The notes under the pieces: model-generated
Databases searched by the model: none
The model's input: the letters and a program-made list of their open reading frames with translations, nothing else
Told to the model about the DNA's origin: nothing
Assembly: GCA_965216795.1 (NCBI GenBank)
Contig: OZ244196.1
Span: 2,650,368-2,714,367, forward strand
Source of the DNA: Pseudomonadales bacterium
Lineage (GTDB): Bacteria > Pseudomonadota > Gammaproteobacteria > Pseudomonadales > UBA7434
Reading direction: 5' to 3'
Length of the DNA: 64,000 bases
In this document: one piece after another, positions 1-64,000 of the stretch
How positions within the stretch are numbered: the first letter of the stretch is position 1
Layout: each line of letters starts with the position of its first letter
Translations under genes and position numbers: made by a program

Positions 1-1
1 T

Positions 2-133
2 GAGGCGCTACGCAATGTGATCGATGATATCCGCCACGACCGCCTGTACAGCGTGACGCATGATGGCCCCACCGAGGCTTTCCAGCAGCGCAGCGATGCG
101 ATTATGGCGGCGATTGCCAGGGCTGACCGTTAA
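2..133 (+). CDS. 3' end of an unidentified CDS entering from upstream of the window
   Basis: Open frame from the window edge (...RNVIDDIRHDRLYSVTHDGPTEAFQQRSDAIMAAIARADR*) ending at TAA 131-133. No recognisable motif. Confidence 0.3.
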   Translation, partial: EALRNVIDDIRHDRLYSVTHDGPTEAFQQRSDAIMAAIARADR

Positions 134-1050
134 GCGTTGTTTGCCTGATCAGGTAGCGACAGTATTTCCGCGGTTTCGATACAACTTGCCACCGGTCTGC
201 CAACGGTATGGCAAAGCTCAACCGCTTTCTGCGTGAGCGCCAGGTTGGTAGGCTGGTCTTCCCCAAGATGGTCTTCAAGCCCGGTATGAATATGGCCGCC
301 TCTCTCCAGCGCCAGTTTGGCGATGGGCGTGTCAAAAATATCGCCGCCCATGACGGCGACCGACCAGGGCAGCGTGCAGCCTTCGAGCTCCATCATCTCA
401 AGGTAGGCGTTCAGCGCAGTTTCGGTCGGTGGTAAGCCAAAGCTGACGCCTTTGCCCCAGCCCATGTAACCGGAGTCGCCGCCAAAGTAGAATTTGATCA
501 TCGCGCCCGGTGGGATCTTGCCCAGTCGCCAGTATGAAAACGTATTGCGCAGGAAGCCGGGCTCGTAAATCGCCAGGCTGGCACCCAGCCGCCAGCGCTC
601 GCACTGCGCGAGCGCGACTTCCATATCGGCGAAGGTATTGATATAGGCAAAGCTGTCTTTGCTGGGTGTGCCATCGTCATCGGCCCAGCCCAGAATCAGC
701 GAGCCGGGGTCGAGAATGCCGCAGCGAATCGCGCCTGCCTCTGCAAGGATATCGATATGGCGAAGCTTGTCCGCCATGGTCTCTCCGCCACCCAGAGTGG
801 GGTAAAGCAGGGCATCGGGGATCTTCTCGAGTACCTGCCGGTAGCTTTGCAGGTAGACCTGTGCCGCCTCATCACCCGGCAAACCAAAATCGCTCAGTGG
901 CGTGTGAGTGTGGACGATGGCTGCGCCGGCATCGAAGCACTCGATGCTCTGCCGGGCAATGCTGTCGGGCGTTACCGGCACGTGCGGATTGCGTGCTTCC
1001 TGCGTGGCGCCGTTCAGCGCGATTTCGATGATGACCGGTTCTATTGACAT
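130..1050 (-). CDS. 3-keto-5-aminohexanoate cleavage enzyme family (BKACE/DUF849)
   Basis: 306 aa. The N-terminal VIIEIALNGA motif and overall pattern are typical of the BKACE TIM-barrel family. Confidence 0.75.
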   Translation of the reverse strand: MSIEPVIIEIALNGATQEARNPHVPVTPDSIARQSIECFDAGAAIVHTHTPLSDFGLPGDEAAQVYLQSYRQVLEKIPDALLYPTLGGGETMADKLRHIDILAEAGAIRCGILDPGSLILGWADDDGTPSKDSFAYINTFADMEVALAQCERWRLGASLAIYEPGFLRNTFSYWRLGKIPPGAMIKFYFGGDSGYMGWGKGVSFGLPPTETALNAYLEMMELEGCTLPWSVAVMGGDIFDTPIAKLALERGGHIHTGLEDHLGEDQPTNLALTQKAVELCHTVGRPVASCIETAEILSLPDQANNA

Positions 1051-1086
1051 GGTCGCTTCACAAGGGTGGTTGGGAGATGTGGCGGT

Positions 1087-2178
1087 TTAAACCAGCGCCT
1101 GCCACTGGCCGCCACTGGCGTGGGTCGCCCTTGCTGCATCCATCGTCCGCTGGCCGATGACGGCATCTTCAAAGGTCGGGTAGGGTGTGGGGTGGCTCGG
1201 GCTCTGGCCCTGCATAGTCTCGAGAATGCTCTGGTAGAGCCGGGTATACGGCCCGATATTGTTGGCGCCGGCGCAGAGCTTGTCGTAGGTGGTTTCAATA
1301 AATTCCATCGTCTGCGGCTGCATGTTGTGCAATACCAGCTCGGGGCGTATCTCCAGTTTGCGGTCACCGCTCGCATTGCTCACATAGACGTCGCTGCCGA
1401 CCTGCCGGATGGCGCCCTGGGTGCCCGCGACCCTGAGTTCGACCAGCGGCGGCCCAAAATCACTGATGCTGCTCTGGATGATGCCCGAGACGCCACTGAC
1501 AGTGCGAAAGTGAAACGAGAAGGTATCTTCTGCGCTCCAGCCATGTCGGGAAATCGTATCGCAGGAGCCGCTAATGCCGCTGAGCTCGCTGCCCAACACA
1601 AAGCGCGTGGTATCGAACATATGTACGGCGTGGGCGCCGAGCCAGCCGCCGCCCTGGTCGGCATCCTGCCACCACTCGGGCACGGTCGTGCCCTCGTAGG
1701 CAAACATTGGCAGCGACAGTGCGTGGGTCATCATGCGAGGCTCACCGATCATGCCTTCGGCGATTGCCAGGCGCATCAGCGAGTGGTGTGGATCGAAGCG
1801 ATGTTCGTGGCCCAGTACATGAATCAGGCCCGATTCGCGCGCCAGTGCGAGCATTTCTTCAGCCTGGCCAAGATCGCGTGCAAAGGGCTTCTCACAGAGT
1901 ACGTGTTTGCCCGCTGCAAACGCGGCGCGAACGATGTCAAGATGGCTGTGGGGTGGCGTGGTCACACTGACCAGGTCGACGCCTGGCAGGGCCAGCGCCT
2001 CCTCCATCGAGGTTAGCGCCAACGGAATGCCGGCGAATTCAGCACGCGCCTGGGTCTTGGCCGGGTCGCGGCCGACAATGGCTTTCACATCGAAGCCCGC
2101 CGCCTTGAGTGCCACTGCGTGTATGGTTAGCCCCACACTGGTGCCAAAGATTACTGCGCCGGGTGTTTGTTCGCTCAT
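1087..2178 (-). CDS. Gfo/Idh/MocA family oxidoreductase
   Basis: 363 aa. N-terminal Rossmann segment (GAVIFGTSVGLTIHAVALKAAGFDVKAIVGRD) and an EKP motif (VLCEKPFA). Confidence 0.8.
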   Translation of the reverse strand: MSEQTPGAVIFGTSVGLTIHAVALKAAGFDVKAIVGRDPAKTQARAEFAGIPLALTSMEEALALPGVDLVSVTTPPHSHLDIVRAAFAAGKHVLCEKPFARDLGQAEEMLALARESGLIHVLGHEHRFDPHHSLMRLAIAEGMIGEPRMMTHALSLPMFAYEGTTVPEWWQDADQGGGWLGAHAVHMFDTTRFVLGSELSGISGSCDTISRHGWSAEDTFSFHFRTVSGVSGIIQSSISDFGPPLVELRVAGTQGAIRQVGSDVYVSNASGDRKLEIRPELVLHNMQPQTMEFIETTYDKLCAGANNIGPYTRLYQSILETMQGQSPSHPTPYPTFEDAVIGQRTMDAARATHASGGQWQALV

Positions 2179-2379
2179 GGTCCAATCGCCTTCTGTTGGT
2201 CGGGCCGGCCACCGTCGTGGGCCTGGGGCTTGCTGTGCTCGCCATTATATTTGAATTGCAGCAGTGGAATTTAACATTCGGCAAGGTGCGCGGGCGCCAG
2301 ACAGGACATTTGCTAGAATCGGCACAGGCCAGGCAGGCAGTCCCAGCCTCAGCAAGGCCCCTTTATCGGAGAAAACGTC

Positions 2380-4113
2380 ATGTTCGATTTGAAGATCACC
2401 GGCGGCACGATTGTCGATGGCACAGGCGCAGCGCGTTACGTGGGCGATGTAGCGATTAAAGAAGGTGTCATTGTCGAAGTGGGGCCGCAGGTCGCGGGAG
2501 ACGCACGCGAGACAATTGATGCGACCGGCCAGCTGGTCACACCGGGCTTTGTCGATATTCACACGCACTACGATGGGCAGGCTACCTGGGATTCCTTGCT
2601 CGACCCATCGGCCAGCCACGGGGTTACGACCATCGTCGCCGGCAACTGTGGCGTTGGTTTTGCCCCGGTGCGACCCGGTGATGAAAAGCGCCTGATCGAG
2701 ATGATGGAAGGCGTCGAGGATATTCCCGGCACGGCGCTGTATGAGGGCATCCAGTGGGAGTGGGAGAGCTTTCCGGAGTATCTCGATGCCCTGGATCGGC
2801 GCGAGTACGCCATGGATATCGCGGCGTTTGTGCCGCACGCGCCGATCAGGCTGTACGTCATGGGCGATCGCGGCGAGCGCAATGAAGAGGCAACGGCAGA
2901 GGATATCGCCGCCATGTCTGCCCACGTGCATGATGCGATCAAGGCAGGTGCCGTCGGCTTTTCGACTTCGCGCTCGCTGAATCACAAAACCCTCGACGGT
3001 GAACTGGTTGCCGGTACCTACGCCGGGCAAGATGAACTTGAAGGCATGGTCAATGCCATGCTCGAGGCTGGTGGTGGTCTATTCGAGGTCGTGCCGCAGG
3101 GCGAAACCGAAGCCGACGAAGCGCTGATTCTTGGCGAAATCGACATGATGAGCCGGGTCTCGAAAGCGACCGGTGCAGAGATTTCGTTTTTGATGGTGCA
3201 GGCCAATGGCGCTGCCGACCTGTGGCGCAAGCAAATGGCAGCGACCGCCGAGGCCAATGCCAGCGGTGCGAAGCTGGTACCCCAGGTGGGTGGTCGCCCG
3301 GGCGGCATGCTGATCGGGCTTGAGAGTTACCACGGCTTCATGCGCAAACCGACGTTCCGCAAGCTCGAGGCCGAGTACTCTGGCGATGCGCTCAAGGCGG
3401 CACTGCGCGAGCCTGCCAACCGCGCGGCGATTCTTTCCGAGGCCGATGAGCCACTGACCCCGAGCGAGCAGTTCGGCACGATGACCGAAGTGATGGAGAT
3501 GCTGTTCCCGGCGATGTACCCGCTGGGTGACCCACCCAACTACGAGCAGACCCACGATCGATCTATCATGGGCATTGCCGAGTCAACCGGTCGCGACCCC
3601 TGGGAAGTGCATTACGACCTGCTGGTGGAGGGCGACTGGGTGCTGGGTGCGTTTACCAACTACGCGCAGGCCAGCCAGGAGCCCCTGCGCGAGATGATTT
3701 CTGATCCATCAACGGTATTGGGCCTGTCGGATGGTGGTGCCCACGCAAAGATGATCTGTGATGCGTCGGTGCCTACCTATATGCTGACGCACTGGGTGCG
3801 TGATCGCGATCGCGGTGAACGACTTGCGCTGGAGAGCGTGATCAAAAAGCAGTGCGCGGATACAGCGCGCATTGTCGGTATGCGCGATCGTGGCACAATC
3901 GCGGTGGGCAAAAAGGCCGACCTGAACGTCATCGACTTTGAAGGCCTGACATTGCACGCGCCACGGTCGGTCAATGACCTGCCTGCTGGCGGCGCGCGTA
4001 TCTTGCAGGACGCATCGGGTTACACAGCGACGATTGTCAGCGGTGTGGTAACGCGCAGGAACGATTCTGACACAGGCGCGCGACCTGGTCGCCTGGTGCG
4101 CGCAGCGGGTTAA
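2380..4113 (+). CDS. D-aminoacylase-like amidohydrolase (N-acyl-D-amino-acid deacylase family)
   Basis: 577 aa. MFDLKITGGTIVDGTG...PGFVDIHTHYD metal-binding HxH motif, typical of this amidohydrolase subfamily. Confidence 0.8.
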   Translation: MFDLKITGGTIVDGTGAARYVGDVAIKEGVIVEVGPQVAGDARETIDATGQLVTPGFVDIHTHYDGQATWDSLLDPSASHGVTTIVAGNCGVGFAPVRPGDEKRLIEMMEGVEDIPGTALYEGIQWEWESFPEYLDALDRREYAMDIAAFVPHAPIRLYVMGDRGERNEEATAEDIAAMSAHVHDAIKAGAVGFSTSRSLNHKTLDGELVAGTYAGQDELEGMVNAMLEAGGGLFEVVPQGETEADEALILGEIDMMSRVSKATGAEISFLMVQANGAADLWRKQMAATAEANASGAKLVPQVGGRPGGMLIGLESYHGFMRKPTFRKLEAEYSGDALKAALREPANRAAILSEADEPLTPSEQFGTMTEVMEMLFPAMYPLGDPPNYEQTHDRSIMGIAESTGRDPWEVHYDLLVEGDWVLGAFTNYAQASQEPLREMISDPSTVLGLSDGGAHAKMICDASVPTYMLTHWVRDRDRGERLALESVIKKQCADTARIVGMRDRGTIAVGKKADLNVIDFEGLTLHAPRSVNDLPAGGARILQDASGYTATIVSGVVTRRNDSDTGARPGRLVRAAG

Positions 4114-4124
4114 GCGCTATAGTG

Positions 4125-4159
4125 AACCAGGCTGCATCGGTGGCGATGCGTCGTCGCCA
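4125..4159. terminator. Perfect 14-bp-stem hairpin between convergent genes
   Basis: tgcatcggtggcga-tgcgtcg-tcgccaccgatgca lies between the stops at 4113 (+) and 4181 (-). No clear U-tract. Confidence 0.4.
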
Positions 4160-4180
4160 CCGATGCAATGGCCCGGCGGC

Positions 4181-5485
4181 TTACTGCCTGCCAAAGCGCT
4201 GGTAGAAGTCCGTCAGCTCCAGCGTGAAGTTGTCGGCTTCCACAAACTCCTCATCATTCATTTCAGGCTGCTCGTACTGGCGGTACCAGCTCGCGTATTC
4301 ATCGAGCTCCCTGGACTGGACCTTGTAATGTGATGAATAGGTGCTGACGCGCAGCAGCGGTGTGTCGCCGGTAAAGTCAAAGTGCATCAGGCGAAACCAG
4401 CCATCGCCGATGCCGGTGGGTCTGCCCAGTTGTGGGTGCAGCGGCTGCCCGGCATCGACGCCGGATTGCCCACGGTCCTGGTAGTCGGCCATCATCTGGT
4501 AAACCTCGCCGCCCTCAACATTGCCATCAATGCGCAGGCCCTGGCCATGCTGGTGGCCCGACAGCACCATAAAGATCTGTGGGTGTTTCGAGATAAACTT
4601 CTGCCAGAGCATTTCGGCATTGTTGTGGCGCGGGTCAACCGCATGGAAGTCGACGATGGGCGCGGCCTTGCGCTCGCTTTTTGCGTTCAGGAAGTCATGG
4701 GTGGTGAGAATCGTCGGCAGCCCCGGGTTCTTTTCGATCACTGTGCTGGCCCAGGCCAGCGTATCGTCTTTGGGTGACATATCCAGGGCAAGGTGCAAGA
4801 AGGTGTATCCCGCCGCGGAAAAGATCTGCGCGCTACTGGCGCCACCGTCATAACTGTCGATATACCAGTCTTTGCCAGCAAAGAATTCAGAATCGTTGCC
4901 AAATACGCTGCGGAAGTTATCCAGTCCGCCAGCATGGATAATACCCAGTGACTCAGGTGTCATGCGCAGTTTCTTCGGGTCTGTGGTGGGTGGCCAGCGC
5001 GCATCGCCCCACATGGCGTCATAGTCGTGGTTGCCAGGCACCACGCCAAAGGGCAGGCCGGCCTCAGCCAGTATGCGGAAGCCTTCACGCGCAGCGGGCA
5101 TTTCAATACCAAACACTTTGTCCGGTACCGGGTGAAAGTGCGAGCCAAACCAGGGGTTCTCTACCGATTCGAAACCCGCGTGCTTGTGATCATCGTCCAT
5201 ATCGATGGTCTGGTGCTGCCAGACATCGCCCAGGTGGATGGCAAACACGATGTCGCCGCCGCGGGTGACCGCGTTGCGGGCGATGTAATCCATTTGGGCC
5301 ATAAACTGGTCGGCCGCATCGAGCGCAAAGCCTTCAGCGGTCTGGTGCGTATAGTCGAGATAGTTCTGCGTATCGGGGATGGCCGCGACGGTAAAGCGCT
5401 TGAGATCCGGCGCCTGTTGCTCGGGTGCGCTGCAGCTGAGCAGTGCAAACAGGCAAAACAGGCCAACAAGGTTTTTTATGTTCAT
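4181..5485 (-). CDS. Secreted/lipoprotein calcineurin-like metallophosphoesterase
   Basis: 434 aa. Signal peptide with lipobox (LLSCS), plus GDVWQH and VPGNHD phosphoesterase motifs. Confidence 0.75.
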   Translation of the reverse strand: MNIKNLVGLFCLFALLSCSAPEQQAPDLKRFTVAAIPDTQNYLDYTHQTAEGFALDAADQFMAQMDYIARNAVTRGGDIVFAIHLGDVWQHQTIDMDDDHKHAGFESVENPWFGSHFHPVPDKVFGIEMPAAREGFRILAEAGLPFGVVPGNHDYDAMWGDARWPPTTDPKKLRMTPESLGIIHAGGLDNFRSVFGNDSEFFAGKDWYIDSYDGGASSAQIFSAAGYTFLHLALDMSPKDDTLAWASTVIEKNPGLPTILTTHDFLNAKSERKAAPIVDFHAVDPRHNNAEMLWQKFISKHPQIFMVLSGHQHGQGLRIDGNVEGGEVYQMMADYQDRGQSGVDAGQPLHPQLGRPTGIGDGWFRLMHFDFTGDTPLLRVSTYSSHYKVQSRELDEYASWYRQYEQPEMNDEEFVEADNFTLELTDFYQRFGRQ

Positions 5486-5679
5486 TTTTTAACGTCTCGA
5501 TTCTGTTGTTTATGGGTCGTTAGTTTATGGGGCGTTTGTTTAAGGGCGCTCTGGCGCGGTAGCGGGTACTGCGCGCAACCGGCTGTCAACAGCGTGCAAG
5601 CGGGTATAGCCTAACATGCGAATGCAAAGTAAGGTACTCTGCAGGCCTGCCGGGTATCAACACCGGTAGCACAGCGAGA

Positions 5680-7575
<1,896 letters not shown>

Positions 7576-7609
7576 CCAGCGCGACCTGCCTCAGCCGCAG
7601 GAGCGCGGT

Positions 7610-8050
7610 TTAGCGTGCAATTTCTTCCATGATTTTTTCGCGCGCGCTGGTTAGCAGGGCCAGCAGTGCTTTTCGTTCACTGGCCGAAAGCGGTAAAAAC
7701 GTATCGTCCAGGCCTGCGATATCTGTTTTTTCAAAGCGCGTCTTGAGTGCCTTGCCCTTGCTGGTGAGGCTGATCATCACCGTGCGCCGGTCTGCCTCAC
7801 CGTTGTGCCGCTGTACGTAGCCTTTTGACACCAGCTTGTCGATCTGCCGGGTGACGGTCGACGCGCCCTTGATCGACCACAGGTTCAGTTCGGTCTGGCT
7901 CTGGTTATCCCTGTCCCACAACTGGTGCATAAACACGGACTCCTCGGGGGTCAGGTCAATATCCAGCGATTTCATGCGGTGCGCGGTCAGCTGCTGGAGC
8001 AGGTTGCCCGTCTTGGTGAGGTTGTAGCTAATCGATTGGGTCAGGTCCAC
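7610..8050 (-). CDS. MarR family transcriptional regulator
   Basis: 146 aa with a winged-helix MarR pattern (LTPEESVFMHQLW...LVSKGYVQR..GEADRR). Confidence 0.8.
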   Translation of the reverse strand: MDLTQSISYNLTKTGNLLQQLTAHRMKSLDIDLTPEESVFMHQLWDRDNQSQTELNLWSIKGASTVTRQIDKLVSKGYVQRHNGEADRRTVMISLTSKGKALKTRFEKTDIAGLDDTFLPLSASERKALLALLTSAREKIMEEIAR

Positions 8051-8113
8051 GGGTTGCTCCGGGAGGGGCGCAGGCGGCGCGCGGAAACATGAATGATACT
8101 ACATACTTCGATA

Positions 8114-8135
8114 ATGCAATAGTTGCACTATGCAA
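8114..8135. promoter_or_regulatory. Near-palindrome in the MarR/Rieske divergent promoter (candidate MarR operator)
   Basis: atgcaatagt-tgc-actatgcaag, imperfect inverted repeat between divergent genes. Confidence 0.3.
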
Positions 8136-8149
8136 GTAAAACCCGTAGT

Positions 8150-9298
8150 ATGGCGGTCGAATCGGGTCAGATATTGGACAAAGCTATGAACGAGATCAAG
8201 GCAAGAACAGCGGACTATGGGCTTGGGCCCTACACCTATCCCCGGGGCTGGTTTGTCATCGCCGAGGCCAGCCAGCTCAGCCAGGGGCCGATGGCGCTCC
8301 GGTATTTTGGCAAGGAGTTCGCGCTTTACCGGGGCGAAAGTGGGCGAATCGTGCTGCTTGATGCCTACTGCAAGCACATGGGCACGCACCTGACCAAGAG
8401 CCTGTCGGCGCATATCGTGGTGTCGAACCAGAACATTGTCGGTGACAGCATCCTCTGTCCCTACCATGCCTGGCAGTACGGCCCGGACGGCGATCTCGAG
8501 AGCATTCCCTACGAACCGGGCCTGTGCCCGAAATCGGCCAACATCAAGTCTTACCCGGTGCGCGAGCTAATGGGGCTGGTGCTGATGTGGCACGACCCTG
8601 AAGGAGGCGAGCCCGATTTTGACCCGCCATACCTGCCGGCCTGGGATAAAGAAAACGCGGTGCACTGGCAGCTCGATCACCTTGGGCAGGTGCCCATTCA
8701 CCAGCTCGAGATTCTCGACAATATGACCGACGTGCGGCATCTGGGCCCCACGCACGGCTCGCCCTGCGAATACTTTGAGAATGAGTTCAGGGGTCATATC
8801 TCGATCCAGCGCCAGGGCGGCACGCTGGCAACCTACAATGCCCACCTGGATACCGTCACCTGGTACACAGGCCCGGGCATCCTGCTATCCAAGCAGACTT
8901 ACCACGACGTGACGATATTCGAGTTAATCTGCAATACGCCCATTGAAGACGGGCTCACCGAAGCCTGGCACGGCGTGTTGTCCTTCGCGAATAACGTACC
9001 GCCGAGCACCCGCGACCTGGTCGCCGCAAGGCAGGCCCAGGACGCAGCGCTGGCGGCCTTTGCGACGGATTTTGAAGTCTGGAAACACAAAGTGCCCGCG
9101 ATCAAGGTGCTGCAGACCAAACACGATGGACAGTTCAAAACCCAGCGCAAATGGGTAAGCCAGTTCTATATGTCGGCTGAGGATGCCAGTGCACTGCAGC
9201 AGGAGCTCGATGGTGTGCACACGATTGAGAACTTCCCGCAGCCCACCTTCGAAGCGCGCGAGGCGGGCTTTGAAGAGGACTGTTTCGCCTCGGCCTGA
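8150..9298 (+). CDS. Rieske [2Fe-2S] oxygenase, KshA-like (ring/steroid hydroxylase alpha-type)
   Basis: Rieske motif CKHMGTHL...CPYHAWQY. N-terminus resembles KshA (YPRGWFVIAEA). Start uncertain: TTG 8123, ATG 8150 or ATG 8186. Confidence 0.75.
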   Translation: MAVESGQILDKAMNEIKARTADYGLGPYTYPRGWFVIAEASQLSQGPMALRYFGKEFALYRGESGRIVLLDAYCKHMGTHLTKSLSAHIVVSNQNIVGDSILCPYHAWQYGPDGDLESIPYEPGLCPKSANIKSYPVRELMGLVLMWHDPEGGEPDFDPPYLPAWDKENAVHWQLDHLGQVPIHQLEILDNMTDVRHLGPTHGSPCEYFENEFRGHISIQRQGGTLATYNAHLDTVTWYTGPGILLSKQTYHDVTIFELICNTPIEDGLTEAWHGVLSFANNVPPSTRDLVAARQAQDAALAAFATDFEVWKHKVPAIKVLQTKHDGQFKTQRKWVSQFYMSAEDASALQQELDGVHTIENFPQPTFEAREAGFEEDCFASA

Positions 9299-9373
9299 GT
9301 GCGTGGCTGAGCCGCCCGGCAATCGACAGGGTATACTGCCGCTTTTTTCGATCAGGTCGAGGCGGCAAAACCC

Positions 9374-10651
9374 ATGCAGCATCGCGCAGATTATTCTCCA
9401 GCCTATCGGAACTACGTTCTTTTTATACTTTGGCTGGTTTACATACTTAACTTTGTCGACCGCCAGCTGATCAACATTCTGCTCGAGCCGATCAAGCTCG
9501 AGTTTGGCGCCAGCGATACCGCGATGGGTTTCCTGACCGGTTTTGCTTTCGCGCTGTTTTACGCCAGCCTTGGGGTACCCATCGCCCGCCTTGCAGATCG
9601 GTGGTCGCGGCGCAATGTCATCGCCATCTCTGTCGGTATATGGAGTGCGATGACCGCGATCAGCGGCCTGGCCAACAATTTTTTACAGCTGGCCCTGGCC
9701 CGGGTTGGCGTCGGCATTGGCGAGGCAGGCGGCACGCCGCCTTCACACAGCCTTATCGCCGATTATTTTCCGCGTGAGCAGCGCACCACGGCGCTGAGCA
9801 TTCACAGTACGGCGACTCATTTCGGTATTCTCGTTGGCATGATCGTTGGTGCCTATGTGGCGGCGCAGTACGGTTGGCGCATGGCTTTTTTACTGTTCGG
9901 CATTCCTGGCGTGCTTGTCAGTTTGTTGGTGTACCTCACTGTCAGGGAGCCGCCGCGTGTGCAGCCGCCGGCCAGTACCAATATGCTGCAGGACATTCGC
10001 CACGTCTGGCGCCTGCCGGGCTTTGCCCTGATCGCGATTGCCGGGTCGATCACGGCTATCGCGACTTATGGTTTGGGCAACTGGACGCCGGCATTCCTGA
10101 TGCGCACCCACGGTTTGAGCCTGGTACATACCGGTGTATTGATGGGTGTAACCGGCGCATTGAGCGGCATCATTGGCGCGGTGGCCAGTGGCGTACTCTG
10201 CGATCGCCTGTGCCTGCGCGACAAACGCTGGCAGTGCTGGCTGCCGGCACTGGGCGCGCTGGGCACCGCGCCGCTCATGCTGGCCTTTCTGTTGTGGCCT
10301 GAATCGCAGACCTTTGCGCTGGGTGATATCGCAGTGCCGGTTGCGATGCTCTTTACCTTTGTCGGCGGGATCGTTGCCAGCTTCTGGATCGGGCCAACCT
10401 ACGCGGCTATCCAGACGCTGGCGCCGACCCATATGCGCACGCAGGCATCGGCTGTGTTCCTGTTCATGTTCAATTTGCTGGGGCTTGGATTTGGGCCGCT
10501 GCTGGTCGGCATGTTGAGCGATGCGCTGTTGCCTGCGTTTGGTGCAGAGAGCCTGCGCTACGCGCTGTCTATGGCAATGGGCCTGGTGCTGGTGGGCGGG
10601 TACTTTTTCTGGCGAGCCGCACCGCACTACGCCAGTGCAGAGCACCAGTAA
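9374..10651 (+). CDS. MFS transporter
   Basis: 425 aa, about 12 predicted TM segments, MFS loop motif (ADRWSRRNVI). Confidence 0.8.
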   Translation: MQHRADYSPAYRNYVLFILWLVYILNFVDRQLINILLEPIKLEFGASDTAMGFLTGFAFALFYASLGVPIARLADRWSRRNVIAISVGIWSAMTAISGLANNFLQLALARVGVGIGEAGGTPPSHSLIADYFPREQRTTALSIHSTATHFGILVGMIVGAYVAAQYGWRMAFLLFGIPGVLVSLLVYLTVREPPRVQPPASTNMLQDIRHVWRLPGFALIAIAGSITAIATYGLGNWTPAFLMRTHGLSLVHTGVLMGVTGALSGIIGAVASGVLCDRLCLRDKRWQCWLPALGALGTAPLMLAFLLWPESQTFALGDIAVPVAMLFTFVGGIVASFWIGPTYAAIQTLAPTHMRTQASAVFLFMFNLLGLGFGPLLVGMLSDALLPAFGAESLRYALSMAMGLVLVGGYFFWRAAPHYASAEHQ

Positions 10652-10686
10652 ACTGGGCCCGGGCGACGCCTGGCGCAGCAGCGGGC

Positions 10687-11646
10687 TTATTGTTCTTCAG
10701 CAGCGAGTTCGTCAAAGGTGGTCTCTTCAGCGAGCTGCTCAAAGTATTCGTCGACCGAGATGGACCCGGCCAGTTTGAGTGCCGGCGGCTTCATTGCCGA
10801 TGCAAATGTTGGCTGGAAGTTGAAGTCACCACTGTTCTCTATTTGCTGGTAGCTGACGTAAAACACGACGACGGAGACGGCGATGGCCGAGGCGACGGCG
10901 GTGACGTTTTTGATATTGGTCGCGAAAAACAGGTGGATGCGCAGCAGCAGTGCCAATAGCACGAGCGTGGACAGGTAGTCGATGATTTCGTCGGTCAGCA
11001 GACTGTGGGTATTAAATAGCAGCAGCTCCGCGAGCAGCGTCAGGATAATCGACAGGCCGGTAACCAGTGAGACGGCGAGCAAGTGCACGCCGAACCGCGA
11101 CTGGTGGCGAAGAATGCGGCCGGTGATTGCCCAAAGCCCGGCCCACATCAGTACCATGACGCCGCCACTGAGCGTCTCGGTAATATAGGGCGCCCATTCC
11201 AGTGTCGTTGAAGAAGAATAAAACTCAACGAGCAGGGAGGCTGAGCACACCAGCAACAGCGCAGCGAGAGGTATGAAAAGGTTGCCAGCATAGCGTTGCA
11301 GCCTGCCTGGCAGCGCCAGCTTGCGCGTGGGCTCAACCGGGTGTGCGGTCGAGTAAATATCGAGGCTGGTGCGGCCCAGCGTCAGCTGGTCACCGGTCGA
11401 TAACGCAAAAACCGTTTGCCCCGTGCTCTTGCCGTTGACCAGCACGGGGTTGGTCATGTCGAGAACTTCTGCAAACCACTGGTCATCTTCGCGATACAGT
11501 TTCAGCTGCCGTGGTGCGACATAGGCATCGGCCAGCACGATATCGTTGTCGTAGGCTCGGCCGACCGTCATGCTGTCGCCGTGGTTTTTGACCAGCTCGG
11601 CGCCGCGCGCCTGCTTGCCCTCGATTTTGACGACTATTGAATCCAC
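10687..11646 (-). CDS. FHA-domain membrane protein
   Basis: 319 aa. N-terminal FHA fold (TVGRAYDNDIVLAD...VLVNGK...GDQLTLG), then about 5 hydrophobic segments and an acidic tail. Confidence 0.75.
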   Translation of the reverse strand: MDSIVVKIEGKQARGAELVKNHGDSMTVGRAYDNDIVLADAYVAPRQLKLYREDDQWFAEVLDMTNPVLVNGKSTGQTVFALSTGDQLTLGRTSLDIYSTAHPVEPTRKLALPGRLQRYAGNLFIPLAALLLVCSASLLVEFYSSSTTLEWAPYITETLSGGVMVLMWAGLWAITGRILRHQSRFGVHLLAVSLVTGLSIILTLLAELLLFNTHSLLTDEIIDYLSTLVLLALLLRIHLFFATNIKNVTAVASAIAVSVVVFYVSYQQIENSGDFNFQPTFASAMKPPALKLAGSISVDEYFEQLAEETTFDELAAEEQ

Positions 11647-12890
11647 CGGACTTCCTCGACCATACGTTGAATGAAGGCCAGTGCGTTTTCCTTGCTGGCC
11701 GCGGTGACGCTCATTTCTGCGATCGCAGCTTCATTGTTTTCGGCAATCGAGCCCATGACCATCACCGCATCGTAAAGCCCCGCATATTTCTTGTAGGCCC
11801 GCAGGCAGGTGGCAATTTTCCAGTCGCCCGGTGGTAGCGCGATAAACGCCGTGCTGCAGGTAAATTCGGTGATTTCGTCTTCCTCGTAGCTATTGCCCAG
11901 GTAGCTGGGATCAAACCGACCTTCCACATAGTTGTAGAACTGCCAGCGATTGAGTTCGCTGGTGGTGATCCATTCGTAGTTGTAGGCAAAGCTGCCGACC
12001 TGCAGTTCATCGCTGACGTAAACGCTGTCTTCGGAGTTGCAGTGCTGGTGTACGGCCTCGAACTTGTCATCGTCCGCCTCGACGGTATGGCCCCAGCAGT
12101 TGAGTGAGTCCACCAGCTTGCCGAAGACTTCGAGCTTGCCGATGGTTTTTTTCTCAACGTCGCTATTGAGCAGTTGCGTGAAAAACGCTTCCTGGTCTGC
12201 GAGCAATGACTGCTGTATCTGCTCGGCAAAGGGTGCGTTGTTATCGGCGCGCGCCCGTTCAATCAGCGCGGCGAGGTGTTCGGCCGGAACCAGGAAGCTC
12301 AGCTGTTCGCCGCCCTTGGAGACGTTGGTGCCAATGACTTCACCATTGCTGTCGAACGTGGGGCCGCCGCTCATGCCGGGGTTTAGCGAGCCCGAGAACA
12401 GTATGTTCTGGTAGCGGGAGTTCTGGACCAGGCCGTTGTAATTGCCTTCGACGATGGTCATGCCCAGGTCGTGGGGGTTGCCCATCGAATAGATCTTGTC
12501 GCCGTTCTTGAGTGGCTCGGTCCGAATAGGCAGGAACCCCGGCTCTGTAGTCTCCCACTGGACGATGGCCAGGTCGTGCACCACATCGATTGCCAGCAGC
12601 TCAAGGTCGGCCGTCTCGTCGCCCTCGGTAGACAGCTGTAGCTGGTACTTCTCGGGTTCGTGAACATACGATGAGACCACGTGAAAATTCGTGGCGATAA
12701 ACCCGGTATCGGTAACCTGGTAGCCAGAGCCAATGCTGTATTTATCGCCCGAGGCGTTGTCGATCACCCTGATCTGGTAAACGTGCTTGCGGTTTTCTTC
12801 AAAGATGGTCTTCGCACGGGTATCAGCGTGGAGCGGGGCGGCTATCAGGGCAAAGATGGCAAAGGCGATGAGGTGAAAACGTGAATCCAT
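11634..12890 (-). CDS. Secreted trypsin-like (S1/S1C) serine protease with an uncharacterised C-terminal domain
   Basis: 418 aa. Signal peptide; catalytic His (ATNFHVV), Asp (HDLAIV) and Ser (GMSGGP). The stop overlaps the FHA gene start by 13 nt. Confidence 0.75.
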   Translation of the reverse strand: MDSRFHLIAFAIFALIAAPLHADTRAKTIFEENRKHVYQIRVIDNASGDKYSIGSGYQVTDTGFIATNFHVVSSYVHEPEKYQLQLSTEGDETADLELLAIDVVHDLAIVQWETTEPGFLPIRTEPLKNGDKIYSMGNPHDLGMTIVEGNYNGLVQNSRYQNILFSGSLNPGMSGGPTFDSNGEVIGTNVSKGGEQLSFLVPAEHLAALIERARADNNAPFAEQIQQSLLADQEAFFTQLLNSDVEKKTIGKLEVFGKLVDSLNCWGHTVEADDDKFEAVHQHCNSEDSVYVSDELQVGSFAYNYEWITTSELNRWQFYNYVEGRFDPSYLGNSYEEDEITEFTCSTAFIALPPGDWKIATCLRAYKKYAGLYDAVMVMGSIAENNEAAIAEMSVTAASKENALAFIQRMVEEVRWIQ

Positions 12891-13081
12891 GTTTTATTGT
12901 TCTGTCCCGCAGCTGTTATTGCGTCGTATCGACTGGTTCAGGGCAAGGTATGATAGCGCAATCCGGCCGCGGCCATCGCAACCTGCGCTCGATGCTGCCC
13001 AAATGTTGATCGTGACTGGTCTGGCCTTGCAGATTTTTATGCCAGGGTGCAAGCTGTCTGCTGGAGCGATTGCCCTTCAGG

Positions 13082-13438
13082 CTAGATATTATTGCTCTCG
13101 GTCCAGTCTTTGAGTTCCTCCAGAATATCCAGCGCGGACCTGCCAAAGTCGGTAATTTCATAGGCCACGGCGATAGGGCGGGTACTCAGCACTTCGCGCT
13201 CGACCAGCCCGTTGGCTTCCATCTCTTTAAGGCGCTGGTCGACCATTTTCTTGCTCGCGCCGCCGAGCTGTCGGGCCAGGTCGTTAAAGCGTACAGGGCC
13301 ATCTTTCAGGTGCCACAGTATCGAGCCCTTCCATTTGCCGCCGAGGATCCGCATGCCGCGCTCGATGGGACAGGGCTCAAGACAGGCGTTTTCGACGACC
13401 TTTCGGCCATTGCTGCGTTTCTTTACCCGGGTTTCCAT
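13082..13438 (-). CDS. HxlR family transcriptional regulator
   Basis: 118 aa with CPIERGMRILGGKWKGSILWHL, characteristic of HxlR. Confidence 0.8.
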   Translation of the reverse strand: METRVKKRSNGRKVVENACLEPCPIERGMRILGGKWKGSILWHLKDGPVRFNDLARQLGGASKKMVDQRLKEMEANGLVEREVLSTRPIAVAYEITDFGRSALDILEELKDWTESNNI

Positions 13439-13563
13439 TGGTCTGGCCTGCGCGCTTCCAGGTGAGTGATTTTAGGTTACTAAAAGTATACTGGTTGACA
13501 TTAGTATCTTAGGATATCACCATTGCGGCCACTTGTTTAGTCCTGTCTATTTGGAGCATCACG

Positions 13564-14097
13564 ATGGCCACTACCAAAATTGAAGCCGGCTCGGCGTTTC
13601 CCCAGATCAGTGTCACCAGTCTTGCAGGCAATGCAGTGACATTGGGCCAGCCCGCCGATGGTTGCGATTGGCAGCTGGTTGTTGTCTATCGTGGCAGGCA
13701 CTGCCCAATGTGTACGCGGTACTTGAACAACATTGAGTCCATTCGGGCCGGCTTGGCGGATATCGGTGTAGACCTGGTCGCAGTGTCGGGTGACAGCAAG
13801 GCTCAGCTCGAAGAGCACCTCGCCAGACTCGAAGTCAGCTTTGAGCTGTACTATGGCTTATCGCAGTCGCAAATGCAGCAGCTGGGCCTGTACATCTCGA
13901 TTCCCCGATCCGACCAGGAAACTGACCATAACTTTGCCGAACCAGGCATGTTTGTTATTAACGAAGAGGGTAACGTGCAAGTCGTCGATATCTCGAACAA
14001 CCCGTTCGTGCGGCCAGAGATTGATACACTGTTGTCTGGCTTGCAGTGGATCCGCAATCCTGACAACAATTACCCGATCAGGGGTACGTTCAAGTAG
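13564..14097 (+). CDS. Redoxin/peroxiredoxin-like (AhpC/TSA family) protein
   Basis: 177 aa with a thioredoxin-fold CPMC motif (YRGRHCPMCTRYL). Divergent from the HxlR gene. Confidence 0.7.
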   Translation: MATTKIEAGSAFPQISVTSLAGNAVTLGQPADGCDWQLVVVYRGRHCPMCTRYLNNIESIRAGLADIGVDLVAVSGDSKAQLEEHLARLEVSFELYYGLSQSQMQQLGLYISIPRSDQETDHNFAEPGMFVINEEGNVQVVDISNNPFVRPEIDTLLSGLQWIRNPDNNYPIRGTFK

Positions 14098-14156
14098 TTT
14101 CGCGAGTGTCAGGCTGGGCCTGGGCAAGCTGTTCGGGGTAGAGTAAAGCAAAATTT

Positions 14157-14765
14157 ATGACCAAAAACGTTCTCGTCTTATTTGCACACCCCGCCCAGGA
14201 GCAATCCGAAGTCAATGCGCCGCTGTTCGAAGCGGCCCGGGCGGCTGGTGATGTCACCTGCGTCGATCTTTACGCAGAGTACCCCACCCATAATATCGAC
14301 GTGGCCATCGAGCAGCAGAGGCTGGTCGAGCACGATGTGGTGATTTTCCAGTTTCCTTTCTACTGGTATTCAACGCCGGCCATCCTGAAAGACTGGATGG
14401 ACCTGGTGCTGGAATACAATTTTGCCTATGGGGCGCAAGGAAAGGCGCTCGAGGGAAAGTACCTCTTGCCGGTGATCAGCGCTGGCGGCGCCGAGCATGC
14501 CTACCAGCAGGACGGCTACAATCACTTCACACTCCGCGAGCTGCTCAGGCCGCTTGAGCAAACTGCACGGCTCTGCCACATGCGGTTCCTGGCGCCCTTC
14601 GCCATTTTTGGAGCGAGAACGGCCGCCGAAGACCAGCGCATAGAAAATCATATCGGGCAGTACCGCAGGCTGTTGCAGTCGCTCAATAGTGGCCGGTTCA
14701 ATTTCGCCCAGGCGGCAGAGGTTGAATTGCTCGCACAGCAATTTGACGACATTGTTGGTTCATAG
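14157..14765 (+). CDS. kefG: KefG/KefF-type flavodoxin-like NAD(P)H oxidoreductase (K+ efflux ancillary protein)
   Basis: 202 aa with VLVLFAHP...FQFPFYWYS.PAILK motifs. Sits immediately upstream of a KefB/C-type antiporter. Confidence 0.7.
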   Translation: MTKNVLVLFAHPAQEQSEVNAPLFEAARAAGDVTCVDLYAEYPTHNIDVAIEQQRLVEHDVVIFQFPFYWYSTPAILKDWMDLVLEYNFAYGAQGKALEGKYLLPVISAGGAEHAYQQDGYNHFTLRELLRPLEQTARLCHMRFLAPFAIFGARTAAEDQRIENHIGQYRRLLQSLNSGRFNFAQAAEVELLAQQFDDIVGS

Positions 14766-14774
14766 GGGCATGCA

Positions 14775-16682
14775 ATGACGGTCTACTTCATCCAGGCATT
14801 TATCTATCTGTGCGCGGCGGTCATTGCAGTGCCGATCGCCAAGCGACTGGGTCTGGGCTCGGTACTTGGTTATCTGGTCGCAGGTGTTGTTATTGGCCCG
14901 ATGACCGGGCTGGTTGGGTCCGAGACGGTGACTATCCAGCATTTTGCCGAGTTTGGCGTGGTCATGATGCTGTTTCTGGTTGGACTGGAGCTGGAGCCTC
15001 AAAAGTTATGGGAAATGCGCAACCGCCTGGTTGGGCTGGGCGGTCTGCAGGTTTCTCTGAGCACCGCGTTGATCACCGCCGGTTGCCTGTTCCTGGGGCT
15101 TTCCTGGCAGATGGCGCTGGCTATTGGTCTGATGCTGTCGCTCTCGTCAACAGCGATTGTGCTGCAAACCTTCCAGGAGAAGGGGCTGTCAAAAACCGAC
15201 GGGGGTAATTCGGCGTTTTCGGTGCTACTGTTCCAGGATATTGCCGTCATCCCGATGCTCGCGTTTATTCCCTTGCTGGCCATGCCCGAGGTGATGGGCG
15301 TTGCAGCCGCGCACAGCGATGATCACCACGGCTCGATTGACCTGGTCTCGCAGCTGCCCGGCTGGCTCTATGGCATCGTGGTGCTTGGTTCAATTGCCGT
15401 CGTGGTGGTGGGCGGCCATTTTCTCAGCAAACCACTGTTTCGCTTTATTGCCGATACCGGTTTGCGTGAAATGTTTACCGCGACGGCGTTATTGTTGGTC
15501 ATCGGCATTGCAGCGTTGATGAGCCTCGTTGGGCTGTCTCCGGCGCTGGGAACCTTTCTTGCCGGTGTGGTGCTTGCCAACAGTGAATTTCGTCATGAAC
15601 TTGAGACCGACATCGAGCCTTTCAAAGGCATTCTGCTGGGCCTGTTTTTCATTACGGTAGGCGCCGGCATCAACTTCGCGGTCGTCAGCGACAATATTGC
15701 TATCGTGCTGGGGGCGGTCGCTGGCATCATGCTGGTCAAGGCGGCGGTGTTGCTGCTGCTGGCGCGTATTTTCAGGCTCTACCGTAGCGATGGCTGGCTG
15801 CTTACGCTGAGCCTGGCGCAGGCGGGCGAATTTGGTTTCGTGCTGCTGAGCTTCAGTGTCCAGAACAGTGTTGTCAGCCCCGATATCGCGAGCGTGCTTT
15901 CGCCCATTATCGCTATCACGATGTTCCTGACGCCGTTGTTGTTTATTCTGTTCGATAAAGTCGTCAAACGGTTTTACCAGGGCGCTGCCAATGAAGGGGC
16001 TGCCGATCAAATCGATGACCAGGGTACGGTCGTTATCGCAGGCATAGGGCGGTTTGGCCAGATCGTCAATCGCCTGTTGCTGGCCAATGACGTCCCGACC
16101 GTTGTCCTGGATCACTCAGCCTCGATGATCGACAACGCCAGCAAGGTCAATATCAAGACCTGGTATGGCGATGCCAGCCGACCGGATTTGCTCCATAGCG
16201 CCGGCATTGGCGAGGCCGGACTGCTGGTCGTCGCCTTTGATGATCCGCATCGAGCGCTAGAGACGGTCAAGCATGTAAAGCACTTCTATCCGCAGGTAAA
16301 AATACTCGCCAGGGCCTTCGACCGCGGGCATGGCTATGACTTGACTGCGGCGGGTGCCGATATTGTTATTTCGGAAACCTATTTTTCGGCGTTGGAGCTT
16401 GGCGGTGAAGCACTGAAGGCATTGGGTACGCATCCCTTCAAGGTCGAACAGGTTAAAGCCGCATTTCACAAGACCGACGCAAGGCACAGGGACAGTTTCT
16501 ACGAAGAGTGGCACAAGGGCGACGAGGACGATCGCTTTACCCGCAGCTATCTCGACCTGTTTATCGAGATGGAACAGCGCATCATATCGGCGATCAAGCG
16601 CAATCGCATCGATGGCCATGATCTCTCCGAGAGTGGGTGGACTCCGCCGCCCAAAGACTACCTGGACGACTTTGAAAGCTAG
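14775..16682 (+). CDS. kefB: Glutathione-regulated K+-efflux antiporter (CPA2; KefB/KefC type, B vs C not resolved)
   Basis: 635 aa. N-terminal Na+/H+ exchanger membrane domain plus C-terminal TrkA-N/KTN domain (VVIAGIGRFGQIV). Confidence 0.8.
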   Translation: MTVYFIQAFIYLCAAVIAVPIAKRLGLGSVLGYLVAGVVIGPMTGLVGSETVTIQHFAEFGVVMMLFLVGLELEPQKLWEMRNRLVGLGGLQVSLSTALITAGCLFLGLSWQMALAIGLMLSLSSTAIVLQTFQEKGLSKTDGGNSAFSVLLFQDIAVIPMLAFIPLLAMPEVMGVAAAHSDDHHGSIDLVSQLPGWLYGIVVLGSIAVVVVGGHFLSKPLFRFIADTGLREMFTATALLLVIGIAALMSLVGLSPALGTFLAGVVLANSEFRHELETDIEPFKGILLGLFFITVGAGINFAVVSDNIAIVLGAVAGIMLVKAAVLLLLARIFRLYRSDGWLLTLSLAQAGEFGFVLLSFSVQNSVVSPDIASVLSPIIAITMFLTPLLFILFDKVVKRFYQGAANEGAADQIDDQGTVVIAGIGRFGQIVNRLLLANDVPTVVLDHSASMIDNASKVNIKTWYGDASRPDLLHSAGIGEAGLLVVAFDDPHRALETVKHVKHFYPQVKILARAFDRGHGYDLTAAGADIVISETYFSALELGGEALKALGTHPFKVEQVKAAFHKTDARHRDSFYEEWHKGDEDDRFTRSYLDLFIEMEQRIISAIKRNRIDGHDLSESGWTPPPKDYLDDFES

Positions 16683-16830
16683 GCAGTCTTTTTGCGCAAG
16701 GCTTTTCCTGTAAAAGGTATCGCGGGTCGGTAGTGGTCAATTATCGATCACACGTGGGCAAGCCGCACTATTTGGTAGGCTGCTGCCAAGGATTTCGATC
16801 CCGATTGCGTCTTACCGAATAACAGACGGC

Positions 16831-17385
16831 ATGGCAGGTGACACATTGCCCGATAAGGAACTCATCAAACGCGCCCAACGGGGTGACAGCGCTGCCTTTG
16901 CCGAGGTGGTGGACGAATGCTATGCCACGCTTTTTCGGTTTGCGATGAAATATACGGCGCAGCGCGCCGATGCCGAAGATATTGCGCAGCAGGCCTGTAT
17001 CAAGCTTGCGCGCTCTATTCATACCTATCGCTTTGAATCCAAGTTCAGTACCTGGCTATACCGGCTGGTGCTGAATTGCGCGCGGGACTGGCAGCGAAAG
17101 CACCCGCGGGACGAGCAAAGCATCGATGAGCTCAATGGGTCGATGCACGAGTCGCTACTGGTGGCTGGCGGTGCCGCGGAAGACCAGATCCTGCTTGGCC
17201 AGGTGCTTGAGCGTGTCGCGGGATACGGCGATGACTTTTTGGAGACGCTGGTGCTGGTGATGGGCGAGGGCATGAGTCATGCTGATGCCGCCGCCTTGCT
17301 CGATGTGAAAGCGTCGACCGTCTCCTGGCGCATTCATGAAATTCGCAAGCGCCTGTCGGCTGAGCAGCTGAAGGGGGTTCAATAA
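16831..17385 (+). CDS. ECF (sigma-70 family) RNA polymerase sigma factor
   Basis: 184 aa with region 2 (FAEVVDECYATLFRFAMKY...DAEDIAQQA) and a region 4 HTH. Confidence 0.85.
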   Translation: MAGDTLPDKELIKRAQRGDSAAFAEVVDECYATLFRFAMKYTAQRADAEDIAQQACIKLARSIHTYRFESKFSTWLYRLVLNCARDWQRKHPRDEQSIDELNGSMHESLLVAGGAAEDQILLGQVLERVAGYGDDFLETLVLVMGEGMSHADAAALLDVKASTVSWRIHEIRKRLSAEQLKGVQ

Positions 17386-19367
17386 TGCAGCCTGGTGACA
17401 TCGAGAAGCTATTTGACAGCGTGGCTTTGCAAAGCGCAGACGTTGCGCGTGAGCGAGCGAAGCGGGCGGCGATGGCAGCATTTGAAGACATTCACGCTGG
17501 CACAGAGTCAGTTGAGCATGTGACTGGCGATGGCGACCAAGTTTATTGCGAGTTACGCAGTCCTAACTGTATCGATGAGCGACACAGTGGGAGCGACAGC
17601 ATGAGTGTTTTCAAGCAGCGATGGATTTTCAGCGGTATTGCCAGTGCGGCGGTACTGGTGGTGGTAGTCAGCCTGGGGTTCAATGTACTGAGTCCAGGCC
17701 CGGTGTTATACGACCGTGCGCCGCAGCCTGTTGCGGTAGCGGACTTTACAAGGCCCGAGGCGGATGTGCGGGTAGAATCTGAAAGGACTGTAGAAGCACT
17801 GGCCGTCGCATCGGCGCCCCGCCAGCGTATGCCTGATGCTTCTGCCGGTGCCCCGTCCCTTGCCGAGATCTCGATTGTGCCCGAACAGGCGCGTAGCAAG
17901 GGCCTGGCGGTGGCTGATCTCATGCCAACAGTGCCTGTAGACGAGGGGCGAGATCGCTTTCAAGCTGTCGAGCACAACCCGGTTCACTTAACCCGTGAGC
18001 AACCGGTTTCTACGTTCTCTGCCGATGTCGATACTGCGTCGTACAGCTTCGTACGCAGGCAGCTGAACCGGGGCGTGCTGCCGCAAAAAAATGCGGTCCG
18101 GTTAGAGGAGATGGTTAACTACTTCCCCTACGAGTACCCCGAGCCCGCAAACCGACAGAATCCCTTTGCGGCAACGGTGTCCGTGCTCGATTCGCCCTGG
18201 CGCGAGGGCAACAAGCTGGTGCACATCGGCATTCGGGGGTATGACATCGCGGCTGACGATACGCCCGATAGCAACCTGGTATTCTTGCTCGATGTTTCAG
18301 GCTCTATGAACAGTCCGGACAAACTGCCACTGGTGAAGCAGTCTATGAGCCTGCTGCTGAGCCGCCTAAAAGCCACTGATACCGTAGCGATCGTTGTCTA
18401 TGCGGGCGCCGCGGGTGTTGTGCTCGAGCCTACCGAGGTGGCAGACCGGCAGACAATCGTCAGTGCGATGCAGCGCCTGAATGCTGGCGGGTCGACCGCG
18501 GGTGGTGCGGGTATCAAGGCAGCGTACCAGCTTGCCCGCAGCAGCTTCAAGGAAGGTGCAGTGAATCGCGTGATCCTGGCAACCGATGGCGACTTTAACG
18601 TGGGTATTGCCAGTGTCGAGGAATTGCAGGGTTATATCGAGCGTCAACGACACGAGGGTATTTATCTCACGGTGCTGGGTTTTGGCCAGGGTAACTATCA
18701 TGACCATCTGATGCAGGCGCTTGCGCAGAACGGCAATGGCGCAGCTGCCTATATCGATACCCTGGGTGAGGCGCAAAAGGTGCTGGTCGATGAGGCAACG
18801 TCAACGCTGTTTCCGATTGCTGGCGACGTCAAACTGCAGATGGAGTTCAACCCCGACACCGTGAGTGAGTACCGCCTGCTCGGGTATGAGACGCGTGCAC
18901 TCAAGCGCGAGGATTTCAATAACGACAAGGTTGACGCGGGCGACGTCGGAGCAGGGCACAGCGTCACAGCGATTTATGAGATCACGCCGGTGGGCAGTGG
19001 AAGCGGGCTCGTTGAGCCGGGGCGCTACGCGGAGGGCGATGCCAAAGCGGGCGCCTTCAGTGGAGAATACGGGTTTCTGAAAATACGCTACAAGCTGCCT
19101 GGAGAGGACAGCTCAAAGCTGCTCTCGGTCCCTGCATTGGTATCAGGTAGCGAACGCCAGGCTCCTGGACTTGCCCGTGAAATCGATTTTTCTGTCGCTG
19201 TCGCAGGCTTCGCCCAGCTGCTAAGCGGTGGCCAGTACCTGGGTGACTGGAGTTATGACGATGTCATAGAGCTGGCGCAGCCAAACCGGGGCGATGACCC
19301 CTATGGTTACCGCGCAGAGTTTCTGCAGCTGGTGCGAAAAGCGGCGATCGCCGAAGACCTGGACTAG
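17385..19367 (+). CDS. Membrane-anchored von Willebrand factor A protein (YfbK-like), possible anti-sigma partner
   Basis: 660 aa. The start overlaps the sigma gene stop (TAATG). One TM segment, then a vWA MIDAS motif (LDVSGSM). Confidence 0.7.
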   Translation: MQPGDIEKLFDSVALQSADVARERAKRAAMAAFEDIHAGTESVEHVTGDGDQVYCELRSPNCIDERHSGSDSMSVFKQRWIFSGIASAAVLVVVVSLGFNVLSPGPVLYDRAPQPVAVADFTRPEADVRVESERTVEALAVASAPRQRMPDASAGAPSLAEISIVPEQARSKGLAVADLMPTVPVDEGRDRFQAVEHNPVHLTREQPVSTFSADVDTASYSFVRRQLNRGVLPQKNAVRLEEMVNYFPYEYPEPANRQNPFAATVSVLDSPWREGNKLVHIGIRGYDIAADDTPDSNLVFLLDVSGSMNSPDKLPLVKQSMSLLLSRLKATDTVAIVVYAGAAGVVLEPTEVADRQTIVSAMQRLNAGGSTAGGAGIKAAYQLARSSFKEGAVNRVILATDGDFNVGIASVEELQGYIERQRHEGIYLTVLGFGQGNYHDHLMQALAQNGNGAAAYIDTLGEAQKVLVDEATSTLFPIAGDVKLQMEFNPDTVSEYRLLGYETRALKREDFNNDKVDAGDVGAGHSVTAIYEITPVGSGSGLVEPGRYAEGDAKAGAFSGEYGFLKIRYKLPGEDSSKLLSVPALVSGSERQAPGLAREIDFSVAVAGFAQLLSGGQYLGDWSYDDVIELAQPNRGDDPYGYRAEFLQLVRKAAIAEDLD

Positions 19368-19407
19368 CTTTACCGGGCGGCAGCGCATAGTGAGAGGTTA
19401 GATGCAA

Positions 19408-19441
19408 AAGCACCGCTGGCCATTGCTGGCCAGCGGTGCTT
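19408..19441. terminator. 15-bp-stem hairpin between convergent genes
   Basis: aagcaccgctggcca-ttgc-tggccagcggtgctt. A TTTT run follows on the minus strand. Confidence 0.55.
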
Positions 19442-19465
19442 GCTGTGAAGGTTGATCCTGTGAAA

Positions 19466-20161
19466 TCAGCTATTGGCTGATCGACGCATAAAGCCCAGTC
19501 CGCCCAGTGCGCTTGCGAACAGGAGTATGCCCGGGGGCACCGGCACCTGCGTGGTAAAGGCCAGCTGCCCTGTTCCCAGAGCTGTGTTAAAGACCGTGCC
19601 CTGGATCCAGTATTCTGTCAGACCTGACAGGTCATTCTTTTCAAAAAAGTTTTCATCGCTGAGTAACGTGCCGGTATCATCCAGTAGCACAAGTGATGTG
19701 ATCAGCAAGAGATCGGGCCCGATACCCGAGAGGTCAGTGACCTGCGAAAAAGAGTAGTAGTCGCCGTCGGGCGAATCGTCGAACAGGGTAACGATCTGGT
19801 TGATAACCGCAGGTGCGCCCGGGTCGTCGGAACAACCACCGGTGTTCAGGTTACAGGTCTGGCTGCTCATCAAGCCGCTTGAGACCGGGCCAAAGTGATA
19901 GTCGGTGGCCAGCGCGTTCGATGGGTTGGCCAATGGTCCGCTGGGTGTGCCGATGCCGAAGTTGAACTCGATCTGCATCGTGTCGCCAATGGTCGAGGCG
20001 CCCAGGTACCCCGGTCCGTGTGCAGTGATATCCTGTGTGACAACAAGGGCTTGTGATGCGGCGGAAAAGAGCAGTGCCGGTGTCAGTGCGGCGGCTGCAA
20101 TAAATCTGGTTGTTTGATGAGCGATGCTTTTCAGGCGAGTGTTTTCAAGAGACATTTTCAT
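19466..20161 (-). CDS. Secreted hypothetical protein with a PEP-CTERM-like C-terminal anchor
   Basis: Start moved to the ATG at 20161 (GGAGAA RBS; MKMSLENTRL...). The C-terminus is VPVPPGILLFASALGGLGFMRRS: motif, hydrophobic helix, then basic cluster. Confidence 0.6.
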   Translation of the reverse strand: MKMSLENTRLKSIAHQTTRFIAAAALTPALLFSAASQALVVTQDITAHGPGYLGASTIGDTMQIEFNFGIGTPSGPLANPSNALATDYHFGPVSSGLMSSQTCNLNTGGCSDDPGAPAVINQIVTLFDDSPDGDYYSFSQVTDLSGIGPDLLLITSLVLLDDTGTLLSDENFFEKNDLSGLTEYWIQGTVFNTALGTGQLAFTTQVPVPPGILLFASALGGLGFMRRSANS

Positions 20162-20342
20162 GGTTTTGTTCTCCAGGTTTGTTGGTATATGTTCTCGCAA
20201 GGGGGGCGCGATGGAATGAATACTGCCGCTCATCGGGTTGCGGAGCCACTTATACTTAATTAATTCGTTAGCTGTCTTGCGCGTGCTTAAATGGCTGGAT
20301 AAGTCTTTTTTGGCGCGCCCTGGACAGGTTTTTGGGGGTGAT

Positions 20343-21860
20343 ATGTCGGTCAGGCACGGTCCGGTTAATCGATTTCTGCACAGGCTAGAGTTCTGGGGTA
20401 ACCGCTTACCGCATCCCACGATGCTGTTTGTCTATTTGTGCGCTCTGGTGTTGGCAGGCTCTGCCCTTGCAGCCTGGCTTGACGCAGGTGCGATGCACCC
20501 GATCACTGGAGAGGCAATACTGGCGAAGAGCCTGCTCTCTGCTGCTGGCTTGCGCGAAATACTTTCGCACGCAGTCAGCAACTTTACCGATTTTGCACCC
20601 GTAGGTACCGTGCTGGTGGCCGTGATGGGCATCGGCGTTGCAGAGCACAGTGGTTTGTTAGCCGTGGTGCTGCGCTCGTTGGTTGTAAACGCATCGCAAA
20701 AAATGACGACCTTCCTGGTGGTGCTTGCCGGTGTGCTCTCCAGTCTTGCTGCTGATACTGGCTATGTGGTCCTGGTGCCGCTGGCGGGCATTGTCTTCCT
20801 CGCGGCCGGTCGGCACCCCGTTGCCGGTATCGCCGCCGCTTTCGCCGGCGTATCGGGCGGTTACAGTGCCAACCTGCTGATAGGGCCGCTCGATGCCATC
20901 CTGGCGGGAATCTCTACCGAGGCGGCCGCGCTGGTGCAGCCTGCCTATGAGGTTACCGCTGCGGGCAACTACTATTTCATAGCGGTATCCACATTGTTGA
21001 TTGCTGCAGTGGGTACCTTTGTCACGGAGCGTTGGATCTGCCCATTGCTGGGTGATTACCAGGGCAAGGCCGATCCGGTCGAGGCGATTTCGGCGGCTGA
21101 TCGCAGGGGTCTGCGTGTGGTTGGCGTTTTTACGCTGGTTTTCGTTGGCCTGCTGTTGCTCAGCGTGGTGCCCGAGTCTGGTGTACTCAGAGACCCGGAA
21201 ACCGGAGGGGTGCTCAAGTCGCCCTTTATCAGCGGTATCGTCGTCATTATTGCCGTGTATGCGGCGGTGAGTGGTTGGCTGTTTGGCAAGGCCAGTGGCC
21301 GGTTCGATTCTTCGCGCGATTTTATTGCCGGCATGGAGGCGGCGATGGCAACGATGGCCTCTTACCTGGTGCTGATGTTTTTCGCCGCGCAGTTCGTCAA
21401 CTGGTTTGGCTGGAGCCAGTTGGGCACGATCACGGCAATAAAGGGCGCGTTGGCGCTGCAGTCATTCGACCCCAACGCAGCGCTGCTGCTGGTTTGCTTC
21501 ATGCTGCTTGCGGCGTTCATCAATTTATTGGTCGGCAGTGCATCAGCCAAGTGGGCACTGCTGGGCCCGATCTTTGTGCCGATGCTGTTGCTTGCGGGTA
21601 TTTCACCCGAGGCCACGCAGGTCGCCTACCGGATTGGCGATAGCACGACGAACATCATCACGCCGCTGATGCCTTACTTCGGCGTGGTGGTCACCTTTGT
21701 GCAGAAGTATGACGAGTCGGCCGGCATCGGCACGCTGTTGGCCATCATGCTGCCCTTCAGCCTGATTTTCCTGTTGAGCTGGTCGCTGTTGCTTGCGGCC
21801 TGGATCGTGTTGGGTATCCCGCTGGGCCCGGGCGCGCCGGTCTTTATTGGCCAGGGTTGA
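20343..21860 (+). CDS. AbgT family (p-aminobenzoyl-glutamate-type) transporter
   Basis: About 505 aa polytopic protein with an N-terminus (RFLHRLEFWGNRLPHPTMLF) typical of AbgT. Start at the first ATG, 20343. Confidence 0.75.
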   Translation: MSVRHGPVNRFLHRLEFWGNRLPHPTMLFVYLCALVLAGSALAAWLDAGAMHPITGEAILAKSLLSAAGLREILSHAVSNFTDFAPVGTVLVAVMGIGVAEHSGLLAVVLRSLVVNASQKMTTFLVVLAGVLSSLAADTGYVVLVPLAGIVFLAAGRHPVAGIAAAFAGVSGGYSANLLIGPLDAILAGISTEAAALVQPAYEVTAAGNYYFIAVSTLLIAAVGTFVTERWICPLLGDYQGKADPVEAISAADRRGLRVVGVFTLVFVGLLLLSVVPESGVLRDPETGGVLKSPFISGIVVIIAVYAAVSGWLFGKASGRFDSSRDFIAGMEAAMATMASYLVLMFFAAQFVNWFGWSQLGTITAIKGALALQSFDPNAALLLVCFMLLAAFINLLVGSASAKWALLGPIFVPMLLLAGISPEATQVAYRIGDSTTNIITPLMPYFGVVVTFVQKYDESAGIGTLLAIMLPFSLIFLLSWSLLLAAWIVLGIPLGPGAPVFIGQG

Positions 21861-21889
21861 ACAAAGCCTGGCGTCGACACGCGCCCCAT

Positions 21890-22570
21890 TCAGGCCAGTA
21901 CGGCAATCATTTTCCGCAGCAGTTTTTTCTGCCGATCTATGTTGGTCGATGTCAGTATGGACTGCTCATCGCCAGTGAGTGTGGTGAAGGCGCGCTGCGC
22001 CAGGAAGTAACCGGTAACGAGGTTGAACAGGGCGATAATCTGGATCGCCATCGTCTCGCGGTTGGGCCTGCCCTGCAGGCCCTGCGCTTGCATGTTTTGC
22101 GATCCCAGCAACAGCAGCCGATCGAGCCATTGCTTCATCAGCTGGTTGCCCAGCGAATCGGCTTCGCCCTGCAGCGCCTGCTGGAAAAGCGCCGCCATGT
22201 GCGGGTGATCGACCAGCAGGTCAGTCATCCTCGCGGGTAGTTCTTTCAGCGGGTGCCCCGCTGTGCCACCGCCATCCCCGGGCTCACCAAGCTGCGATTC
22301 CAGAACGCTGGCCATGGGCTCGAGGGCGCGATCCAGCACGGCGGCATAGAGTGCCTGTTTATCCCTGAAATGATTGTAGAGCGCAGGTTCAGTGAGCTGG
22401 GCCTCATGAGCAATCTGGCGCAACGATGTGGCCTCGAAGCCGCGCACGGCAAACAGCTGTTCGGCCACATCCATGATGCGCGCTGCTGTGCGCTGGCCCT
22501 TGGTCATCGGCCTGGGCTGGGCGGGCAAATCGCCGGAGCTGTCAGTGGATCGAGCGCTCACCGTGTTCAT
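21890..22570 (-). CDS. TetR family transcriptional regulator
   Basis: 226 aa with a TetR HTH (RIMDVAEQLFAVRGFEATSLRQIAHEAQLTEPALYNHF). Divergent from the dioxygenase genes. Confidence 0.8.
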   Translation of the reverse strand: MNTVSARSTDSSGDLPAQPRPMTKGQRTAARIMDVAEQLFAVRGFEATSLRQIAHEAQLTEPALYNHFRDKQALYAAVLDRALEPMASVLESQLGEPGDGGGTAGHPLKELPARMTDLLVDHPHMAALFQQALQGEADSLGNQLMKQWLDRLLLLGSQNMQAQGLQGRPNRETMAIQIIALFNLVTGYFLAQRAFTTLTGDEQSILTSTNIDRQKKLLRKMIAVLA

Positions 22571-22747
22571 CTCCCCAAACCCCCATTAAATGATCAAATA
22601 TTAATAAAATGGCTCGCCCAGTGCCTGCCAGCGCGGCACGGACGGGCATTGCGTTCAATTATGCGCATCGAACTGCCACTGGACAAGCAATAAATTAATA
22701 GTCGATAATATTTTCACGATTTTGAGTCCGTTTTCGGGGAGTCACCG

Positions 22748-24037
22748 ATGCCTGTATCCGTTGCCAAGCTGGTCAGCGAGGACGCCTGCTATGTCAGCCG
22801 CCGCGCCTGGGCCGATCACGATGTCTATACACTTGAAAAGAAAGGCATTTTTGGCAGGTCCTGGCTGTTCCTGGGCCATGAATCGCAGATCCCCGAGCCG
22901 GGTGATTTTGTCCAGGCCTACATGTGCGAAACCCCCATTATTCTTTCACGCGGGCAGGACGGCAAAGTTCGGGCGCTGGTGAACAGCTGTTCTCACCGGG
23001 GTTTGCCGGTCTGTCGCTCAGACCATGGCAACACCAAGCGCTTCATTTGCCCTTACCACAGCTGGGCCTACAGCGTGGAGGGTGAGTTGGTGACCATCCC
23101 ACAGGAGTCGGAGGTCTGCAACAAGCCGGATAAATCGCGACTGGGCCTGAAGCCTGTGCCCCGGCTCGAGAGCTGGCACGGCATGTACTTTGGCAGTTTC
23201 AATGAGGATATTGAGTCGCTTGATGACTATCTGGGCGACCAGCGCTTTTACCTCGAGGCCTTCTTCGGCCGGTTCGAAAATGGCATCGAGTTTATGGGGG
23301 CGCCGCATCGCTGGGTGCTGAACGCCAACTGGAAATTGCCCGTAGAGAACCAGATTGGCGATGTGAATCACGGCGCGTTCCTGCACAGTACGCTGATTCC
23401 GCGCGAAGCGCAGGACCAGATCGAAGCGCTCGGCTACAGCGCCGTCGTTGGCGAGGGCGGCCATGGCGCAACCTTCAGGCTCATGCCTGAAGATGCTCCC
23501 GTTGAAGAGGTTGCCTGGGGGTTTGAAGGTATGGGCGCGGCGCTGGGCGGGGCAGAAGTGCAGGAGTACCTGCGCGAAGTGCAGGCCAAAGCCGCAGAGC
23601 GAGTTGGTGCGCTGCGCGCGCGCTTCAAGGGCCTGACCTTTGGCGTGTACCCCAACCTGTCTTTCCTGTGGTCGAATACCTCCTTCAAAGTGTCGCATCC
23701 GCGCGGGCCCCACAAAGTCGAGTACTGGTCCTGGTCGGCGGTCCCCGCCGATGCGCCGGATGCTATCAAGAAAGTCCTGCGCACCAACTACAGTTCGTTC
23801 TTCGGGCCCGGCGGCCTGGTCGAGCAGGAAGACTCTGAAGCCTGGATGCAGCAGCTGGTGGGCAGTCGCATCGATTTCGTCGATGACAGGCCTTACTTTT
23901 ATGGCCTGGGCGAGGGTATGGAAAAACCACACCCCGAGATGCCCGGGCTGGTTAGCGTGACGGCCAACGAGTACTACGCCCGCGCATTCTTCAAGCGCTG
24001 GCAGCGCGAGCTGGCTGCCGTGGAGGGTGTGCAATGA
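22748..24037 (+). CDS. Aromatic ring-hydroxylating dioxygenase, alpha (Rieske) subunit
   Basis: 429 aa with Rieske motif CSHRGLPV...CPYHSWAY, followed by a catalytic domain. Confidence 0.85.
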   Translation: MPVSVAKLVSEDACYVSRRAWADHDVYTLEKKGIFGRSWLFLGHESQIPEPGDFVQAYMCETPIILSRGQDGKVRALVNSCSHRGLPVCRSDHGNTKRFICPYHSWAYSVEGELVTIPQESEVCNKPDKSRLGLKPVPRLESWHGMYFGSFNEDIESLDDYLGDQRFYLEAFFGRFENGIEFMGAPHRWVLNANWKLPVENQIGDVNHGAFLHSTLIPREAQDQIEALGYSAVVGEGGHGATFRLMPEDAPVEEVAWGFEGMGAALGGAEVQEYLREVQAKAAERVGALRARFKGLTFGVYPNLSFLWSNTSFKVSHPRGPHKVEYWSWSAVPADAPDAIKKVLRTNYSSFFGPGGLVEQEDSEAWMQQLVGSRIDFVDDRPYFYGLGEGMEKPHPEMPGLVSVTANEYYARAFFKRWQRELAAVEGVQ

Positions 24038-24600
24038 GTGCCGCCTTCCCCCGCCGCGTCGTGAGCGCGGACGAGCAGTTTGCGATAGAGCAATTCTATT
24101 TCTACGAGGCGCGGCTGCTGGATGGCCGCCAGTTCAAAACCTGGTTGACACTGCTGGACCCGGGCATACAGTACCTGATGCCATCGCGCATCAACACGCA
24201 GGTAAATAACCGCGATAAGGGCAACGAATCGATGCTCGGCGTAGAGCGCGAGCTGGAAAACAGTGATTCGATGGGTTGCCCGCTGCGCGAGGAAAACATC
24301 ATTCACCTGACCCTGCGAGCTGAGCGCGGGTACATGATTAATGCCTGGGCTGAAAACCCGCCCGCGAGAACGCGGCGCATTATCGGCAATGTCGAGGTGC
24401 TAGCGAGCAGCGAAGAATGCTTCGAGGTCGTGAGTAACTTCCACCTGTACTTCAGCCGGCCAAGCAGCGCCGACTTTATCTACAGTGGGCAGCGCAGTGA
24501 CCGGCTGCTAAGGCAGGATGATGGTTTGCTGCTGGGCAGGCGAGAGGTCGTCATGGACTACTCGGTGATCGAGGTGCCGACCATGGGGCTCATCTTCTAG
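24034..24600 (+). CDS. Aromatic ring-hydroxylating dioxygenase, beta subunit
   Basis: 188 aa. The start overlaps the alpha stop (ATGA). NTF2-like beta-subunit pattern (QFYFYEARLLDGRQFKTWL). Confidence 0.8.
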   Translation: MSAAFPRRVVSADEQFAIEQFYFYEARLLDGRQFKTWLTLLDPGIQYLMPSRINTQVNNRDKGNESMLGVERELENSDSMGCPLREENIIHLTLRAERGYMINAWAENPPARTRRIIGNVEVLASSEECFEVVSNFHLYFSRPSSADFIYSGQRSDRLLRQDDGLLLGRREVVMDYSVIEVPTMGLIF

Positions 24601-24717
24601 CGACTGCGGCCAGGCTGCCGGTGCCAGGGTCAAGCCCGCGGGTAGATCGATTTGCGCTAGAATACGCGCCTATGCTGTAGCATAAGCGTAATCTTGGCGT
24701 CGTCACCCGGACCGATT

Positions 24718-25665
24718 ATGAGCACCTTTCCCAAGTTCAAGCCCACAGACTACCCGACGGTTTACCTCGAGCAGACCGACAAGGACTTCTCGGACTCCCT
24801 GCAGTCGAATTTTCGTTACGCCTATTTCAAGACCATTGCCAAAGGTGGCAAGTCGCTGATTCAGTCGTGCAAGGATATGCATCTGGGGCGGGTGGTGTGC
24901 TACAAATCGCTGCTGCCTGAAGTTGCCGACGACCCCATAGAGCAAAAACGCCTGCTGCGCGAAGCGCGGATTTCGGCCATGCTGCAGCATCCAAATACGA
25001 TGCCCACCTATGAGCTGGGTCGCGATCGCAAAGGGCACTACTACTTTACTATGAAGCTGGTGCATGGTTATACCTTCCGTGAAATTATCGATTTTCGCGA
25101 GCGCTATGACCTCGGCCAGTTGCTCGATATTTTGGTACAGGTCGCCTATGCGCTCGATTATGCACACACGCATGGCGTCGTGCATCGCGATATCAAACCT
25201 GAAAACATTCTCGTGGGCCCGTTTGGCGAGGTGCTACTACTCGACTGGGGGCTCGCCAAGGTGCGCAGTGAAACAGGGCAGGCCGCCGATATTGATGCCG
25301 TCGACCCGCAAGTGAGCGCGCCCGAAAAAACCATGACAGGGTTCCAGAAGCTGCAGGGTACCGTGAGTTATATGTCGCCCGAGCAGATGGACAAGTCACC
25401 CGATATCGATGGCCGCACCGACATATACAGCCTGGGCGTCGTGCTTTATGAGGCGATCTGCGGAGAGCTGCCGGTATCGGGCGACACCGTCGACAAGGTC
25501 ATGGCCAGCGTGCGCAACGATGTGCCGCCATTGCCATCGACCTTGACCACAATGCCGGTGCCGACCCTGCTCGAAGAGACCGTCATGCATTGCCTGCAAA
25601 AATCGCCGGCGCAGCGACTGGCGACGATGGGCGACTTTGTCCGGCAGCTAAAACACTGTTACTGA
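24718..25665 (+). CDS. Ser/Thr protein kinase (kinase domain only)
   Basis: HRDIKPENILV catalytic loop, DWG (DFG-like), SYMSPE (APE-like). First ATG at 24718; the ORF opens at TTG 24694. Confidence 0.8.
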   Translation: MSTFPKFKPTDYPTVYLEQTDKDFSDSLQSNFRYAYFKTIAKGGKSLIQSCKDMHLGRVVCYKSLLPEVADDPIEQKRLLREARISAMLQHPNTMPTYELGRDRKGHYYFTMKLVHGYTFREIIDFRERYDLGQLLDILVQVAYALDYAHTHGVVHRDIKPENILVGPFGEVLLLDWGLAKVRSETGQAADIDAVDPQVSAPEKTMTGFQKLQGTVSYMSPEQMDKSPDIDGRTDIYSLGVVLYEAICGELPVSGDTVDKVMASVRNDVPPLPSTLTTMPVPTLLEETVMHCLQKSPAQRLATMGDFVRQLKHCY

Positions 25666-26414
25666 CCGCCGCTCAGTCGCGCGAGAATTAGCGAGATATT
25701 GTCCTGCCCGCCGCAATCGAGCGCGCGGTCGAGTAGCTGTTCGGCGAGATCATCGAGATTGTCGGCGTGACGTGTGGCGTATTCGAGCAGTCTTTCATCA
25801 TCGACTTTGTCTGACAGGCCGTCGGTGCAGGCCAGGATAATATCGTGCTCGTCGACCGTTGCGGTGCCCGTACCCGGTTGCAATAGCAGTATGCTGCCAA
25901 CGCGCTGGGTCAGTATTCTCCCTGCCGACCTGTGCAGTTTCGGCGCCGTTTTGCGATCGATTTTGTCCGGGTCGAGTGTGTGGTCGCTACTGAGCTGCTT
26001 AACCTCGTTGGTGTGCGGGCGAATGCGATAGATACGCGAATCACCGACCCATGAGTAGGTCAGCTGCTGCTCCTGCAAAGTGAAGCAACTTAGCGTGCAG
26101 CCCATCTTGCTGTAATCGGGGTTGTTTTGCTGCACAGCGATGATCGCCTCGTTGGCAAACTTCACCGCGTTGGCAAGTACCATTTCACGGTCACGCTGTG
26201 CCTTACCCGTGTCGCCGCCGGCGTCAGCCAGAAACTCCATGCAGGCATCGACCGCCATCTGGCTGGCCACTTCGCCGTGGGCGTTGCCGCCGATGCCATC
26301 GGCGATCGCCGCAACGCCCTGCGGGGCGTTGATCGCCAGGCAGTCTTCATTCTTGCGACGGACTTTGCCGCGGTCGCTGCGACTGGCAAACTCGATAGAA
26401 CAAGGTTTTGACAT
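25659..26414 (-). CDS. PP2C-family Ser/Thr phosphatase
   Basis: SDRGKVRRKNEDC, DGIGG, CTDGLSD and GGQDNISLILARL motifs. Start set at MSKPCSIEF. The 3' end overlaps the kinase 3' end by 7 nt. Confidence 0.8.
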   Translation of the reverse strand: MSKPCSIEFASRSDRGKVRRKNEDCLAINAPQGVAAIADGIGGNAHGEVASQMAVDACMEFLADAGGDTGKAQRDREMVLANAVKFANEAIIAVQQNNPDYSKMGCTLSCFTLQEQQLTYSWVGDSRIYRIRPHTNEVKQLSSDHTLDPDKIDRKTAPKLHRSAGRILTQRVGSILLLQPGTGTATVDEHDIILACTDGLSDKVDDERLLEYATRHADNLDDLAEQLLDRALDCGGQDNISLILARLSGGQ

Positions 26415-26489
26415 GGGGCTAGTGTAGCCAATCTCGCCGGCTAAGCCCACCGTCCGGGGCTAAGTAGCGGGCGGTGCCTGTCTCGCCGC

Positions 26490-26900
26490 TTAGCCGAAAA
26501 ACAGTTCTGCGGCGAGAAAGGCGAAGAAAAAACCAACGAGATACACCAGCACCGAAAACCACAGGATGGCCCAACTCAACCGGCGTAGCCTCATGCATGC
26601 CCGGGCCTTGACTGGGTCGGCCGGGCAGGGATCGTTGCGGGCGCGCCATTGCGCAGCGCCTGCCAGTGCCAGCAGAATACCTGCAGCAGCGAACACTGCA
26701 GCTTTATACTCGGAGATTGCCGTGATCCATGGCGCTGCGCCAATCAGCCCAGCCAGTGAGGCGCCCATGCCGAGCGTGACCAGCAGGGCGGGCAGGGCGC
26801 AGCACACGAGCGTGCCCATGGATGTGAACAAGCTCAACGAGGGCAGGATCGTTTGCCGCCACAGTGACGGCTCTTCGCTGAGCGGGGCCTCATTCATCAT
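26490..26900 (-). CDS. MerT-like three-TM heavy-metal transport protein
   Basis: 136 aa. CC pair in TM1 (GTLVCCALPALL) and a second Cys pair between TM2 and TM3 (DPCPADPVKARAC), the same architecture as remembered MerT. Confidence 0.55.
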   Translation of the reverse strand: MMNEAPLSEEPSLWRQTILPSLSLFTSMGTLVCCALPALLVTLGMGASLAGLIGAAPWITAISEYKAAVFAAAGILLALAGAAQWRARNDPCPADPVKARACMRLRRLSWAILWFSVLVYLVGFFFAFLAAELFFG

Positions 26901-27186
26901 GGCGTAGCGCCCTTACATCGTAACCGGCGTCGTTGATCACGCTGATAATCGTTTCATCATCAAGCTGCTTGCCCTCGTGGAAGTGAATGCTGATGACTTT
27001 GGTGTCGAGATTGACCTCGATTGACTCTACCGCGTCCTCGCGTTTGAACATCTTTTCCAGTGCGCGGGCGCAGAAGTCACAGACCAGGCCGTTGACGTCG
27101 GCGTGGACGGTGCCGCCGGGGTGAGCAGCGCCAATGTGTACGGAGAAAAGCAGTGCGCATAGCGCGGTAACCAATAATCTATTCAT
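26890..27186 (-). CDS. Periplasmic heavy-metal-associated (HMA, MerP/CopZ-like) protein
   Basis: 98 aa. Signal peptide plus a CxxC metal loop (VNGLVCDFCA) in a ferredoxin-like-sized domain. Confidence 0.7.
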   Translation of the reverse strand: MNRLLVTALCALLFSVHIGAAHPGGTVHADVNGLVCDFCARALEKMFKREDAVESIEVNLDTKVISIHFHEGKQLDDETIISVINDAGYDVRALRHDE

Positions 27187-27202
27187 GTGGCAGGTCTCCG
27201 GG

Positions 27203-27835
27203 TTAGTACCTGAAAATATAGTTGAACATCACATCGCCATGGTTGCTGATACCAATTTCGACCATATGCACATCCTTGAACAGCCTGGCCATCGGTGTCA
27301 CCGTGAAGGTATTGCGCGACTCGGGCATGTGGCGTGCCTCGAGCATCAGCCAGGTGTGCAGGTCGCCGTAGTCACCTTCATACGGCGCCCAGCCAATGCG
27401 GGCGGTCTGCTGGTAAAAGGCGTCGATATCACCGGCGTGGGTGTAGCGGTTTTCGTAGGCCACAAAGTAGCGACGATCTTCCCAGTCCAACGCGAGGCCT
27501 GTGAATGCGGCCAGCTCTTCGCTGCCACCAAAGTCACTCCTGGCGGCACCGATACCGGATTTCAGATAGATGTTTGCCTGGCTCTCTTTCTGGTTCCAGC
27601 GCTGTAGCAGGCGGTTGACCTGCACGGCGTTGATCCTGAAATCCCTGTCGTGCCAGTCTTCAAACTTGTAGCCGATCGATGTTTTGACCGTCGGTGAATA
27701 ATGAAGGTGGGCAGAGCGTCGGTTGCCATCGTTCATTGACATCAGTGTCCAGCCGCCCGGGTACGATACGGGGCGAGCGTCGACATGCTGGGTAACCAGC
27801 CCGAGCACAGCCAGGGCCAGTGTATAGATTCGCAT
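27203..27835 (-). CDS. Putative small outer-membrane beta-barrel protein
   Basis: 210 aa. Signal peptide, alternating aromatic/polar pattern, C-terminal ...FNYIFRY. No family recognised. Confidence 0.4.
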   Translation of the reverse strand: MRIYTLALAVLGLVTQHVDARPVSYPGGWTLMSMNDGNRRSAHLHYSPTVKTSIGYKFEDWHDRDFRINAVQVNRLLQRWNQKESQANIYLKSGIGAARSDFGGSEELAAFTGLALDWEDRRYFVAYENRYTHAGDIDAFYQQTARIGWAPYEGDYGDLHTWLMLEARHMPESRNTFTVTPMARLFKDVHMVEIGISNHGDVMFNYIFRY

Positions 27836-27872
27836 GGAATCCTCCTGTTCAGTTGCAGTACTTATGCAAGAA

Positions 27873-28232
27873 TCAGGAGGGTGCTTTAGGTGGGCGTCTT
27901 GGTGGTGATGGGATTAAAGAGGCAAAGTCTTGCTGCGCAGTGTTAATGCGTGCTTTGCCCAAAGCGGCAAACTCGATGGCTGGCAGCCCTTCGAGCATGG
28001 GCGTATTCTGGAAAGAGGCGTGGACGCAAAGGCATGCGCCTTCGCAGTGGTTGGGCTGCTCGGGCGTAACGGCGTCCCCTTGTTCATGGCAGGGCGCGTT
28101 GGCAGGCTCAATATCCAACACCTGGCTGGGGCCACCATCATGGCTGCCGTGGCAGCTGCCCGACAGCGCTGCGGCGGCAAATGCGTTTGCCGAAAGCAGC
28201 GCTACGAGCGCGAAAACGATGAAATTCTTCAT
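27873..28232 (-). CDS. Small secreted Cys/His-rich protein (DUF2946/CopL-like?)
   Basis: 119 aa. Signal peptide; SCHGSHD, PCHEQGD and HCEGACLCVH clusters; proline/arginine tail (SPPRRPPKAPS), as remembered for DUF2946-type proteins. Confidence 0.45.
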   Translation of the reverse strand: MKNFIVFALVALLSANAFAAAALSGSCHGSHDGGPSQVLDIEPANAPCHEQGDAVTPEQPNHCEGACLCVHASFQNTPMLEGLPAIEFAALGKARINTAQQDFASLIPSPPRRPPKAPS

Positions 28233-28317
28233 ACCTTAAGACTATACCAGCCTGGGGCCAAAAAGTTCATCGCGTTTTGCTGACTGTGAGCGCATGCGCA
28301 TTTCGCGCGGGTGTCGC

Positions 28318-28746
28318 CTAGGCTGCGTCGACTTCTTTCAGCGTTGCCAGGCCTTCGTCCCACTCCCAGAAGCCGCGCAGGTTGGCCAGTTTGCCCTCGT
28401 CGTTAATGCGGTAAGTGAAGATACCTTCAACGGTCTGCTGGTACTTTTTACCGCCCATATCCATCGTGATCTTGAGGGTCAGGCGATTGGCGCATTCACG
28501 CGCGGCGGTGTGTGACTCATGAATCGTAATGTTGATATCGGAGTTGGCGATGCTTGTGTTCCAGAAGGCCTCGCGCGCCTCGGGCGTGCCGTGGCCTTTG
28601 CCCGACGGGTCGAGGTCAGAGACGCCAATAGGGTCCTCGATCAGGCCATCTTCGGCAAACATGCCCAGCCAGCCTTCTTTGTTATGGGTGTGAACGTACT
28701 CGCGTGATTTCAATGCCATTTGGTAGGCAACATTATCTTCTTTCAT
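28318..28746 (-). CDS. SnoaL/NTF2-like (ketosteroid-isomerase-fold) protein
   Basis: 142 aa. Size and pattern fit the NTF2-like fold (WLGMFAEDGLIEDPIG). Confidence 0.55.
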   Translation of the reverse strand: MKEDNVAYQMALKSREYVHTHNKEGWLGMFAEDGLIEDPIGVSDLDPSGKGHGTPEAREAFWNTSIANSDINITIHESHTAARECANRLTLKITMDMGGKKYQQTVEGIFTYRINDEGKLANLRGFWEWDEGLATLKEVDAA

Positions 28747-29032
28747 TGCGTGCTCCGGTGTGTTGGTTCGAGCAGGTTGCGGCGGGTATTGCCAGTAACC
28801 CAGGCGTGGCTATGTGCGCAAGGCATCTGGCACCCGCGGCCACGAACGGAGCTAATTTATCAGAAGTCATTGCTGCAGTCGCGCTTTTTTCCATTACCTA
28901 ACCTTACATGCTGATAACCCGCCCGGCGGGGTAAACTGGCGCTGAATCCGGCGTTGGCAGTGCGGCGATATGGCGAGCTGCACAGCTTGCGATGCCGGCC
29001 TGACGCAAAAGATCAATGAATCGGGCGGGACA

Positions 29033-29596
29033 ATGAACAGCTCTCATCAATCACCATCGGTCCACCCTTTGGCAGTAATAGATAAGGCGCTCGCGTTTGC
29101 TGCGCGGGTCTTTGCCCGCCGCTATGCTGTTATGGTCGCGCTCGCGCTGTCTGCAATGTTGGCAGGCTGTAGCAGTATAGGGTCATCGTCGAGCGGCCTG
29201 GGCGCAGAAGACCTTGCCGAGATACGCCAACTGCTGGCGCGCTATACCCTGCTTGCTGATGTTGAAAAGGATCACGCGGGCGAGGGTATGCGTGAGATCT
29301 TCACGGAAGACGGCACCTTCCAGGTGCCCGGTATTGATCTCTACGTGAACGGCATCGATGCCATTGTTGCGTTCTTTCGGGACAGGCCTGGCGGAGACCA
29401 CCATATCAACAGCAACCTGGTTATCGAGGGAGATGGCGAGCGTGCGCAGGTGATGAGCTATGTCCACATCATCAAGGCAGAGCAGGGTGTCGAATCTTTA
29501 GTGTTTGGTTACTACGAAGATAGCCTGGTCAAGACGGCGCAGGGCTGGCGAATCCAGCTGCGCAATACCGTGTTGTTGGGGTTCTCCCCTGAGTAG
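29033..29596 (+). CDS. Lipoprotein with a SnoaL/NTF2-like domain
   Basis: Start at ATG 29033. Lipobox LAGCS. IRQLLARYTLLADV..., typical of SnoaL_4-like domains. Confidence 0.5.
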   Translation: MNSSHQSPSVHPLAVIDKALAFAARVFARRYAVMVALALSAMLAGCSSIGSSSSGLGAEDLAEIRQLLARYTLLADVEKDHAGEGMREIFTEDGTFQVPGIDLYVNGIDAIVAFFRDRPGGDHHINSNLVIEGDGERAQVMSYVHIIKAEQGVESLVFGYYEDSLVKTAQGWRIQLRNTVLLGFSPE

Positions 29597-29665
29597 CGTC
29601 GGAAAAGTCCGCTATTGATTTGATAGCTGGCCCCTTTCCTGCTTTCCTGATTGTCTTCCGGCGAA

Positions 29666-32335
29666 TCAACTGCCGCTGGCGTTGTTCCAGCGCCTGCGCT
29701 GCAGCCGCAGCGCTGCGAGCACCAGGCCTGCCAGCAAGCTGGCGAGCCCCCAGGGTCCCATCGCGGGGACGTTTTTCCCGGCAAGATCGGGCACAAGCGG
29801 GTTGGAGCCCTGGCTGATTTCCTGGCCATCCGGGGTGCCATCGCCATCGGTGTCAGCATTGAACGGGTCTGTTCCGGCCAGTGCTTCGTCCGTAGCGCTA
29901 AGACCATCATGGTCGTGATCATTAAACAGCGGGTCAAAGCCGTTATCGACCTCAAACTTGTCGAGAATGCCGTCGCCGTCGGTGTCGTTATTGGTTGGGT
30001 CAGTGCCGGCGGTTTGTTCTTCCAGAGACGTGAGCCCGTCGCCGTCGGGGTCTGAGCTGGCGCTGTCGGCAACCAGCGGGTTCAGCCCGAACTGCACTTC
30101 AAACCCGTCTTCCAGCAGGTCGTTATCGGTATCGTTGTCACCCGGGTCAGTGCCGGCGGCCTGCTCCTGAAGGTTATTGAGGCCGTCATTATCGCCATCC
30201 AGTGATTGCTCGCCCGCTGCAAAGGGATCCAGGCTGTTGTCTGTCTCGAACACATTGAGCAGGCCGTCCCCGTCAATATCCATCTCAAAGATGTACGTCG
30301 AACCGGTATCGACGGCGACGCCATCGTCAAAATAGGCACCAACCAGTACCGTGTTTCCTGACAATGCGACGGTCGTGCCGAAGATATCATCAGGTGCAGC
30401 GTCTGTTGCTATGAGCTTTTGATGCTGGGTCCAGGCCTGGCCCTGCTTGATGAACACATAGGCCGAGCCTGCGTCGGTGGCCGCCGCGCCGTCTTGCCAT
30501 GCGCCGAATATCGCCCGGTCGCCATCGACTGCGACGCTTACGCCCAGTTCCGAGCTGGCGATGTCACTGGCCAGTAAAATATCCTGCTGCGTCCAGCTTG
30601 TGCCCGCGCGTTCATAGACATAAACAGCCCCTGCGCGTGGGGTAGCGCCTTCATCCCGTTTGAAAGCACCGACCATGGCGGTATCGCCGCTGACAGAGAC
30701 AGACAGTCCGAATAGATTGCCCGCAGCAGCATCGGAGGCGACCAGTTTTTGCTGCTCTGTCCAGGTCGCCAGGCTATTGGTAAAGACGTAAGCAGAACCC
30801 ACCAGGTCGCCGGTTTGGTGAGCACCCACGATAATCGTGTCGGCGTTTATAGAGACTGCGACGCCAAACAGGTCCTGCACAGCGCCATCACTTGCCGTGA
30901 GTATCTGTTGTTCGGACCAGCTGACCCCCGCGCGGGTAAAGACATAGGCCGCGCCGGTATCCGAAGCGGTGCTATCTTCGAATACCGCGCCCGCGACAAC
31001 GGTATCGCCCTCTAATGCGACTGCGCCTGCAAAATTGTCACCCGCGCCTGCATTGCTTGCGGTCAGCTTGGCTTGCTGCGTCCACACCCCCGCGTTGCGC
31101 ACAAACACGTAGGCAGCGCCAGAATCCGTGCCATCGTCGTCGTCTTTTGGCGCGCCAACGACAATCGTATCGCCACTAATATCGACGGCGGTGCCAAAGT
31201 TGTCATCAGCAGCAGCGTCACTGGCCACGAGTTTTGCCTGTTCGACCCAGGTGCCACCGCTGCGAACATAGACGTATGCCGCGCCTGAACCGGCGGCGAC
31301 ACCGTCTTCTTGCCAGGCGCCCACGACTACAGTGTCGCCGTCCATACGAACCTGGGTGCCAAACTGGTCTTCGAATGCTGCGTCACTGGCGACCAGTTTC
31401 TGTTGCAGCGGCGTGTCGTTCGGGTCGAGTGGGTCGGCGCCAAAGCTGACCTCGTTGCCGTCGGTTGTGCCGTCGCTGTCGGTATCAGGGTTTCGAGGGT
31501 CGGTCCCTGCCGATTGCTCCTGCAGGTTATTCAGGCCGTCGCCATCCGTATCCAGTAGCGCTTCGCCCGCTGCCCAGGGCAGAAAACCGTTGCTGAGTTC
31601 GAAGTCATCGAACAGGCCGTCTGCATCCGCGTCACTGCTTCCGCCTGCTGAGACAAAATAGTTATCGAAAGTCGTCTCTGCACTGGCAGACAGTGTTGTT
31701 GATAGTGCGATGACCGCGCCCAGTGGGTCAGATGACAGCAGGGCGTTGGTTGCAGACAGCGTTTCAAGAAGGACCGGGCTGCTACCGACAGGCAGTTCAT
31801 AGAGCCGGGCCTCCAGCTCGTCAATGCCGGCGCCGCTCCTTCGCAAAACAAGACGATATTGATTGCCAGCGTTGAGTGAGACCGTACCGGTGTCCAGCGT
31901 TGTGCCAAACGCATAGGTTGAGCCCGACTCGTGCACCAGCAGGAAAAACGTGCCGAACACCGTTGCGCGGTAATTCGCGTTGCCGGCGGCATTTGCCAGC
32001 GCCAGGCTGGTTGCAGAATTGCTACCCCAGTCGGTGAAATCGACCGAAGCGGTTGCCGTGTTGTAATTGCTGGCGGTGCCACGCGCATAAGCACTGTAGG
32101 GTGCCGAGCCGCCGGTGACACTCAGGCGGTAGCGAAATTCGCCCGCGTTATTCGGGTCGGCCGGGTAATCAATGGTGGTGGTGCCACTGGCCGCGTTGGT
32201 TTCAGTCCAGTTTGTTACAGGGCTTGTGCCGCTGTCGAAGTTTTCGTACTGCTGGGCAAGGGTGGGTAGCGACAGGCTGGCAAGAAGACTGGCGGCAAGC
32301 CATCGGGTAAAGCAGTAGCGCATTGAGATTCTCAC
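29666..32335 (-). CDS. Large exported FG-GAP beta-propeller / thrombospondin-type-3 Ca-binding repeat protein with an IPTL/PEP-CTERM-like anchor
   Basis: 889 aa. Signal peptide; repeated ~55-aa units (L.ASD.A..D.FG..V...GDT..VGA...D....SGAAYVF); DTDGDGL.N..E...GTDP repeats on both sides; C-terminus [27 protein letters not shown]. Confidence 0.8.
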
Positions 32336-32599
32336 CGGTTCGACTCCCTGGCTTCCTCATCACGGTGCTTTATCGATGCCCTTGGCAATGAGGAATGACT
32401 AGGTGACTGGTGCCCGGGGTGGGCAGGATGCCAGCCACTGGCCCGACCTAGGATAATGGGGTCGGGTTAGCGTGAAAAGCAGCTGGCCTCCGAAATCGGC
32501 TGGACAATGTAAAAAATGGGCCCGGATCAGCGGGGTTCCAGGCCATGGTGAGCAGTGCTTAAGGCCGTTGCTGCACTAATATGGGTCGCAGAGAGGTTG

Positions 32600-33424
32600 C
32601 TACCCTGACGGCTGGCAGTCAGCACAGCGGTAGATGCGCCGCGCGCCCGCTTCGCTGCGTTTGATCTTCGTGCCGCAAACGTGGCAGGGCAGGTTGGCAC
32701 GCCCAAACACCATGAACCTTGCCTGGGCGTGGTTCAGGCCCTCGTTGCGCAGCCAGCGATATTGCTTGTCGGGCAGTGTAACGCCGCCACTCTTATAGCT
32801 GCGATGGCTCACGCTGAGCGTCTGGCGGGCGAGTTTATTGAGCTGGTTCTGGTTGAGATCTTTGGGCCTGGCTGCAGGGTCGATGCCCGCGGCAAAGAGA
32901 ATCTCACTGCGCAGGTAATTGCCGAGGCCGGCCAGAAACTGCTGGTCGAGATACAGCGCCGAGAGCGAGCGTCCAGCAAACGCTTTACTGCGTAGTCGCT
33001 TCGCCACGTCCTGCCAGGTCAGTGCCGGGGCCAGGATGTCAGGGCCAATGCGTGCCAGAAACGGGTGCTCATCCAGCGCATCCTGTTGCCAGACGCTGAT
33101 ATCCGAGGCGCTGTATAGCAGTGCACTGTTTGCCGCAGTATGCAGGGCAAGCCTCAGCTGGCGCTTTGTGGCAGGTAGCTTGCCGCGTTTGCAGGTCTGC
33201 CATACGCCGTACAGTTGATTGTGCGAGTAAATGGCAAGCCCGTTATCAAAATGCGTCAGCAGCGCTTTGCCGCGCGTCTCTATATGCGTTACCCGGTGGC
33301 CTCGCAGCTGCGCAGCATAGCGCTTCAACCGGGGCAGGCCGAAGGCAATATCCTCGATAACCTGGTCTTTGAGTACTGCTTCGATCTTGTCGGCGGCGCG
33401 ACGAATCTCTGGGCCTTCAGGCAT
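32600..33424 (-). CDS. nei: Endonuclease VIII / Fpg-Nei family DNA glycosylase
   Basis: 274 aa. N-terminal MPEGPEIRR catalytic motif and a C-terminal zinc finger (CHVCGT...CADC). Confidence 0.8.
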   Translation of the reverse strand: MPEGPEIRRAADKIEAVLKDQVIEDIAFGLPRLKRYAAQLRGHRVTHIETRGKALLTHFDNGLAIYSHNQLYGVWQTCKRGKLPATKRQLRLALHTAANSALLYSASDISVWQQDALDEHPFLARIGPDILAPALTWQDVAKRLRSKAFAGRSLSALYLDQQFLAGLGNYLRSEILFAAGIDPAARPKDLNQNQLNKLARQTLSVSHRSYKSGGVTLPDKQYRWLRNEGLNHAQARFMVFGRANLPCHVCGTKIKRSEAGARRIYRCADCQPSG

Positions 33425-33566
33425 AAGATGTTCTCATCGGTGAATGCTAGAGGCTTGCCAGCGATGGAAGGCGGTGGCGGCCTGGCAGGTTTGCTGGGAA
33501 TTCTACGATGGCTGTGCTGAAATGGTTCAATGCCGTCAGTAAGCTCTATGTGAGGAATGCAGGGCT

Positions 33567-34280
33567 GTGTGGGATCATCTTATAACCTTGTCGTTGGGAC
33601 CACTGCTGCTGGCTCAGGGTTGGAAAGTGCGCCGCGACACACCGGTCCTGCCTGAGCCACCCGGGCCCAGAAGCGGGGAGCTGGGCGCAGGGCGACGGCT
33701 GAGCGTGCTCATCCTTGGCGATTCGGCCGCCGCCGGGGTCGGGGCAGATCACCAGGACGATGCATTGTCAGGGCAGATCGTGCAGCGCCTGCAATGTGAC
33801 TACACCGTCTCGTGGCGGCTGGCTGCACAGACCGGCGCTACGACCCTGTCGACGATCGATGACCTCGAGGCCATAGCGCCACAAAGGTACGATGTTATCG
33901 TCACCTCATTGGGCGTTAATGACGTGACCTCGGGGGTGGCGCTGTCACACTGGCTAGAGCGACAGCGCCTGCTGCGCGAGCGCTGTTTCCAACGTTTTGA
34001 TGCCGGGATGATCGTCAACGCAGGTCTGCCGCCGGTGCACGGGTTTCCGGCATTGCCACAACCGCTGCGCTGGTATCTGGGGCGCCGGGCCAGCCAATTT
34101 GATGTTGCCTGTGAACAGGCGCTCGAGCAGGAGCCTGCGGTGCGCTATTTGAGCCTGCGCTTTAGTGAAGAGATGTCACTGATGGCCAGCGACGGCTTTC
34201 ATCCTGGCCCGGAAGTCTATAGCCGCTGGGCTGAGCGGGTTGTTGATATTATCCGTGCTTGCATGCCGCCGACTGCCTGA
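33567..34280 (+). CDS. SGNH/GDSL hydrolase family protein
   Basis: 237 aa with a block I GDS motif (LILGDSAAAGVGA) and a GVND block. Confidence 0.7.
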   Translation: MWDHLITLSLGPLLLAQGWKVRRDTPVLPEPPGPRSGELGAGRRLSVLILGDSAAAGVGADHQDDALSGQIVQRLQCDYTVSWRLAAQTGATTLSTIDDLEAIAPQRYDVIVTSLGVNDVTSGVALSHWLERQRLLRERCFQRFDAGMIVNAGLPPVHGFPALPQPLRWYLGRRASQFDVACEQALEQEPAVRYLSLRFSEEMSLMASDGFHPGPEVYSRWAERVVDIIRACMPPTA

Positions 34281-34289
34281 GCGAGCACA

Positions 34290-35393
34290 TTAGTCCGCTA
34301 CGCGAAGCACGATCTTGCCTTCGACCGCGCGCTCCTCAATGAGCCGATGGGCTGCCGCCGCATCGGCCAGCGGCATGGTTTTCCACACCTGTGGCGCGAT
34401 CTTCCCGCTATTTGCCAGGTCGAACAGCGTCGCCAGGTCTTCGCGAAACCTGTGGGGTTGTTCTTCGCGCAAGCCAGTAATCAGGTAGAACGCCGTGGTT
34501 TTGTCAGCGTCGGGGAACAGCTTCCACTTCCATTGTTGCCAGTACCAGCGGGCGAACTCGCCGAGCAGGGCAGACTTGTCGCCAGCGCTGCCAGACAGCG
34601 AGTTCTTGTAGAAGCCATAGATAACCAGCTGGCCAGACTCACCCAGTGCCTGGTAGGAGCGCTTGAAGTTGGCGACACTGATCGCATCGAACACCGCATC
34701 CACACCGCGTTCATCGGTCAGTTGCCGGGTGCGCTCAACAAAGTCTTCTGTGCGGTAGTCTATTGGTACAACGCCCAACGACTGCACATAGGCGTGTTTC
34801 GCCGCCGAGGCCGTGCCGATCATATCCAGCCCTGCAAGTTTGCCAAGCTGCGCCAGCGCAGTACCCACGGCACCGCTGGCGCCATGAATCAATATCGTCT
34901 GGCCGGGCTTCACCTCGGCCAGCCTGTGCAGCATCTGGTAAGCCGTGGTGTAAGACAGAATCAGCGTCACCGCGGCTTCGTCGTCCAGGCCATCGGGTAC
35001 CGCAACCAGGCTCTCGGCTGGTAGTGTGGTGTATTCGGTGTAAGCCCCCCAGACGGTGAGCGCGGCAACACGCTGCCCGACTTCAAGGTCATCGACGCCC
35101 TCGCCGAGTTTGTCCACGACGCCGACCAGGTCGTAGCCGGGCGTTATCGGTGGCTCGCCCGGGGCTTCGGCGTAGATGCCTTTGCGCACCATGATGTCGG
35201 TAAACGAAGCGCTGGCCGTCAGCACCCGGACGCGAACTTCGCCCGCGGCAGGCTCCGGGAGTGAGTCTTCGACGACCAGTTGCAGCACATCGGCATCGCC
35301 GAACTCGCTGGCGACAATTTTCTGGAAGCCCTCGGCGGCGCTAATGAGTGGTAGTAGAGCGAGCAAGCATGCCGCGAGTATGGGATTTTTCAT
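34290..35393 (-). CDS. Exported MDR-superfamily quinone oxidoreductase / Zn-type alcohol dehydrogenase
   Basis: Start moved to ATG 35393 (MKNPILAACLLALLPLISAAEG signal). GEVRVRV..A..NF.D and HGASGAVG NAD(P)-binding motifs. The 90-aa upstream extension in the ORF track is not credible. Confidence 0.8.
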   Translation of the reverse strand: MKNPILAACLLALLPLISAAEGFQKIVASEFGDADVLQLVVEDSLPEPAAGEVRVRVLTASASFTDIMVRKGIYAEAPGEPPITPGYDLVGVVDKLGEGVDDLEVGQRVAALTVWGAYTEYTTLPAESLVAVPDGLDDEAAVTLILSYTTAYQMLHRLAEVKPGQTILIHGASGAVGTALAQLGKLAGLDMIGTASAAKHAYVQSLGVVPIDYRTEDFVERTRQLTDERGVDAVFDAISVANFKRSYQALGESGQLVIYGFYKNSLSGSAGDKSALLGEFARWYWQQWKWKLFPDADKTTAFYLITGLREEQPHRFREDLATLFDLANSGKIAPQVWKTMPLADAAAAHRLIEERAVEGKIVLRVAD

Positions 35394-35409
35394 GATTGCT
35401 AATTTCCGA

Positions 35410-36093
35410 TCAATCAATGCTGAGGTTTTTTGCGAACACCAACTGGACGCTGTTCGTATCATCGCCGGGCTTGTTGACGTGCTGCCATTGCAGACCGATT
35501 GTCGTGGCGGGCAGCCATGTCTCCGGCAGTTTCCCGCCAATAAAAAACCGGTTCTGGTCAAGGCCGCGGCGCACGCCGTTACGCATCGCATTGGCACTGT
35601 AGAAGTATTCGTTCCTGATAATCCAGTGAAGCTTTTTATCCTTTGTCTGGCCGCTGAGTTCAAGGCCGAGCCGTGGCCTCAGGCCAATCGAAGAAATGCT
35701 TTCAATGCGTCGCTGCTCTAGACGAAGTTTTAGCCGGGCAGTTGTGCTGCCCAGCTCGTATGCCCTGCCGATCTGTTGCCATGTTCTGTGCTCGAGGCTG
35801 GTGCCCGCTGGCCGGATGAAGTGGGCATCGTAGCCAAGGGCCCAGGTGTAATCGCCTTTGGTCCCAGCGACGAATGGCCTGAGTAGCGTTCGCTCGAGAT
35901 TCTGCACATCATCATTCCAGCGTAGCTGGATGTCGAGGTTGTAACTCGGTTTGCCTGGCTCGCTGTTGCGCAGTCCCAGCGTGGTCCACGCGCCAAGGTC
36001 TGTCTGTGCCCAGGCTGGGCTGGTTAGCACGCCCGATAGTGTGGTAAGCCAAAGTATGCGTGTTGCGATGTTTTTAACCTGGTTGTGACCCAA
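35410..36093 (-). CDS. Putative outer-membrane protein (DUF2490-like)
   Basis: 227 aa. Signal peptide (SPAWAQ), beta-strand-like alternation. The family call is from memory only. Confidence 0.45.
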   Translation of the reverse strand: MGHNQVKNIATRILWLTTLSGVLTSPAWAQTDLGAWTTLGLRNSEPGKPSYNLDIQLRWNDDVQNLERTLLRPFVAGTKGDYTWALGYDAHFIRPAGTSLEHRTWQQIGRAYELGSTTARLKLRLEQRRIESISSIGLRPRLGLELSGQTKDKKLHWIIRNEYFYSANAMRNGVRRGLDQNRFFIGGKLPETWLPATTIGLQWQHVNKPGDDTNSVQLVFAKNLSID

Positions 36094-36233
36094 TGCCTCT
36101 GCCTCTTCGTTGCTTTACTCTTTGTGCGCATTTGCCAGGCGTGGGGCGCGCTGTGAAGCGACGCTGAATACTGATATTGAGTGGTATTATGGAGCCCCAT
36201 CACCCACAGTATACGTTACTTCTATTATCCGTT

Positions 36234-36914
36234 ATGCACCCAACCCTGAATGCGCGTGTTTTTTGGGTAGTTATTGCATGTTGCGCTATCGCACCTTTGC
36301 CTGCTGTTGCTCTCGATATGGGTCTGGGGCTGGATAGTAGATACATTACCGAAGGTCGTGATAATACCGAGGGTCGTGGTATTGCCTACGCACAGCTTGG
36401 TATGGACGTCGACGGTACGCAGCTCCAGCTTTGGTATGCAAACGCCGGCGAAGGTAATTACCAGGAAGTGAACGTGGGCGCCCGTCGAGCCTGGGATGTT
36501 TCGGGGTTTGAACTTGGCCTGGGTGTTACATACCTGTCCGTCATTGATGCAGGTCTGGATGATCTTGAGCTGGATGCCAGCGCACGCAGGCATCTTTCGA
36601 AGAATTTTGAAGCAGGTGTTGGCCTGACCTATAGCCACCAAAGCCAGGGTGTCTACGGCATGCTCGAGCTTGTTTACAGCCGCCGCGGTGAGCGTGTAAT
36701 CGCAGAGCCCTATATCAGCGTGGGCATTAATAGCGGCTATGTCGTTGAGGAGCACGCAGGCCCCGACAACGTTCAGGCGGGGCTCAGCATCAGGGATAGT
36801 CGCACAGAACAGCTGGTGCTGCACTTTGCCTTTGTTGAACCAGTCAGGGCGCGATCATCTGATTCGCTTGTCCGGGCTCAATGGGCGAGCCTGTCCTACA
36901 TCAAGCGCTTTTAA
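36234..36914 (+). CDS. Putative outer-membrane beta-barrel protein
   Basis: Start at ATG 36234 (signal MHPTLNARVFWVVIACCAIAPLPAVA). Alternating pattern; ends ...SYIKRF. Confidence 0.4.
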   Translation: MHPTLNARVFWVVIACCAIAPLPAVALDMGLGLDSRYITEGRDNTEGRGIAYAQLGMDVDGTQLQLWYANAGEGNYQEVNVGARRAWDVSGFELGLGVTYLSVIDAGLDDLELDASARRHLSKNFEAGVGLTYSHQSQGVYGMLELVYSRRGERVIAEPYISVGINSGYVVEEHAGPDNVQAGLSIRDSRTEQLVLHFAFVEPVRARSSDSLVRAQWASLSYIKRF

Positions 36915-36977
36915 ATCAGGCGGCAACCCGCAGTGAGGAGTGCGGCGGTTCGTGGCCCCGTCTATACCAGGCCCTGC

Positions 36978-37829
36978 CTATTCCAGGCCATAGAACGGCG
37001 CACCGGTACCCTCATCGCGGAACCATTTGGTGATAATGGTCTTGCGCCCCTCTTTGACCGGCATACCCTCGTGGATCGTAGCGGGGTTCAGTGTGCCTTC
37101 GGCTGTCAGGTTAAACCATGCGACGGCGCGACCCAGCCTGGGTGCGATGTCGATATCCAGTTCGGTAAATCGCGTCGCGCCGCCTTGTTTGGGTACTTCG
37201 ATGTAGACCATGAACGTCCAGGTACGCTGGCCGGGATGAAGCAGGGTCTGACGTGCCTCTTGCATGACGCGGGGGCCAAAGTAATCGGCATGTGCCTTGA
37301 ACTCTTCGCCAACGTCGTACACCTGGGCCTGTATCAGCTCTGAATAGCCCAGTTGCACGCCCAGCCGTCGTGAAATCGCCCGGTCGACGTCGGCTACGGC
37401 ATCGCCATAATCGGACGTAAGGAAGCAGGTTTTACTGGTGCGCACCGGGTCCTCGGCGCCGGTGGCGACCACCGATCGCCTCGCGTGCCGCACGCTGATC
37501 TCAACCAGCGCATCGCACTGCTCAGGGCTCAGGAAGTTATCGATCACAACCAGTGGGAAGCGCCCACCGGTATCGACGAACTGTGCTTCGGGGGCTTCGG
37601 CAACGAACTCGCTGCGCGTGAGCCAGGCCGGATAGTTCTGGTAGGCGGTCATCTCCAGCTCGAGGCCGGGGTAGCTCGCACCCATCGCCTCCACGATGGC
37701 AGGTTCAGCGTAGCCATTGTGCCTGAGCGTGTCGCGAACCAGGCAGGGTACCCGCCCGGTGCTCATGCAGTTGTCGACCCACTGCTGGACTTCGTGTTCT
37801 ACCTGTCGTTTCAAAGCGTTATGCACCAA
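36978..37829 (-). CDS. 2OG-Fe(II) oxygenase (prolyl 4-hydroxylase-like)
   Basis: 283 aa. HADYF (HxD) and ATIHEGMPV (distal His) motifs in a P4H-type C-terminal domain. Confidence 0.65.
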   Translation of the reverse strand: MVHNALKRQVEHEVQQWVDNCMSTGRVPCLVRDTLRHNGYAEPAIVEAMGASYPGLELEMTAYQNYPAWLTRSEFVAEAPEAQFVDTGGRFPLVVIDNFLSPEQCDALVEISVRHARRSVVATGAEDPVRTSKTCFLTSDYGDAVADVDRAISRRLGVQLGYSELIQAQVYDVGEEFKAHADYFGPRVMQEARQTLLHPGQRTWTFMVYIEVPKQGGATRFTELDIDIAPRLGRAVAWFNLTAEGTLNPATIHEGMPVKEGRKTIITKWFRDEGTGAPFYGLE

Positions 37830-38330
37830 ATAAGGTCAGCCATAAGGCGACGAATAACCTTGAGTCGTCGTTTTACGATTGGTTGAAGCGAGAGGTTCAT
37901 TCGCGTGAGTGCGCCTGTCGGCCACGCGATGGATGCCTTGTGCCTTACGAGCGTTCCATTTGATAGCCTGGCATTGTCGTTACCCACAGCGACGGCTGTC
38001 TGACCTCGGCAGGAAATGCGGTTCGAACGCGCAGGCGTTCGCGCAAGCCACTCAACACGCTACAGAGTGTTGTTCGTGGCTCCGCCAAGGCGGTTGGTAT
38101 TGGACTTCAGGAAAGGAGACAAAATGGATACAACTGGATTCCAATCTTGATCTAAGGATAGACCCGGGTGCGGGTTTATCCAATCGCAAAAGGCGGCGAT
38201 CGTGAGTCTCTGGATGACCGAAGGAGCAAATTCAGGGAGGCGGCCGACCTGAATTGCAAAGACTTGCTGGCCTTGCGCGTCTTCGGGGCAGGGCATATGT
38301 CATGCCCGGGTATTGGACGGGTAATCGGTA

Positions 38331-38369
38331 AGGTGCATTTGGGGTTTGGCCTGACCGGACCCCAAATGC
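38331..38369 (-). terminator. 13-bp-stem hairpin just downstream of DUF3604 gene 1
   Basis: gtgcatttggggt-ttggcctgaccgg-accccaaatgcac, 15 nt after the stop at 38384. No strong U-tract. Confidence 0.45.
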
Positions 38370-38383
38370 ACCCGAAGCATGGA

Positions 38384-40336
38384 TCAGTTTGGATCAAACC
38401 AGATAGGCGAGGTATAGGCACGTTCCTGGCCAAACTTGGGTGACTGTTCTGGCGCGGCTTCACCGAAGTGTTTCTCGTCAATGGTAGTCCATCGCGGTGT
38501 AGGAATCTCGAGTACCCTTGCGTAGTAAAACGCGCGAAGGTTTGGGTCAAAATCAGGGTCACGCCACACCACGCTCAGTGACGTGTCACCAATGGTGTTG
38601 GTATAACTGGCCGATGCGACATCGACGGTATTGCCCACCGGCTTGACCTTGTTCCGTTTGATTTTGCGACCGTCAGAAGCTGCGACGTTGTATACCTGCT
38701 CCTGGGTGTTGCCTTCGGCATCGACCCAGCCCTTGATGATCTGGATGCGATCGAGATTGGCGCCGATCGGGTCTTTCAGTGCTGAGACTATAAACGTGGG
38801 TGCCTTGTCGCCGCCCGGTGACTGGAGGGTTCCCCCCATGGGCACGCCATTGCGATAGGCATGGGTAACATAATCGTGGCGATCGACCGTGCTGTGGTCA
38901 TAGTCCCAGCCACCAAAAAAGCGCACCGTCATGCGTGGCCCGGTAGTCGCGTAGACTTCTTTGCGCTGCATCGCATCAAACAGCGCCTTGCGGGTGTTCT
39001 CGCGAGCCCAGACCGCTGCGTAGCCCGAAGATGCAGTCTCCCAGTGATGAACACTGATGCCAGAACCCGCATCGTCTTCAAAAAAGCTCTTATGCGCTCG
39101 CCCGGGCATGGGCTCGACCGACGTCATTTTGCCGAAGAAGTTATCTTCATCGCTGGTGGCAAGGCCGGTGTGCGAGTCGGTGCTGCCGATCATGCCGAAC
39201 TTGTAGGGGTTAACCCCGATTTGTTCTTCGAGCGCCAATCCATTTTTGAGCGCAGATCGCGCGTACTCAAACTCGAGCATGTTGTCTTCTTTTGCGGCCA
39301 GGAAAGACAGGTTGCTCATATCCCAGGTTTCATAATCGGCAAACTCGTCGCTGGGCGATAAAACCGGGTGTGCCTCGCCATCGCCCTTGATCTGGGTCAC
39401 CTCAATAATGGGCTCGTATTTCACGCGCAATGCGGCTTGCTCGGCGGTCAGGGGCTCGCCGGAAAAGGTGGTTTCGGCAAACATCAGGCCGTTGCTGACG
39501 TTGCCGTTGTGCGGAATCGACAGAACCCTGCCGCCGGTTGTGGATTCATAATTGGCCAGATATGCCCAGAGATCCTCCGGGTTGCCGCTATCCATTGATG
39601 AAAAGGGTACAACCTGTCCGGTTGTTTGCGCATCGTCGGCAAACAGCACATTGCGGTGCAGGTTGTTACCGCCCGGCATCGATGTGTATTCATAGCCAAT
39701 AAACGCCGTAAATGTGCCTGGCCGGTTATAGGCATCGGCCGTAGCGCCGACTTGCTTCCAGACAGACTCGACCACCGGGGCCGGTACCTCAAGGCCCTGC
39801 AGGGAGCGGATATGCTCAACGGTGATCCAGGAGCTCCCCTGGGTATAAATCTCGGGGTTTTCAGCGGTTGTTGCGCCCATGGACATGAGGCCGAACTCCA
39901 TCACAACGAGTTGGTGCTTTCCCTCGGCTACGTATTTGGCCCAGCGTTTGCCCAGGTTGGTCTCCGCGATATCGGGTGAGCCGGCAAATACCTTGGGGAA
40001 AATGCCCATAAACTCGGCGTGGTCCGACACCATCAAAAAGTCCAGTGGCCTTGCGAGTTTGGCCTTGACGCCCGTCTGGGAGGTGACCGTTTCGCCCATC
40101 GCAAAGCGATACGCATCTGCTGGCGTAATCGTGCGGTTGCCGAAGGTAAAAGCATCCGGAGACTGGTTGGTATGCAGGTGGGTATCGCCCCAAAAAACCT
40201 GGGCCGGAAAATCGTTGGCAACCGGCGGTGAGTATTCATGTTCTTTGGCCTGTGAGCCAGCCGTGGCAAGCACCAGGGCTGTAGAACACAGGAAGCTGCA
40301 AATTACTTTGATCGAACGCGCGCGCATATTAGACAT
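38384..40336 (-). CDS. Exported DUF3604 family protein (paralogue 1)
   Basis: 650 aa. Signal peptide; FWGDTHLHT metal-type motif; conserved C-terminus WRDPDFDP...YYARVLEIPTPRW...SPIW. Confidence 0.8.
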   Translation of the reverse strand: MSNMRARSIKVICSFLCSTALVLATAGSQAKEHEYSPPVANDFPAQVFWGDTHLHTNQSPDAFTFGNRTITPADAYRFAMGETVTSQTGVKAKLARPLDFLMVSDHAEFMGIFPKVFAGSPDIAETNLGKRWAKYVAEGKHQLVVMEFGLMSMGATTAENPEIYTQGSSWITVEHIRSLQGLEVPAPVVESVWKQVGATADAYNRPGTFTAFIGYEYTSMPGGNNLHRNVLFADDAQTTGQVVPFSSMDSGNPEDLWAYLANYESTTGGRVLSIPHNGNVSNGLMFAETTFSGEPLTAEQAALRVKYEPIIEVTQIKGDGEAHPVLSPSDEFADYETWDMSNLSFLAAKEDNMLEFEYARSALKNGLALEEQIGVNPYKFGMIGSTDSHTGLATSDEDNFFGKMTSVEPMPGRAHKSFFEDDAGSGISVHHWETASSGYAAVWARENTRKALFDAMQRKEVYATTGPRMTVRFFGGWDYDHSTVDRHDYVTHAYRNGVPMGGTLQSPGGDKAPTFIVSALKDPIGANLDRIQIIKGWVDAEGNTQEQVYNVAASDGRKIKRNKVKPVGNTVDVASASYTNTIGDTSLSVVWRDPDFDPNLRAFYYARVLEIPTPRWTTIDEKHFGEAAPEQSPKFGQERAYTSPIWFDPN

Positions 40337-40596
40337 AGCCAGCTCTCACCTGGGTTGGGTTGGGGGCATTTGCAGTGCCACTCAAGGGTAAATCTGCGGC
40401 CAATTCTAACGGATTTTCAAAACAAGAAGGAGTTCGTTTCTTTCATTTATTCCTCAGGCCGGGCGCTTGAAAAAGCACCGTATCTCTAGCAGCGATATCT
40501 GTGGGCTTTATCCGTGAAGGCCATTCAATGAACGGGTGCAGGGAAGGCGAATTCAGGTTACTCTAGGCGGAATTGGAGATACGGCAGGTATGATCA

Positions 40597-42441
40597 ATGC
40601 GAACGCCGACTGGAACGCCAACAAAAGCCAAAAAATGCTACGCACGTTCATTGGAATACTCCGCTCTTATTTTTACCACGTTACTGGTTAGCGGCGCGAG
40701 CATCGCGCTAGACACCGATGGCGATGGGCTTTCGAATACCGTCGAAACCAACACGGGCACCTTTGTTTCAGCTTCCGACACCGGCAGTGATCCGGTGGTT
40801 GCAGACACCGATATCGATGATTTTAATGACGGCATTGAGGTGTCATTGGGCACCGACCCGAATTCCGCACTGAATAGCCCGCGTGAAACGCACCTTGAGC
40901 CAGCTTACCCCGAAGTCTTTGGCCGCTTTGGTTTTAGCGTCGCGGTCGATGTCGACACGTCCGGCGCTTGCCAGATAAGGTTGGGCGCTAGTAGCGGTGT
41001 TGCCCAGATTTTTACAAGAGTAGGGGCGCAATGGTTGGAGCAAGGCCAGCTATTCACTGGCGGACTGGCCACCGGCCTGTTTTGCTGGAGTATCGCTTTG
41101 TCGGGTGACAGTGCCGCGATTGGCGCTCCGGGCGATGCGACCGGAGGCGTGGTTTATATTTTTGACCGGACGGGTTCCACCTGGCCATTCACCTCGACTC
41201 CTCTCGTTCCCGGCGATTCAGCAGGTGGCGATAGCTTTGGCTATGCCGTTGACATCGATGGTGACACGCTGTTCGTGGGCGCTCCGTTTGATGATGACAA
41301 TGGCAGCGCATCGGGCTCGGTCTACGTTTTCACGCGAACCGCCGGGGTTTGGAGCGAGCAAGCCAAGATTACCGCTGGCGATGGCACTGCCAACGACAAT
41401 TTTGGTCAAGACCTTGAATTCTCGGCAGGTTCGCTGATTGTCGGTGCGCCTGGTGATTCTGATAGTGCCAGCAATGCTGGGTCAGCTTACATTTTCACCG
41501 GCTCGGGGAGCAGCTGGACACAGCAAGCGAAACTTTCAGCGAGCACGCCCGCTGCCGATGATGCCTTTGGCACTGCAGTCAGTATTTCAAGCGATAGCGT
41601 ACTGATCGGCGCTCCTGGAGATGCTGCGAATGGCGCAGGTGCAGGTGCTGCCTATGTGTTCACGGGCTCCGGTTCATCCTGGGCCCAGCAGCAAAAATTG
41701 TTGCCCGGCGACGGTGCCAGTAATGATGTGTTTGGCGATGATGTTGCGCTCTGGGGAGAGGTTGCCGTCGTTAGTGCACCCTTTGATGATGGCCCCACCG
41801 ATTCAGGTTCAGCCTATGTTTTTTTACGCTCTGGCACAGCGTGGGTGCAAATTGATAAGTTCAAGCCCGCCGCTAGTGGGCAATCCGACAATTTTGGAGA
41901 GCGAATCGCTATTGATAATGGCACTGTAGCGCTTGGCGCTCCTACGCGGCAAGGTGCAACCGGCGCAGCTTATATCGTTGATCTGGACATCGATAAAGAT
42001 GGTTTGCTTAACGCGGTAGAGAGTGGCACTGGCATATTCGTATCGCAATTCGACACGGGGACTGACCGCCTCGACGCCGACAGCGATGAAGACAACGTCA
42101 TCGACGGCGATGAAACGCAAATTCATGGCACTGACCCGAATGCCAATGATACCGATGGGGACGGCATCCTTGATGATGCCGAGATTGCAATTGGTTGGAA
42201 CCCTTTGTCAGATGACATTGATAACGATGGCCTGACCGATGCTGAAGAGTCAGGCCTTGGTACTGACCCGCTACTTGCTGACACCGACATGGATGGCATT
42301 AGCGATGGTGATGAAATCGCGAGCGGCACGGACCCACTCATAGTTGATAACGGTACAAAGAGTGTTCCAGCAATGGGTGCGATGGGTTTATTTGCATTGA
42401 TGTTGGGGTTATTGTTTCTCGGCGTGAGGGTGAAGGCTTGA
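40597..42441 (+). CDS. Exported FG-GAP beta-propeller / TSP3-repeat protein with an IPTL/PEP-CTERM-like anchor (paralogue of 29666-32335)
   Basis: 614 aa with the same repeat types (GD...FG.AV.I.GDT..VGAP.DD....SGS.YVF; DTDGDG). C-terminus [26 protein letters not shown]. Confidence 0.8.
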
Positions 42442-42475
42442 AGCCTGATAGACCAGACCAAAATACGACAGAAGT

Positions 42476-43207
42476 ATGATGATGATATTCAAGAAACATC
42501 TTGGGGCGAGCCTGTTGTTCCTTTCACTATTGGGTGGTTGCAGCGGCCTATCGGTTGAGAAAGCCCTGCAAACTGGTTTGGCGATAAATCAGGCGCTGCT
42601 TGATAATTCCGAAGCAAGTTATTCGCAAGCGGTTAAGGAAACGCTTGAGCTCAGTAGCACTCGCGCCGCGCAGGCTCTGTCGCAGCCCGGTGGGTACAGT
42701 GGTAACCCGGCGTTCAAAATCACCATGCCTGAGCAGCTCGATACGGTTACCAGTACACTGCGGGCTTTTGGTTTGAATCGCCAGATCGATGAGATCGAGC
42801 TGCTGATGAACCAGGGCGCGGAAGCTGCGGCCGTAGAGGCGAAGGCTGTGTTCATTGATGCAGTCAGGCAAATGACCATTAGTGATGCGTTGGGCATTAT
42901 CCAGGGCAGCGATACAGCCGCTACTGAATACTTTGAGTCCAAAACCGAGAATATTCTCAGGCAAAGATACCAGCCCATCATTGAAAGCCATTTAAGCAAG
43001 GTGGGTTTTTACAACGAGTACCGGCAGTTTCTAACGGCCTACAATCGGCTGCCCATAGCAGACAAGCCCGAGCTGGGCCTGCAACAACACGTCTTGCGTG
43101 AAAGCCTGGACGGCTTGTTTGCACAGGTGGCCAAAGAAGAGGCGCTGATTCGACAAGACCCGGTAGGGAAGGGCAGCGCTTTTTTGGGGTCGGTGTTTGG
43201 AAGGTAG
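42476..43207 (+). CDS. DUF4197 family lipoprotein
   Basis: 243 aa. Lipobox LLGGCS. NPAFKITMPEQL...LMNQGAEAA...MTISDALGIIQGSDTAATEYF matches the remembered DUF4197 pattern. Confidence 0.65.
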   Translation: MMMIFKKHLGASLLFLSLLGGCSGLSVEKALQTGLAINQALLDNSEASYSQAVKETLELSSTRAAQALSQPGGYSGNPAFKITMPEQLDTVTSTLRAFGLNRQIDEIELLMNQGAEAAAVEAKAVFIDAVRQMTISDALGIIQGSDTAATEYFESKTENILRQRYQPIIESHLSKVGFYNEYRQFLTAYNRLPIADKPELGLQQHVLRESLDGLFAQVAKEEALIRQDPVGKGSAFLGSVFGR

Positions 43208-43276
43208 CGGGCTTTTGGGCAGGCTTGTATATGCAAAAAATCCGCGATTACGTAGCCGGACTGGATCTGTCGTTGG

Positions 43277-44002
43277 TCAAGAGGTTGCAGGCCTGCCGGC
43301 GCTTGCTTTGTGTCCCAGAAGTAGAAGCCATATACCCAGTACCAGATGAGTAAAAAAAGGCATAGGCACGTTCACAGGTACGGGAAGGATTTGTGCAGTC
43401 GCCTGGGTGCCCTCGGGGGTAAATGAGCGACCCCAGCCAAACCAGCTCAAGACGTTGTTTGGAACGGGTACAGCAGATCCAAAAACGGGGGCGACATCTG
43501 GATCTTGCAGAGTAAACGTGGAACCATCGAAGTGAATGCTTGAAGCAAACCAGATCGACTCGTTATTGTAAGTGAAAAAAGCGACATAGCGCAGAACATC
43601 CCACTGATTCACGCCGGCGTTGTCGCGAATGGAAAACTCGCTGTGTGACAGGTGCTGCGGCTCTCCATCAATCGTTAGCGATGTCAGCACTATCTCATAG
43701 TCATAGTGAAATGACGGCCCGCCCGTATTGGAAGAGCTGCCCTCGATCTCGGTTTCAGCCACAATCTCTAGTGAATCAACGCTCACTGAAATAGTAAAGG
43801 GTATCGAATGAGCTGGGTCGGAACTGTGGCCCGCGGGCGGCTCAGGCGTAAAAATGCCATCGTTGACATACCCGCTCCATTCGTATTGCAAAAGTCCAGC
43901 GCATGCGATGTGGCTGGCAAAGGTGAAGAGGAGCAGTACAGCTACATTTCTAAGCATGTTGCCTATTGCTGTTCCCAGCGATACAGCTTTTATTATTCTC
44001 AT
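43277..44002 (-). CDS. Hypothetical exported protein with a PEP-CTERM-like anchor
   Basis: Start probably ATG 44002 (AGGGAG RBS). The C-terminus is LPVPVNVPMPFFTHLVLGIWLLLLGHK: motif, then a hydrophobic helix. Confidence 0.5.
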   Translation of the reverse strand: MRIIKAVSLGTAIGNMLRNVAVLLLFTFASHIACAGLLQYEWSGYVNDGIFTPEPPAGHSSDPAHSIPFTISVSVDSLEIVAETEIEGSSSNTGGPSFHYDYEIVLTSLTIDGEPQHLSHSEFSIRDNAGVNQWDVLRYVAFFTYNNESIWFASSIHFDGSTFTLQDPDVAPVFGSAVPVPNNVLSWFGWGRSFTPEGTQATAQILPVPVNVPMPFFTHLVLGIWLLLLGHKASAGRPATS

Positions 44003-44152
44003 GGCCATCTCCCTGTTCATTCACCTGGTGAGTGATCCAGGATTCAAACTAAACGAACGTTACCAGGCTTTCAAGTGACTTGGCCATTGGTGTGCGGCGC
44101 TTTCCCGTGTGGTTCCTGATTGGCACATAGGCAGCACTTGTAGTCTGCCTGA

Positions 44153-44453
44153 TTCCAGCCGCAATAACCCCATGAATAGTAAAGAGATTGGTGGGTATCA
44201 GGACTTGCTACGTGCCCTGGGGGTAATCCTGGGACCTGCCGATGACTACTTGGCCCATGGCTATGAGTCCAGCGAACAATACGTATCAGTCCCCATAAGC
44301 CTAAGCAATGTGAGAGGTTATCCGAAGGGCTTAATTGAGGCTTACCCCGACCGAAACATATCCGAACCTGCTGCCTGAGATTTCCTGGCCCGAGTGTTGC
44401 TGCGCTATGGACATCAAGGTCGGGGTGGGGTGGGCTGCCGAACCTGGGCCGAA
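44153..44453 (-). repeat. attP-like repeat unit, copy A (degenerate tRNA 3'-half fragment 44189-44269 plus L and R arms)
   Basis: L arm ttccagccgcaataaccccatgaatagtaaagagat. The tRNA-like core carries two 18-nt insertions. The R arm is colinear with copies C and D, including CCGAAM pairs at 44351/44362 and 44438/44449. Confidence 0.8.
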
Positions 44454-44680
44454 CCGCGCAATCAGGATAGCATGTCGTCATCTCAACTATCGGAAGTGGC
44501 CAGGCGCACGTTAGGTAACCCGAGTCTTCAGACAGAATACTCCCCGTTTCCAGTGCGCTCACCAAAACATCATGGGGGTCACACGGCTGTGGCCGCAGCT
44601 AACTGGACTATCTGAAAAGACAGTTGATTTTCTTCGCTAAAGAAGAACAATGTAGGCTTTCGCTCGCCACGAGAGAAACT

Positions 44681-46603
44681 ATGCAAAACAACCAGCTATG
44701 CGCTGTGTGGAGCCCCAATTCCCCCTCAAGGGACGATTTCGTTCTTTTTACTGCAATGATTGTTATATCACTCAGTGTTCTACTTACTGGGTGCGAGAGG
44801 CTTGATGATCCGTCGGTCCAGCCAGGTTTCGTTCAGGGCCAGGCTGTCAAATCTATGCAGCGTACGCCCGCACCTAAAAATACACAGAGAAATCTGTACT
44901 TTGGCGATTTGCATATACATACCAGCCTGTCAACAGACGCCTATGTTTTTGGCGTTCGCTCGCAGCCTGAAGACGTCTACACCTTTGCAAAGGGCGGCGT
45001 CATTGAGCATGCAGTGGGCTATCCTATCCAGATCGACCGTCCTCTGGATTTCGCTGCGGTAACTGATCACGCCGAGTACCTGGGTCAGGCTCGTTTGGCG
45101 GGCCTTGATATACCTACGAACATGCACCCGCTGCGCGATGTGCTTGCTGGCGGCAATGTCATTAGCGTGACAAAGCAGTGGTTGATTTCCAGTGCATTTG
45201 TGCTTCGAAAAGGTGCCGGCTATGGCGTCGACGAAATTGATCTGTCTGTGAATCGCGCTGCATGGCAGCAAGTTATTAACGCCGCAGAGGCGGCTAATGT
45301 ACCGGGAGAATTTAGCGCATTTATCGGCTATGAATGGACGTCGTTTGTCGATAACAATCCGTCGATTCACATTCATCGTAACGTTATATACCGTGGCAGT
45401 GATGTGTCTGATCTGCCGTATAGTGCACTTGATAGCAACCGGCCAGAAGATCTATGGAGGTTTCTTGAGGGTGAGCAGCTCGCTGGAAAAGAAGCGATCG
45501 CTATTTCACATAATGCGAACATTAGCGCCGGCAATATGTACTCGGTCGTGGATAGTGACGGGGAGCCGTTAACCGACGCATATGCACGATTGAGGAATCG
45601 CTATGAGCCAATTAGCGAGATCCTGCAGATCAAGGGCGCCTCAGAGACGCACCCGATGATGTCGAATCTCGATGAGTTCGCAAGCTTTGAGCTGCTGTCC
45701 AACAGTCCACCGGAAGACCAGCTGCAAGGCTCATACGCACGCAGCGGCTTGCGTCTTGGTCTGGAAACTTCAGCCCGGCAGGGATTTAACCCGTATCAAT
45801 TCGGTGTGATAGGGTCCAGTGACAGCCATAATGCCAGCTCTCCTTCTCAGGAGAATCGTTATCATGGCAAGCTGCCCGTGCTGGATGGAACCGCTGGCTT
45901 GCGCACCAACAAAGCACTGCTAATACCTGAGTTGATCAACCCCGCTATGCGCTGGGGATCGGGAGGGCTGGCAGCAGTTTGGGCGGAAGAGAACACGCGC
46001 GGTGCTGTGTTTGATGCGCTACGCCGCCGTGAGTGCTATGCAACCTCGGGTCCCAGAATCAGTGTGAGGCTATTTGGTGGCTGGCAGTATACCCAGGCCA
46101 TGCTTGACACTGGGAATGTTATTGAACAAGCCTACAAGCACGGTGTTCCAATGGGTGGGCAGCTGGGCCCAGCACCCAAAGACGGTGCCCCGACCTTTAT
46201 GATTATCGCGGCAAAAGACCCTGAAGGCGCAAACCTTGACCGTGTGCAGATTATTAAAGCGTGGGTCGATTCTGTCGGTGAGAGTCACGAAAAAGTTTAC
46301 GACGTGGCCGCAGCCGGTGGGCGGACAGTGAGCAAAGAGACAGGAAAACTAGAGCCTGTGGGTAACACGGTTGACGCAGCTGAGGCTAGCTACAGTAATA
46401 CAATCGGTGCGGCTTCGCTGGCGGCGATTTGGCGAGACCCTGATTTCGATGTGTCCAGTGAAGCTGTTTACTATGCGCGGGTCATCGAAATTCCCACGCC
46501 ACGATGGTCGACATACGATGCTAAATTGTTAGGCGATGAACCTATGAATCCAGCGTGGATTCAGGAGCGTGCCATTACATCGGCGATCTGGTATTCGCCT
46601 TGA
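44681..46603 (+). CDS. Exported DUF3604 family protein (paralogue 2; lipoprotein-like)
   Basis: YFGDLHIHT motif and C-terminus WRDPDFD...YYARVIEIPTPRW...SAIWYSP. Possible lipobox LLTGC. Start uncertain: TTG 44624, ATG 44681 or ATG 44756. Confidence 0.8.
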   Translation: MQNNQLCAVWSPNSPSRDDFVLFTAMIVISLSVLLTGCERLDDPSVQPGFVQGQAVKSMQRTPAPKNTQRNLYFGDLHIHTSLSTDAYVFGVRSQPEDVYTFAKGGVIEHAVGYPIQIDRPLDFAAVTDHAEYLGQARLAGLDIPTNMHPLRDVLAGGNVISVTKQWLISSAFVLRKGAGYGVDEIDLSVNRAAWQQVINAAEAANVPGEFSAFIGYEWTSFVDNNPSIHIHRNVIYRGSDVSDLPYSALDSNRPEDLWRFLEGEQLAGKEAIAISHNANISAGNMYSVVDSDGEPLTDAYARLRNRYEPISEILQIKGASETHPMMSNLDEFASFELLSNSPPEDQLQGSYARSGLRLGLETSARQGFNPYQFGVIGSSDSHNASSPSQENRYHGKLPVLDGTAGLRTNKALLIPELINPAMRWGSGGLAAVWAEENTRGAVFDALRRRECYATSGPRISVRLFGGWQYTQAMLDTGNVIEQAYKHGVPMGGQLGPAPKDGAPTFMIIAAKDPEGANLDRVQIIKAWVDSVGESHEKVYDVAAAGGRTVSKETGKLEPVGNTVDAAEASYSNTIGAASLAAIWRDPDFDVSSEAVYYARVIEIPTPRWSTYDAKLLGDEPMNPAWIQERAITSAIWYSP

Positions 46604-46622
46604 GGTCAAAAGTTGCCATCGA

Positions 46623-46722
46623 CTCCAGCCGCAATGACCCTATGAATAGTAAAGAGAATGGTGGGCCCACCAGGACTTGCTACGTGCCCTCGGGGTAAAC
46701 CTGGGACCTGCCGATTATGAGT
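46623..46722 (-). repeat. attP-like repeat unit, copy B (L arm + tRNA 3'-half fragment; R arm missing)
   Basis: ctccagccgcaatgaccctatgaatagtaaagagaa, then the tRNA 3' half with the 18-nt T-loop insertion (46680-46697). Homology stops abruptly after ...gattatgagt. Confidence 0.85.
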
Positions 46723-46932
46723 AATTAGCCTACCGTATTTACTGAGATTGATCTACGTTGATTTAGATCGATATTGGAATCAATTCAATCACTTGGTCTT
46801 TTACCTGGGTCTATCCAGGTTGATACAGATTGATTTCATCTGCTTACATAGCGCTTACACGCATTTGATAATATGTCTGCCCAATTTGATATACGCCAAC
46901 CGGTACTTGAACTATAATTCTTGGTGTGATAT

Positions 46933-49245
46933 ATGCTGGGTGCGCGCGCTACTCTGCTCAGCCATAACAAAAAGGAGATAATCTCGCTCAGGATTATGCC
47001 GATGCCCCAGATCTTAAGAAAAGACCTTTATCTTAAATTTAGACTTCAGCGCGTCTTGGTGTCAGGAGTGTTAAAAGTTCTAGCAGGCTTATATTGTCTT
47101 GCACTCCAGCACGCAGCCATAGCGGCTGCGCTCGACCCCGACGACTTTACCTCACTGGGGACGCTTAACCTGGCGAGTGGCGATTACACTTTTGATACCA
47201 CGGCGATGACGATCGTTGAAAACAGCGCGCCAGGCACCGTACTGTTTACCGGTGTTGAGGACGACCAGAACGGTCAGGCCGACAGCTTTGCGGGTGGTAG
47301 CGATACAGTAGGTGTTAATGGCATTCCACATATCGCAGTCTTTACCTTTGATGACATCAACATTGATGGGACCAACAGTATTACCATCACCGGTAATCGA
47401 GCTATTGCGCTGTTATCAAAGAGCAATTTCTATCTGGATGAAACGCTATCGGTGGATGCCGTGCCGGCCCCTGCCCCAGATGCGCCGGAAGCGCAGTTTG
47501 GTGGCAAAGCTGGCCCTGGCGGCTTTGACGGCGGTACGCCCGGCATCAACAATGGCGATGGTGAGGGGCCAGGTGGCGCGCTTGGCAATGATGGTTTTAC
47601 TGGCGCACACGGCGCAAGTGGAGGATTCGGTGGTGATGGGGTTGGCCCCTTGCCAGGCCTATTAGGCATGTCCTACGGTGATCTGCTGCAAGCACTGCAA
47701 GGTGGAAGTGGCGGCGGTGATAGCGATGATTTTTTGACCCCTGAAAATCGAGGCCCCGGTGGTGGTGGTGGTGGCGCGATCATGCTGGTTGCCAGCCAGG
47801 CAATAACCATCGACAGCAATGGCGTTGTCAGCGCACAAGGAGCGGATGGTTACCAGCGAGAACCCCCCTCCATACCGGGGTTTACAGGATTATACGGGGG
47901 TGGCGGTAGTGGTGGTGGGATTATCCTGTCGGCACTAAACGTAGTCATTAACGGCCAGCTATTAGCAAAAGGGCTCGACGGCAGCGGTACTTACACTGGC
48001 GGTGGTGGCCGTGTGTTGGTCGCAGGCTATAACAGCTTCCTGTTCGGTAGCACGCCTGACGTCAACAGTTTTATCGCCAATATCGACGTCGACCCTCCTT
48101 TTGCATCCGCTGAGGGCGGATGGATTTCTGTGGTGCCTCGCACAACACTCGTCTCATTTGGCGAGTCGCTGGCACTTAACAACGCAACCATTCAGATTCA
48201 GGGCAACATCGGAGCTCCCGGTGTCGAATTCATACCAGGCAACCTTGTTGCAACAGGCGAGCTTACCGTGCCTGCTGGAGGCACGAGCTACGCGTTTGAC
48301 ATTAGCCTTACCGGTCCAACCGAAACCACCGTTATTAACGGCAACGATCCGCTACAAATCCAGACGTCGCTATCAGGTTCCGGCACGGTCAACGTACCAC
48401 TGGTGATCGACGCCGATGCCGAGCTGAATATGGTTAATGATGAGCTCACCTTTCAGGGCGACGGCATTGCCAACGACGACGGGCTGGTAAACAACGGCAC
48501 CATGAACCTGATCAACGCAATTATCAATGGTGATGTACGCTCACCGGCTGGGTCACAGATAAACGTTGCAGGTAGTGCGACATTTAACGGCCTGTTTTCA
48601 GGTGCCGGTACATTTTCGGGCACTAGCAACCTGGTCACCTTTAACGGCGGCTACTCACCCGGTGATAGCCCTGCGGCTATTAACTTTGGTGGCGATGTGT
48701 CGTTGAGTTCAGGGAACACGCTGCTGATGGAGATCTTCGGCAGCGTTGCGGGCAGTGGTTACGACCAGCTCACTGTTGCCGGTAACCTGGCAATGAATGG
48801 CGTGATCGATTTATTTGTTGATCCGCTGTTAACACTCAACGCGGGCGACAGCTTTACTTTGCTCAACTGGAGCTCGGTCGCAGGCGAGTTTGCATCGGTG
48901 CTTGGCATTCAACAAGCAAATGATCTGGACATCGGTATTCGTTATAACGCCGGCAATATGGTGGCTAAGGTTGTGCCGCGTGGTGACGTGAATGATGACG
49001 GCGTTGTTAACGGTGATGACCTGGCGATTATTGCCAGCAATGCAGGCGTGAACACAAGCAGCTACTTTAGCGGCGACGTAAACGGCGATGGCGTGGTCGA
49101 TAATTCCAGCAATTCTGGCTCAGACCGATCGTTAGTCGAGGCGGCTATTCTCAATGCGAATACCCAAACTGTACCTCTGCCTTTCTGGCTGCCATTGATA
49201 CTGTTGATGGGCGCTACCATTACGTATAGGTTGAGTGCCCGGTGA
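46933..49245 (+). CDS. Large exported glycine-rich (beta-helix-like) protein with dockerin-like Ca-binding repeats and a VPLP-type C-terminal anchor
   Basis: 770 aa. Gly-rich blocks (GGFGGDG, GPGGGGGGAIML, GGGGSGGGIIL). GDVNDDGVVNGDDL and GDVNGDGVVDN dockerin/EF-hand-like repeats. C-terminus TVPLPFWLPLILLMGATITYRLSAR. Start uncertain (46933 or 46996). Confidence 0.65.
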   Translation: MLGARATLLSHNKKEIISLRIMPMPQILRKDLYLKFRLQRVLVSGVLKVLAGLYCLALQHAAIAAALDPDDFTSLGTLNLASGDYTFDTTAMTIVENSAPGTVLFTGVEDDQNGQADSFAGGSDTVGVNGIPHIAVFTFDDINIDGTNSITITGNRAIALLSKSNFYLDETLSVDAVPAPAPDAPEAQFGGKAGPGGFDGGTPGINNGDGEGPGGALGNDGFTGAHGASGGFGGDGVGPLPGLLGMSYGDLLQALQGGSGGGDSDDFLTPENRGPGGGGGGAIMLVASQAITIDSNGVVSAQGADGYQREPPSIPGFTGLYGGGGSGGGIILSALNVVINGQLLAKGLDGSGTYTGGGGRVLVAGYNSFLFGSTPDVNSFIANIDVDPPFASAEGGWISVVPRTTLVSFGESLALNNATIQIQGNIGAPGVEFIPGNLVATGELTVPAGGTSYAFDISLTGPTETTVINGNDPLQIQTSLSGSGTVNVPLVIDADAELNMVNDELTFQGDGIANDDGLVNNGTMNLINAIINGDVRSPAGSQINVAGSATFNGLFSGAGTFSGTSNLVTFNGGYSPGDSPAAINFGGDVSLSSGNTLLMEIFGSVAGSGYDQLTVAGNLAMNGVIDLFVDPLLTLNAGDSFTLLNWSSVAGEFASVLGIQQANDLDIGIRYNAGNMVAKVVPRGDVNDDGVVNGDDLAIIASNAGVNTSSYFSGDVNGDGVVDNSSNSGSDRSLVEAAILNANTQTVPLPFWLPLILLMGATITYRLSAR

Positions 49246-49340
49246 AGCCGACAGGTTTGTTGGCGCTCGAGCTGAGCGGGCGATAAAAGTAATCAGTTCA
49301 GGACAGTCTTGGCCGTATTGATCCCTGAGGGTACGCCAGA

Positions 49341-49575
49341 TTGAAAAATGAATGGTGGGCCCACCAGGACTTGCTACGTGCCCTCGGGGTAAACCTGGGA
49401 CCTGCCGATTATGAGTCCAGCGAACAATACGTGCCCATCTCCATAAGTCTAAGAAGTGGGAGGGGTTATCGGCGGGGTATCTCTGGGGCTTTCTTCGACC
49501 GAACCATATCCGAACCTGTCGCCTTGAGAGTCGCGTGCCTGAGTGTCACCCCGCTGAGGGCATGTGGCCGAAGGC
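49341..49575 (-). repeat. attP-like repeat unit, copy C (truncated L arm + tRNA 3'-half fragment 49353-49417 + R arm)
   Basis: tRNA 3' half with the 18-nt insertion (49374-49391). The R arm is colinear with A and D, with a ~20-nt internal deletion near its end. Confidence 0.85.
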
Positions 49576-49790
49576 TCTCTCATTCTCCTAAGTTGTTGAT
49601 ATCCTGGGCTAATTAACTCCTTCCCCATCCCCTGAGATTGCCTCAGAAGCAGCATTGGCTGCGTCCTGCAGCGTGCCAGTGGACAGGTGAGTCGACTGCT
49701 GTACGCCTGTTGGCTACATATTGACGGCTAGCTGCGAATTGAAGATACTGGTTGCACCCCTTGGCTCCGAATGACAACGGAGCACCTCCC

Positions 49791-50504
49791 ATGCCTGCCA
49801 CTAACGTGCCTGCGTCCATTACGGTTGTTAGACAGGCGAGCCCGATTTTCTTGAGCGCCCAGCTGCTGCGCAGGGACTTCCTGGCGATTTTGCTGCTTGT
49901 GAATGTCTCGATGGCGCAGGCGTATGTTGAAGCGCCGCGCGTGATGTCTGCCCAATTGACAACGTATCAGTCCAGTATCAGTTATCTGATACACAATGAT
50001 TCGGATTGGCTTCTGGACCAGCTCGGTATGCAGTTTGCTGGCGTCCTGCCACTGGGCACCTATGCACTCGATTTATCTTATGATTGGGATTCGTTGCGCG
50101 ATATCTATGATGATGATCCCACATTCGATGAGATCATGGGCCCCCAGTGGGATCTTTTCGTCAGGTTTTGGTTCGATTCTCGTGATGATCCTCTCTATCC
50201 CGGTGAGTCTTTCACCCTGACGATCGATTTCAATAGCGCATTGCTGGCTGCAGAATATGGTGTTACGGATATCAGGCAGCTGAACACTGCTTTCTACTCC
50301 GGAGTGCTGGGCGGTTCTAACGCAGAGCATGGCGTTGAAACCCCTGTCGAGTTGCTGGAGGTGCCGGTGTTCCCAGAGCGTATCGTCGTCCCTCTGCCGG
50401 GGTCTTTCGGATTGCTACTTGCCCCGATGTGTCTTTTGGTTTACCTGCGGCGCCCATGGAGTCGGGCGCACCGCTCACAGAGTCGGCTGCTCCAGCCGCA
50501 ATAA
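49791..50504 (+). CDS. Hypothetical exported protein with a VPLP-type (PEP-CTERM-like) anchor
   Basis: Start at ATG 49791 (GGAG RBS). C-terminus VVPLPGSFGLLLAPMCLLVYLRRPW. The stop codon lies inside the L arm of repeat D. Confidence 0.55.
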   Translation: MPATNVPASITVVRQASPIFLSAQLLRRDFLAILLLVNVSMAQAYVEAPRVMSAQLTTYQSSISYLIHNDSDWLLDQLGMQFAGVLPLGTYALDLSYDWDSLRDIYDDDPTFDEIMGPQWDLFVRFWFDSRDDPLYPGESFTLTIDFNSALLAAEYGVTDIRQLNTAFYSGVLGGSNAEHGVETPVELLEVPVFPERIVVPLPGSFGLLLAPMCLLVYLRRPWSRAHRSQSRLLQPQ

Positions 50505-50757
50505 CCCTATGAATAGCAAAGAGATTGGTGGGCCCACCAGGACTTGAACCTGGGACCTGCCGATTATGAGTCCAGCGAACAATAAGAACCCGTCTTCATA
50601 AGTCCAAGAAATGGGAGGGGTTATCCCGGAGCCCTCATTAGGGTTCACGCCGACCGAACCATATCCGAACCTGTCGCCTTGAAAAACGCTCGCCCGAGTG
50701 TCACTGGGCTATGGGCATCAAGGCTGGGGAGGGGAGGGTTGCCGAAACTGGACCGAA
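50489..50757 (-). repeat. attP-like repeat unit, copy D (L arm + exact tRNA 3' 47 nt at 50526-50572 + full R arm)
   Basis: The 47-nt core is identical to the tRNA gene 3' end, with no insertion. CCGAAM pairs at 50654/50665 and 50742/50753. Confidence 0.9.
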
Positions 50758-50793
50758 ATTCGAGAGGTATTCTGTGGATAGGGCCATGTTAGA

Positions 50794-51432
50794 TTATTTC
50801 TTTTCTGCAGAAAGTATGGATACAACCGTCTCAATCATTACAGAAATAAATGTGTCTCGATACCTTTTGTCGTTTTCAGGCGACTCTTGAATTAGTGCAC
50901 AGTAGTCGGCAAGGTTGGTGACTACCAAATTTCGAATGGTGCGATACCGAATAGTTTTTTCAGTCTCTGGTACCCCTTCTAAGCTGTTTGATAGCAGCGC
51001 ACTTAAATCTGATAAAGATGAGTAGGAGCGTTGGTCTTCAGATTCTACCGGATTCATCTGGTGCCCATCCATGAGCGCGAGTATCCGCAAGTAGGCTCTT
51101 CCATCATCTTTGTTGTCCAGTTCACCTATCAGCGGTAATAAAAGTACCTTGGCCGTTTCTTCCAGGCTAGGTGTTGGGCCGAAGACATTCAACAGTTTCT
51201 GCCGGCGTTGCTCTATACCTGATCTGTGCTTATCAAAAATGGCCTGTAAGAGGCCGGCCTTGTTCTCGAAGTGGTAATTGAGTGCGGACGCATTGCGCTG
51301 ACCAGAGGCTTTCACAATTTCATTCATTGACACGGCGTCAATGCCACGTGCAGCCATTAGCTTCATTGCGGTACGCAGAATTTTGGCCTTGGTCTGTCTG
51401 GCGGCTTCTTCCTTTTTGCAATTCATTGGCAT
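50794..51432 (-). CDS. TetR family transcriptional regulator (low-GC islet)
   Basis: 212 aa with a TetR HTH (KILRTAMKLMAARGIDAVSMNEIVKASGQRNASALNYHF). Confidence 0.8.
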   Translation of the reverse strand: MPMNCKKEEAARQTKAKILRTAMKLMAARGIDAVSMNEIVKASGQRNASALNYHFENKAGLLQAIFDKHRSGIEQRRQKLLNVFGPTPSLEETAKVLLLPLIGELDNKDDGRAYLRILALMDGHQMNPVESEDQRSYSSLSDLSALLSNSLEGVPETEKTIRYRTIRNLVVTNLADYCALIQESPENDKRYRDTFISVMIETVVSILSAEKK

Positions 51433-51468
51433 ACCAGGTCCGATTACATTAAATCCAGCTTTATTGAT

Positions 51469-51515
51469 AATGAAGTCTCATTATAATAACCTACCAAAAT
51501 TAATGAGATCTCATT
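51469..51515. promoter_or_regulatory. Two copies of a 14-bp palindrome (candidate TetR operators) in the divergent promoter
   Basis: aatgaagtctcatt (51469-51482) and the perfect palindrome aatgagatctcatt (51502-51515), 33 bp apart, between the TetR and MBL genes. Confidence 0.5.
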
Positions 51516-51632
51516 AGAATATTCATGGGTAGATGGTGGCGTAAGCCATTGAAATAATAAGGTTTATCGGTTTTGGGCCTGGGTTCATATCCTGAAGCCA
51601 CACAGTTGACGACATATATTGAGGCAATAGTT

Positions 51633-53015
51633 ATGCGGCAGTTAGTGCAATTCACAGCGGTAATTTTTGGTTCTCTGCTGGTAATCAATGCTATGGCTGG
51701 TTCGGGCGTCGATGTCCATTCCGAAGAGTACCAGAATGTGCGTGTTCCCAAGGACTTCAATGGCCGCGCTAGTGACATCATGCTCTATAAGCCGAAGTTG
51801 GAAAAGATTAGCGATGAAGTCTATGTCGCGTCTGGTACGGGTAATGCGTTTCTGGTGAAAACGCCGGAAGGGAATGTTATTTTTGATACAGGCGTCCCCT
51901 GGCAAGGGGAGGCGCTTAGGGAACTTCTGCTTTTCGTTGGTCATGAAAAAACGACACATATTATTGTTTCACATGCGCACGGTGATCATATGGGCGGGCT
52001 CACGGCCTGGCAGCAGGAGATCAATGATGGCGCTGAAATTATCGCGCATAGTCGTTATCCATATACCAACAAGATATACGGGGATACCGATGTTTATCTA
52101 TGGCAACAACGAACGGCATCTATTTACCCATCACCGGGGACGGGGGCTGCAGAAATGGTTCGACAGGCTAGGGCGATCGAGCCGACCCGTTTGGTTTATC
52201 CAGACCATGACTACAGCTTTACTGTTGGCGGTGTAGAGTTTGTTGTCATCGCTATGCAGGGAGGCGCAGAAGGTGAAGATAACCTGGTACTTTGGTTGCC
52301 GGAGCAGGAAGTTGCTTTTACTGGCGATTTGTTCGGCCCCCTGTATCCTATGGTGCCAAACTTGTACACAGTGCGGGGTGAAAAGCTGAGAGATCCGCTG
52401 GCCTACATTGACGCGCTTGATCGAATGATAGAGCTTGAGCCTAGTATCATGCTCCCGAGCCATTTCGGTGCTGTTAAAGGGAAAAACTATATCCACAAAT
52501 CGCTGACTGTGACTCGTGACGGGACAGAATATGTCTACAAAGAAACTGTTAAGGGGATGAACGAAGGTAAGAGTGTCTACGAGTTGATGGAATCTGTACG
52601 GCTTCCTGAATCACTTGAAATCAGCCAGGGACATGGAAAGACGTCCTGGAATGTTAGGGCAATTTGGGAATTGCTAGCGGGTTGGTTTTACTTTGATACC
52701 GTTGCTGACCTGTACTCTGTTCCTGTCAGTGCTGTTTACGCCGACATTGTTGAGCTTGTAGATGGCCCAGACAAGCTGATTGCTAGCGCTGAAAGATATG
52801 CTTCAGAAGGCGACAACCTTAAGGCAATCAGGCTATTGGATATAGCTCAGGGCGCCGGACAGGAAACTACGGATGCCATCAAATTACGTGTAAAACTTTA
52901 CTCTGCACTTATTGAGGAGTCTAAAGATACGCACAGCAATGTCAGTTTGGATGATATTCTCGAGGCGGCGTTGAGGTCATCAAATGCTGAATTGAAAAAA
53001 CGTGCTGACAAGTAA
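51633..53015 (+). CDS. Exported MBL-fold metallo-hydrolase, alkyl/aryl-sulfatase-like
   Basis: Start at ATG 51633 (GAGG RBS; signal MRQLVQFTAVIFGSLLVINAMA). HAHGDHMGG metallo-beta-lactamase motif. Helical C-terminal domain reminiscent of the alkyl-sulfatase dimerisation region. Confidence 0.65.
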   Translation: MRQLVQFTAVIFGSLLVINAMAGSGVDVHSEEYQNVRVPKDFNGRASDIMLYKPKLEKISDEVYVASGTGNAFLVKTPEGNVIFDTGVPWQGEALRELLLFVGHEKTTHIIVSHAHGDHMGGLTAWQQEINDGAEIIAHSRYPYTNKIYGDTDVYLWQQRTASIYPSPGTGAAEMVRQARAIEPTRLVYPDHDYSFTVGGVEFVVIAMQGGAEGEDNLVLWLPEQEVAFTGDLFGPLYPMVPNLYTVRGEKLRDPLAYIDALDRMIELEPSIMLPSHFGAVKGKNYIHKSLTVTRDGTEYVYKETVKGMNEGKSVYELMESVRLPESLEISQGHGKTSWNVRAIWELLAGWFYFDTVADLYSVPVSAVYADIVELVDGPDKLIASAERYASEGDNLKAIRLLDIAQGAGQETTDAIKLRVKLYSALIEESKDTHSNVSLDDILEAALRSSNAELKKRADK

Positions 53016-53177
53016 TTGTGGGTCTTTGATGCTTGTTGTCTACACTGCGGTTCGAGAATGCGCGTCAAAACGATGCCTATGGGCATAAGTCACGATAGCG
53101 TCGCAGCTATGGTGCCAGAATGCACACTCAAAAGTATGGTCCTTTTATTTCTATAACCTTAAGAAATCAAAGAAGAT

Positions 53178-53254
53178 TGGTGGGCCCACCAGGACTTGAA
53201 CCTGGGACCTGCCGATTATGAGTCGGATGCTCTAACCAACTGAGCTATGGGCCC
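53178..53254 (-). tRNA. tRNA with anticodon CAU (Met or, more likely, lysidine-type Ile2)
   Basis: 77-nt cloverleaf read by hand: GGGCCCA-TA-GCTC-AGTTGGTTA-GAGC-A-TCCGA-CTCATAA-TCGGC-AGGTC-CCAGG-TTCAAGT-CCTGG-TGGGCCC-ACCA. C4 and C5 in the acceptor stem match the remembered E. coli ileX. Confidence 0.9.
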
Positions 53255-53415
53255 TTGTTTACGCTGGTCTTTTGCCCGGCTGAGCTTCGTTGCTGCTCCT
53301 CTCTCGATCGGTCATGTACTCGATGTACACTCCCTCACTCGTTCGTCGCGCGCCTCGTCAGCCAGGCAAAATCCTGCGCCTAAACAGTTTCGAGGAACCT
53401 GCAGGGTTCTTCGAA

Positions 53416-53439
53416 GGCCGCGCAGTATAAGGCGCGGCC
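53416..53439 (-). terminator. Hairpin downstream of cysK
   Basis: ggccgcgc-agtataag-gcgcggcc, 19 nt after the cysK stop. Weak U-tract. Confidence 0.4.
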
Positions 53440-53457
53440 CGGTAAACGCCAAGGCGA

Positions 53458-54423
53458 TTATTGAACGGTTTCAGCCTCGGTAAATTTGCCTTCGAACAGC
53501 GGGGTGCTGAGGTAGCGCTCGGCCGAGTCGGGCAGTATCACAACGATCGTTTTGCCCTTGTGTTCGGGCTGGTTGGCGACCCTGTCGGCAATCGCCATGG
53601 CCGCGCCACTCGAAATGCCAGCCAGTATGCCTTCCTCGGTCATCAACTTGTGCGCCCACTCGATGGCATCTTCATTGGTGACCTGTTCCACCTGGTCGAC
53701 CATCTCAAGGTCGAGGTTCTTCGGCAATATGCCCGCGCCAATGCCCTGGATCTTGTGCGGGGCGTGCTCGGGCTCTTCACCCTTCATGCCGGCGGTAATC
53801 ATCGTTGAAGTAATCGGCTCAATCGCCACCGAGGTGATGGCCTTGCCTTTGGTGTTCTTGATGTAGCGCGAAATACCGGTCAGCGTGCCGCCAGTGCCGA
53901 CGCCGCTAACCAGCACGTCGATCTCGCCGTTGGTATCTTCCCAGATCTCGGGGCCGGTGGTCTGCTCGTGAATCGCCGGGTTGGCGGGGTTGTCGAACTG
54001 GCTGGGCATCCAGCGCGAGGCCGGGTCTTCGGCCACTAGTTCTTCGGCTTTGGCGATCGCCGCTTTTACGCCCTGCGCGGCTGGCGTTAACACCAGGTTG
54101 GCGCCAAAGGCTTTCATGATCTGCCGGCGCTCAAGGCTCATGCTGTCGGGCATGGTCAGCGTGACCTTGTAGCCCTTGGATGCACCGACGAAGGCCAGCG
54201 CAATGCCGGTGTTGCCACTGGTCGGCTCGATAATTTCCATGCCGGGCTTGAGCTTGCCCGACTTTTCAGCATCCCAGATCATGCTCGCGCCAATGCGGCA
54301 CTTCACGCAGTTGGCGGGGTTGCGGCTTTCGAGTTTGGCCCAGATGTTGCCGCCGCTAATGCGGTTAATCTTGACCAGCGGCGTGTTGCCGATCGACAGG
54401 CTGTTATCGTCAAAGGCGCTCAT
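53458..54423 (-). CDS. cysK: Cysteine synthase A (O-acetylserine sulfhydrylase)
   Basis: 321 aa. IGNTPLV, PLP-lysine region ([16 protein letters not shown]), [15 protein letters not shown] loop. Confidence 0.85.
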
Positions 54424-54492
54424 TGTGACTCTCCCGTGGGCCCACGGCTGTGCGGGCTGTTAGGTGGGGCGGTTTCCAGCGGCTAACTTAGC

Positions 54493-54523
54493 CAAAAAAA
54501 ACGGGCCGGTAAACCGGCCCGTT
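54493..54523 (-). terminator. Rho-independent terminator of rpoD
   Basis: On the minus strand: AACGGGCCGG-TTTA-CCGGCCCGTT followed by TTTTTTTT, about 50 nt after the rpoD stop. Confidence 0.75.
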
Positions 54524-54570
54524 GAAATTATCGTTAATGTCGTGTGCAGCGCACAATAAATGGCCTGCCG

Positions 54571-56382
<1,812 letters not shown>

Positions 56383-56624
56383 GAAGCGAGTTCCTGGTAG
56401 TCGTCGATACTGCGGGTTGGTGGCTTGCCGCCACGCGCGACTTGCTGCCAGCCTGTCCGGTAGCGGGCCGGGCGGCTTGTGACAAAAGCGCAAATTAGCC
56501 AGCCATTATAACTCAACATGGCAATTTATGGCCGATTTGCAAGGGCTGCCGCTATAAAAAAGTTAGTGCAAATATTGACCAAATTCGAGCCGGCAGTGCC
56601 GCGATGTGCGCTAGCCCCGGCCCG

Positions 56625-58502
56625 CTAGGGTTTATTGCGCGCTGTTCGACGTTCTTTGACCGCAGTCATGGCCTTGAGTTGCTCGCGTTCGGCCGGGTCG
56701 AGCTCGCTGAGCGGGCGGCCCTGCAGGCGTTCGAGCAGTGAGTCGAGCTGCTGCTGCTCGAGGTTGTGTTCAATATGGTGCAGGGTTTCCTGGAGTTCCT
56801 GGCGGGCCAGCGCCAGGTCATCGGGCGGGCTGTGCCGGCTGGCACAGTGATTGAGGATGCGGCCCTGCTCGGTACCGTACCAGTGGCCGAGCAGCGCCGG
56901 GGTCAGCACCTGGTGGGGCTGGGCGTCGATGAAGGCGACCAGTTCGCGCAGCAGGCTGGCCTCGGGGTCGTCTTCGCCGGCCAGGGCCTCGGGTAGCACC
57001 AGTGACTGGGCAAGCTCCGGGTAGTGCAGCACGATGGCGATCGCCCAGACGATCGGGGTTTTCTCGATACCGGCGCTCGCAGGCTCCAGCGCCGGGTTAG
57101 CGGCTGCCGCCGGCGCAGGGCTGTCGCGCTCCGGGGCGGCGTGCTCGCGCGATTCGGGGCGGGGCTCGGGCGCTGAAGCCTTGAGTGTGCCAACATCGAC
57201 CCCGGTCAGCTCTCCCAGGCGCTGCAGCTGCAGCTGTTTGAACACCCCGTCGGGCAGGCGTTGCAGCTGGGGTAGCAGGCGCTGGCTGAAGCTGGCCTTG
57301 CCCGCGTCCGAATCCATCGCCAGGCCTTCGGTCGCCGATTCAAACAGCAGCTGCTCGAGCGGCATCGCGGCATCGACCGCGGCGGCAAAGCGATCCTTGC
57401 CGTGGTTGCGCACAAAGGTATCCGGGTCATCACCAGGGGGCAAAAATAGAAAACGCACTTCGCGCCCATCGCTGAGCACCGGCAGCGCTGTCTCGAGCAG
57501 GCGCAGTGCCGCCTTGTTGCCCGCATCGTCGCCGTCAAAACAGACCACCAGGCGGTTGCAGTGCCGAAAAATCTTTTCCAGGTGAAAGCGGCTGCTGGCC
57601 GTGCCCAGCGTGGCGACCGCGTTGGTCACGCCATGCTGTACCAGCGAGACGACATCCATATAACCCTCGACCAGCAGCAGGTGGTCGAGCTGGCGATTGC
57701 TGCGTCGGGCCTCGTAAAGGCCGTAGAGCTCGCGCTGTTTGTGGAACACCGGCGACTCGGGCGAGTTCAGGTACTTGGGCTTTTCATCGCCCAGCACGCG
57801 ACCGCCAAAGGCCACCACCCGACCGCGATTGTCGCGAATCGGGAACATGATGCGCTCGCGAAAGCGATCGTAGTGGCGGCGCTTGCTGTTGCCTCCATCA
57901 CCGCCTTCCTTCTCGATAATCATGCCGCTGGTTTCAAGCAGCGCCAGTAACTCATCGCGCGAGCAGTTCAGTGGCGGCTCTTCAAGCGCGGCGTTCAACA
58001 GGTTGTCCCAGCCAGGTGGTGCGTAACCCAGGCCAAAGTCGCGGGCGATCTCACCGCTGAGGCCGCGGCCCTTGAGGTAACTCACCGCGGTATCGCGCTG
58101 TGCGTGGCGGCGCAACTGGCCCTGGAAGAAGCGATTGGCCCACTCGAGCAGCGTAAACAGCTGCTGGCTTTTGGCCTGTTGCTGGCGGGGTTTTTCGCCG
58201 CTTTCGCGCGGCACTTCAAGCCCCAGCGAATTGGCCAGCGTCTCTACCGCCTGCGGAAAGTCGACATTGTCATAGTCCATGACAAAGCCGATGCTGTTGC
58301 CGCCGGCACCGCAGCCAAAGCAGTAAAAAAACTGTTTGTCGGGGTTAACGCTGAAAGAGGGCGTTTTTTCCTGATGAAAAGGGCAGCAGGCGGTGTAGTT
58401 GCGGCCGCTTTTCTTGAGCGTGACGCGGCGATCGATCACCTCGACGATATCGGTGCGCTCGAGCAGCTCGTCGATAAAGTCCTGGGGGATCAGCCCGGCC
58501 AT
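56625..58502 (-). CDS. dnaG: DNA primase
   Basis: 625 aa. Zinc-ribbon CPFHQEKTPSF...CFGCGAGG, Toprim domain (LVEGYMDV...DGDDAG). Confidence 0.95.
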   Translation of the reverse strand: MAGLIPQDFIDELLERTDIVEVIDRRVTLKKSGRNYTACCPFHQEKTPSFSVNPDKQFFYCFGCGAGGNSIGFVMDYDNVDFPQAVETLANSLGLEVPRESGEKPRQQQAKSQQLFTLLEWANRFFQGQLRRHAQRDTAVSYLKGRGLSGEIARDFGLGYAPPGWDNLLNAALEEPPLNCSRDELLALLETSGMIIEKEGGDGGNSKRRHYDRFRERIMFPIRDNRGRVVAFGGRVLGDEKPKYLNSPESPVFHKQRELYGLYEARRSNRQLDHLLLVEGYMDVVSLVQHGVTNAVATLGTASSRFHLEKIFRHCNRLVVCFDGDDAGNKAALRLLETALPVLSDGREVRFLFLPPGDDPDTFVRNHGKDRFAAAVDAAMPLEQLLFESATEGLAMDSDAGKASFSQRLLPQLQRLPDGVFKQLQLQRLGELTGVDVGTLKASAPEPRPESREHAAPERDSPAPAAAANPALEPASAGIEKTPIVWAIAIVLHYPELAQSLVLPEALAGEDDPEASLLRELVAFIDAQPHQVLTPALLGHWYGTEQGRILNHCASRHSPPDDLALARQELQETLHHIEHNLEQQQLDSLLERLQGRPLSELDPAEREQLKAMTAVKERRTARNKP

Positions 58503-58524
58503 GCCTGTGCCTGCGTTGCCGGGC

Positions 58525-58977
58525 CTAGCCCAGCTTGGCCTTGATGGCAGCGCTCACCGCACCCATGTCAGCACGGCCCTGCAGCTGTGGTTTGAGCACA
58601 GCCATCACCTTGCCCATGTCGCGCATGCTCTCGGCGCCTGTGCTGGTAATTGCCTCTGCGATTAACTGCTCAATCTCGGCAGCGTCGAGCTGGGCGGGCA
58701 TGAAGCCCTGGATGACCTCCATCTCACTGCGTTCCTGGGCGGCCAGTTCATCGCGGCCGGCCTTTTCAAACTGTTCGATGGAGTCGCGACGCTGCTTGAG
58801 CATTTTATCGAGCACCGCAAGGATGCGAGCGTCGTCCAGCTCGATGCGCTCATCGACCTCGATGCGCTTGATCTCGGCGAGCATCAGCCGAATCGTTGCC
58901 AGCCGCTCTTTTTCTTTTGCGCGCATGGCCGCTTTCATGGCGGTATCGATTTCAATCCGTTTTTCAGCTTTGCTCAC
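58525..58977 (-). CDS. yqeY: GatB/YqeY domain protein
   Basis: Start placed at the in-frame GTG 58977 (VSKAEKRIEIDTAMKAAMRAKEKERLATIRL...), giving 150 aa, typical of YqeY. The longer ORF would run into the hairpin element. Confidence 0.75.
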   Translation of the reverse strand: MSKAEKRIEIDTAMKAAMRAKEKERLATIRLMLAEIKRIEVDERIELDDARILAVLDKMLKQRRDSIEQFEKAGRDELAAQERSEMEVIQGFMPAQLDAAEIEQLIAEAITSTGAESMRDMGKVMAVLKPQLQGRADMGAVSAAIKAKLG

Positions 58978-59046
58978 AATAACGATCTCGATGCAGTTCG
59001 GCGGTATTTCCGCATTATATATGCCCCAAAAGCATTGCGGGGGCGA

Positions 59047-59155
59047 GTTCTGTGCTTGAGCTATCAGGTCGGGAACGTCGCCCGCACGGATGCGGGCGCC
59101 GAGCGTGCAGGACGCATTCAAAGCGATTCCCGACCTGATAGCTCAAGCACAGAAC
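59047..59155. repeat. Long-hairpin element 1 (29-bp perfect arms, 51-nt core)
   Basis: gttctgtgcttgagctatcaggtcgggaa ... ttcccgacctgatagctcaagcacagaac. The core contains the sub-hairpin cgcccgca-cgga-tgcgggcg. Confidence 0.85.
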
Positions 59156-59210
59156 GGCGGCTCACTATGTAAAGGCCTGTTGATCAGGCTGGGGGCGGAA
59201 TCCCGGCCGC

Positions 59211-59302
59211 GCAAAGCCCTTTGACGAGAACCGCTGTGAATGCATCCATGCACGCTCAACGCCCGCATCCCTGCGGTCGATGTTCTCGTCAAAGGGCTTT
59301 GC
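59211..59302. repeat. Long-hairpin element 2 (21-bp perfect arms, 50-nt core homologous to the reverse complement of core 1)
   Basis: gcaaagccctttgacgagaac ... gttctcgtcaaagggctttgc. Core cgctgtgaatgcatccatgcacgctcaacgcccgcatccctgcggtcgat aligns to the reverse complement of core 1. Confidence 0.85.
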
Positions 59303-59445
59303 ACAGCCGGAACTCCTTTGCTCTGCAAATTCGGGACGTAGCTATGTCTGGCGCCAAAACGCCGTAGGGAAATATCAGTGTTGGAAAGCGCTCGAACCAG
59401 GCCGGCTCGAGCGCTAAAAGTCGCTGGGGAGGGGAGAGCGTCGGC

Positions 59446-59661
59446 CTAGTAGAGGCGAACGCGTGAACGCATCTCGCGGCTGACTTTCTTCTGGTGACGC
59501 TTCACCGCAGCAGCGGCTTTGCGCTTGCGCACCGACGTGGGCTTCTCGTAGAACTCGCGGCGGCGGGCTTCGGCGATGACGCCGGCTTTTTCACAGGAGC
59601 GTTTGAAGCGACGCAGCGCGATATCAAACGGCTCGTTATCTTTGACTTTGACTTGCGGCAT
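59446..59661 (-). CDS. rpsU: 30S ribosomal protein S21
   Basis: 71 aa: [27 protein letters not shown]... Confidence 0.95.
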
Positions 59662-59795
59662 TCAATAGACCTTCGCAACAGGTTGATTTTTCTGGCGCTG
59701 GCGCCCAGCGCGATATACAGCCTAGCGCAACCGGGGCGGTGCTGCCCGGGGCGCAAGGCGCGGCATTCTATACAGGCTGGCGGAAAATTGCAAAA

Positions 59796-61694
59796 TCAGC
59801 GTGGGGCGGCCTGCTGGCTGGCCTGGTACCAGATCGGCGAACTCCAGGCCCGCTCCTGGATCGTCCGCTGGAGCTGGCTGGATTGGCACCAGTTGGGCAG
59901 TTTTGCCCGCTCTTCGGCCGATTTGCCGGCGCTGGTGCAGGCCCAGTCGGTGCTGCGACAGCTGGGGTTCTCCACCACCCGGGCGTAGTAGACCGCGTCC
60001 TGGGCGGGGTCGAAATCGGGGTCGCGCCACAGCGTGCACAGGCGGGCGTGGCCGGGGCCGCGGGGCTTGCAGCTGTCCAGGTCGACACTGGCCTTATTGG
60101 GCCCGCCGGCGATATCGATCACCTGCTGGTGCAGCTGGCCATCGCTGTCGGTCCAGCCCTTGATGATCTGGGCCCGCTGCAGCGCCGTGCCCGGATGTCG
60201 GGGCGTGCCTGGGTCCTGGCTGGCGACCAGCAGGAACTGCGGCGCCTGGTCTGCGAGCGTTCCGGCATCGAGCTTGCCGCCCATCGGCACGCCATCGCGG
60301 TAGGCCCCGGCCAGCCAGTCACTGCGGGCGCAGCTGTCGCTCTCGAACGAGGGGCCGGCGAACAGGCGCAGGGCAATGCGCGGCCCGCTGGTGCCATAGG
60401 CCTCGCGACGGCGCATTGCATCAAACAGTGAGGCGCGCGAATTCTCCTCGGCCCAGACCGCCACCAGGCCGCCGTTGTTGCGACCCTGGCGCGGGTTAGG
60501 TTGGTTGCCCGGCAGGTCGCGGCGCCACTCCTCGACGCTGCCCGGCGTCGCATCGTGGGTATCGGTCGAGGCGATAAAGCCCAGCTGGAAGGGGTTGATG
60601 CCCAGTCGCTGCTGTTCTTTGAGGCCCTCAAGCAGGGCATAGCGCGCAAAGTCCTGGGTCGCCACGCAGCCTTCATCCAGCAGCGAACCCACGCCCGTAT
60701 TGCGTTGGCACTGCTCGGTATCCGGCAGGCGCAGCTTTTCAAAGTTGCACAACTCGTCGTTGCCGCCGAGCACATTCCACATGCCGTTGCGACACTCAGA
60801 GTCGCCTTTCATCTGCATCATTTCAACCAGGGGCTCGATACGGGCACGCAGCGCCGCCAGTTCGCGCTGGGCGTCGATATCCAGTGCCGGGTCAGGCACA
60901 GTCGTAAACAGGTTGCCGTTCGACAGGTTGGGGTTGTGGGGAATCGCCAGCACGTCGCAGCCGTTGTCGGCATCCATGCATTCATCGCGCAATCGCTGCC
61001 AAAGCACGGTCTCATCCGGTTCGTCGTTATAGCTGATCGGCCGCTCGATCACGGTCTCGTTCTTGAAAATGACGTTGCGGTGGATCTTGGTCAGCTCGGG
61101 GTTGGCGGTGTACTCGTAGGCGACAAAGGTTGAAAACGCACAGCTGTCGGTCTCGTCCTGGTGGCGGGCCGCCGCAGCCTGGATCTGCTGCCAAATCTGC
61201 AGCTCGACATCGCGGCACAGCGCGCCGTCTTTGCCGCATACCTCGGCGTTCGACAGTCGGCCGCCGGTCTGCTCCACCATCCGCCGGACGATTTCCTTGA
61301 CGTTCTTGGCACCGCGCAGATCGACCGGGCTGCGAAAGCGCTCGCAGGTTTCGCTGCTGTAGGCGGGGCTGTCCGGGTCGGCGCACAGCCGGGTGGCGCC
61401 CGCATCCGAGGCGTGGTCGGTGGTGGCGGCAAAGTCCAGCGCGCGTTCCAGCTGCACGCTGTGCGCGCCGGGCTTCAGTGCAATGGCTTCGCCTTTGGCG
61501 AAGCGATAGGCATCGTCCGGGGTATTGCGGGTGCCAAAGGTCCAGGCGTCCATCGACAGCGCGGTATGGACATGCAGGTCGCCCCAGAACAGCTGGCGCA
61601 GCGGCTCATGATCGGCGCAGCGCGGGTCTGCTGCAAAGGCTTTGACTTGGCATACAATGGCCAGCAGGATGGGCAGGCTATGGCGCGGCAGCAT
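59796..61694 (-). CDS. Exported DUF3604 family protein (paralogue 3)
   Basis: 632 aa. Signal peptide; LFWGDLHVHT motif; C-terminus WRDPDFDP..DAVYYARVVENP...SSPIWY. Confidence 0.8.
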   Translation of the reverse strand: MLPRHSLPILLAIVCQVKAFAADPRCADHEPLRQLFWGDLHVHTALSMDAWTFGTRNTPDDAYRFAKGEAIALKPGAHSVQLERALDFAATTDHASDAGATRLCADPDSPAYSSETCERFRSPVDLRGAKNVKEIVRRMVEQTGGRLSNAEVCGKDGALCRDVELQIWQQIQAAAARHQDETDSCAFSTFVAYEYTANPELTKIHRNVIFKNETVIERPISYNDEPDETVLWQRLRDECMDADNGCDVLAIPHNPNLSNGNLFTTVPDPALDIDAQRELAALRARIEPLVEMMQMKGDSECRNGMWNVLGGNDELCNFEKLRLPDTEQCQRNTGVGSLLDEGCVATQDFARYALLEGLKEQQRLGINPFQLGFIASTDTHDATPGSVEEWRRDLPGNQPNPRQGRNNGGLVAVWAEENSRASLFDAMRRREAYGTSGPRIALRLFAGPSFESDSCARSDWLAGAYRDGVPMGGKLDAGTLADQAPQFLLVASQDPGTPRHPGTALQRAQIIKGWTDSDGQLHQQVIDIAGGPNKASVDLDSCKPRGPGHARLCTLWRDPDFDPAQDAVYYARVVENPSCRSTDWACTSAGKSAEERAKLPNWCQSSQLQRTIQERAWSSPIWYQASQQAAPR

Positions 61695-61734
61695 ATCGGC
61701 TCTCCAGCGGGTGAGCTAAAGCCAGGAGATAACC

Positions 61735-62565
61735 ATGATACTCGATAAATTCAGGCTCGATGGCAAGACGGCCATTGTCACCGGTGCGGGCAAGGGCTGT
61801 GGTTACAGCATCGCGCATGCGCTGGCGCAAGTCGGTGCCAGGGTGCTGTGCGTGGCGCGCACCGGTGCTGATGTCGAGGTCACGGCCGATGAGATCCGCG
61901 CGCAGGGCGGAGAGGCGGCGGCGCTTGCGGCGGATGTCACCAACGAAGCGGACCGCGAGCGCATTATTGCTGCGGCGCTCGATCATTTTGGCCGGCTCGA
62001 TGTGCTGGTCAACAATGCCGGCGGCACCGGCCACGGGCCAACTGCGCAGATCGACGACGCCCAGGTCTACCAGACCATGCAGGTAAATTTTATGGCGCCG
62101 GTTTACCTGATACGCTCGGCAGTGCCCGCGATGCGCAACGTGGGCGGTGGATCGATCGTCAATATATCTTCGGGTATGTCGCGCATCGCCAATATTGGTT
62201 CGGTACCCTATGGCGGGGCCAAGGCAGCGCAGGAACAGGCCACGCGCATGCTCGCGCTGGAGTACAGCCCCGAGGTGCGCATCAATGCCCTGCGGCTGGG
62301 TGCGATCCGCACCCAAAACATGGAGGACAACCTGCTCAAGGCCATGCCGGGTATCGGTGAAAAGCTCAGTGACTGGACGCCAGTGGGGCGGTTGGGTGAG
62401 CCCGATGATATCGCCGCCGCAGTCGTGTATTTGGCGACGCCGGCCTCGGGCTATGTTACCGGCAAGATACTCGACGTCGACGGCGGTATGATTATCGAGC
62501 GCTCGCTGATGGAAGTCATCGCCACGGCCGAGCGCCTGCACGGTGGTGGCACGTCCGGGGCATGA
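61735..62565 (+). CDS. SDR family oxidoreductase (FabG-like)
   Basis: 276 aa. TGAGKGCG cofactor motif, NNAG, catalytic YGGAKAA (YxxxK). Confidence 0.8.
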   Translation: MILDKFRLDGKTAIVTGAGKGCGYSIAHALAQVGARVLCVARTGADVEVTADEIRAQGGEAAALAADVTNEADRERIIAAALDHFGRLDVLVNNAGGTGHGPTAQIDDAQVYQTMQVNFMAPVYLIRSAVPAMRNVGGGSIVNISSGMSRIANIGSVPYGGAKAAQEQATRMLALEYSPEVRINALRLGAIRTQNMEDNLLKAMPGIGEKLSDWTPVGRLGEPDDIAAAVVYLATPASGYVTGKILDVDGGMIIERSLMEVIATAERLHGGGTSGA

Positions 62566-62679
62566 AACTCGTGGCGCCCGGGCCAGTCAGACACTGCAGT
62601 GGCCAGCGTCGCCGGGTCCTCGCGGCTGCCGATCAATAAACCCGTTACGATCATTAGAGACACGATGAGGAGAGACACT

Positions 62680-63171
62680 ATGAACACTCAGATGTTGCTG
62701 CAGGCGCCCCTGGCCCTGCTGTTGGCGATCACGTTATCGGCCTGTGTGCCGGCTACCCAGACGGGCACCAGTTATTCGCGCGATGAAGTGCGCACCGTGC
62801 AAAACGTCAAGCTGGGCACCGTGATCGATGCGGTAGCGGTAAAAATCGAAGGGACCAACTCCGGCGCCGGTGGTGCTGTGGGTGGTGCGATCGGCGGGCT
62901 TGCCGGTTCGACCGTCGATGATGGCACAACCGCAGACATCGCCGCTGTCGTTGCCGGTGCAGCCGGCGCAATCATTGGCGCCAAAACCGAAGACGCACTG
63001 ACCCGCGCCAACGGTACCGAGTATACGATCCAGCTTGAGGACGGTGAGTTGATTTCGGTGGTCCAGGCCAATGACAAAGATGCCGAGCCGATCGTGGCGG
63101 GTGATCGCGTCAAGCTGCTGGCCCAGGGTGGTACCTACCGCGTCAGCAAACTTGGCGCGCAGGCGCTGTAG
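62680..63171 (+). CDS. Outer-membrane lipoprotein, glycine-zipper (SlyB-like)
   Basis: Start at ATG 62680 (GAGGAG RBS). Lipobox LSAC. Gly-zipper GAGGAVGGAIGGLAGS. Confidence 0.7.
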   Translation: MNTQMLLQAPLALLLAITLSACVPATQTGTSYSRDEVRTVQNVKLGTVIDAVAVKIEGTNSGAGGAVGGAIGGLAGSTVDDGTTADIAAVVAGAAGAIIGAKTEDALTRANGTEYTIQLEDGELISVVQANDKDAEPIVAGDRVKLLAQGGTYRVSKLGAQAL

Positions 63172-63186
63172 GGCATCGCATCGACC

Positions 63187-64000
63187 ATGTTGGTGCTGGG
63201 TATAGAGACCTCCTGCGACGAAACCGGCGTTGCGCTATACGATACCGAGCGCGGTTTGCTCGGTGACCTGTTGCACAGCCAGGTCGATATGCACGCCGTC
63301 TATGGCGGCGTCGTGCCGGAGCTGGCATCGCGCGATCACGTGCGCAAGACCATGCCGCTGGTCAGGCAACTGCTCGAAGACAGTGGCGTCACCGCACAGC
63401 AGATCGATGGTGTTGCCTACACGGCAGGGCCTGGTCTGGTCGGCGCCTTGCTGGTGGGTGCTTCACTGGGCCGGGCATTGGCGATGGGCTGGGGCGTGCC
63501 GGCCGTTGCCGTGCATCACATGGAGGGCCATCTGCTGGCACCGATGCTCTCGGGCGAGGCCTGCGAATTACCCTTCGTCGCGTTACTGGTATCCGGTGGA
63601 CATACCCAGTTAATCGACGTCGCCGAAATTGGCCATTACCACTTGCTCGGTGAGTCGCTCGATGATGCCGCCGGTGAGGCCTTTGATAAAACCGCCAAGT
63701 TGCTTGGCCTCCCGTATCCCGGTGGGCCGCAGATTGCGAAGCTTGCCGAGCGCGGCGTTGCCGGTCGCTTTGAGTTTCCGCGGCCAATGGTCAACCGGCC
63801 TGGCCTGGATTTCAGTTTCAGCGGCCTGAAAACCTTTGCCCGCAACACGATTGCCGAGCAGCGTGATGCCAGTGGTGAGCTCGATGCGCAAACCGCTGCG
63901 GACATTGCGCTGGCCTTTGAGTTGGCCGTCGTCAGTACCCTTGAAATCAAATGCCGGCGAGCGCTGGAGCAAAGTGGCCGACAGCGGCTGGTGGTCGCCG
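63187..64000 (+). CDS. tsaD: tRNA N6-adenosine threonylcarbamoyltransferase TsaD (5' part; runs off the window)
   Basis: Not in the ORF track because it has no stop. Hand translation from ATG 63187: [51 protein letters not shown]...[13 protein letters not shown]. Confidence 0.9.

Follow-up and report, generated by a model that had tools for sequence, protein, structure and literature searches.

Small modules of one or two genes that encode no recombinase, are bounded by recombination sites and gather at one anchor, the enzyme being encoded elsewhere, are familiar from integron cassettes and from the pdif modules of Acinetobacter. Islands in tRNA and tmRNA genes are recognised, on the principle behind Islander and TIGER, by a regenerated gene together with a displaced fragment of it; Islander requires an integrase for each island, its commonest class is the anticodon-centred sublocation (2083 of 3919 islands), and just four arrays of three or more were found (PMC4383910). 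Tandem accretion has been described for ICESt1/ICESt3 of Streptococcus thermophilus, as have CIMEs, decayed ICEs or IMEs that owe their mobilisation in cis to an adjacent, functional ICE or IME (PMC5704250). The ssrA arrays of Dehalococcoides have a tmRNA target, a 20-bp repeat and a crossover in the T-loop, with a CcrB-like serine recombinase in 16 islands, while 15 islands without an integration module were read by the authors as possible cis-mobilizable elements (PMC3146451). According to a 2026 survey, integrative elements are almost never smaller than 4 kb, and 6% are without recombinase vestiges (bioRxiv 10.64898/2026.01.13.699239).

The locus reported here belongs to a marine gammaproteobacterium and occupies the 9 kb downstream of tRNA-Ile2(CAU) in a 64-kb window, the whole stretch of DNA that was analysed. 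ARAGORN finds a single tRNA with anticodon CAT, at 53178-53254 on the minus strand; it is intact (Rfam tRNA, 73 bits), and its best E. coli matches are annotated as tRNA-Ile, in the context dnaG-rpoD-mug-tRNA. An earlier note on this DNA had claimed four extra copies of the 3' half of this gene, which ARAGORN and sequence comparison confirm: counting the 3' 47 nt of the tRNA itself (53178-53224, taken as the reference copy of the core) there are five, all in the same orientation. The copies separate four islets of 1.1-2.6 kb whose cargo genes are mutually unrelated. We consider it probable that this is a tandem array of four horizontally acquired, att-flanked islets that arose by serial site-specific integration, similar to CIMEs and with the recombinase supplied in trans.

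One copy is exact, two share one insertion and one is decayed, just as the note described them. The core of copy D (50526-50572) is identical to the tRNA at 47 of 47 positions, with 0 chance matches expected. Cores C (49353-49417) and B (46659-46722) agree at 64 of 65 aligned positions and differ from the tRNA half solely by a common 18-nt insertion in the T-loop. The same insertion, common therefore to A, B and C, is present in the decayed core A (44189-44269), which in addition has another 18 nt inserted in its anticodon loop, has lost 2 nt and carries substitutions. Identity to the tRNA had been said to end at the same point of the anticodon stem in every copy; this holds for A, C and D, where it begins at GACTCATAA, but in B it begins one base later, at ACTCATAA. 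All copies begin within 1 nt in the anticodon stem, and (G)ACTCATAA spans anticodon stem and loop. As in Islander islands, an intact tRNA is accompanied on the same replicon by same-orientation 3' fragments, here four and all on the same strand, every fragment starts at a canonical crossover sublocation (anticodon loop or T-loop), here centred on the anticodon, and cargo is of atypical composition; unlike Islander islands, these are four islets of only 1.1-2.6 kb, and no integrase gene lies within them.

The repeat exceeds the tRNA half and forms a unit of 270-300 nt, made of an arm of about 185 nt on the anticodon side, the tRNA half and a 36-nt trailer. An arm of about 160-190 nt is common to A, C and D (type-1), a trailer of 36-38 nt past the CCA is common to A, B and D, and the arm of B is unrelated to type-1 (type-2). 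All units lie on the minus strand. Unit D (50488-50757) is a complete type-1 unit, with its trailer at 50488-50525 and its arm at 50573-50757, the latter containing a GGTTCGG pair at 50654/50665 and, more distally, a degenerate pair near 50731/50742. Unit C (49353-49575) has a type-1 arm at 49418-49575 (GGTTCGG pair at 49499/49510) and is without a type-1 trailer, the sequence past its CCA being unique. Unit B (46621-46866) combines a type-1 trailer (46621-46658) with the type-2 arm (46723-46866), in which TTGAT pairs, 10 nt apart, are found at 46748/46758 and 46820/46830. In the decayed type-1 unit A (44151-44460) the trailer occupies 44151-44188 and the arm 44270-44460, on either side of the core, and the arm contains GGTTCGG-type pairs at 44351/44362 and at 44438/44449. 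Of the nine GGTTCGG sites on the minus strand of the 64-kb window, seven sit in the three type-1 arms, always as pairs spaced by 11 nt. The three trailers stop at the same nucleotide, 36 nt past the CCA, directly abutting cargo, and the arms of A and D also stop at the same point; the ends of the unit are discrete and shared. The 25 nt past the CCA of the tRNA itself (53153-53177) weakly resemble the type-1 trailer. No inverted repeat was reported inside the units.

Type-1 arms are 62-75% identical to each other, whereas the cores are 98-100% identical; units B and C, whose cores match but for one position, are unrelated on both flanks. Such conserved cores beside diverged arms and unrelated cargo fit shared-core recombination between diverged partners, not block duplication. 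Likewise the anatomy of the units, with core, paired-repeat arm, trailer and discrete ends, would be consistent with att sites flanking islets in the CIME sense, and the copies behave as the serial att sites that the earlier note took them for, belonging to elements that recombine in the tRNA anticodon loop. In the type-1 arm 13 of 14 nt match the tRNA 5' end, a relic (shuffle p=0.001 for D, 0.04 for A) from which it follows that the unit derives from a tRNA locus. An ordinary dispersed repeat had been named as what would speak against this view, yet a profile of the unit finds no additional copy scattered in the 64-kb window, except for a marginal match at 38312-38365 (E=0.027).

Islet 4 (50758-53152), characterised with Pfam, NCBIfam and composition, contains a TetR regulator (50794-51432, minus strand) and a secreted MBL-fold, alkyl-sulfatase-like hydrolase of 460 aa (51633-53015, plus strand). 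The nearest homologues of the MBL protein beyond the source genome reach 55-60% identity, and those with names come from Myxococcota or Deltaproteobacteria MAGs; GC content of this cargo is 45-50%, against 55-62% in the rpoD/cysK flank. The low GC and the distant named homologues would both argue for acquisition. Islet 3 (49576-50487, plus strand) has one ORF of up to 250 aa (49752-50504), with no family match in Pfam or NCBIfam and a stop codon that falls within trailer D. Its translation, read by eye, ends with a hydrophobic C-terminal anchor followed by basic residues, which looks like a sorting signal. Islet 2 (46867-49352, plus strand) encodes one glycine-rich protein of 770 aa (46933-49245), also without a family match in Pfam or NCBIfam, and apparently secreted or surface-exposed. 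Islet 1 (44461-46620, plus strand) encodes one DUF3604 protein (44624-46603; Pfam E=1e-203), to which the DUF3604 paralogues elsewhere in the window are just 37-42% identical.

That the islets have no recombinase gene, as had been claimed, was borne out by Pfam, which detects no recombinase domain in the islet ORFs or in the remaining ORFs of at least 150 aa in the 64 kb. Gene relics are also absent from the window in tblastn searches with two queries, the serine recombinase of a relative and the integrase of L026, where a 76% MBL homologue in the same TetR-MBL pair lies beside a tyrosine integrase. The residues matching the serine recombinase are those encoded by the antisense strand of the tRNA itself, and nothing beyond. 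Scanned for exact words of the arms and the junction, 185,579 species genomes gave a single match, a chance one inside a coding region, and JGI metagenomes and IMG/VR gave none. Nothing was returned either when phages and plasmids were searched by BLAST with the type-1 arm, or plasmids with the type-2 arm. Thus neither the window nor the genome, metagenome, phage and plasmid searches revealed a recombinase using these arms, and no second occurrence of the islets as units, no circles and no empty sites were found. The array resembles CIMEs in its attL/attR-like flanks, in cargo without integration and transfer genes in every islet, and in its tandem position at the 3' end of the target gene. 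It differs in that the 64-kb window contains no ICE, IME, relaxase, T4SS, integrase or decay relic that would indicate an ICE/IME origin or an adjacent element mobilising the islets in cis, and in that its islets, of one or two genes each, have units that are still clean and of attP size.

Relatives differ at the same cysK-tRNA locus, contrary to the fixed arrangement that would have spoken against the note. L002 and L018, which are one species (cysK 99.5% identical in nucleotides), run collinear as far as ...CTCATAAT, within the anticodon loop, and diverge from there; L020 (cysK 98% at the amino-acid level) diverges completely directly past the tRNA 3' end, and contig L021 ends within the tRNA 3' half. 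The type-2 arm is 80-81% identical to L002 17880-18023, where it also stands beside a displaced tRNA 3' half, while between the source genome and L002 the orthologous cysK-tRNA spacer is 65%, cysK 78% and cysK third codon positions 50% identical. This arm is thus conserved between the genomes above neutral expectation. The cargo adjoining it differs between the two genomes, the far end of islet 2 has no similarity to the corresponding L002 end despite the arm, and the T-stem of the neighbouring tRNA half is host-specific (CGAAGG in L002, CCCAGG here). The large serine recombinase gene that stands next to attL in islands of the Dehalococcoides ssrA type is absent in the window. A gene for such an enzyme (Resolvase+Zn_ribbon_recom) abuts this tRNA in L018 and L029 and encodes the sole recombinase seen there in relatives. 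Its ORF runs antisense through the tRNA 3' half, with its stop TGA in the anticodon loop; in L018 the gene is split by one stop codon, and the contig is without the far end of the element.

In the mechanism that we propose, the crossover of the recombination that stitched the array together would lie within the anticodon loop (ACTCATAA) of tRNA-Ile2. Each junction would be an att site in three parts: a P-arm-like arm of about 185 nt, in which short direct repeats form two pairs at helical spacing, then the tRNA 3' half, then a P'-like trailer of 36 nt. An islet together with one unit would match, in size and layout, a circular element carrying an attP of about 270 nt. With no recombinase gene of their own, the islets would have been inserted, and excised if they ever were, by an enzyme that another element or locus provided in trans, and they may be cis-mobilizable, CIME-like mini-islands in the sense that they depend on it. 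The enzyme would most likely be a tyrosine integrase with an arm-binding domain, for which the architecture of the arms, with their repeats, is the only evidence, and circumstantial; the earlier note had already favoured a tyrosine recombinase, and the relatives have a large serine recombinase at the same tRNA. Its suggestion of tandem accretion holds as far as a serial att array is concerned, but not for each island displacing a working 3' half. Indeed, a tRNA half with the 18-nt T-loop insertion could hardly work in a tRNA, and its presence in three copies, which simple accretion at the tRNA neither predicts nor can explain and which weighs against our own reading too, shows that the history was not a simple one-by-one displacement. 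Some events therefore struck displaced copies, or copies were homogenised; on the mechanism above, some insertions at least would have entered already displaced copies rather than the working tRNA.

The array could also be a fossil, in which integrase-bearing islands entered serially, their integrase genes were deleted and the att copies are dead, immobile scars. We hold this to be a possible but rather doubtful reading: copy A is visibly decayed, the type-1 arms differ by 25-38%, no circles, second occurrence or cognate recombinase came to light, and decay is the standard proposed origin of CIMEs (PMC5704250), yet three trailers end at the identical nucleotide against cargo and the A and D arms end alike, clean boundaries that independent random deletions would not leave. 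An integrase relic is moreover undetectable, copy D still matches the tRNA at all 47 positions, strains differ at the site, and the type-2 arm is conserved above neutral expectation. The same observations, namely shared boundaries, no integrase relic, one arm type with different cargo in two genomes and strain-level turnover, led us to a bolder and more doubtful proposal: the units may be attP sites of miniature recombinase-free cassettes, each of one or two genes and an arm-core-trailer site of about 270 bp. Such cassettes would move between marine Cellvibrionales, and an integrase encoded elsewhere would insert and excise them, both at tRNA-Ile2 and at one another's sites.

It is unlikely that a large serine recombinase of the family found beside the relatives' tRNA, and not a tyrosine integrase, built the array. 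The position of that gene at this very tRNA, with an ORF ending antisense in the anticodon loop, is what suggests it, and homologues occur in elements with a type IV coupling protein that abut tRNA-Ser or a displaced tRNA end. Serine integrases, however, recombine at short att sites (about 40-50 bp) that have no arms, so this enzyme leaves unexplained why a 185-nt arm with paired direct repeats should be conserved, and the window retains no relic of such a gene. CcrB-like serine recombinases do serve the Dehalococcoides ssrA island arrays (PMC3146451). Amplification in situ, in which a tRNA-linked repeat multiplied by unequal crossing-over or slippage and genes were inserted later without integration of any element, appears highly improbable. 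It accounts for copies that all share one orientation and are contiguous with the tRNA, for the shared 18-nt insertion, which shows that cores A, B and C descend from one another, and for the tRNA 5'-end relic; it is at odds with cores so much better conserved than arms of the same units, with B and C being unrelated on either side of their cores, with one arm type recurring in L002 beside a host-specific tRNA half, and with intervening genes that are unrelated and of unequal GC content, and it requires four independent gene insertions exactly at unit boundaries. E. coli tyrT is followed by 3'-end repeats, the type of tRNA-linked tandem repeats produced by unequal crossing-over. Head-to-tail repeats of that kind were rejected here, given the 1.1-2.6 kb of unrelated genes between copies and the non-uniform divergence along the unit.

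The note had presented this arrangement as unusual, but att-flanked island arrays without recombinases are already known (PMC5704250, PMC3146451), and the locus adds a compact, fresh case to the tandem accretion already known for mobile islands; it does not represent a new kind of system. Like the Dehalococcoides arrays, it has the 3' end of a single essential RNA gene directly repeated many times, islands that are strain-specific and in tandem, and a conserved sequence beside the repeat; it differs from them by its 47-nt repeat with long arms, anticodon-loop crossover and lack of a recombinase. In general terms the islets would work like integron cassettes or pdif modules, with tRNA-derived direct repeats and arms in place of XerC/D sites, and with no intI, attI or Pc. 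An integron cassette array was nevertheless rejected, the head of the array being a tRNA gene without an integrase; so were attC sites, as the folding of unit D into an attC-like hairpin is no better than that of shuffled sequence, as RNA or DNA and on either strand (z = +0.9 to +1.2).

Should the islets be no more than scars, the locus is one more tRNA hot spot, unusually tidy, and mainly useful for island-finding software, which drops candidates that lack an integrase or are smaller than 2-4 kb. Should the units still work as att sites for an enzyme acting in trans, single accessory genes, here secreted hydrolases, surface proteins and a regulator-enzyme pair, would be shuffled at a tRNA gene without a recombinase of their own. 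Abundant marine heterotrophs would then possess an economy of cassettes outside integrons. The crossover in ACTCATAA and the GGTTCGG pairs with their 11-nt spacing are defined, testable sites that could be used for identifying the cognate integrase.

A different organisation is seen in L002, where each end of a 6.8-kb insert bears the duplicated 9-nt ACTCATAAT; the insert carries its own complete copy of the same tRNA, and no integrase or phage genes were seen in it. This resembles the tRNA-dependent lysogeny of actinobacteriophages (PMC10865867), as the 9-nt core leaves the tRNA unrebuilt at the junction and the insert brings its own copy. In the window, by contrast, every junction has a long 3' half able to rebuild the tRNA.

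The window holds a single tRNA gene, with anticodon CAT, on the minus strand at 53178-53254 (Rfam tRNA, 73 bits). Its best tRNA matches in Escherichia coli are annotated as tRNA-Ile and lie in the context dnaG-rpoD-mug-tRNA, and dnaG, rpoD and cysK are found upstream of the tRNA in the window. Thus the gene is that of tRNA-Ile2 (CAU, lysidine), at its conserved position. Judged from its CysK homologues, the host belongs among the marine Cellvibrionales, near Oceanicoccus, Dasania and Spongiibacteraceae.

The feature next to this gene is real. An earlier note had listed four displaced copies of the tRNA 3' half, and we confirmed their positions (A, 44189-44269; B, 46659-46722; C, 49353-49417; D, 50526-50572), their identical orientation and the exactness of copy D, which equals the 3' 47 nt of the tRNA at 47/47 positions, where no chance match is expected. 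In A, C and D the match to the tRNA starts with GACTCATAA; in B it starts one base further on. The copies thus stand as described; what had to be refined was how long the insertion is and how far the repeat extends. The cores of B and C agree at 64/65 aligned positions, and their sole difference from the tRNA half is one shared insertion of 18 nt in the T-loop, TACCCCGAGGGCACGTAG in the tRNA sense, placed between GGTT and CAAGTCC (46683-46700 in B, 49377-49394 in C). Copy A has the T-loop insertion together with another one, also of 18 nt, in the anticodon loop (the two lying at 44213-44230 and 44244-44261), a 2-nt deletion and substitutions. The T-loop 18-mer of A, B and C and the anticodon-loop 18-mer found only in A are different, and the pattern CC..GGGC..GTAG is common to both.

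The repeated unit exceeds the tRNA half, with an arm on the anticodon side of the core and a trailer on the other. The type-1 arm (~160-190 nt), which precedes the core in the tRNA sense, is homologous among A, C and D, while the trailer (36-38 nt after CCA) is homologous among A, B and D. Both have discrete ends: the trailers of A, B and D share their last nucleotide position, and in both A and D the arm ends just past a common motif. Identity is uneven, at 87-90% for the trailers and only 62-75% for the type-1 arms, against 47/47 for the D core and 64/65 for B and C. GGTTCGG occurs in the type-1 arm as pairs with a spacing of 11 nt, and A and D each have two such pairs, ~87 nt from one another. 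Indeed, 7/9 minus-strand occurrences of GGTTCGG in the 64-kb window fall within the three type-1 arms, and the paired pattern occurs four times against 0.01 expected by chance. The arm of copy B (type 2, 46723-46866) is unrelated to type 1 and carries TTGAT pairs 10 nt apart, the two pairs being separated by 72 nt. Measured from the anticodon loop, the type-1 unit extends ~185 nt to one side and ~75 nt to the other, dimensions that we take to be those of a lambda-type attP.

A relic of the tRNA 5' end, GCCCATAGCCCAGT, could be recognised in the type-1 arms on the minus strand, at 50700-50716 in D and 44400-44412 in A (shuffle p=0.001 and 0.04, respectively). It matches tRNA positions 3-16 at 13/14 nt and lies ~130 nt from the junction, between the GGTTCGG pairs. 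Thus the type-1 arm seems to be descended from a whole tRNA locus, with ~125 nt in place of positions 17-29. A structured RNA or attC-like hairpin was rejected, as unit D folds no better than shuffles either as RNA or as DNA on either strand, and the unit contains no Rfam family beyond the tRNA.

We also considered that the unit might be a dispersed repeat, and rejected this, since an nhmmer search of the window with a unit profile retrieved the five array members and one marginal match. [quoted passage not shown] A scan of 185,579 species genomes for the junction 20-mer gave one chance match, within a Motiliproteus coding region; IMG/VR contained neither this 20-mer nor a 23-mer of the type-1 arm or a 29-mer of the type-2 arm, and JGI metagenomes contained neither arm pattern. 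All of these scans were for exact words only, which diverged relatives of the arms or junction would escape. By BLAST, no match was obtained for the type-1 arm against phages and plasmids, or for the type-2 arm against plasmids.

Successive cores are separated by 2.4, 2.6, 1.1 and 2.6 kb, and the cargo genes of the different islets are mutually unrelated. Islet 1 encodes a DUF3604 protein, islet 2 a glycine-rich protein of 770 aa and islet 3 an ORF of up to 250 aa with a C-terminal hydrophobic anchor, the latter two matching no family. Islet 4, nearest the intact tRNA, encodes a TetR regulator and a secreted, alkyl-sulfatase-like hydrolase of the MBL fold, and has a GC content of 45-50% vs 55-62% for the rpoD/cysK flank. 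Homologues of the hydrolase outside the source genome are 55-60% identical, the named ones belonging to Myxococcota or Deltaproteobacteria MAGs. The top one, on a metagenome contig (L026), shares 76% aa and about 70% nt identity, and belongs to a TetR-MBL pair directly adjoining a 386-aa tyrosine integrase (L026 7991-11077). This hints that islet 4 may be a travelling unit, but the link is only suggestive because the contig bears neither tRNA fragment nor arm and stops before any tRNA is visible.

Loci around cysK orthologues in relatives indicate that this tRNA is a site of turnover. In L020 (cysK 98% aa) divergence is complete directly after the tRNA 3' end, and the contig of L021 ends inside the tRNA 3' half. 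L002 and L018 represent one species (cysK 99.5% nt) and are collinear at 99.5% as far as ...CTCATAAT in the anticodon loop, beyond which they differ. After the breakpoint, the tRNA 3' half continues in L018 and L029, together with the gene of a large serine recombinase, an ORF that runs antisense through that half and stops in the anticodon loop (TGA in L018). This family, ending antisense inside a tRNA 3' half, was found at L018 6885-8444, L029 2587-3170, L025 10001-11755 and L024 10001-11539, the last two genes lying within elements that bear a type IV coupling protein. L024 also has a tyrosine-integrase island in tandem at the same tRNA end. In the lineage of L013-L016, the intact gene is followed, 3.5 kb downstream, by a decayed full-length pseudo-tRNA(CAU) (L013 12293-12341); the enclosed interval in L013 encodes a TSP3-type protein of 830 aa and has two small ORFs, and a ParDE pair comes next. 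Two further lineages have no extra tRNA copy within 10 kb. In none of the relatives fetched are the genes left of unit A matched by genes downstream of the tRNA, so synteny gives no ancestral far boundary for the array.

In L002, a TARA metagenome scaffold, an insert of 6.8 kb (11211-18078) splits the chromosomal tRNA(CAU) and is flanked by a duplicated 9-nt ACTCATAAT. The insert includes a complete, identical tRNA(CAU) of its own, 118 nt in from the left end, and cargo for polyamine synthesis (genes for arginine decarboxylase, the carboxynorspermidine pathway and agmatinase), but no recombinase. The layout is that of tRNA-dependent lysogeny (PMC10865867), although the insert is non-phage and lacks a recombinase. 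At its terminus an arm is followed by a displaced tRNA 3' half. This arm is 80-81% identical to the type-2 arm of the window, whereas the same two genomes share 65% in the orthologous cysK-tRNA spacer, 78% in cysK and 50% at cysK third codon positions, so this arm is either under constraint or has moved horizontally. Moreover, the displaced half beside it has the T-stem of L002, not that of the window, which puts the crossover in the anticodon stem-loop, at a point between arm and T-arm. A second shared arm for the type-2 element was not found, the sequence after core C having no significant similarity to the corresponding L002 end.

No Pfam recombinase domain was detected in window ORFs of at least 150 aa or in the islet ORFs, among which were small ones spanning the units. 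By tblastn against the window, the L018 serine recombinase matched only through residues encoded by the tRNA antisense strand, and the L026 tyrosine integrase matched nothing. Scans for promoters and terminators gave none above background.

Our best reading is serial site-specific integration with a recombinase in trans: the islets would have entered at the anticodon loop, with ACTCATAA as core, leaving an array of att-flanked islets that lacks a recombinase and would depend on an enzyme supplied elsewhere. From the long arms and the paired direct repeats at helical spacing we infer, as the favoured candidate, a tyrosine integrase with an arm-binding domain, or its excisionase. An origin by serine recombinase is a live alternative that fits the relative L018 but not arms of this length. 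Amplification of a tRNA-linked repeat in situ is contradicted by the difference in identity between cores and arms, by the arm that L002 shares beside a host-specific core, and by the unrelated cargo. The decayed copy A and the lack of detected mobility suit a pure fossil model, with integrases since deleted, but this leaves the identical, clean unit boundaries without any gene relic unexplained. Under serial integration, the islets may still be mobile or may be scars.

The earlier note, which had invoked tandem accretion of tyrosine-recombinase islands at tRNA 3' halves, was largely right in its interpretation, but this was too simple in view of the insertion common to A, B and C, and was rated too highly. 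Such an insertion should disable a tRNA, so these cores were not each a former working 3' half. The displaced copies could have served later insertions as secondary sites, the incoming attP sites could already have carried the insertion, or the cores could have been homogenised by gene conversion. B and C have identical cores, with a type-1 trailer at B, a type-1 arm at C and unrelated flanks facing islet 2; this is the outcome expected if islet 2 had inserted into a pre-existing complete type-1 unit, leaving B and C.

Tandem, recombinase-less, att-flanked islets at a tRNA gene are already known, and the window provides a further example, with an unusually clean, cassette-like anatomy. With respect to Islander (PMC4383910), the array shows the regenerated gene, the displaced fragments and the anticodon-centred sublocation, but not the integrase in each island. 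It matches the definition of cis-mobilizable elements (PMC5704250) in having putative att sites and no integration or transfer genes, although the 64-kb window has neither an adjacent ICE/IME nor a decay relic. Among described arrays, the Dehalococcoides ssrA locus comes closest: its direct repeats are numerous and 15 of its islands have no integration module, but it differs in its repeat of 20 bp and its serine recombinase (PMC3146451). The array works like those of integrons and pdif modules but is a member of neither; compared with an integron, it lacks intI, attI and an attC-type fold. Arrays of three or more account for only 4/3919 Islander islands (PMC4383910), and a 2026 survey found integrative elements <4 kb almost absent (bioRxiv 10.64898/2026.01.13.699239), which suggests that the size and density of the array are unusual, both surveys filtering against objects of exactly this kind. 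That the islets form a cassette system we regard as unlikely; it would be of high interest if true, and the anatomy justifies a targeted hunt for a helper integrase.

Between a 17-kDa-antigen-like gene and rpsU/yqeY lie two further genes, one for a short-chain dehydrogenase (61735-62565) and, on the minus strand, a third DUF3604 gene (59796-61694). L002, L005 and L013 have no genes at this place, which makes 59796-62565 a second variable spot in the conserved rpsU-dnaG-rpoD neighbourhood. The three DUF3604 paralogues (38384-40336, 44624-46603 and 59796-61694) are 33-42% identical, and two FG-GAP/TSP3 proteins (29666-32335 and 40597-42441) are 39% identical. All five genes lie within 35 kb, which suggests an expansion of secreted-protein families around the tRNA hot spot.

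Follow-up and report, generated by a model that had tools for sequence, protein, structure and literature searches.

A probable genomic island of tandem CIME-like islets at the 3′ end of a tRNA-Met(CAU) gene

The window analysed here, a stretch of 64,000 nucleotides (64 kb) from a Pseudomonadales bacterium, contains a single tRNA gene, tRNA-Met(CAU), which lies on the minus strand at 53178–53254, downstream of dnaG–rpoD–cysK (ARAGORN, tRNA-Met(CAT); 73 bits with the Rfam tRNA model; flanking genes by Pfam). It adjoins 9 kb of low-GC DNA that is split by partial copies of the tRNA (cores) into four islets of 1–2 genes each. The GC content of the islets is 0.47–0.54, compared with 0.59 and 0.62 in the flanks; coming from the left flank, GC drops under that flank's 0.59 at about 38000. 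A sequence-only reading of this DNA had placed a repeat array at 44153–50757; the repeats in that range are real, but the array runs on to the intact tRNA and ends at 53254.

Islet E1 (50573–53145; by Pfam and GC content) comprises the R arm of junction D (see below), a TetR gene (50794–51432, minus strand) and an MBL/alkyl-sulfatase-like gene (51573–53015, plus strand; both by Pfam), and has a GC content of 0.466 over 50791–53140. The closest homologue of its MBL protein (71% amino-acid identity) is found in the same TetR–MBL module beside a tyrosine recombinase in another organism (locus L109). Islet E2 (49418–50525) contains the R arm of junction C, the gene for an orphan secreted protein of 237–250 aa (49752–50504, plus strand; from translation) and the L arm of junction D; in a search of 5.8 billion protein clusters the orphan protein matched itself alone, and it matched no family. 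Islet E3 (46723–49352) consists of a B-type arm (46723 to about 46900), the gene for a secreted repeat protein of 770 aa (46933–49245, plus strand) and the left flank of junction C, which is not an L arm. Islet E4 (44270–46658) consists of the R arm of junction A, a DUF3604 gene (44624–46603, plus strand; Pfam) and the L arm of junction B, and its DUF3604 product shares only 37–42% identity with the window's two further DUF3604 paralogues.

The cores are four direct copies of the 3′ 47 nt of tRNA-Met (tRNA positions 30–76), designated D (50526–50572), C (49353–49417), B (46659–46722) and A (44189–44269) in order from the tRNA, and their identity to the tRNA begins in the anticodon stem/loop. 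Core D matches the tRNA 3′ 47 nt with 0 changes, core C has one 18-nt insertion in the T-loop (49374–49391), core B has an 18-nt T-loop insertion (46680–46697) and 1 mismatch, and core A has 18-nt insertions in both the T-loop (44208–44225) and the anticodon-loop (44244–44261), a 2-nt deletion and 3 substitutions. Core decay thus grows with distance from the tRNA, which fits the integration of newcomers beside the tRNA. The T-loop insertion is the same one in cores A, B and C.

The tRNA is also a hot spot in relatives. The dnaG–rpoD–cysK–tRNA order is syntenic, and gene order always breaks at this tRNA; even in a contig with 98% identical CysK, the DNA after the tRNA is still unrelated. Those window ORFs beyond the tRNA that were tested have no match at the relatives' loci, where in some cases a large serine recombinase, pseudo-tRNA copies or tRNA fragments lie beyond the tRNA.

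Conservation extends beyond the tRNA core, as the sequence-only reading had claimed: the L arm (CTCCAGCCGCAATAACCCTATGAATAG...) occurs three times at ≤3 mismatches (0.00 expected), and an R-arm 22-mer (GACCGAACCATATCCGAACCTG) likewise occurs three times (0.00 expected). Junction D (50488–50790, plus strand) has an L arm (50490–50525), its core, and an R arm from 50573 to about 50790, in which a proximal CCGAAC pair (50654/65; 50654–50670) and a distal CCGAAA pair (50742/53; 50742–50758), both on the plus strand with a spacing of 11 bp, are 88 bp from each other. Junction A (44151–44480, plus strand), the most decayed, has an L arm (44151–44188) and an R arm (44270 to about 44480) with CCGAAM pairs at 44351/62 and 44438/49, so that the two pairs previously described in each of A and D are borne out by motif positions. 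Junction C (49340–49565, plus strand) has an R arm from 49418 to about 49565 with a CCGAAC pair (49499/510), and junction B (46621–46900, plus strand) has an L arm (46621–46658) followed, after the core, by the B-type arm. Each junction had been taken for a complete attP-like module of about 300 bp. This does not hold: L arm, core and R arm occur together in A and D only, and completeness fails at C, which has no L arm and a single CCGAAM pair, and at B, which has an unrelated arm in place of an R arm. A better reading makes the L and R arms the two ends of a single element type, which meet only where two such elements abut, and junctions B and C are read as hybrids with a second element type. 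The 3′ flank of the tRNA (53146–53177) is partly homologous to the L arm (ATAACCTTAAGAAATCAAAGAAGAT; alignment) and is taken to be the end of islet E1 nearest the tRNA (P′); this flank and the core form a repeat family (D4) with 89% identity over 72 nt.

The R arm is a non-coding segment of about 190–215 nt, with stops in all frames, that is common to junctions A, C and D. Its three copies align with zero indels across the first 108 columns, so the spacers between the conserved blocks keep lengths of exactly 12 nt and 25 nt, as the sequence-only reading had noticed. Invariant positions make up 14/14 of columns 1–14, 23/29 of columns 27–55 and 22/23 of columns 81–103, compared with 4/12 in the 12-nt spacer (columns 15–26) and 7/25 in the 25-nt spacer (columns 56–80), and this clustering is supported by permutation (p = 0.007 for the two longest runs; p = 0.018 for transitions). 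Over the first 150 columns the copies are pairwise 73–77% identical and roughly equidistant, which indicates that they are not recent local duplicates. Apart from the five pairs given above, no same-strand CCGAAM pairs with 11-bp spacing were found in the 64-kb window, and the hexamer alone is not enriched there (69 found, 66 expected). An R-arm profile (nhmmer, E = 0.003) also matches 38313–38375 (plus strand), at the left edge of the low-GC region, where pairwise alignment with the R arm does not rise above shuffles; a badly decayed fifth R-arm relic at this site is possible, with low confidence.

Spacers that vary in sequence at fixed length could in principle be compensating stems of a structured non-coding RNA, such as a tRNA-like or half-tRNA molecule with an extension of about 190 nt, and a 7-bp hairpin in the 25-nt spacer of D is partly kept in A via different bases in the alignment. 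This reading is very unlikely. Rfam identifies the tRNA itself and otherwise gives only sub-threshold Plastid-ycf2 matches to the tRNA and core D, with no family matching the R arm. As RNA or single-stranded DNA, on both strands, the unit folds no better than shuffled sequence (minimum free energies, z +0.1 to +2.0), the covariation term of RNAalifold is positive (unfavourable) on both strands with 3–4 compensatory pairs in three sequences, and the copies lack the 5′ half of the tRNA. Being non-coding, block-conserved with fixed spacing, unstructured and without an Rfam match, the R arm fits protein-binding sites in duplex DNA.

Such sites could serve transcription. OmpR/PhoB-type regulators typically bind direct repeats with 11-bp spacing, and the R arms of junctions A and C lie upstream of plus-strand genes (for the DUF3604 and 250-aa proteins, respectively), so the R arm might be a cis-regulatory operator array for downstream cargo that stands beside tRNA fragments only by descent. 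That explanation is improbable, because at junction D the R arm runs up against the 3′ end of the convergent TetR gene, the paralogous DUF3604 and FG-GAP genes elsewhere in the window lack such repeat pairs in their upstream DNA, and the arm is always joined to the tRNA core at a fixed position. The analogous arm in another genome, described next, follows an arginase gene at its 3′ end.

The arm of junction B contains ATCAA repeats at 10-bp spacing and a pair of GTAAGC motifs at 11-bp spacing (motif map). It is unrelated to the R arm in sequence and shares one architecture with it, namely clusters of direct repeats spaced 10–11 bp. A second copy, 81% identical over about 165–169 nt (nhmmer, E 1e-17), is located at 17880–18048 of a TARA Oceans scaffold (L085) from a relative of another genus. 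There, a 6.5-kb polyamine island without an integrase occupies the same tRNA, and at the island's far end this copy precedes a tRNA 3′ fragment. This fragment matches the scaffold's own tRNA sequence, not that of the window. The collections searched yielded no second occurrence of the R arm. That the B arm turns up again where an island ends, with a phased layout built on a different motif, speaks for arm-type protein-binding sites rather than for RNA or coding sequence. The CCGAAM pairs of the R arm and the ATCAA repeats of the B arm are most likely arm-type sites that the recombinase or its directionality factor would bind.

Local homology could also have spread the unit by homologous recombination, unequal crossing-over or gene conversion, with the genes inserted otherwise and no site-specific recombination at all. 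Cores B and C, which are 95–100% identical including the common 18-nt insertion and a few flanking bases, do show local gene conversion or duplication, and the window has no recombinase. However, the R arms are equidistant at 73–77% while the cores are nearly identical, the repeat begins exactly at the anticodon loop, a classic sublocation of crossover in tRNA genes, in another genus the B arm lies next to a 3′ fragment of that genome's tRNA, and the islets are foreign in GC content and unrelated in gene content. As the sole explanation, such spread is unlikely.

The preferred reading, to which a probability of about 0.6 is assigned, is that the region from 44.15 to 53.25 kb is a genomic island formed by tandem accretion at the 3′ end of tRNA-Met(CAU), the integration target (attB side), and that its islets are CIME-like, their recombinase having been lost or being encoded elsewhere. 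The junctions behave as composite att sites where tandem elements meet, at a tRNA that is an integration hot spot, and to this extent the earlier interpretation is supported. An incoming circular element would carry an attachment site consisting of the last 47 nt of the tRNA (anticodon loop to CCA) and element-specific arms, and a site-specific recombinase, most likely a tyrosine integrase, would insert it by crossover in the anticodon-loop region. Each integration would restore the tRNA and push older elements outward, so that an internal junction, in the orientation of the tRNA, would consist of the far-end (P) arm of the newer element, the core, and the near-end (P′) arm of the older element. 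Elements of type R (islets E1, E2 and E4) would end in the L and R arms and the type B element (islet E3) in a different arm; the presence of two types would account for complete-looking modules at A and D only. The four islets, none of which has a recombinase, may have been left after an integrase-bearing partner excised, or may be moved by an integrase encoded elsewhere, and insertions and deletions would now be inactivating the outer junctions.

Several observations count against this reading. The L arm is short (about 38 nt) and both CCGAAM pairs sit on one arm. An element with the T-loop insertion would break the tRNA on integration, and therefore gene conversion or secondary-site integration must also be assumed. 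It would be surprising if an integrase had been lost cleanly four times over, each time independently. Searches including Pfam found no integrase gene or remnant in the whole 64-kb window (best tblastn E for the L109 integrase, 0.78), and no cognate integrase was found in the collections searched. The R arm was not found in GTDB species representatives, JGI metagenomes, IMG/VR, phage and plasmid collections (the large collections being scanned by exact 20–23-mers) or about 110 fetched loci.

A more active arrangement would be an integron-like system, in which the ~300-bp attP and 1–2 genes make up a cassette, a chromosomal integrase elsewhere excises, captures and reshuffles cassettes, and the tRNA-derived site is the platform. 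Four successive islets of 1–2 genes without their own recombinase are compatible with it, the block-wise conservation of an R arm that is about 75% identical overall points to continued selection on putative binding sites, and the integrase-less island on the TARA Oceans scaffold is marked by another arm family of the same layout. This arrangement is nevertheless unlikely, and the analogy with integrons drawn from sequence alone does not hold up: the window has no integrase, attI-like platform (none in 64 kb) or common promoter, the hybrid junctions B and C are incomplete as modules, the units lack attC-like single-strand folding, the cassettes have promoter-like sites of their own, one with a divergent regulator/enzyme (TetR/MBL) pair, the distal cores are interrupted by insertions in exactly those loops expected for crossover, and no other array or R arm was found in the collections searched.

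Among known systems, integron arrays resemble the window in having serial small gene units, mostly in one orientation, with recombination-site-like repeats between them. They differ in intI, attI and Pc and in folded attC hairpins, whereas the sites in the window are duplex-type and tRNA-derived, and its junctions are heterogeneous. In mycobacteriophage L5 (paired arm-type sites) and lambda (P′1–P′3), short direct repeats lie about one helical turn apart. The attP sites of such tRNA-targeting tyrosine integrases share with the window, in sequence layout, a core that is the 3′ part of a tRNA from the anticodon loop and an arm with paired repeats; in the window both pairs are on one arm, and no int or xis is adjacent. 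In Dehalococcoides, several islands are arranged in tandem downstream of one small-RNA gene (ssrA), with direct repeats of its 3′ end between them and an extra conserved motif adjoining, and 15 islands without an integration module have been proposed to be CIMEs (PMC3146451). Those islands target tmRNA with a 20-bp repeat, and many of them carry a CcrB-like serine recombinase (PMC3146451), whereas the window has a 47-nt tRNA repeat, arms resembling the arm sites of tyrosine integrases and no integrase that was found. In Prochlorococcus, which is also marine and has tRNA-linked islands and tycheposons, islands abut tRNA genes including tRNA-Met(CAU), partial tRNA copies are scattered through the island, newcomers push older elements inward, and most island DNA lacks hallmark genes and is proposed to be cargo left after precise excision of the carrier (bioRxiv 10.1101/2020.12.28.424599). 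The window differs in its host, a heterotrophic Cellvibrionales gammaproteobacterium, in junctions that retain long conserved arms, and in having none of the tycheposon hallmark genes (integrase, replication module). The window also fits, as the sequence-only reading had suggested for CIMEs, with CIMEs and the tandem accretion of ICE/IME-type islands at tRNA 3′ ends (Pavlovic 2004; Bellanger 2011; reviewed in PMC5704250): CIMEs are bounded by att sites with the 3′ end of the target gene, lack integration and transfer genes, and occur in tandem with chimeric internal att sites. The window islets are likened to CIMEs by layout, and may or may not derive from an ICE or IME by deletion; the window differs in its four consecutive integrase-less islets of just 1–2 genes each, with no visible partner ICE or IME, and in a long conserved arm (about 200 nt) with phased repeats. 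A novel integron-like system is not indicated, and the stacked islets exemplify a known mode of genomic-island growth.

The sole tRNA gene in the window, tRNA-Met(CAT), is located on the minus strand at 53178–53254 (detected by ARAGORN and Rfam), and the genes upstream of it are, in order, yqeY, dnaG, rpoD and a cysK-type PALP gene. The last 47 nt of the tRNA (positions 30–76) read TGGTGGGCCCACCAGGACTTGAACCTGGGACCTGCCGATTATGAGTC as the reverse complement on the plus strand, and this sequence recurs in four further copies at lower coordinates, which are the cores of junctions D (50526–50572), C (49353–49417), B (46659–46722) and A (44189–44269). As is typical of tRNA islands, an intact tRNA gene is thus found at one end and direct repeats of its 3′ part, here four of 47 nt, at the other ends. 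Decay of the cores grows with distance from the tRNA: core D is identical to the tRNA, core C has a single 18-nt insertion in the T-loop, core B has the same T-loop insertion and a terminal mismatch, and core A has, besides the T-loop insertion, three substitutions, a 2-nt deletion and another 18-nt insertion, this one in the anticodon loop. Over 77 nt, cores B and C show 95–100% identity. The 3′ end of the tRNA (53178–53191), which is also present in cores B, C and D, is a perfect 14-nt palindrome (TGGTGGGCCCACCA) that was flagged on the minus strand in a terminator scan. It is the sole long palindrome in unit D and could be a symmetric core site for a recombinase.

The islets between the cores carry one or two genes each. 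E1 (between the tRNA and core D) contains a TetR gene and an MBL/alkyl-sulfatase-like gene, E2 (D to C) encodes an orphan 250-aa secreted protein whose only hit among 5.8 billion clusters is itself, E3 (C to B) encodes a 770-aa secreted repeat protein, and E4 (B to A) encodes a DUF3604 protein. The GC content is 0.466 in E1, 0.53–0.54 in E2–E4, and 0.59 and 0.62 in the flanks; foreign composition is combined with a break in synteny at the tRNA, as in genomic islands. Each islet lies between two armed cores and has no integration or transfer genes, which is the organization of a cis-mobilizable element (CIME). Phage_integrase and Resolvase domains are absent from all main ORFs of the 64-kb window, and tblastn with one tyrosine-integrase query (from L109, a relative's locus) detected no integrase remnant in the window, so that the element-encoded site-specific recombinase usual in tRNA islands is not found there. 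The 770-, 250- and 247-aa proteins were considered as recombinases and rejected, as all are secreted, have C-terminal tails resembling sorting signals and match no family. The proteins encoded at 43277–44020, 46933–49245 and 49752–50504 (also at 40597–42441 and 29666–32335) are secreted and have PEP-CTERM-like C-termini (VPLP or VPAMG, a hydrophobic helix and basic residues). In addition, the window contains paralogues, namely three DUF3604 proteins (37–42% identical) and two FG-GAP/TSP3 proteins (39%).

Conservation extends beyond the cores into non-coding flanks, much as the sequence-only reading had proposed. Junctions A, B and D have the L arm, and junctions A, C and D have the R arm (about 190–215 nt), in which spacers of 12 nt and 25 nt that have diverged in sequence but are fixed in length separate invariant blocks, and 108 columns are free of indels across the three copies. 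Conserved columns of the R arm are clustered (p = 0.007 and 0.018). There are five CCGAAM pairs spaced exactly 11 bp apart, every one within R arms, and the two pairs in A and in D are separated by 87–88 bp. The further claim that each junction is a complete module was too general: A and D alone are complete, the L arm is missing from C, which has a single CCGAAM pair, and the R arm is missing from B. Since the core-adjacent block AGCGAACAATA and the first proximal site ACCGAACCATA agree in 9 of 11 positions (read off the alignment), the motif may occur five or six times per R arm, always in one orientation. Pairwise identity of the three R arms is 73–77% over the first 150 columns and roughly equidistant; judged by this divergence, the arms are not recent local copies.

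A coding or RNA origin of the R arm was weighed against a role as binding DNA. Stop codons interrupt the R arm in all six frames, and tblastn with a tyrosine integrase gave no match, by which a coding remnant is rejected. A permissive Rfam search assigned the R arm to no family; it yielded only the tRNA model and sub-threshold Plastid-ycf2 matches on the opposite strand, all at the tRNA and core D. Folding as RNA or single-stranded DNA, on either strand, is not better than that of dinucleotide shuffles (z +0.1 to +2.0), and the covariation term of RNAalifold is unfavourable. A structured RNA is rejected on these results, and the arm is accordingly read as neither an ncRNA nor the remnant of a known gene, either of which would have told against its proposed role as a recombination site. 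Fixed spacing with no coding, RNA or folding signal therefore indicates a duplex-DNA layout of putative protein-binding sites, rather than an RNA or an attC-like hairpin. The same data bear on the suggestion of an integron-like array of cassettes. In an integron, intI with an adjacent attI and Pc stands at the head, whereas the head of this array is a tRNA gene and the 64 kb contain no integrase; attC sites are imperfect single-strand hairpins, whereas unit D folds as single-stranded DNA with z of +1.0 and +1.4 relative to shuffles. The integron-like reading found no positive support and is improbable.

A second type of arm (B arm) extends from 46723 to about 46900, to the right of core B, and is 81% identical to positions 17880–18048 of L085, a TARA Oceans scaffold bearing a relative's locus (nhmmer E 1e-17). 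In L085, the B arm is immediately followed by a 3′ fragment of the scaffold's own tRNA, with the T-stem sequence of L085 and not that of the window, and the arm and fragment mark the far boundary of a 6.5-kb island of polyamine genes that has no integrase and occupies the same tRNA. In both genomes, the B arm contains two clusters of ATCAA direct repeats exactly 10 bp apart and a GTAAGC pair 11 bp apart, a layout equivalent to that of the two CCGAAM pairs of the R arm but with a different motif. Short arm motifs repeated at a fixed distance from the core, a feature of the attP of tyrosine integrases, are thus represented by the CCGAAM pairs and by the ATCAA repeats, and these phased repeats fit candidate arm-type sites for an integrase or excisionase. 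A promoter role is unlikely, because the B arm of L085 is placed after the 3′ end of a gene and the R arm of junction D adjoins the 3′ end of tetR.

The simplest account of this architecture would be sequential site-specific integration at the tRNA. The attP of each element would consist of a P arm, the 3′ part of the tRNA and a P′ arm; on integration, the tRNA would be restored from the copy carried by the element, and the old 3′ part would be displaced outward. A later integration would then leave an internal junction composed of the P arm of the newer element, a core and the P′ arm of the older element. E1, E2 and E4 would belong to one element type, with the L arm at one end and the R arm at the other, and E3 would belong to a second type with the B arm at its far end and, at its near end, an unrelated flank in place of the L arm of junction C. 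Two element types would account for the missing L arm of junction C and the missing R arm of junction B. A crossover in the anticodon-loop region, with CTCATAA as the predicted segment, fits the repeats, because these are identical to the tRNA from position 30 onward; this region was reportedly described by Williams in 2002 as a known crossover sublocation for tyrosine integrases.

The T-loop and the anticodon loop are the tRNA loops that serve integrases as crossover sites, and the 18-nt insertions are located in these same loops. The T-loop insertion is common to three cores (44208–44225 in A, 46680–46697 in B and 49374–49391 in C), and the anticodon-loop insertion (44244–44261 in A) lies between tRNA positions 37 and 38. 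The two types are loosely alike (about 11 of 17 positions by eye, CC..GGGC.A.GTAG). Neither sequence recurs elsewhere within the window, and IMG/VR has no match to the T-loop insertion plus its flanking bases. An element carrying the T-loop insertion could not restore the tRNA on integration, and therefore either the cores have been homogenized by gene conversion or integration has occurred at secondary sites.

Relatives' loci were anchored on CysK and drawn from GTDB and metagenome assemblies; the best CysK match among GTDB representatives is 84% identical, and the source species is absent there. The order rpsU-yqeY-dnaG-rpoD-cysK-tRNA-Met is conserved across Cellvibrionales, and the tested ORFs of the window beyond the tRNA have no match in the relatives compared. 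A contig with a 98% identical CysK contains unrelated DNA immediately past the tRNA. Contigs L083 and L084 represent such a close relative, in which CysK is 98% and the DNA 86–87% identical and the sequence past the tRNA differs. In L088 (6852–8444) and L112, in which CysK is 87% identical, a large serine recombinase directly follows the tRNA. Four loci (L085, L086, L005 and L016) contain 5′ tRNA fragments, and L003 (13368–13443) and L100–L103 contain a full-length degenerate pseudo-tRNA 3.5 kb downstream of the real one. These recombinases, pseudo-tRNAs, fragments and differing DNA therefore mark tRNA-Met as an integration hot spot in this family.

Several details of these loci may be added. 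The recombinase of L088 and L112, called as two ORFs, has Resolvase, Recombinase and Zn_ribbon_recom domains, and its 3′ end overlaps the 3′ half of the tRNA on the opposite strand. The tRNA and pseudo-copy of L003 and L100–L103 bracket one 830-aa TSP3-type secreted protein, a duplication of a different kind from the 3′-fragment repeats of the window. L023 contains four tandem copies (95% matches) of a 118-nt unit at 11131–11599, starting inside the tRNA T-loop, and each unit begins with the last 22 nt of the tRNA. In L085, a 5′ tRNA fragment (positions 1–60) is located at 11211–11270, about 100 nt upstream of the intact tRNA (11369–11445); the last 13 nt of the tRNA with flank are located at 11541–11585, about 95 nt downstream of it; and the B-type arm with the 3′ tRNA fragment is located 6.5 kb away at 17880–18077, which suggests several nested events at one tRNA.

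The closest homologue of the E1 MBL gene product is found in L109 (71% identity in amino acids; 70% in nucleotides across TetR and MBL, counterpart at 5991–9077), beside a tyrosine recombinase of a plasmid-borne family. The closest plasmid homologue of this recombinase (74% aa identity) is encoded by the Halieaceae plasmid pRR3-57 of Halioglobus pacificus. The sequence AAACTGACCGAAATTCGA upstream of the L109 integrase matches the distal pair of D at 18 of 19 positions; this match was rejected as chance, as its local-alignment score is within the shuffle range and the motif is not found upstream of the 74%-identical integrase on the Halioglobus plasmid. The link to L109 is taken to show no more than that the cargo of E1 travels on mobile DNA. 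A 550-nt non-coding stretch (37830–38384), situated behind a DUF3604 gene at the left limit of the low-GC region, contains a perfect 14-bp hairpin (about 38330–38372) and may be the oldest island boundary. A possible fifth junction (38313–38375) within it is a weak match to the R-arm profile (E 0.003), with a pairwise alignment not above shuffles.

The islets could also be read as a cassette system of some Cellvibrionales that acts in trans. Each unit of one or two genes would carry a long attP derived from the tRNA, with arm sites in phase, and would be captured at tRNA-Met by an integrase whose gene lies elsewhere; two recombinases would be served by two or more families of arms (CCGAAM and ATCAA), and the 18-nt insertions would lock older cassettes in place. 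Such a system, if real, would be a functional analogue of integrons that operates on duplex att sites. Searches for further arms gave little: the R arm has no match in exact-pattern scans of GTDB representatives and IMG/VR, in blastn against phages and plasmids, or with nhmmer profiles over all fetched loci; its two matches in a JGI metagenome scan are chance matches with no tRNA; and B-arm patterns give zero or only chance matches in IMG/VR. We regard a system of this kind as unlikely.

The observation itself is real, and our preferred explanation of the locus is a CIME-like island that was built up by stacking at a tRNA hot spot and carries att arms of two families; for this island we infer a recombinase, a crossover point and binding to the repeats. 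Growth of a tRNA island by stacking is visible here at base-level resolution, with an age gradient via core decay, hybrid junctions that expose two element types, and islets that have both att arms and no recombinase. Concrete candidates for the sites bound by the putative recombinases are the CCGAAM and ATCAA repeats. Four clean losses of an integrase would be odd, and two known routes avoid such losses: cis-mobilization of a CIME by accretion with an integrase-bearing element (PMC5704250), and, according to a proposal for Prochlorococcus islands (bioRxiv 10.1101/2020.12.28.424599), the import of adjacent material by an element that is itself precisely excised afterwards. For marine bacteria, it has been proposed that carriers leave cargo behind or that cargo is moved in trans, and the locus is a testable case of this idea.

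The locus belongs to an already known kind and falls short of establishing a new class of mobile element. Tycheposons, the island elements of Prochlorococcus, have a tyrosine or serine recombinase and a replication module beside the island tRNA, whereas the window has neither, and the two are alike only at the level of the island, in their partial tRNAs and stacking. The ssrA islands of Dehalococcoides, 15 of which have no integration module (PMC3146451), present the same picture as the islets of the window.

Follow-up and report, generated by a model that had tools for sequence, protein, structure and literature searches.

An 18-nucleotide insertion, probably a REP-like unit, in displaced tRNA fragments of a bacterial islet array

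Three of the four displaced fragments of a tRNA gene in a 64-kb stretch of bacterial DNA (the window) were found to be interrupted by the same 18-nt sequence. On balance, the interruption is best explained by a REP-like 18-nt unit that entered dead att remnants secondarily. Judging from its occurrence in sequenced genomes, the unit is most likely not specific to the tRNA att site, and dispersed in other marine Gammaproteobacteria. To our knowledge, insertions within displaced tRNA fragments have not previously been described, and no report was found when the literature was searched for the 18-mer sequence.

The only tRNA gene of the window was located with ARAGORN and Rfam on the minus strand at positions 53178-53254, downstream of dnaG-rpoD-PALP. 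It has the anticodon CAT, an Rfam tRNA score of 73 bits and no insertion. The best E. coli matches are annotated as tRNA-Ile (82-83% identity), and the gene most likely encodes a tRNA-Ile2(CAU) of the lysidine type. The host is bacterial and Cellvibrionales-like, as seen from sigma-70 RpoD, DnaG and TetR, and the relatives of RpoD belong to Cellvibrionales/Halieaceae. The 3' half of the tRNA gene, from the anticodon loop to CCA, is repeated directly four times, and the four copies, named A to D, are all on the minus strand. A gradient was observed along the array. Copy A (44189-44268) is a degenerate 3' half with two insertions, copies B (46659-46722) and C (49353-49416) hold the 18-mer as their single insertion, and copy D (50526-50571), identical to the 3' half of the live gene, is as free of insertions as the live gene itself. 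Copy A is mutated in the acceptor stem and in the T-stem, with one change in the 5' strand of the T-stem. Copies B and C are identical over 67 nt (46656-46722 in copy B), including three flank bases, and this block takes in base -1, which is at odds with copy B's own flank type. The acceptor end is a perfect 14-nt palindrome, TGGTGGGCCCACCA. When the 18-mer was placed in the full tRNA, the T-arm was lost in the predicted fold. This result, together with the insertion-free live gene and copy D, agrees with the proposal in the initial annotation that the insertion would inactivate a tRNA. A sensitive BLAST search to the left of copy A gave no further tRNA fragment that would mark the left end of the island.

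The intact tRNA and the direct repeats of its 3' part, all in the same orientation, bound a lower-GC island (GC 0.46-0.56 versus about 0.60 in the backbone). The fragments divide it into four small islets of 1.1-2.6 kb, each with different cargo of one or two genes. Between copies A and B, a DUF3604 protein is encoded on the plus strand (44624-46603; Pfam E=1e-203). The islet between copies B and C holds a plus-strand gene for a 770-aa secreted protein with a PEP-CTERM-like tail (46933-49245), of which an 87%-identical homologue is present on a metagenome scaffold, L054. A 250-aa protein, also with a PEP-CTERM-like tail, is encoded between copies C and D (49752-50504, plus strand), and a TetR regulator (minus strand) and a metallo-beta-lactamase/alkyl-sulfatase-like protein (plus strand) occupy 50794-53015 between copy D and the live tRNA. 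Neither an integrase nor a recombinase was detected by Pfam scans of all ORFs of at least 200 aa in the array and the rest of the window, and the window ORFs of that size likewise included no transposase or RAYT. Repeats of the same kind, beginning at the same tRNA position, were observed in a relative, L051.

Left or right flanks differ between the copies. Regions with paired repeats, which may be attP-derived P' arms with putative protein-binding sites, lie on the plus strand to the right of copy A (44269-44455; two CCGAA[AC] pairs with 11-nt spacing), copy C (49417-49563; one CCGAAC pair) and copy D (50572-50757; two CCGAAC pairs). Nine of the 15 exact plus-strand CCGAAC copies in the window fall in these arms, and the tenth arm motif, at copy A, is CCGAAA. 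The right flank of copy B is unrelated to those of the other copies. P arms were assigned, again on the plus strand, to the left of copy A (44151-44188; the outer part resembles a REP half, TTCCAGCCGCAAT), copy B (46621-46658) and copy D (50488-50525; with the hairpin CGGCTG-CTC-CAGCCG). The CCGAAC arm pattern was matched in neither viral nor metagenome contigs, and the junction pattern gave no match in viral contigs. As no relatives of the arms were present there, an integrase-bearing parent element was not found. Built of cassettes that hold one or two genes and have conserved arms, but lacking an integrase, the array resembles a tRNA-based cassette system with the integrase supplied in trans.

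The insertion in copies A, B and C reads CTACGTGCCCT(C/G)GGGGTA and is located in the T-loop at tRNA positions 55/56, preceded by GGACTTG and followed by AACCTGG. An exact search of the window with CTACGTGCCCTSGGGGTA gave three matches, where 0.08 were expected from dinucleotide shuffles. Copies B (46680-46697) and C (49374-49391) carry CTACGTGCCCTCGGGGTA, and copy A (44208-44225) carries the loop variant CTACGTGCCCTGGGGGTA, in which base 12 is G; all three read on the plus strand. The search and the alignment confirmed that the 18-mer is present in these copies and absent from copy D and the live tRNA, as first noted. An alignment artefact, considered at that time as a possible source, is contradicted by the alignment, in which no alternative register is possible, and by the 67 nt over which B and C are identical. 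No further copy of the unit was found when the window outside the tRNA fragments and the loci of relatives were scanned.

A second 18-nt insertion, GACTACTTGGCCCATGGC, is present in copy A only, at tRNA positions 37/38, and the alignment supported its initial placement at 44244-44261, between GCCGAT and TATGAGT. Its likeness to the 18-mer, also pointed out earlier, was found to be real but modest. Shifted two bases to the right (44246-44263, plus strand), it reads CTACTTGGCCCATGGCTA and is identical to the 18-mer at 12 of 18 bases, and the background for at least 12/18 matches is about 2.5e-4 per position. The two differ in one spacer base, the three loop bases and one compensatory pair (C8:G16 to G8:C16). 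Across 128 kb (both strands), the pattern of CTAC, one base, a 5-bp stem and a 3-nt loop was matched at just one other place. On these sequence features, the second insertion is a diverged member of the 18-nt unit. The unit can be drawn as a hairpin in which five base pairs, one of them G-T, close a loop of 3 nt; this hairpin is weak, with -1.3 kcal/mol as DNA, and not better than those of shuffled sequences. CTAC lies 5' of the hairpin on the plus strand; read as GTAG on the other strand, the tag follows the hairpin on its 3' side.

An empty form of the copy C site was identified on scaffold L054. The gene for the 770-aa protein is present there at 85.5% nucleotide identity over window positions 46881-49417; the homologue of this gene, which lies left of copy C in the window, is 87% identical and stands beside an intact tRNA. 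At the site itself (L054 positions 2742-2796), the left flank of copy C is followed by TGGTGGGCCCACCAGGACTTG|AACCTGG...TATGAGTCGGATGCTC, with the 18-mer absent, and the match extends 9 nt beyond the fragment boundary into the 5' half of the tRNA. Since the flank on L054 leads into an intact, insertion-free tRNA, copy C was once the 3' half of the live gene and was later displaced. Together with its left flank it is the orthologue of a live 3' half, and copy C therefore arose from a hit on the live gene. Two kinds of filled and empty pairs are thus available, an orthologous pair (copy C filled, L054 empty) and a paralogous set (copies A, B and C filled, copy D and the live gene empty). An empty orthologue was also sought for copy B, but the best homologue of the DUF3604 protein reaches only 65% identity, and no tRNA fragment is present on its contig, L055.

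Forty matches to the 18-mer were found in a scan of 185,579 species genomes. About 35 were expected by chance, assuming uniform base composition, and most single matches are thus of the kind expected by chance. The length of the stop-free frame around single matches was uninformative on coding status in GC-rich genomes. However, several exact copies of the 18-mer were observed in 8-kb samples from a Woeseiaceae metagenome-assembled genome (MAG; nine copies) and a Thiotrichales MAG (four copies, with one more in a second Thiotrichales MAG), and three copies each were present in one gammaproteobacterial MAG and one other MAG. In the Woeseiaceae MAG, seven copies occur in the context GTAGGAGCGGC|18-mer|TTCCAGCCGCGA, and the uninterrupted REP, GTAGGAGCGGCTTCCAGCCGCGA, occurs at the same loci, giving filled and empty forms. 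The interrupted repeat is a REP of the GTAG type. A second Woeseiaceae REP type, at loci L016 and L039, holds the unit in the opposite orientation, and these two contexts also carry the G loop variant of copy A. Most differences between copies fall in the three loop bases (TCG, TGG, CCG, TTG, CAT) and at the ends of the unit; the only stem change among the variants is the compensatory one in the second insertion of copy A. The unit is nested in a palindrome or repeat in the T-arm, in both Woeseiaceae REP types and at loci L008, L007 and L040. Of 18 independent contexts, 8 had an enclosing palindrome of at least 5 bp; among control positions the share was 23%, so that the enrichment is weak.

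In other genomes, copies of the 18-mer appear never to lie near att sites. A search of other genomes for tRNA(CAU) fragments carrying the 18-mer had been suggested earlier; none of the 40 genome-scan matches had this T-loop context. A metagenome scan for any insertion of 1-30 nt in the T-loop of tRNA-Ile2, and a scan of viral contigs for a T-loop insertion, also found nothing.

The history that we favour would run as follows. Small islets without an integrase would have been inserted in tandem at the 3' half of tRNA-Ile2(CAU), each by a crossover at the anticodon loop. The tRNA would be restored from the incoming att site at each integration, and the previous 3' half pushed outward as a dead fragment. 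This order of integration is proposed from the anatomy of the array and from general knowledge of tRNA-targeting islands. The 18-nt unit would belong to a family of very small, weakly hairpin-forming, REP-like dispersed repeats, roughly CTAC-N-TGsCC-NNN-GGsTA, that spans several orders of marine Gammaproteobacteria. One unit would have landed in the T-arm loop of a fragment already displaced and so free of selection. Its recurrence at the same position in A, B and C could be due to gene conversion between fragments or to repeated insertion at one site. The unit is rare in this clade, which makes three independent insertions at one site unlikely and favours copying; perhaps the 18-mer was spread between the fragments by gene conversion, as the shared B/C block would allow. 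Selection would keep the live tRNA clean, and copy D, the youngest fragment, would not yet have been reached. A second, diverged family member would have inserted in the remnant anticodon loop of copy A, the oldest. The mover of the unit can be guessed to be a single-strand-DNA transposase of the HUH/RAYT type. Against this history stand the weakness of the hairpin, the tag on the opposite side of the stem from that of canonical GTAG REPs, the weak enrichment of enclosing palindromes, the chance expectation for most single genome matches and the lack of a transposase among window ORFs of at least 200 aa.

A tentative alternative, which we consider possible but unlikely, is that the 18-mer came in the attP of the islets. 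Strand exchange would then fall within the 21 nt that separate CCA from the T-loop, the insertion would always be left in the displaced distal fragment and never in the live tRNA, and A, B and C would be independent hits on the live gene. The empty site on L054 is compatible with this as well as with secondary entry, since the 18-mer could also have arrived with the next element's attP if the crossover were 3' of the T-loop. In addition, the 18-mer is in every case joined without a break to the right-hand part of the fragment, and in A and C this unbroken stretch takes in the P' arm; the acceptor end forms the palindrome described above; and the T-stem/acceptor junction is a known crossover subsite (PMC4383910). 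However, the identity block reaches the anticodon loop both in the window and in L051, and for tRNA-targeting integrases this is the usual sign of strand exchange at that loop (PMC4383910). An attP origin would leave no function for the 25 nt on the right of the insertion, yet in B and C these are 100% tRNA-like. Copy B combines the insertion with a right flank unrelated to the others, and the unit exists apart from att sites in other genomes. An insertion-bearing attP was not found in viral or metagenome contigs, which is uninformative because arm relatives were absent from these altogether.

A bolder version of secondary entry, regarded as doubtful, is that the unit is itself truly mobile and one of the smallest such elements known, moved in trans by an enzyme conserved across gammaproteobacterial orders and preferring the single-stranded loops of extruded palindromes. 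Such a conserved trans-acting enzyme would explain the exact conservation of the unit's sequence. The loops of REP hairpins, tRNA T-arms and pseudo-anticodon arms would then be its targets, and dead att sites would be traps recording its activity. Insertion would disrupt the direct repeats as well as the recombinase core and in this way lock the islets in the chromosome. If the unit is mobile, the known size limit of bacterial non-autonomous mobile DNA falls. It would then also be a REP-like family common to distant orders, an unusual distribution that suggests an enzyme either conserved or spread horizontally.

The initial annotation had derived copies A, B and C from one variant att site by unequal crossing-over or recombination among pseudo-att sites, and not by integration at the live gene. 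The near-identical insertion at the same position in three copies fits this origin, and the 67-nt B/C block including base -1 suggests transfer between copies. Unequal crossing-over, on the other hand, would duplicate the intervening DNA, whereas the four intervals hold unrelated genes and left or right flanks differ between the copies. The orthology of copy C and its flank to the live tRNA 3' half on L054 contradicts descent of this fragment from a variant site and the exclusion of live-gene hits. We consider this origin improbable; it survives only in the weaker form that the 18-mer was copied between existing fragments, and in this form it belongs to the history favoured above.

The insertions could also be by-products of a site-specific recombinase, arising by aberrant strand exchange or repair at loops. 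Their positions, 55/56 and 37/38, are in keeping with this, as the anticodon loop, the T-loop and the T/acceptor junction are crossover subsites (PMC4383910), and within the 64 kb the unit is confined to att remnants. By-products would not share 18 bases with REP-embedded copies in Woeseiaceae, Thiotrichales and other genomes, and this origin is very improbable. Archaeal introns have their canonical site at position 37/38, and 18 nt is within the size range of small introns. Introns of the archaeal bulge-helix-bulge (BHB) type were nevertheless rejected, as the host is bacterial, the insertions occur in truncated fragments only, and the predicted fold shows no BHB and no longer a cloverleaf. 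An artefact of assembly or sequencing is also hard to credit, given three copies with one variant base on a 3.4 Mb source contig and the unit with loop variants in independent assemblies.

Among known repeats, the unit is most readily compared with the GTAG REPs and REPINs (Di Nocera et al. 2013, PMC3733652; Bertels and Rainey 2011, PMC3116915). Some REP families lie inside other palindromes, and in GTAG-tagged REPs the stems measure 5-13 bp, the loops 2-3 nt, and G-T pairs occur (PMC3733652). The unit is likewise short and GC-rich and may form a stem-loop, with a loop of 3 nt, one G-T pair and an unpaired GTAG/CTAC at one end. It appears to be dispersed in Gammaproteobacteria, singly, in tandem or beside other repeats, and in Woeseiaceae lies inside a GTAG-1-like REP. 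Unlike these, it is only 18 nt long, its 5-bp stem is at the lower described limit, and its GTAG tag follows the hairpin, in mirror image to canonical REPs, where it stands at the 5' foot. Its copy number is also low, since the richest MAG has about ten exact copies and the window holds the unit in att remnants only, and its sequence is common to several orders, whereas REPs are usually specific to a genus or species. The small dispersed repeats of cyanobacteria, for which PMC3116915 cites Elhai et al. (2008, Genome Res 18:1484), are a further comparison. In Nostocales they are reportedly 21-27 nt long and present in hundreds of copies. The likeness to these cyanobacterial repeats lies in the tiny hairpin-like units, the mobility deduced from filled and empty sites, the nesting in other repeats and the lack of a known mover enzyme; the unit differs in being 18 nt long, in Gammaproteobacteria and in few copies. 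IS1397/ISKpn1 and IS1111-type elements, which target REP hairpins, are also reported to insert into the loop or stem of palindromic repeats (cited in PMC3116915, its references 41-42). They are full insertion sequences, about 1-1.5 kb long and encoding a transposase, whereas the unit is 18 nt long and has no coding capacity.

Displaced tRNA fragments are thus not inert markers and can gain insertions that interrupt the repeats. The second insertion of copy A also interrupts the presumed crossover loop. Such insertions should block later excision and fix the cargo genes, and island-mapping tools that seek ungapped tRNA fragments would miss or misplace these ends. Displaced fragments mark the ends of islands, and the anticodon loop is the commonest crossover subsite (PMC4383910). 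As in the tandem islands described with Islander (PMC4383910), direct 3' repeats starting at the anticodon loop mark the ends, the tRNA would be regenerated, and the array would be built outward from the live gene. The present array differs in that no integrase was found in the four islets or among the window ORFs of at least 200 aa, and in the small size of the islets, 1.1-2.6 kb. Arrays of three or more numbered 4 among 3919 islands in Islander, in which only integrase-bearing islands were counted (PMC4383910), and four fragments in a row are rare by that comparison.

The sole tRNA gene of the window (53178-53254, minus strand) has the anticodon CAT and was labelled Met(CAT) by ARAGORN. Because the closest E. 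coli sequences are annotated as tRNA-Ile, and because the gene lies downstream of dnaG-rpoD, a location shared by ileX downstream of rpoD, it most likely encodes a lysidine-modified tRNA-Ile2(CAU) rather than a tRNA-Met. Four further copies of its 3' half, A to D, are present as direct repeats, with D nearest to the live gene and A farthest. All fragments extend from one and the same tRNA position, at the 5' edge of the anticodon loop, as far as the CCA. The last 14 nt of the tRNA, TGGTGGGCCCACCA (53178-53191), form a perfect palindrome with a T-rich run after it, and the same palindrome is kept in copies B, C and D. A terminator scan flagged the palindromic end in every copy, and each fragment may therefore still terminate transcription of the cargo gene upstream.

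The pattern CTACGTGCCCTSGGGGTA was matched three times in the window, compared to 0.08 matches expected from shuffles, at 44208-44225 (copy A), 46680-46697 (copy B) and 49374-49391 (copy C). In alignment A1 these 18 nt lie between GGACTTG and AACCTGG in copies A, B and C, and are missing from copy D and the live gene, in agreement with the initial annotation. The site corresponds to the T-loop, positions 55/56 in tRNA numbering. No other register is possible. The insertion is not an alignment artefact. In the predicted fold of a tRNA carrying the unit the T-arm is destroyed, and the proposed inactivating effect is thus supported. The acceptor/T-stem segment of copy A is degenerate, and its second 18-nt insertion was located at 44244-44261, at tRNA positions 37/38.

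To the right of the tRNA gene are the genes for a PALP enzyme, rpoD and dnaG, and the neighbouring genes are bacterial. The next RpoD relatives, 85-87% identical, belong to Cellvibrionales, Pseudomonadales and Halieaceae-type marine Gammaproteobacteria. The GC content, about 0.60 in the backbone, is lower (0.46-0.56) across roughly 38-53 kb. The four intervals between fragments carry mutually unrelated cargo, namely a DUF3604 protein, a 770-aa secreted protein, a 250-aa protein with a PEP-CTERM-like tail, and a TetR regulator with a metallo-beta-lactamase-fold protein. The ORFs of at least 200 aa across the whole window were found to include no integrase, recombinase or transposase. Three DUF3604 paralogues (38384-40336, 44624-46603 and 59796-61694, one of them cassette cargo), two FG-GAP/TSP3-repeat proteins (29666-32335 and 40597-42441) and PEP-CTERM-like tails on several proteins (43277-44020, 46933-49245 and 49752-50504) suggest that the island gathers secreted or surface proteins.

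A left flank of about 38-45 nt (P arm) is common to copies A, B and D and partly present at the live gene, and a right flank of 150-190 nt (P' arm) is common to copies A, C and D. The P' arms of A (44351-44454) and D (50654-50758) each contain two CCGAA[AC] pairs with 11-nt spacing, the pairs being about 87 nt apart, and that of copy C contains a single CCGAAC pair (49499-49515). Nine of the window's 15 exact plus-strand CCGAAC motifs fall in P' arms; a tenth arm motif, in copy A, is CCGAAA. The pairs look like putative arm-type recombinase binding sites of integrase-less cassettes. No relatives of the arms were found with the junction and CCGAAC arm patterns in viral contigs, or with the arm pattern in metagenome contigs. 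In its outer part the left arm resembles a GTAG-type REP, with GTAGTCTGCCTGATTCCAGCCGCAAT in A (44140-44165) and the hairpin CGGCTG-CTC-CAGCCG in D (50475-50500).

An 87%-identical homologue of the 770-aa protein was found on a metagenome scaffold of 2796 nt (L054), which shares 85.5% nucleotide identity with 46881-49417. Downstream of the gene the scaffold follows the left flank of copy C nearly base for base and continues with TGGTGGGCCCACCAGGACTTGAACCTGGGACCTGCCGATTATGAGTCGGATGCTC, which has no 18-mer and extends beyond the fragment boundary into the 5' half of the tRNA. In this close relative, as read from the scaffold, the 770-aa gene directly adjoins an intact, insertion-free tRNA. By the same comparison, copy C is an L054-type junction pushed away from the tRNA 5' half by two further islets, the small cassettes between fragments. 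Since the orthologous junction is without the 18-mer, it shows the ancestral state of the copy C site to be insertion-free. A clear GTAG REP (GTAGATAGTGGTGGGCTTCAGCCCGCCAGCGA) lies at 190-225 of the scaffold, upstream of the gene; together with the REP-like left arms it indicates that REP systems exist in this clade.

A second relative (L051, RpoD 87% identical) has a 6.6-kb integrase-less island at the same tRNA, bounded by a tRNA-half repeat whose start position is that of the window fragments. This island carries polyamine genes. In related species (L041-L050 at 13.0-18 kb, L051 and L053) the DNA immediately downstream of the same tRNA is hypervariable from strain to strain, with ParDE, large proteins of 800-1200 aa and DHOR/Lipoprotein_15 proteins. 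Save for the tRNA-half repeat of L051, the variable loci were without a tRNA fragment. In L053 a large serine recombinase directly adjoins the tRNA.

The ends of tRNA-targeting islands are marked by a regenerated gene and a displaced fragment, and the anticodon loop is their commonest crossover subsite (PMC4383910). Under this model a fragment with its left flank would therefore be a former live 3' half. A unit-bearing att site would place the unit in the live tRNA and destroy its T-arm, so that, given an anticodon-loop crossover, the unit must have entered the fragments after their displacement. Copies B and C share a block of 67 identical nt that includes the base before the tRNA end. This base is native in C, being the same in L054, and is unlike the flank type of B; the chance of sharing it by coincidence was estimated at about 0.03. 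The block, with a base foreign to the flank type of B, points to gene conversion between fragments, which would have spread the unit between B and C. The main rival explanation, that incoming islets carried the unit in attP with a crossover 3' of the T-loop, is compatible with L054; arguing against it are the length of the identity block and copy B, whose right flank is unrelated. The initial annotation, which had proposed recombination among pseudo-att sites or unequal crossing-over in place of independent hits on the live gene, is supported in part. The B/C block points to exchange between fragments, but copy C arose at the live gene, as seen from its junction at the intact tRNA in L054, and this contradicts the exclusion of such hits. 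Three independent insertions at the same bond are unlikely, since the unit is found nowhere else in the 64 kb or in about 250 kb of relatives' loci. A tRNA intron was rejected in view of the bacterial host. An assembly or sequencing artefact was rejected as well.

The unit of copy A is the G loop variant also found in Woeseiaceae, and for this reason and because of its second, diverged unit, copy A may record separate, older events. Shifted two bases rightward, the second insertion reads CTACTTGGCCCATGGCTA and is identical to the first unit at 12 of 18 bases. The loose resemblance noted earlier was thus borne out, and extends to a shared stem architecture. The six differences fall on the spacer base, on all three bases of the loop and on the two members of a single stem pair, changed from C:G to G:C. 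Within the window, the background rate of at least 12 matches to the unit is about 2.5e-4 per position, and the structural pattern had one other match in 128 kb. As this pattern was defined after inspection of the data, the evidence for kinship of the two insertions is supportive, not conclusive. In the right arm of copy C, 37 nt downstream of its unit, TACGTGCCC (49428-49436) matches positions 2-10 of the 18-mer; copies A and D differ there, and this 9-nt match may reflect exchange or may be a coincidence, with p estimated at about 0.01.

One genome for each of 185,579 species (596 Gb) was scanned on both strands for two variants of the 18-mer. The 40 matches compare with about 35 estimated by chance under uniform base composition, so single matches, many of them homologous coding sites, mean little. 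Several genomes held multiple copies: nine in a Woeseiaceae MAG, four in a Thiotrichales MAG, and three each in a gammaproteobacterial and a further MAG. A second Thiotrichales MAG had one additional match, the fifth from Thiotrichales. tRNA(CAU) fragments carrying the 18-mer, sought in other genomes, were not found, none of the 40 matches being in a T-loop. In Woeseiaceae, seven copies are embedded in a first REP type, between GTAGGAGCGGC and TTCCAGCCGCGA, and an uninterrupted GTAG-1-like REP, GTAGGAGCGGCTTCCAGCCGCGA, is present in the same loci. A second REP type, found in two different MAGs (L016 and L039), contains the G variant in the opposite orientation. Two Luteimonas MAGs have the unit inside a group-typical repeat, and the Thiotrichales MAG has it in tandem and within other small palindromes. 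The variants differ chiefly at three central bases and the ends. Judged from these multiple copies and REP contexts, the 18-mer is not specific to tRNA.

The unit can be represented by a 5-bp stem closed by a 3-nt loop, with a CTAC tag on the 5' side, a hairpin predicted to be thermodynamically weak. Enclosure by a palindrome of at least 5 bp was weakly enriched (8 of 18 unit contexts, compared to 23% of controls). The closest known kinds are REPINs (PMC3116915), cyanobacterial small dispersed repeats and GTAG-type REPs, of which certain families nest inside other palindromes (PMC3733652); compared with canonical GTAG REPs (PMC3733652), the unit has its tag at the opposite side. The unit was classified as a new relative of these repeats, remarkable for its small size and its wide distribution and belonging to no named family. 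The small dispersed repeats of cyanobacteria are reportedly 21-27 nt long, as Elhai is said to have described in 2008.

In the Thiotrichales MAGs (L007, at a contig end, L024 and L040) head-to-tail tandems (CTACGTGCCCTCGGGGTG CTACGTGCCCTCGGGGTA) were seen, and the units also adjoin degenerate 18-nt relatives. A stop-free frame of 455 codons spans the unit of L040, and some copies may therefore lie inside genes. In the JAOTYE01 MAG (L023, L026 and L037) a MITE-like repeat about 115 nt long (CTTCATGGCTCGG...GCGCTTTACTTCCGRTGA) has the unit directly at one or the other of its ends. In L037 the unit is immediately preceded by CGATGA, the same hexamer as before the second unit of copy A (GCCGATGA, followed by CTAC).

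Follow-up and report, generated by a model that had tools for sequence, protein, structure and literature searches.

The locus examined here is the spacer between rpsU and yqeY in a stretch of 64,000 nucleotides (the 64-kb window, to which all coordinates refer) from an uncultured gammaproteobacterium. The two genes are 468 bp apart, in keeping with the ~470 bp that a sequence-only reading of this DNA had given for the spacer, and they lie together with dnaG on the minus strand. Between them are two short blocks that are kept among relatives and two elements with long complementary arms. The features are as follows, R1 being a covariance model of the element family, A1 an alignment of the spacer with that of related contigs and A2 an alignment used for the element cores.

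56625-58502, minus strand: dnaG
58525-58977, minus strand: yqeY, with start codon GTG
59010-59024, minus strand: GCATATATAATGCGG, with TATAAT inside, kept in all relatives (alignment A1)
59047-59155, plus strand as GGA strand: element 1, a complete copy of 109 nt (R1 match and fold)
59047-59075, plus strand: 5' arm of stem P1 of element 1, pairing with 59127-59155
59076-59101, plus strand: hairpin B (P2) of element 1 (repeat scan, alignment A2)
59106-59116, plus strand: hairpin A of element 1 (sequence; alignment A2, columns 55-66)
59127-59155, plus strand: 3' arm of stem P1 of element 1, pairing with 59047-59075
59197-59316, minus strand as GGA strand: element 2 with its full stem, 120 nt (fold, R1, comparison with contig L004)
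59211-59231, minus strand: inner arm of element 2, pairing with 59282-59302
59241-59252, minus strand: hairpin A of element 2 (sequence, alignment A2)
59260-59279, minus strand: hairpin B of element 2 (sequence, alignment A2)
59282-59302, minus strand: inner arm of element 2, pairing with 59211-59231
59387-59415, minus strand: small hairpin just 3' of the rpsU stop codon (repeat scan; alignment A1, columns 45-75)
59446-59661, minus strand: rpsU

The small hairpin at 59387-59415 is probably the terminator of rpsU; it lies outside both elements and is kept in relatives with and without them (alignment A1). At the other end of the spacer, the TATAAT block follows element 1 and precedes yqeY when the operon is read in its own direction, and by its sequence it is a probable -10 region for yqeY-dnaG; a simple promoter scan did not flag the block at 59010-59024. 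As for the host, the DnaG protein of the window is 86% identical to that of its nearest relative (contig L001) and 63% identical to the next, and the named relatives, at ~50% identity, belong to the Cellvibrionales (Halieaceae, Spongiibacteraceae and Oceanicoccus).

Element 1 has the plus strand as its GGA strand, which is antisense to the rpsU-yqeY-dnaG operon. As the sequence-only reading had described, its arms are perfect over 29 bp (59047-59075 and 59127-59155, 100% complementary in the repeat scan), with 51 nt between them that form the core (59076-59126). Within that core, hairpin B has the stem CGUCGCCCGCA / UGCGGGCGCCG and the loop A-C-GGA-U, with its GGA at 59088-59090, and hairpin A reads UGC-AGGAC-GCA, with its GGA at 59110-59112 and the optional N of A(N)GGA missing. 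The RNA fold of the element has a free energy of -79.2 kcal/mol (z -13.2 versus shuffles), and R1 scores it at 95.1 bits (E 3e-20), the element itself being among the 49 seeds of that model. Element 2 has the minus strand, the sense strand of the operon, as its GGA strand. Its arms are likewise perfect over the 21 bp first noticed (59211-59231 and 59282-59302, 50 nt apart), and these form its inner stem; the extent assigned to it at first, 59211-59302, proved too short, as the stem on the minus strand runs to 59197-59316 by way of four G·U pairs. The resulting long arms (59197-59231 and 59282-59316) measure 35 nt and are 89% complementary in the repeat scan, and their outer 14 bp (59197-59210 and 59303-59316), which pair solely on the minus strand by using G·U, may be the hairpin that received the insertion. 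Read on the minus strand, the core of element 2 (59232-59281) contains hairpin B as CGACCGC-AGGGAU-GCGGGCG, with its GGA complementary to 59268-59270, and hairpin A as UGC-AUGGAU-GCA, with its GGA complementary to 59245-59247. The fold is worth -86.3 kcal/mol on the minus strand versus -65.6 on the plus strand (z -11.7 versus shuffles), and the R1 score is 94.4 bits, this element too being one of the 49 seeds.

The elements are 41 nt apart, and the repeat scan bears out that their arms are unrelated to each other. Their cores are ~80% identical in opposite orientations, since core 1 aligns with the reverse complement of core 2 over 40 nt at 85% and a further 23 nt at 83%, as the sequence-only reading had held; the one small hairpin that it had seen in each core is indeed there, but each core holds two. 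A degenerate pattern of 28 nt for the core occurs at two places in the 64-kb window (0.00 expected by chance), and R1 and the pattern together find only these two copies within it.

Extended to one genome per species, the degenerate core pattern matched 95 loci, ~60 of which are true copies; the others are chance matches in coding sequence of Actinobacteria and Alphaproteobacteria. Model R1 rests on 49 non-Yersinia copies, both window elements included; it added 14 copies that the strict pattern had missed in the same loci, as well as copies in three IMG/VR contigs, in metagenome contigs and in Enterobacterales plasmids. Pattern scan and covariance model thus give a total of ~80 copies from many Gammaproteobacteria, and the core, for which the sequence-only reading had proposed a census, is dispersed in many genomes. 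The hosts include Cellvibrionaceae, Pseudohongiella, metagenome-assembled genomes (MAGs) of Chromatiales and Rariloculaceae, Marinimicrobium, Alteromonas oceanisediminis and a Moraxellaceae MAG. All copies are intergenic, with none inside called coding sequence, and they often lie 6-50 nt from a gene end. The 43 sites that could be classified comprise 27 between co-directional, 11 between convergent and 5 between divergent genes; at the co-directional sites, 11 copies are sense and 16 antisense to the flanking genes, that is, there is no orientation preference, and copies show no orientation bias relative to the local GC skew of their loci either. Some antisense copies occupy tight operon spacers, such as that of prfA-prmC, which leave no room for a promoter. 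Copies with unrelated arms may cluster in one spacer, with four in 2.4 kb in one case (L109) and pairs in three others (L108, L106 and L076), and copies at different loci of one genome share related arms. Copies of one genome have identical cores but arms that have diverged by ~20%, and the core must therefore be under constraint. Flanks beyond the stem are not conserved among copies, comparison of these flanks and a terminator and promoter scan gave no promoter or terminator shared among copies, and no gene family, Y1 transposases included, recurs within 2.5 kb of the copies (~50 loci).

All copies follow a common plan, in which complementary arms of 24-35 bp, free in sequence, surround a conserved core of 50-52 nt, and the GGA strand of every copy forms a three-way junction of P1, hairpin B (P2) and hairpin A. 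In P1, all 24 of 24 pairs are changed on both sides among copies, and 94.4% of cells are paired, versus 67% in shuffles and 32-44% with slid partners. The stem of hairpin B, 8-10 bp long, was fixed by the search pattern, and its variants come from the copies found by the model; they covary (CGCCCGC, CGGCCGC, CGCGCGC, CACCGAC, CACCAAC, CGGUCGC and CGAAAAC), and the column pair 26/49 may be G-C, C-G, A-U or U-A. The stem of hairpin A covaries as well (UAC/GUA, CCC/GGG, UCC/GGA and UGC/GCA). Both loops are constant as A-N-GGA-Y, closed by C-G, where N is any base or absent (AGGGAU, AUGGAU, AAGGAU, ACGGAU and AGGAC occur), and a few junction nucleotides are constant too; GGA is present in hairpin B of all 49 aligned copies and in hairpin A of 48 of them. 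Other structural readings of the core were tried and rejected: an open frame crosses it, but stem covariation and the 1-nt loop indel destroy any conserved peptide; in an attC site the conserved part would be the base of the hairpin, and here it is the tip; and a hammerhead or other ribozyme is contradicted by junction strands of only 0, 1 and 2 nt with no conservation and by the lack of an Rfam match.

The mismatches in the arms reveal on which strand this structure is kept. Read on the GGA strand, the non-Watson-Crick cells of P1 are G·U in 61 cases versus A·C in 12, and over the full arms there are 62 G·U, 33 G·A, 12 G·G, 5 A·A, 7 A·C and 6 pyrimidine·pyrimidine mismatches, so that two purines often face each other and two pyrimidines seldom do. 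The order in which mismatches are tolerated in a folded single strand is established for both RNA and DNA, and the counts follow that order of thermodynamic tolerance; on the opposite strand, the same positions become mismatches with a C, which are the least tolerated. Where a mismatch is confined to a single copy of a genome or tandem array, it is nearly always G·U. The ratio of G·U to A·C is alike in sense (16:0) and antisense (22:2) copies with co-directional flanks, where the orientation of genes was verified by Pfam for ten flanking ORFs at five antisense loci, including the prfA-prmC spacer. Because the bias is independent of the direction of the flanking genes, one specific single strand must fold, and because it is equal in sense and antisense copies, folding of the host mRNA would not be what is selected; the strand constraint would instead belong to the element's own biology. 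A strand-specific single-stranded intermediate may explain the mismatch bias, which bears on how the elements move.

A blastn search of plasmids and phages with the consensus core returned a match in Yersinia. The copy of Y. pseudotuberculosis sits in the poxB-ltaE spacer and does not differ from the RU-2 sequence (168 nt) that Delihas printed for Y. pestis CO92 (PMC2759123); RU-2 and the YPAL described by De Gregorio et al. in 2006 are one and the same element. Although R1 has no Yersinia seeds, it scores this YPAL copy at 63.4 bits (E 1e-14), and it scores variants on plasmids of Enterobacter, Pantoea and E. coli at 40-81 bits. The central ~100 nt of YPAL/RU-2 are homologous to the window elements, with the same three-way junction, A(N)GGA loops and junction nucleotides, and the tip is also the same in the fold of the Yersinia unit, which is a longer hairpin. 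According to the review by Delihas, YPAL carries inverted repeats internally and does not end in TA, duplicates 3-26 bp of its target, and inserts within dyad symmetry or beside it; Y. pestis and Y. pseudotuberculosis differ in which sites are filled and which are empty, and the element is co-transcribed with upstream genes (PMC2229807). The family described here shares the intergenic location, the occurrence in either orientation, the filled and empty sites and the association with dyad symmetry, and on either side of the Yersinia copy itself stands a 15-nt direct repeat that consists of the terminator hairpin of poxB. The differences are in length (167-168 nt for YPAL/RU-2, known from Yersinia and Pectobacterium, versus 109-120 nt for the window elements, which are without the flanking extensions), in the arms, which have no sequence in common, and in the hosts, those of YPAL/RU-2 being Enterobacterales and that of the window an uncultured gammaproteobacterium with Cellvibrionales as its nearest named relatives. 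The window elements are thus distant, shorter relatives of YPAL/RU-2. That repeat has so far been treated as a Yersinia/Pectobacterium MITE and, in Rfam, as a Yersinia sRNA, and its core is now seen across many gammaproteobacterial lineages, mostly as uncultured MAGs, and on conjugative plasmids of Enterobacterales; what is conserved is the branched tip alone, the stem being free to change. Possibly new are how widely the family occurs, its three-way junction with two CsrA-type loops, and the strand-specific constraint.

The history of the spacer was approached through four metagenome contigs that were obtained by an exact protein look-up with RpsU and aligned across the spacer (A1), all four with an identical RpsU. 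One (L002) has neither element and a spacer of 192 nt; another (L001) has element 1 only, with arms that are different yet palindromic; a third (L004) lacks element 2; and the fourth (L003) has both. A scan of metagenomes for this locus gave no match. Because the contigs have 0, 1 or 2 elements while the flanking blocks are constant, the elements are insertions or deletions in an otherwise conserved spacer. Base-for-base conservation of the spacer around a core unique to this locus, which the sequence-only reading had held up against its own idea of a mobile repeat, is contradicted by these empty sites and by the dispersed core. In alignment A2 the window cores share with L001 and L003 two traits specific to the lineage, the UGC/GCA stem of hairpin A and a junction GAA for GAC, and the window elements therefore arose within this lineage; both are copies of a YPAL-type miniature insertion sequence that are old and have diverged from each other.

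The comparison also bears on what moves. The long arms are absent from the empty site, and for this reason, together with the related arms at different loci of one genome, they belong to the element. At the site of element 2, contig L004 has a 12-bp hairpin on the operon-sense strand, that is, the outer hairpin alone remains, and element 2 sits in the loop of such a 12-bp hairpin with TGC on both sides. A 3-bp TGC is consequently the candidate target duplication of element 2 relative to L004, and a deletion between TGC triplets gives the same picture; across the family, flanking direct repeats are not enriched. The sequence-only reading had proposed a miniature mobile element that targets or creates palindromes, and this is essentially upheld as to the mobile element and its link with palindromes; the arms themselves are neither the target nor newly created palindromes. 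Insertion beside existing dyad symmetry would also account for the clusters of copies.

In our view, both elements are very probably non-autonomous miniature insertion sequences that were inserted independently, in opposite orientations, at or beside dyad symmetry. The moving unit is the whole hairpin, in which a stem of arbitrary sequence closes a three-way junction that is conserved and bears two small hairpins with A(N)GGA(Y) loops. The strand-specific fold of the GGA strand may be the form that is recognised in propagation, whether as single-stranded DNA or as RNA, and the two identical loops could be contacts for a dimeric protein. The pair in the rpsU-yqeY spacer is most likely selfish cargo, with possible side effects on the processing of the rpsU-yqeY-dnaG transcript, where the strong stems might be cut by RNase III or capture CsrA. 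The family is MITE-like in the manner of Correia/NEMIS and ERIC, which are co-transcribed and form long RNA hairpins, Correia stems being RNase III substrates (PMC2229807); in those elements the terminal inverted repeats are conserved and the target duplication is TA, whereas the arms of the present family are not conserved in sequence.

The alternative that survives best, although we find it somewhat doubtful, is that of a host RNA device, a mobile module with two CsrA/RsmA-binding sites that acts as a sponge or places the transcripts carrying it under Csr control, and whose long stem insulates it and might permit its release by RNase III. A(N)GGA is the accepted motif of CsrA/RsmA (PMC4066749), and SELEX gave for CsrA the consensus RUACARGGAUGU, in which ACA and GGA are invariant and GGA stands in a hairpin loop (PMC4347634). 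In most copies of the family, hairpin A reads UACAGGGAUGU and hairpin B GCAGGGAUGC, and the same loops are kept in Enterobacterales variants and A+T-rich variants, i.e. they are fixed over a very wide phylogenetic range while the stems covary. The GGA triplets start 23 nt apart, which is within the bridging range of a CsrA dimer, reportedly 10-63 nt in the work of Mercante et al. in 2009. The variable or absent N mirrors the tolerance of CsrA (PMC4066749, PMC4347634), and the identity of cores within a genome whose arms differ by ~20% likewise speaks for this alternative. Paired hairpins with A(N)GGA(Y) loops also occur in TwoAYGGAY (RF01731) and in CsrB/RsmY/RsmZ, and TwoAYGGAY has the same layout, with an outer closing stem around two hairpins; that it binds CsrA was proposed on the same grounds, with no more than its sequence to go by (PMC4333381). 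Yet each of these RNAs comes from a single-copy gene that has a promoter and a terminator of its own, whereas the family is a dispersed repeat with neither, and Rfam covariance models of the CsrA-binding class matched neither 56000-62000 of the window nor a typical family member (L054).

Other observations stand against a host device, namely the lack of an orientation preference (11 sense, 16 antisense), the antisense copies in spacers too tight for a promoter, the absence of a conserved promoter or terminator, a mismatch bias that is equally strong in antisense copies, and the fact that the only recorded transcript, Ysr224, is modelled on the opposite strand. Because sense and antisense copies are equally frequent and carry no promoter or terminator, a role for CsrA is limited to some copies at most. 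For copies transcribed in the GGA sense, binding of CsrA is predicted from the loops with a likelihood that we put at roughly one third, and of the window copies it would apply to element 2, the one with the operon's sense strand as its GGA strand. A csrA gene is absent from the 64-kb window and from the loci of the family, and no paper connecting YPAL with CsrA was found in the literature. The wider notion that the YPAL superfamily is a mobile RNA module with a ready-made dock for a CsrA dimer, its GGA strand being the functional and perhaps the propagating form, appears unlikely, if somewhat less so than the remaining alternatives. Were it true, a sense insertion would subject a transcript to Csr or enlarge a CsrA sponge that is dispersed over the genome, and if the A(N)GGA hairpins bind CsrA, the elements would be mobile carriers of post-transcriptional control. 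Variable target duplications and a strand-specific, RNA-type fold would fit mobilisation via an RNA intermediate.

The reading as miniature insertion sequences has also to be set against REP/REPIN-type repeats, which would move as single-stranded DNA once hairpin B and its 5' tag had been recognised by a Y1 transposase of the RAYT or IS200/IS605 type, and this we regard as improbable. The family does resemble REP/REPIN in consisting of short intergenic palindromic repeats in which single-strand folding matters: the strand-specific single-strand fold tolerates G·T, copies are intergenic and depleted in divergent promoter regions (5 of 43 sites), and in most copies CGTC precedes hairpin B and GTAG stands on the other strand, recalling tagged REPs (PMC3733652). 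In the published CGTC REPs, however, the stem is 8-9 bp long and starts with A·T, and there is a CCA tail (PMC3733652); the copies have neither. Nor are the tags conserved: columns 26 and 49 covary, and GTAG gives way to GTAC, GGGG or GGAG where the bases that it pairs with differ. Furthermore, REP/REPIN are associated with RAYT, whereas the family has a free stem sequence, an asymmetric branched core (a three-way junction rather than two inverted REPs), no Y1 transposase gene that recurs near copies at ~50 loci and no orientation bias relative to local GC skew. The REP/PATE-like nature that the sequence-only reading had entertained is consequently disfavoured, there being no conserved GTAG/CGTC tag and, next to the copies at these ~50 loci, no recurring Y1 transposase or other gene family.

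Far less probable again is a structure specific to rpsU-dnaG regulation, be it an attenuator, a terminator or an RNase processing site. The stems are very stable, and they lie in the spacer in which E. coli has a terminator and processing sites; but the elements are missing from this spacer in relatives with an identical RpsU, in many genomes the element sits in spacers that have no relation to this one, dozens of them in all, neither stem is followed by a U-run and the two copies are oppositely oriented. The terminator scan showed no terminator-like site at element 1 or element 2, and the attenuator between rpsU and dnaG that the sequence-only reading had considered is not a conserved one, as relatives with an identical RpsU lack the elements.

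The view implicit in the Rfam entry Ysr224, that each copy is a small-RNA gene in its own right, is equally hard to sustain. That entry (RF02770) matches half of the Yersinia YPAL copy at 133.9 bits, and Ysr224 is listed as a temperature-responsive sRNA that is prevalent in genome annotations (PMC9029176). The high prevalence, however, is what a repeat element would give, the distance from a copy to the genes beside it is 6-50 nt, and the copies have no promoter or terminator in common. The match, moreover, covers one arm and the core on the opposite strand, the one that folds worse, so that Ysr224 is a part of the same repeat as YPAL, modelled on the strand opposite to that under structural selection, and the Rfam model is probably on the less constrained strand. 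Between 56000 and 62000 of the window, Ysr224 had no match at E<=1, and a typical family member (L054) scores 24 bits with it against a threshold of 70. Permissive Rfam thresholds returned generic long-hairpin matches (miRNA precursors) and CRISPR-DR29 on hairpin B at 26 bits, which were rejected. For annotation, matches to Ysr224 are better read as repeat elements.

Within a single genome or clade, the cores of the element are identical or nearly so, and what differs among the copies is the stem formed by the two complementary arms. This was seen in three groups of compared loci (L005, L013, L029 and L071; L016, L023, L033, L060 and L089; and L007, L040, L059 and L073), in each of which the first ~10 bp of the stem, nearest its junction with the core, are mostly constant, while the changes in the stem are compensated on both arms and cluster farther out, at a distance of ~11-24 bp. 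By visual inspection, that outer stretch resembles a hypervariable segment of the stem. For element 1 itself (window 59047-59155), the arms are perfectly complementary over 29 bp, whereas in a close relative that has an identical RpsU (L003:705-803) only ~17 of 29 positions are complementary. Because the arms are perfect in the window and so incompletely paired in that relative, a recent homogenisation of the element 1 arms is suggested, for example by template switching in the quasi-palindrome. An alternative source of the same difference between the two sets of arms is chimeric metagenome assembly.

The Rfam family Ysr224 (RF02770), as it occurs in Yersinia pseudotuberculosis (L103:1488-1594), was compared with the paired elements at window 59047-59316. 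It spans just the core and one arm of YPAL, the Yersinia miniature insertion sequence, and the strand that it models is opposite to the YPAL strand that carries the GGA loops and the G·U-tolerant fold. Ysr224 looks like a piece of a repeat element that was entered in Rfam as a small RNA. A full-length YPAL variant, with 75% identity to the Yersinia unit (e.g. NZ_CP067312.1, 71600-71763), is also present on conjugative plasmids of Escherichia coli, Klebsiella and Citrobacter from wastewater isolates, and such plasmids are a possible route of spread between genera.

The element also occurs in tandem arrays, as follows.

Tandem arrays of the element
L022:5403-6340, Pseudohongiella chromosome: four copies, with start-to-start spacings of 293, 293 and 252 nt
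L076:974-2987, Alteromonas oceanisediminis: copies 263 nt apart

The Pseudohongiella copies are embedded in a longer repeated unit with GTGGAAC motifs, and the Alteromonas array has weaker inverted copies at each end. Low-GC variants of the element form inverted pairs, ~2.3-2.7 kb apart, in two IMG/VR contigs (L100:6732-9584 and L102:10628-13122). The pair in L100 flanks an ORF of 443 aa with putative KAP-type P-loop NTPase motifs, recognized by eye only, next to which lies an ORF that, also by eye, resembles an S24/LexA-type repressor; this arrangement could be a composite mobile unit or could be due to chance.

On the GGA strand, many copies from unrelated clades have a purine-rich motif of the GCGAGG, GCAAGG or GAGAGG type at, or immediately before, the 5' foot of the stem. 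This motif may represent a weak GGA-like site in addition to the two in the loops, a portion of the element's end or a target preference. A degenerate copy (L037:5322-5433) has an insertion in hairpin A that gives rise to a third hairpin, with the loop CACAGGGAUGUG. Besides elements 1 and 2, the sole inverted repeat of such size in the window is a near-palindrome of 30 nt, GAACTTGTAGGGGTTAACCCCGATTTGTTC, at 39197-39226.
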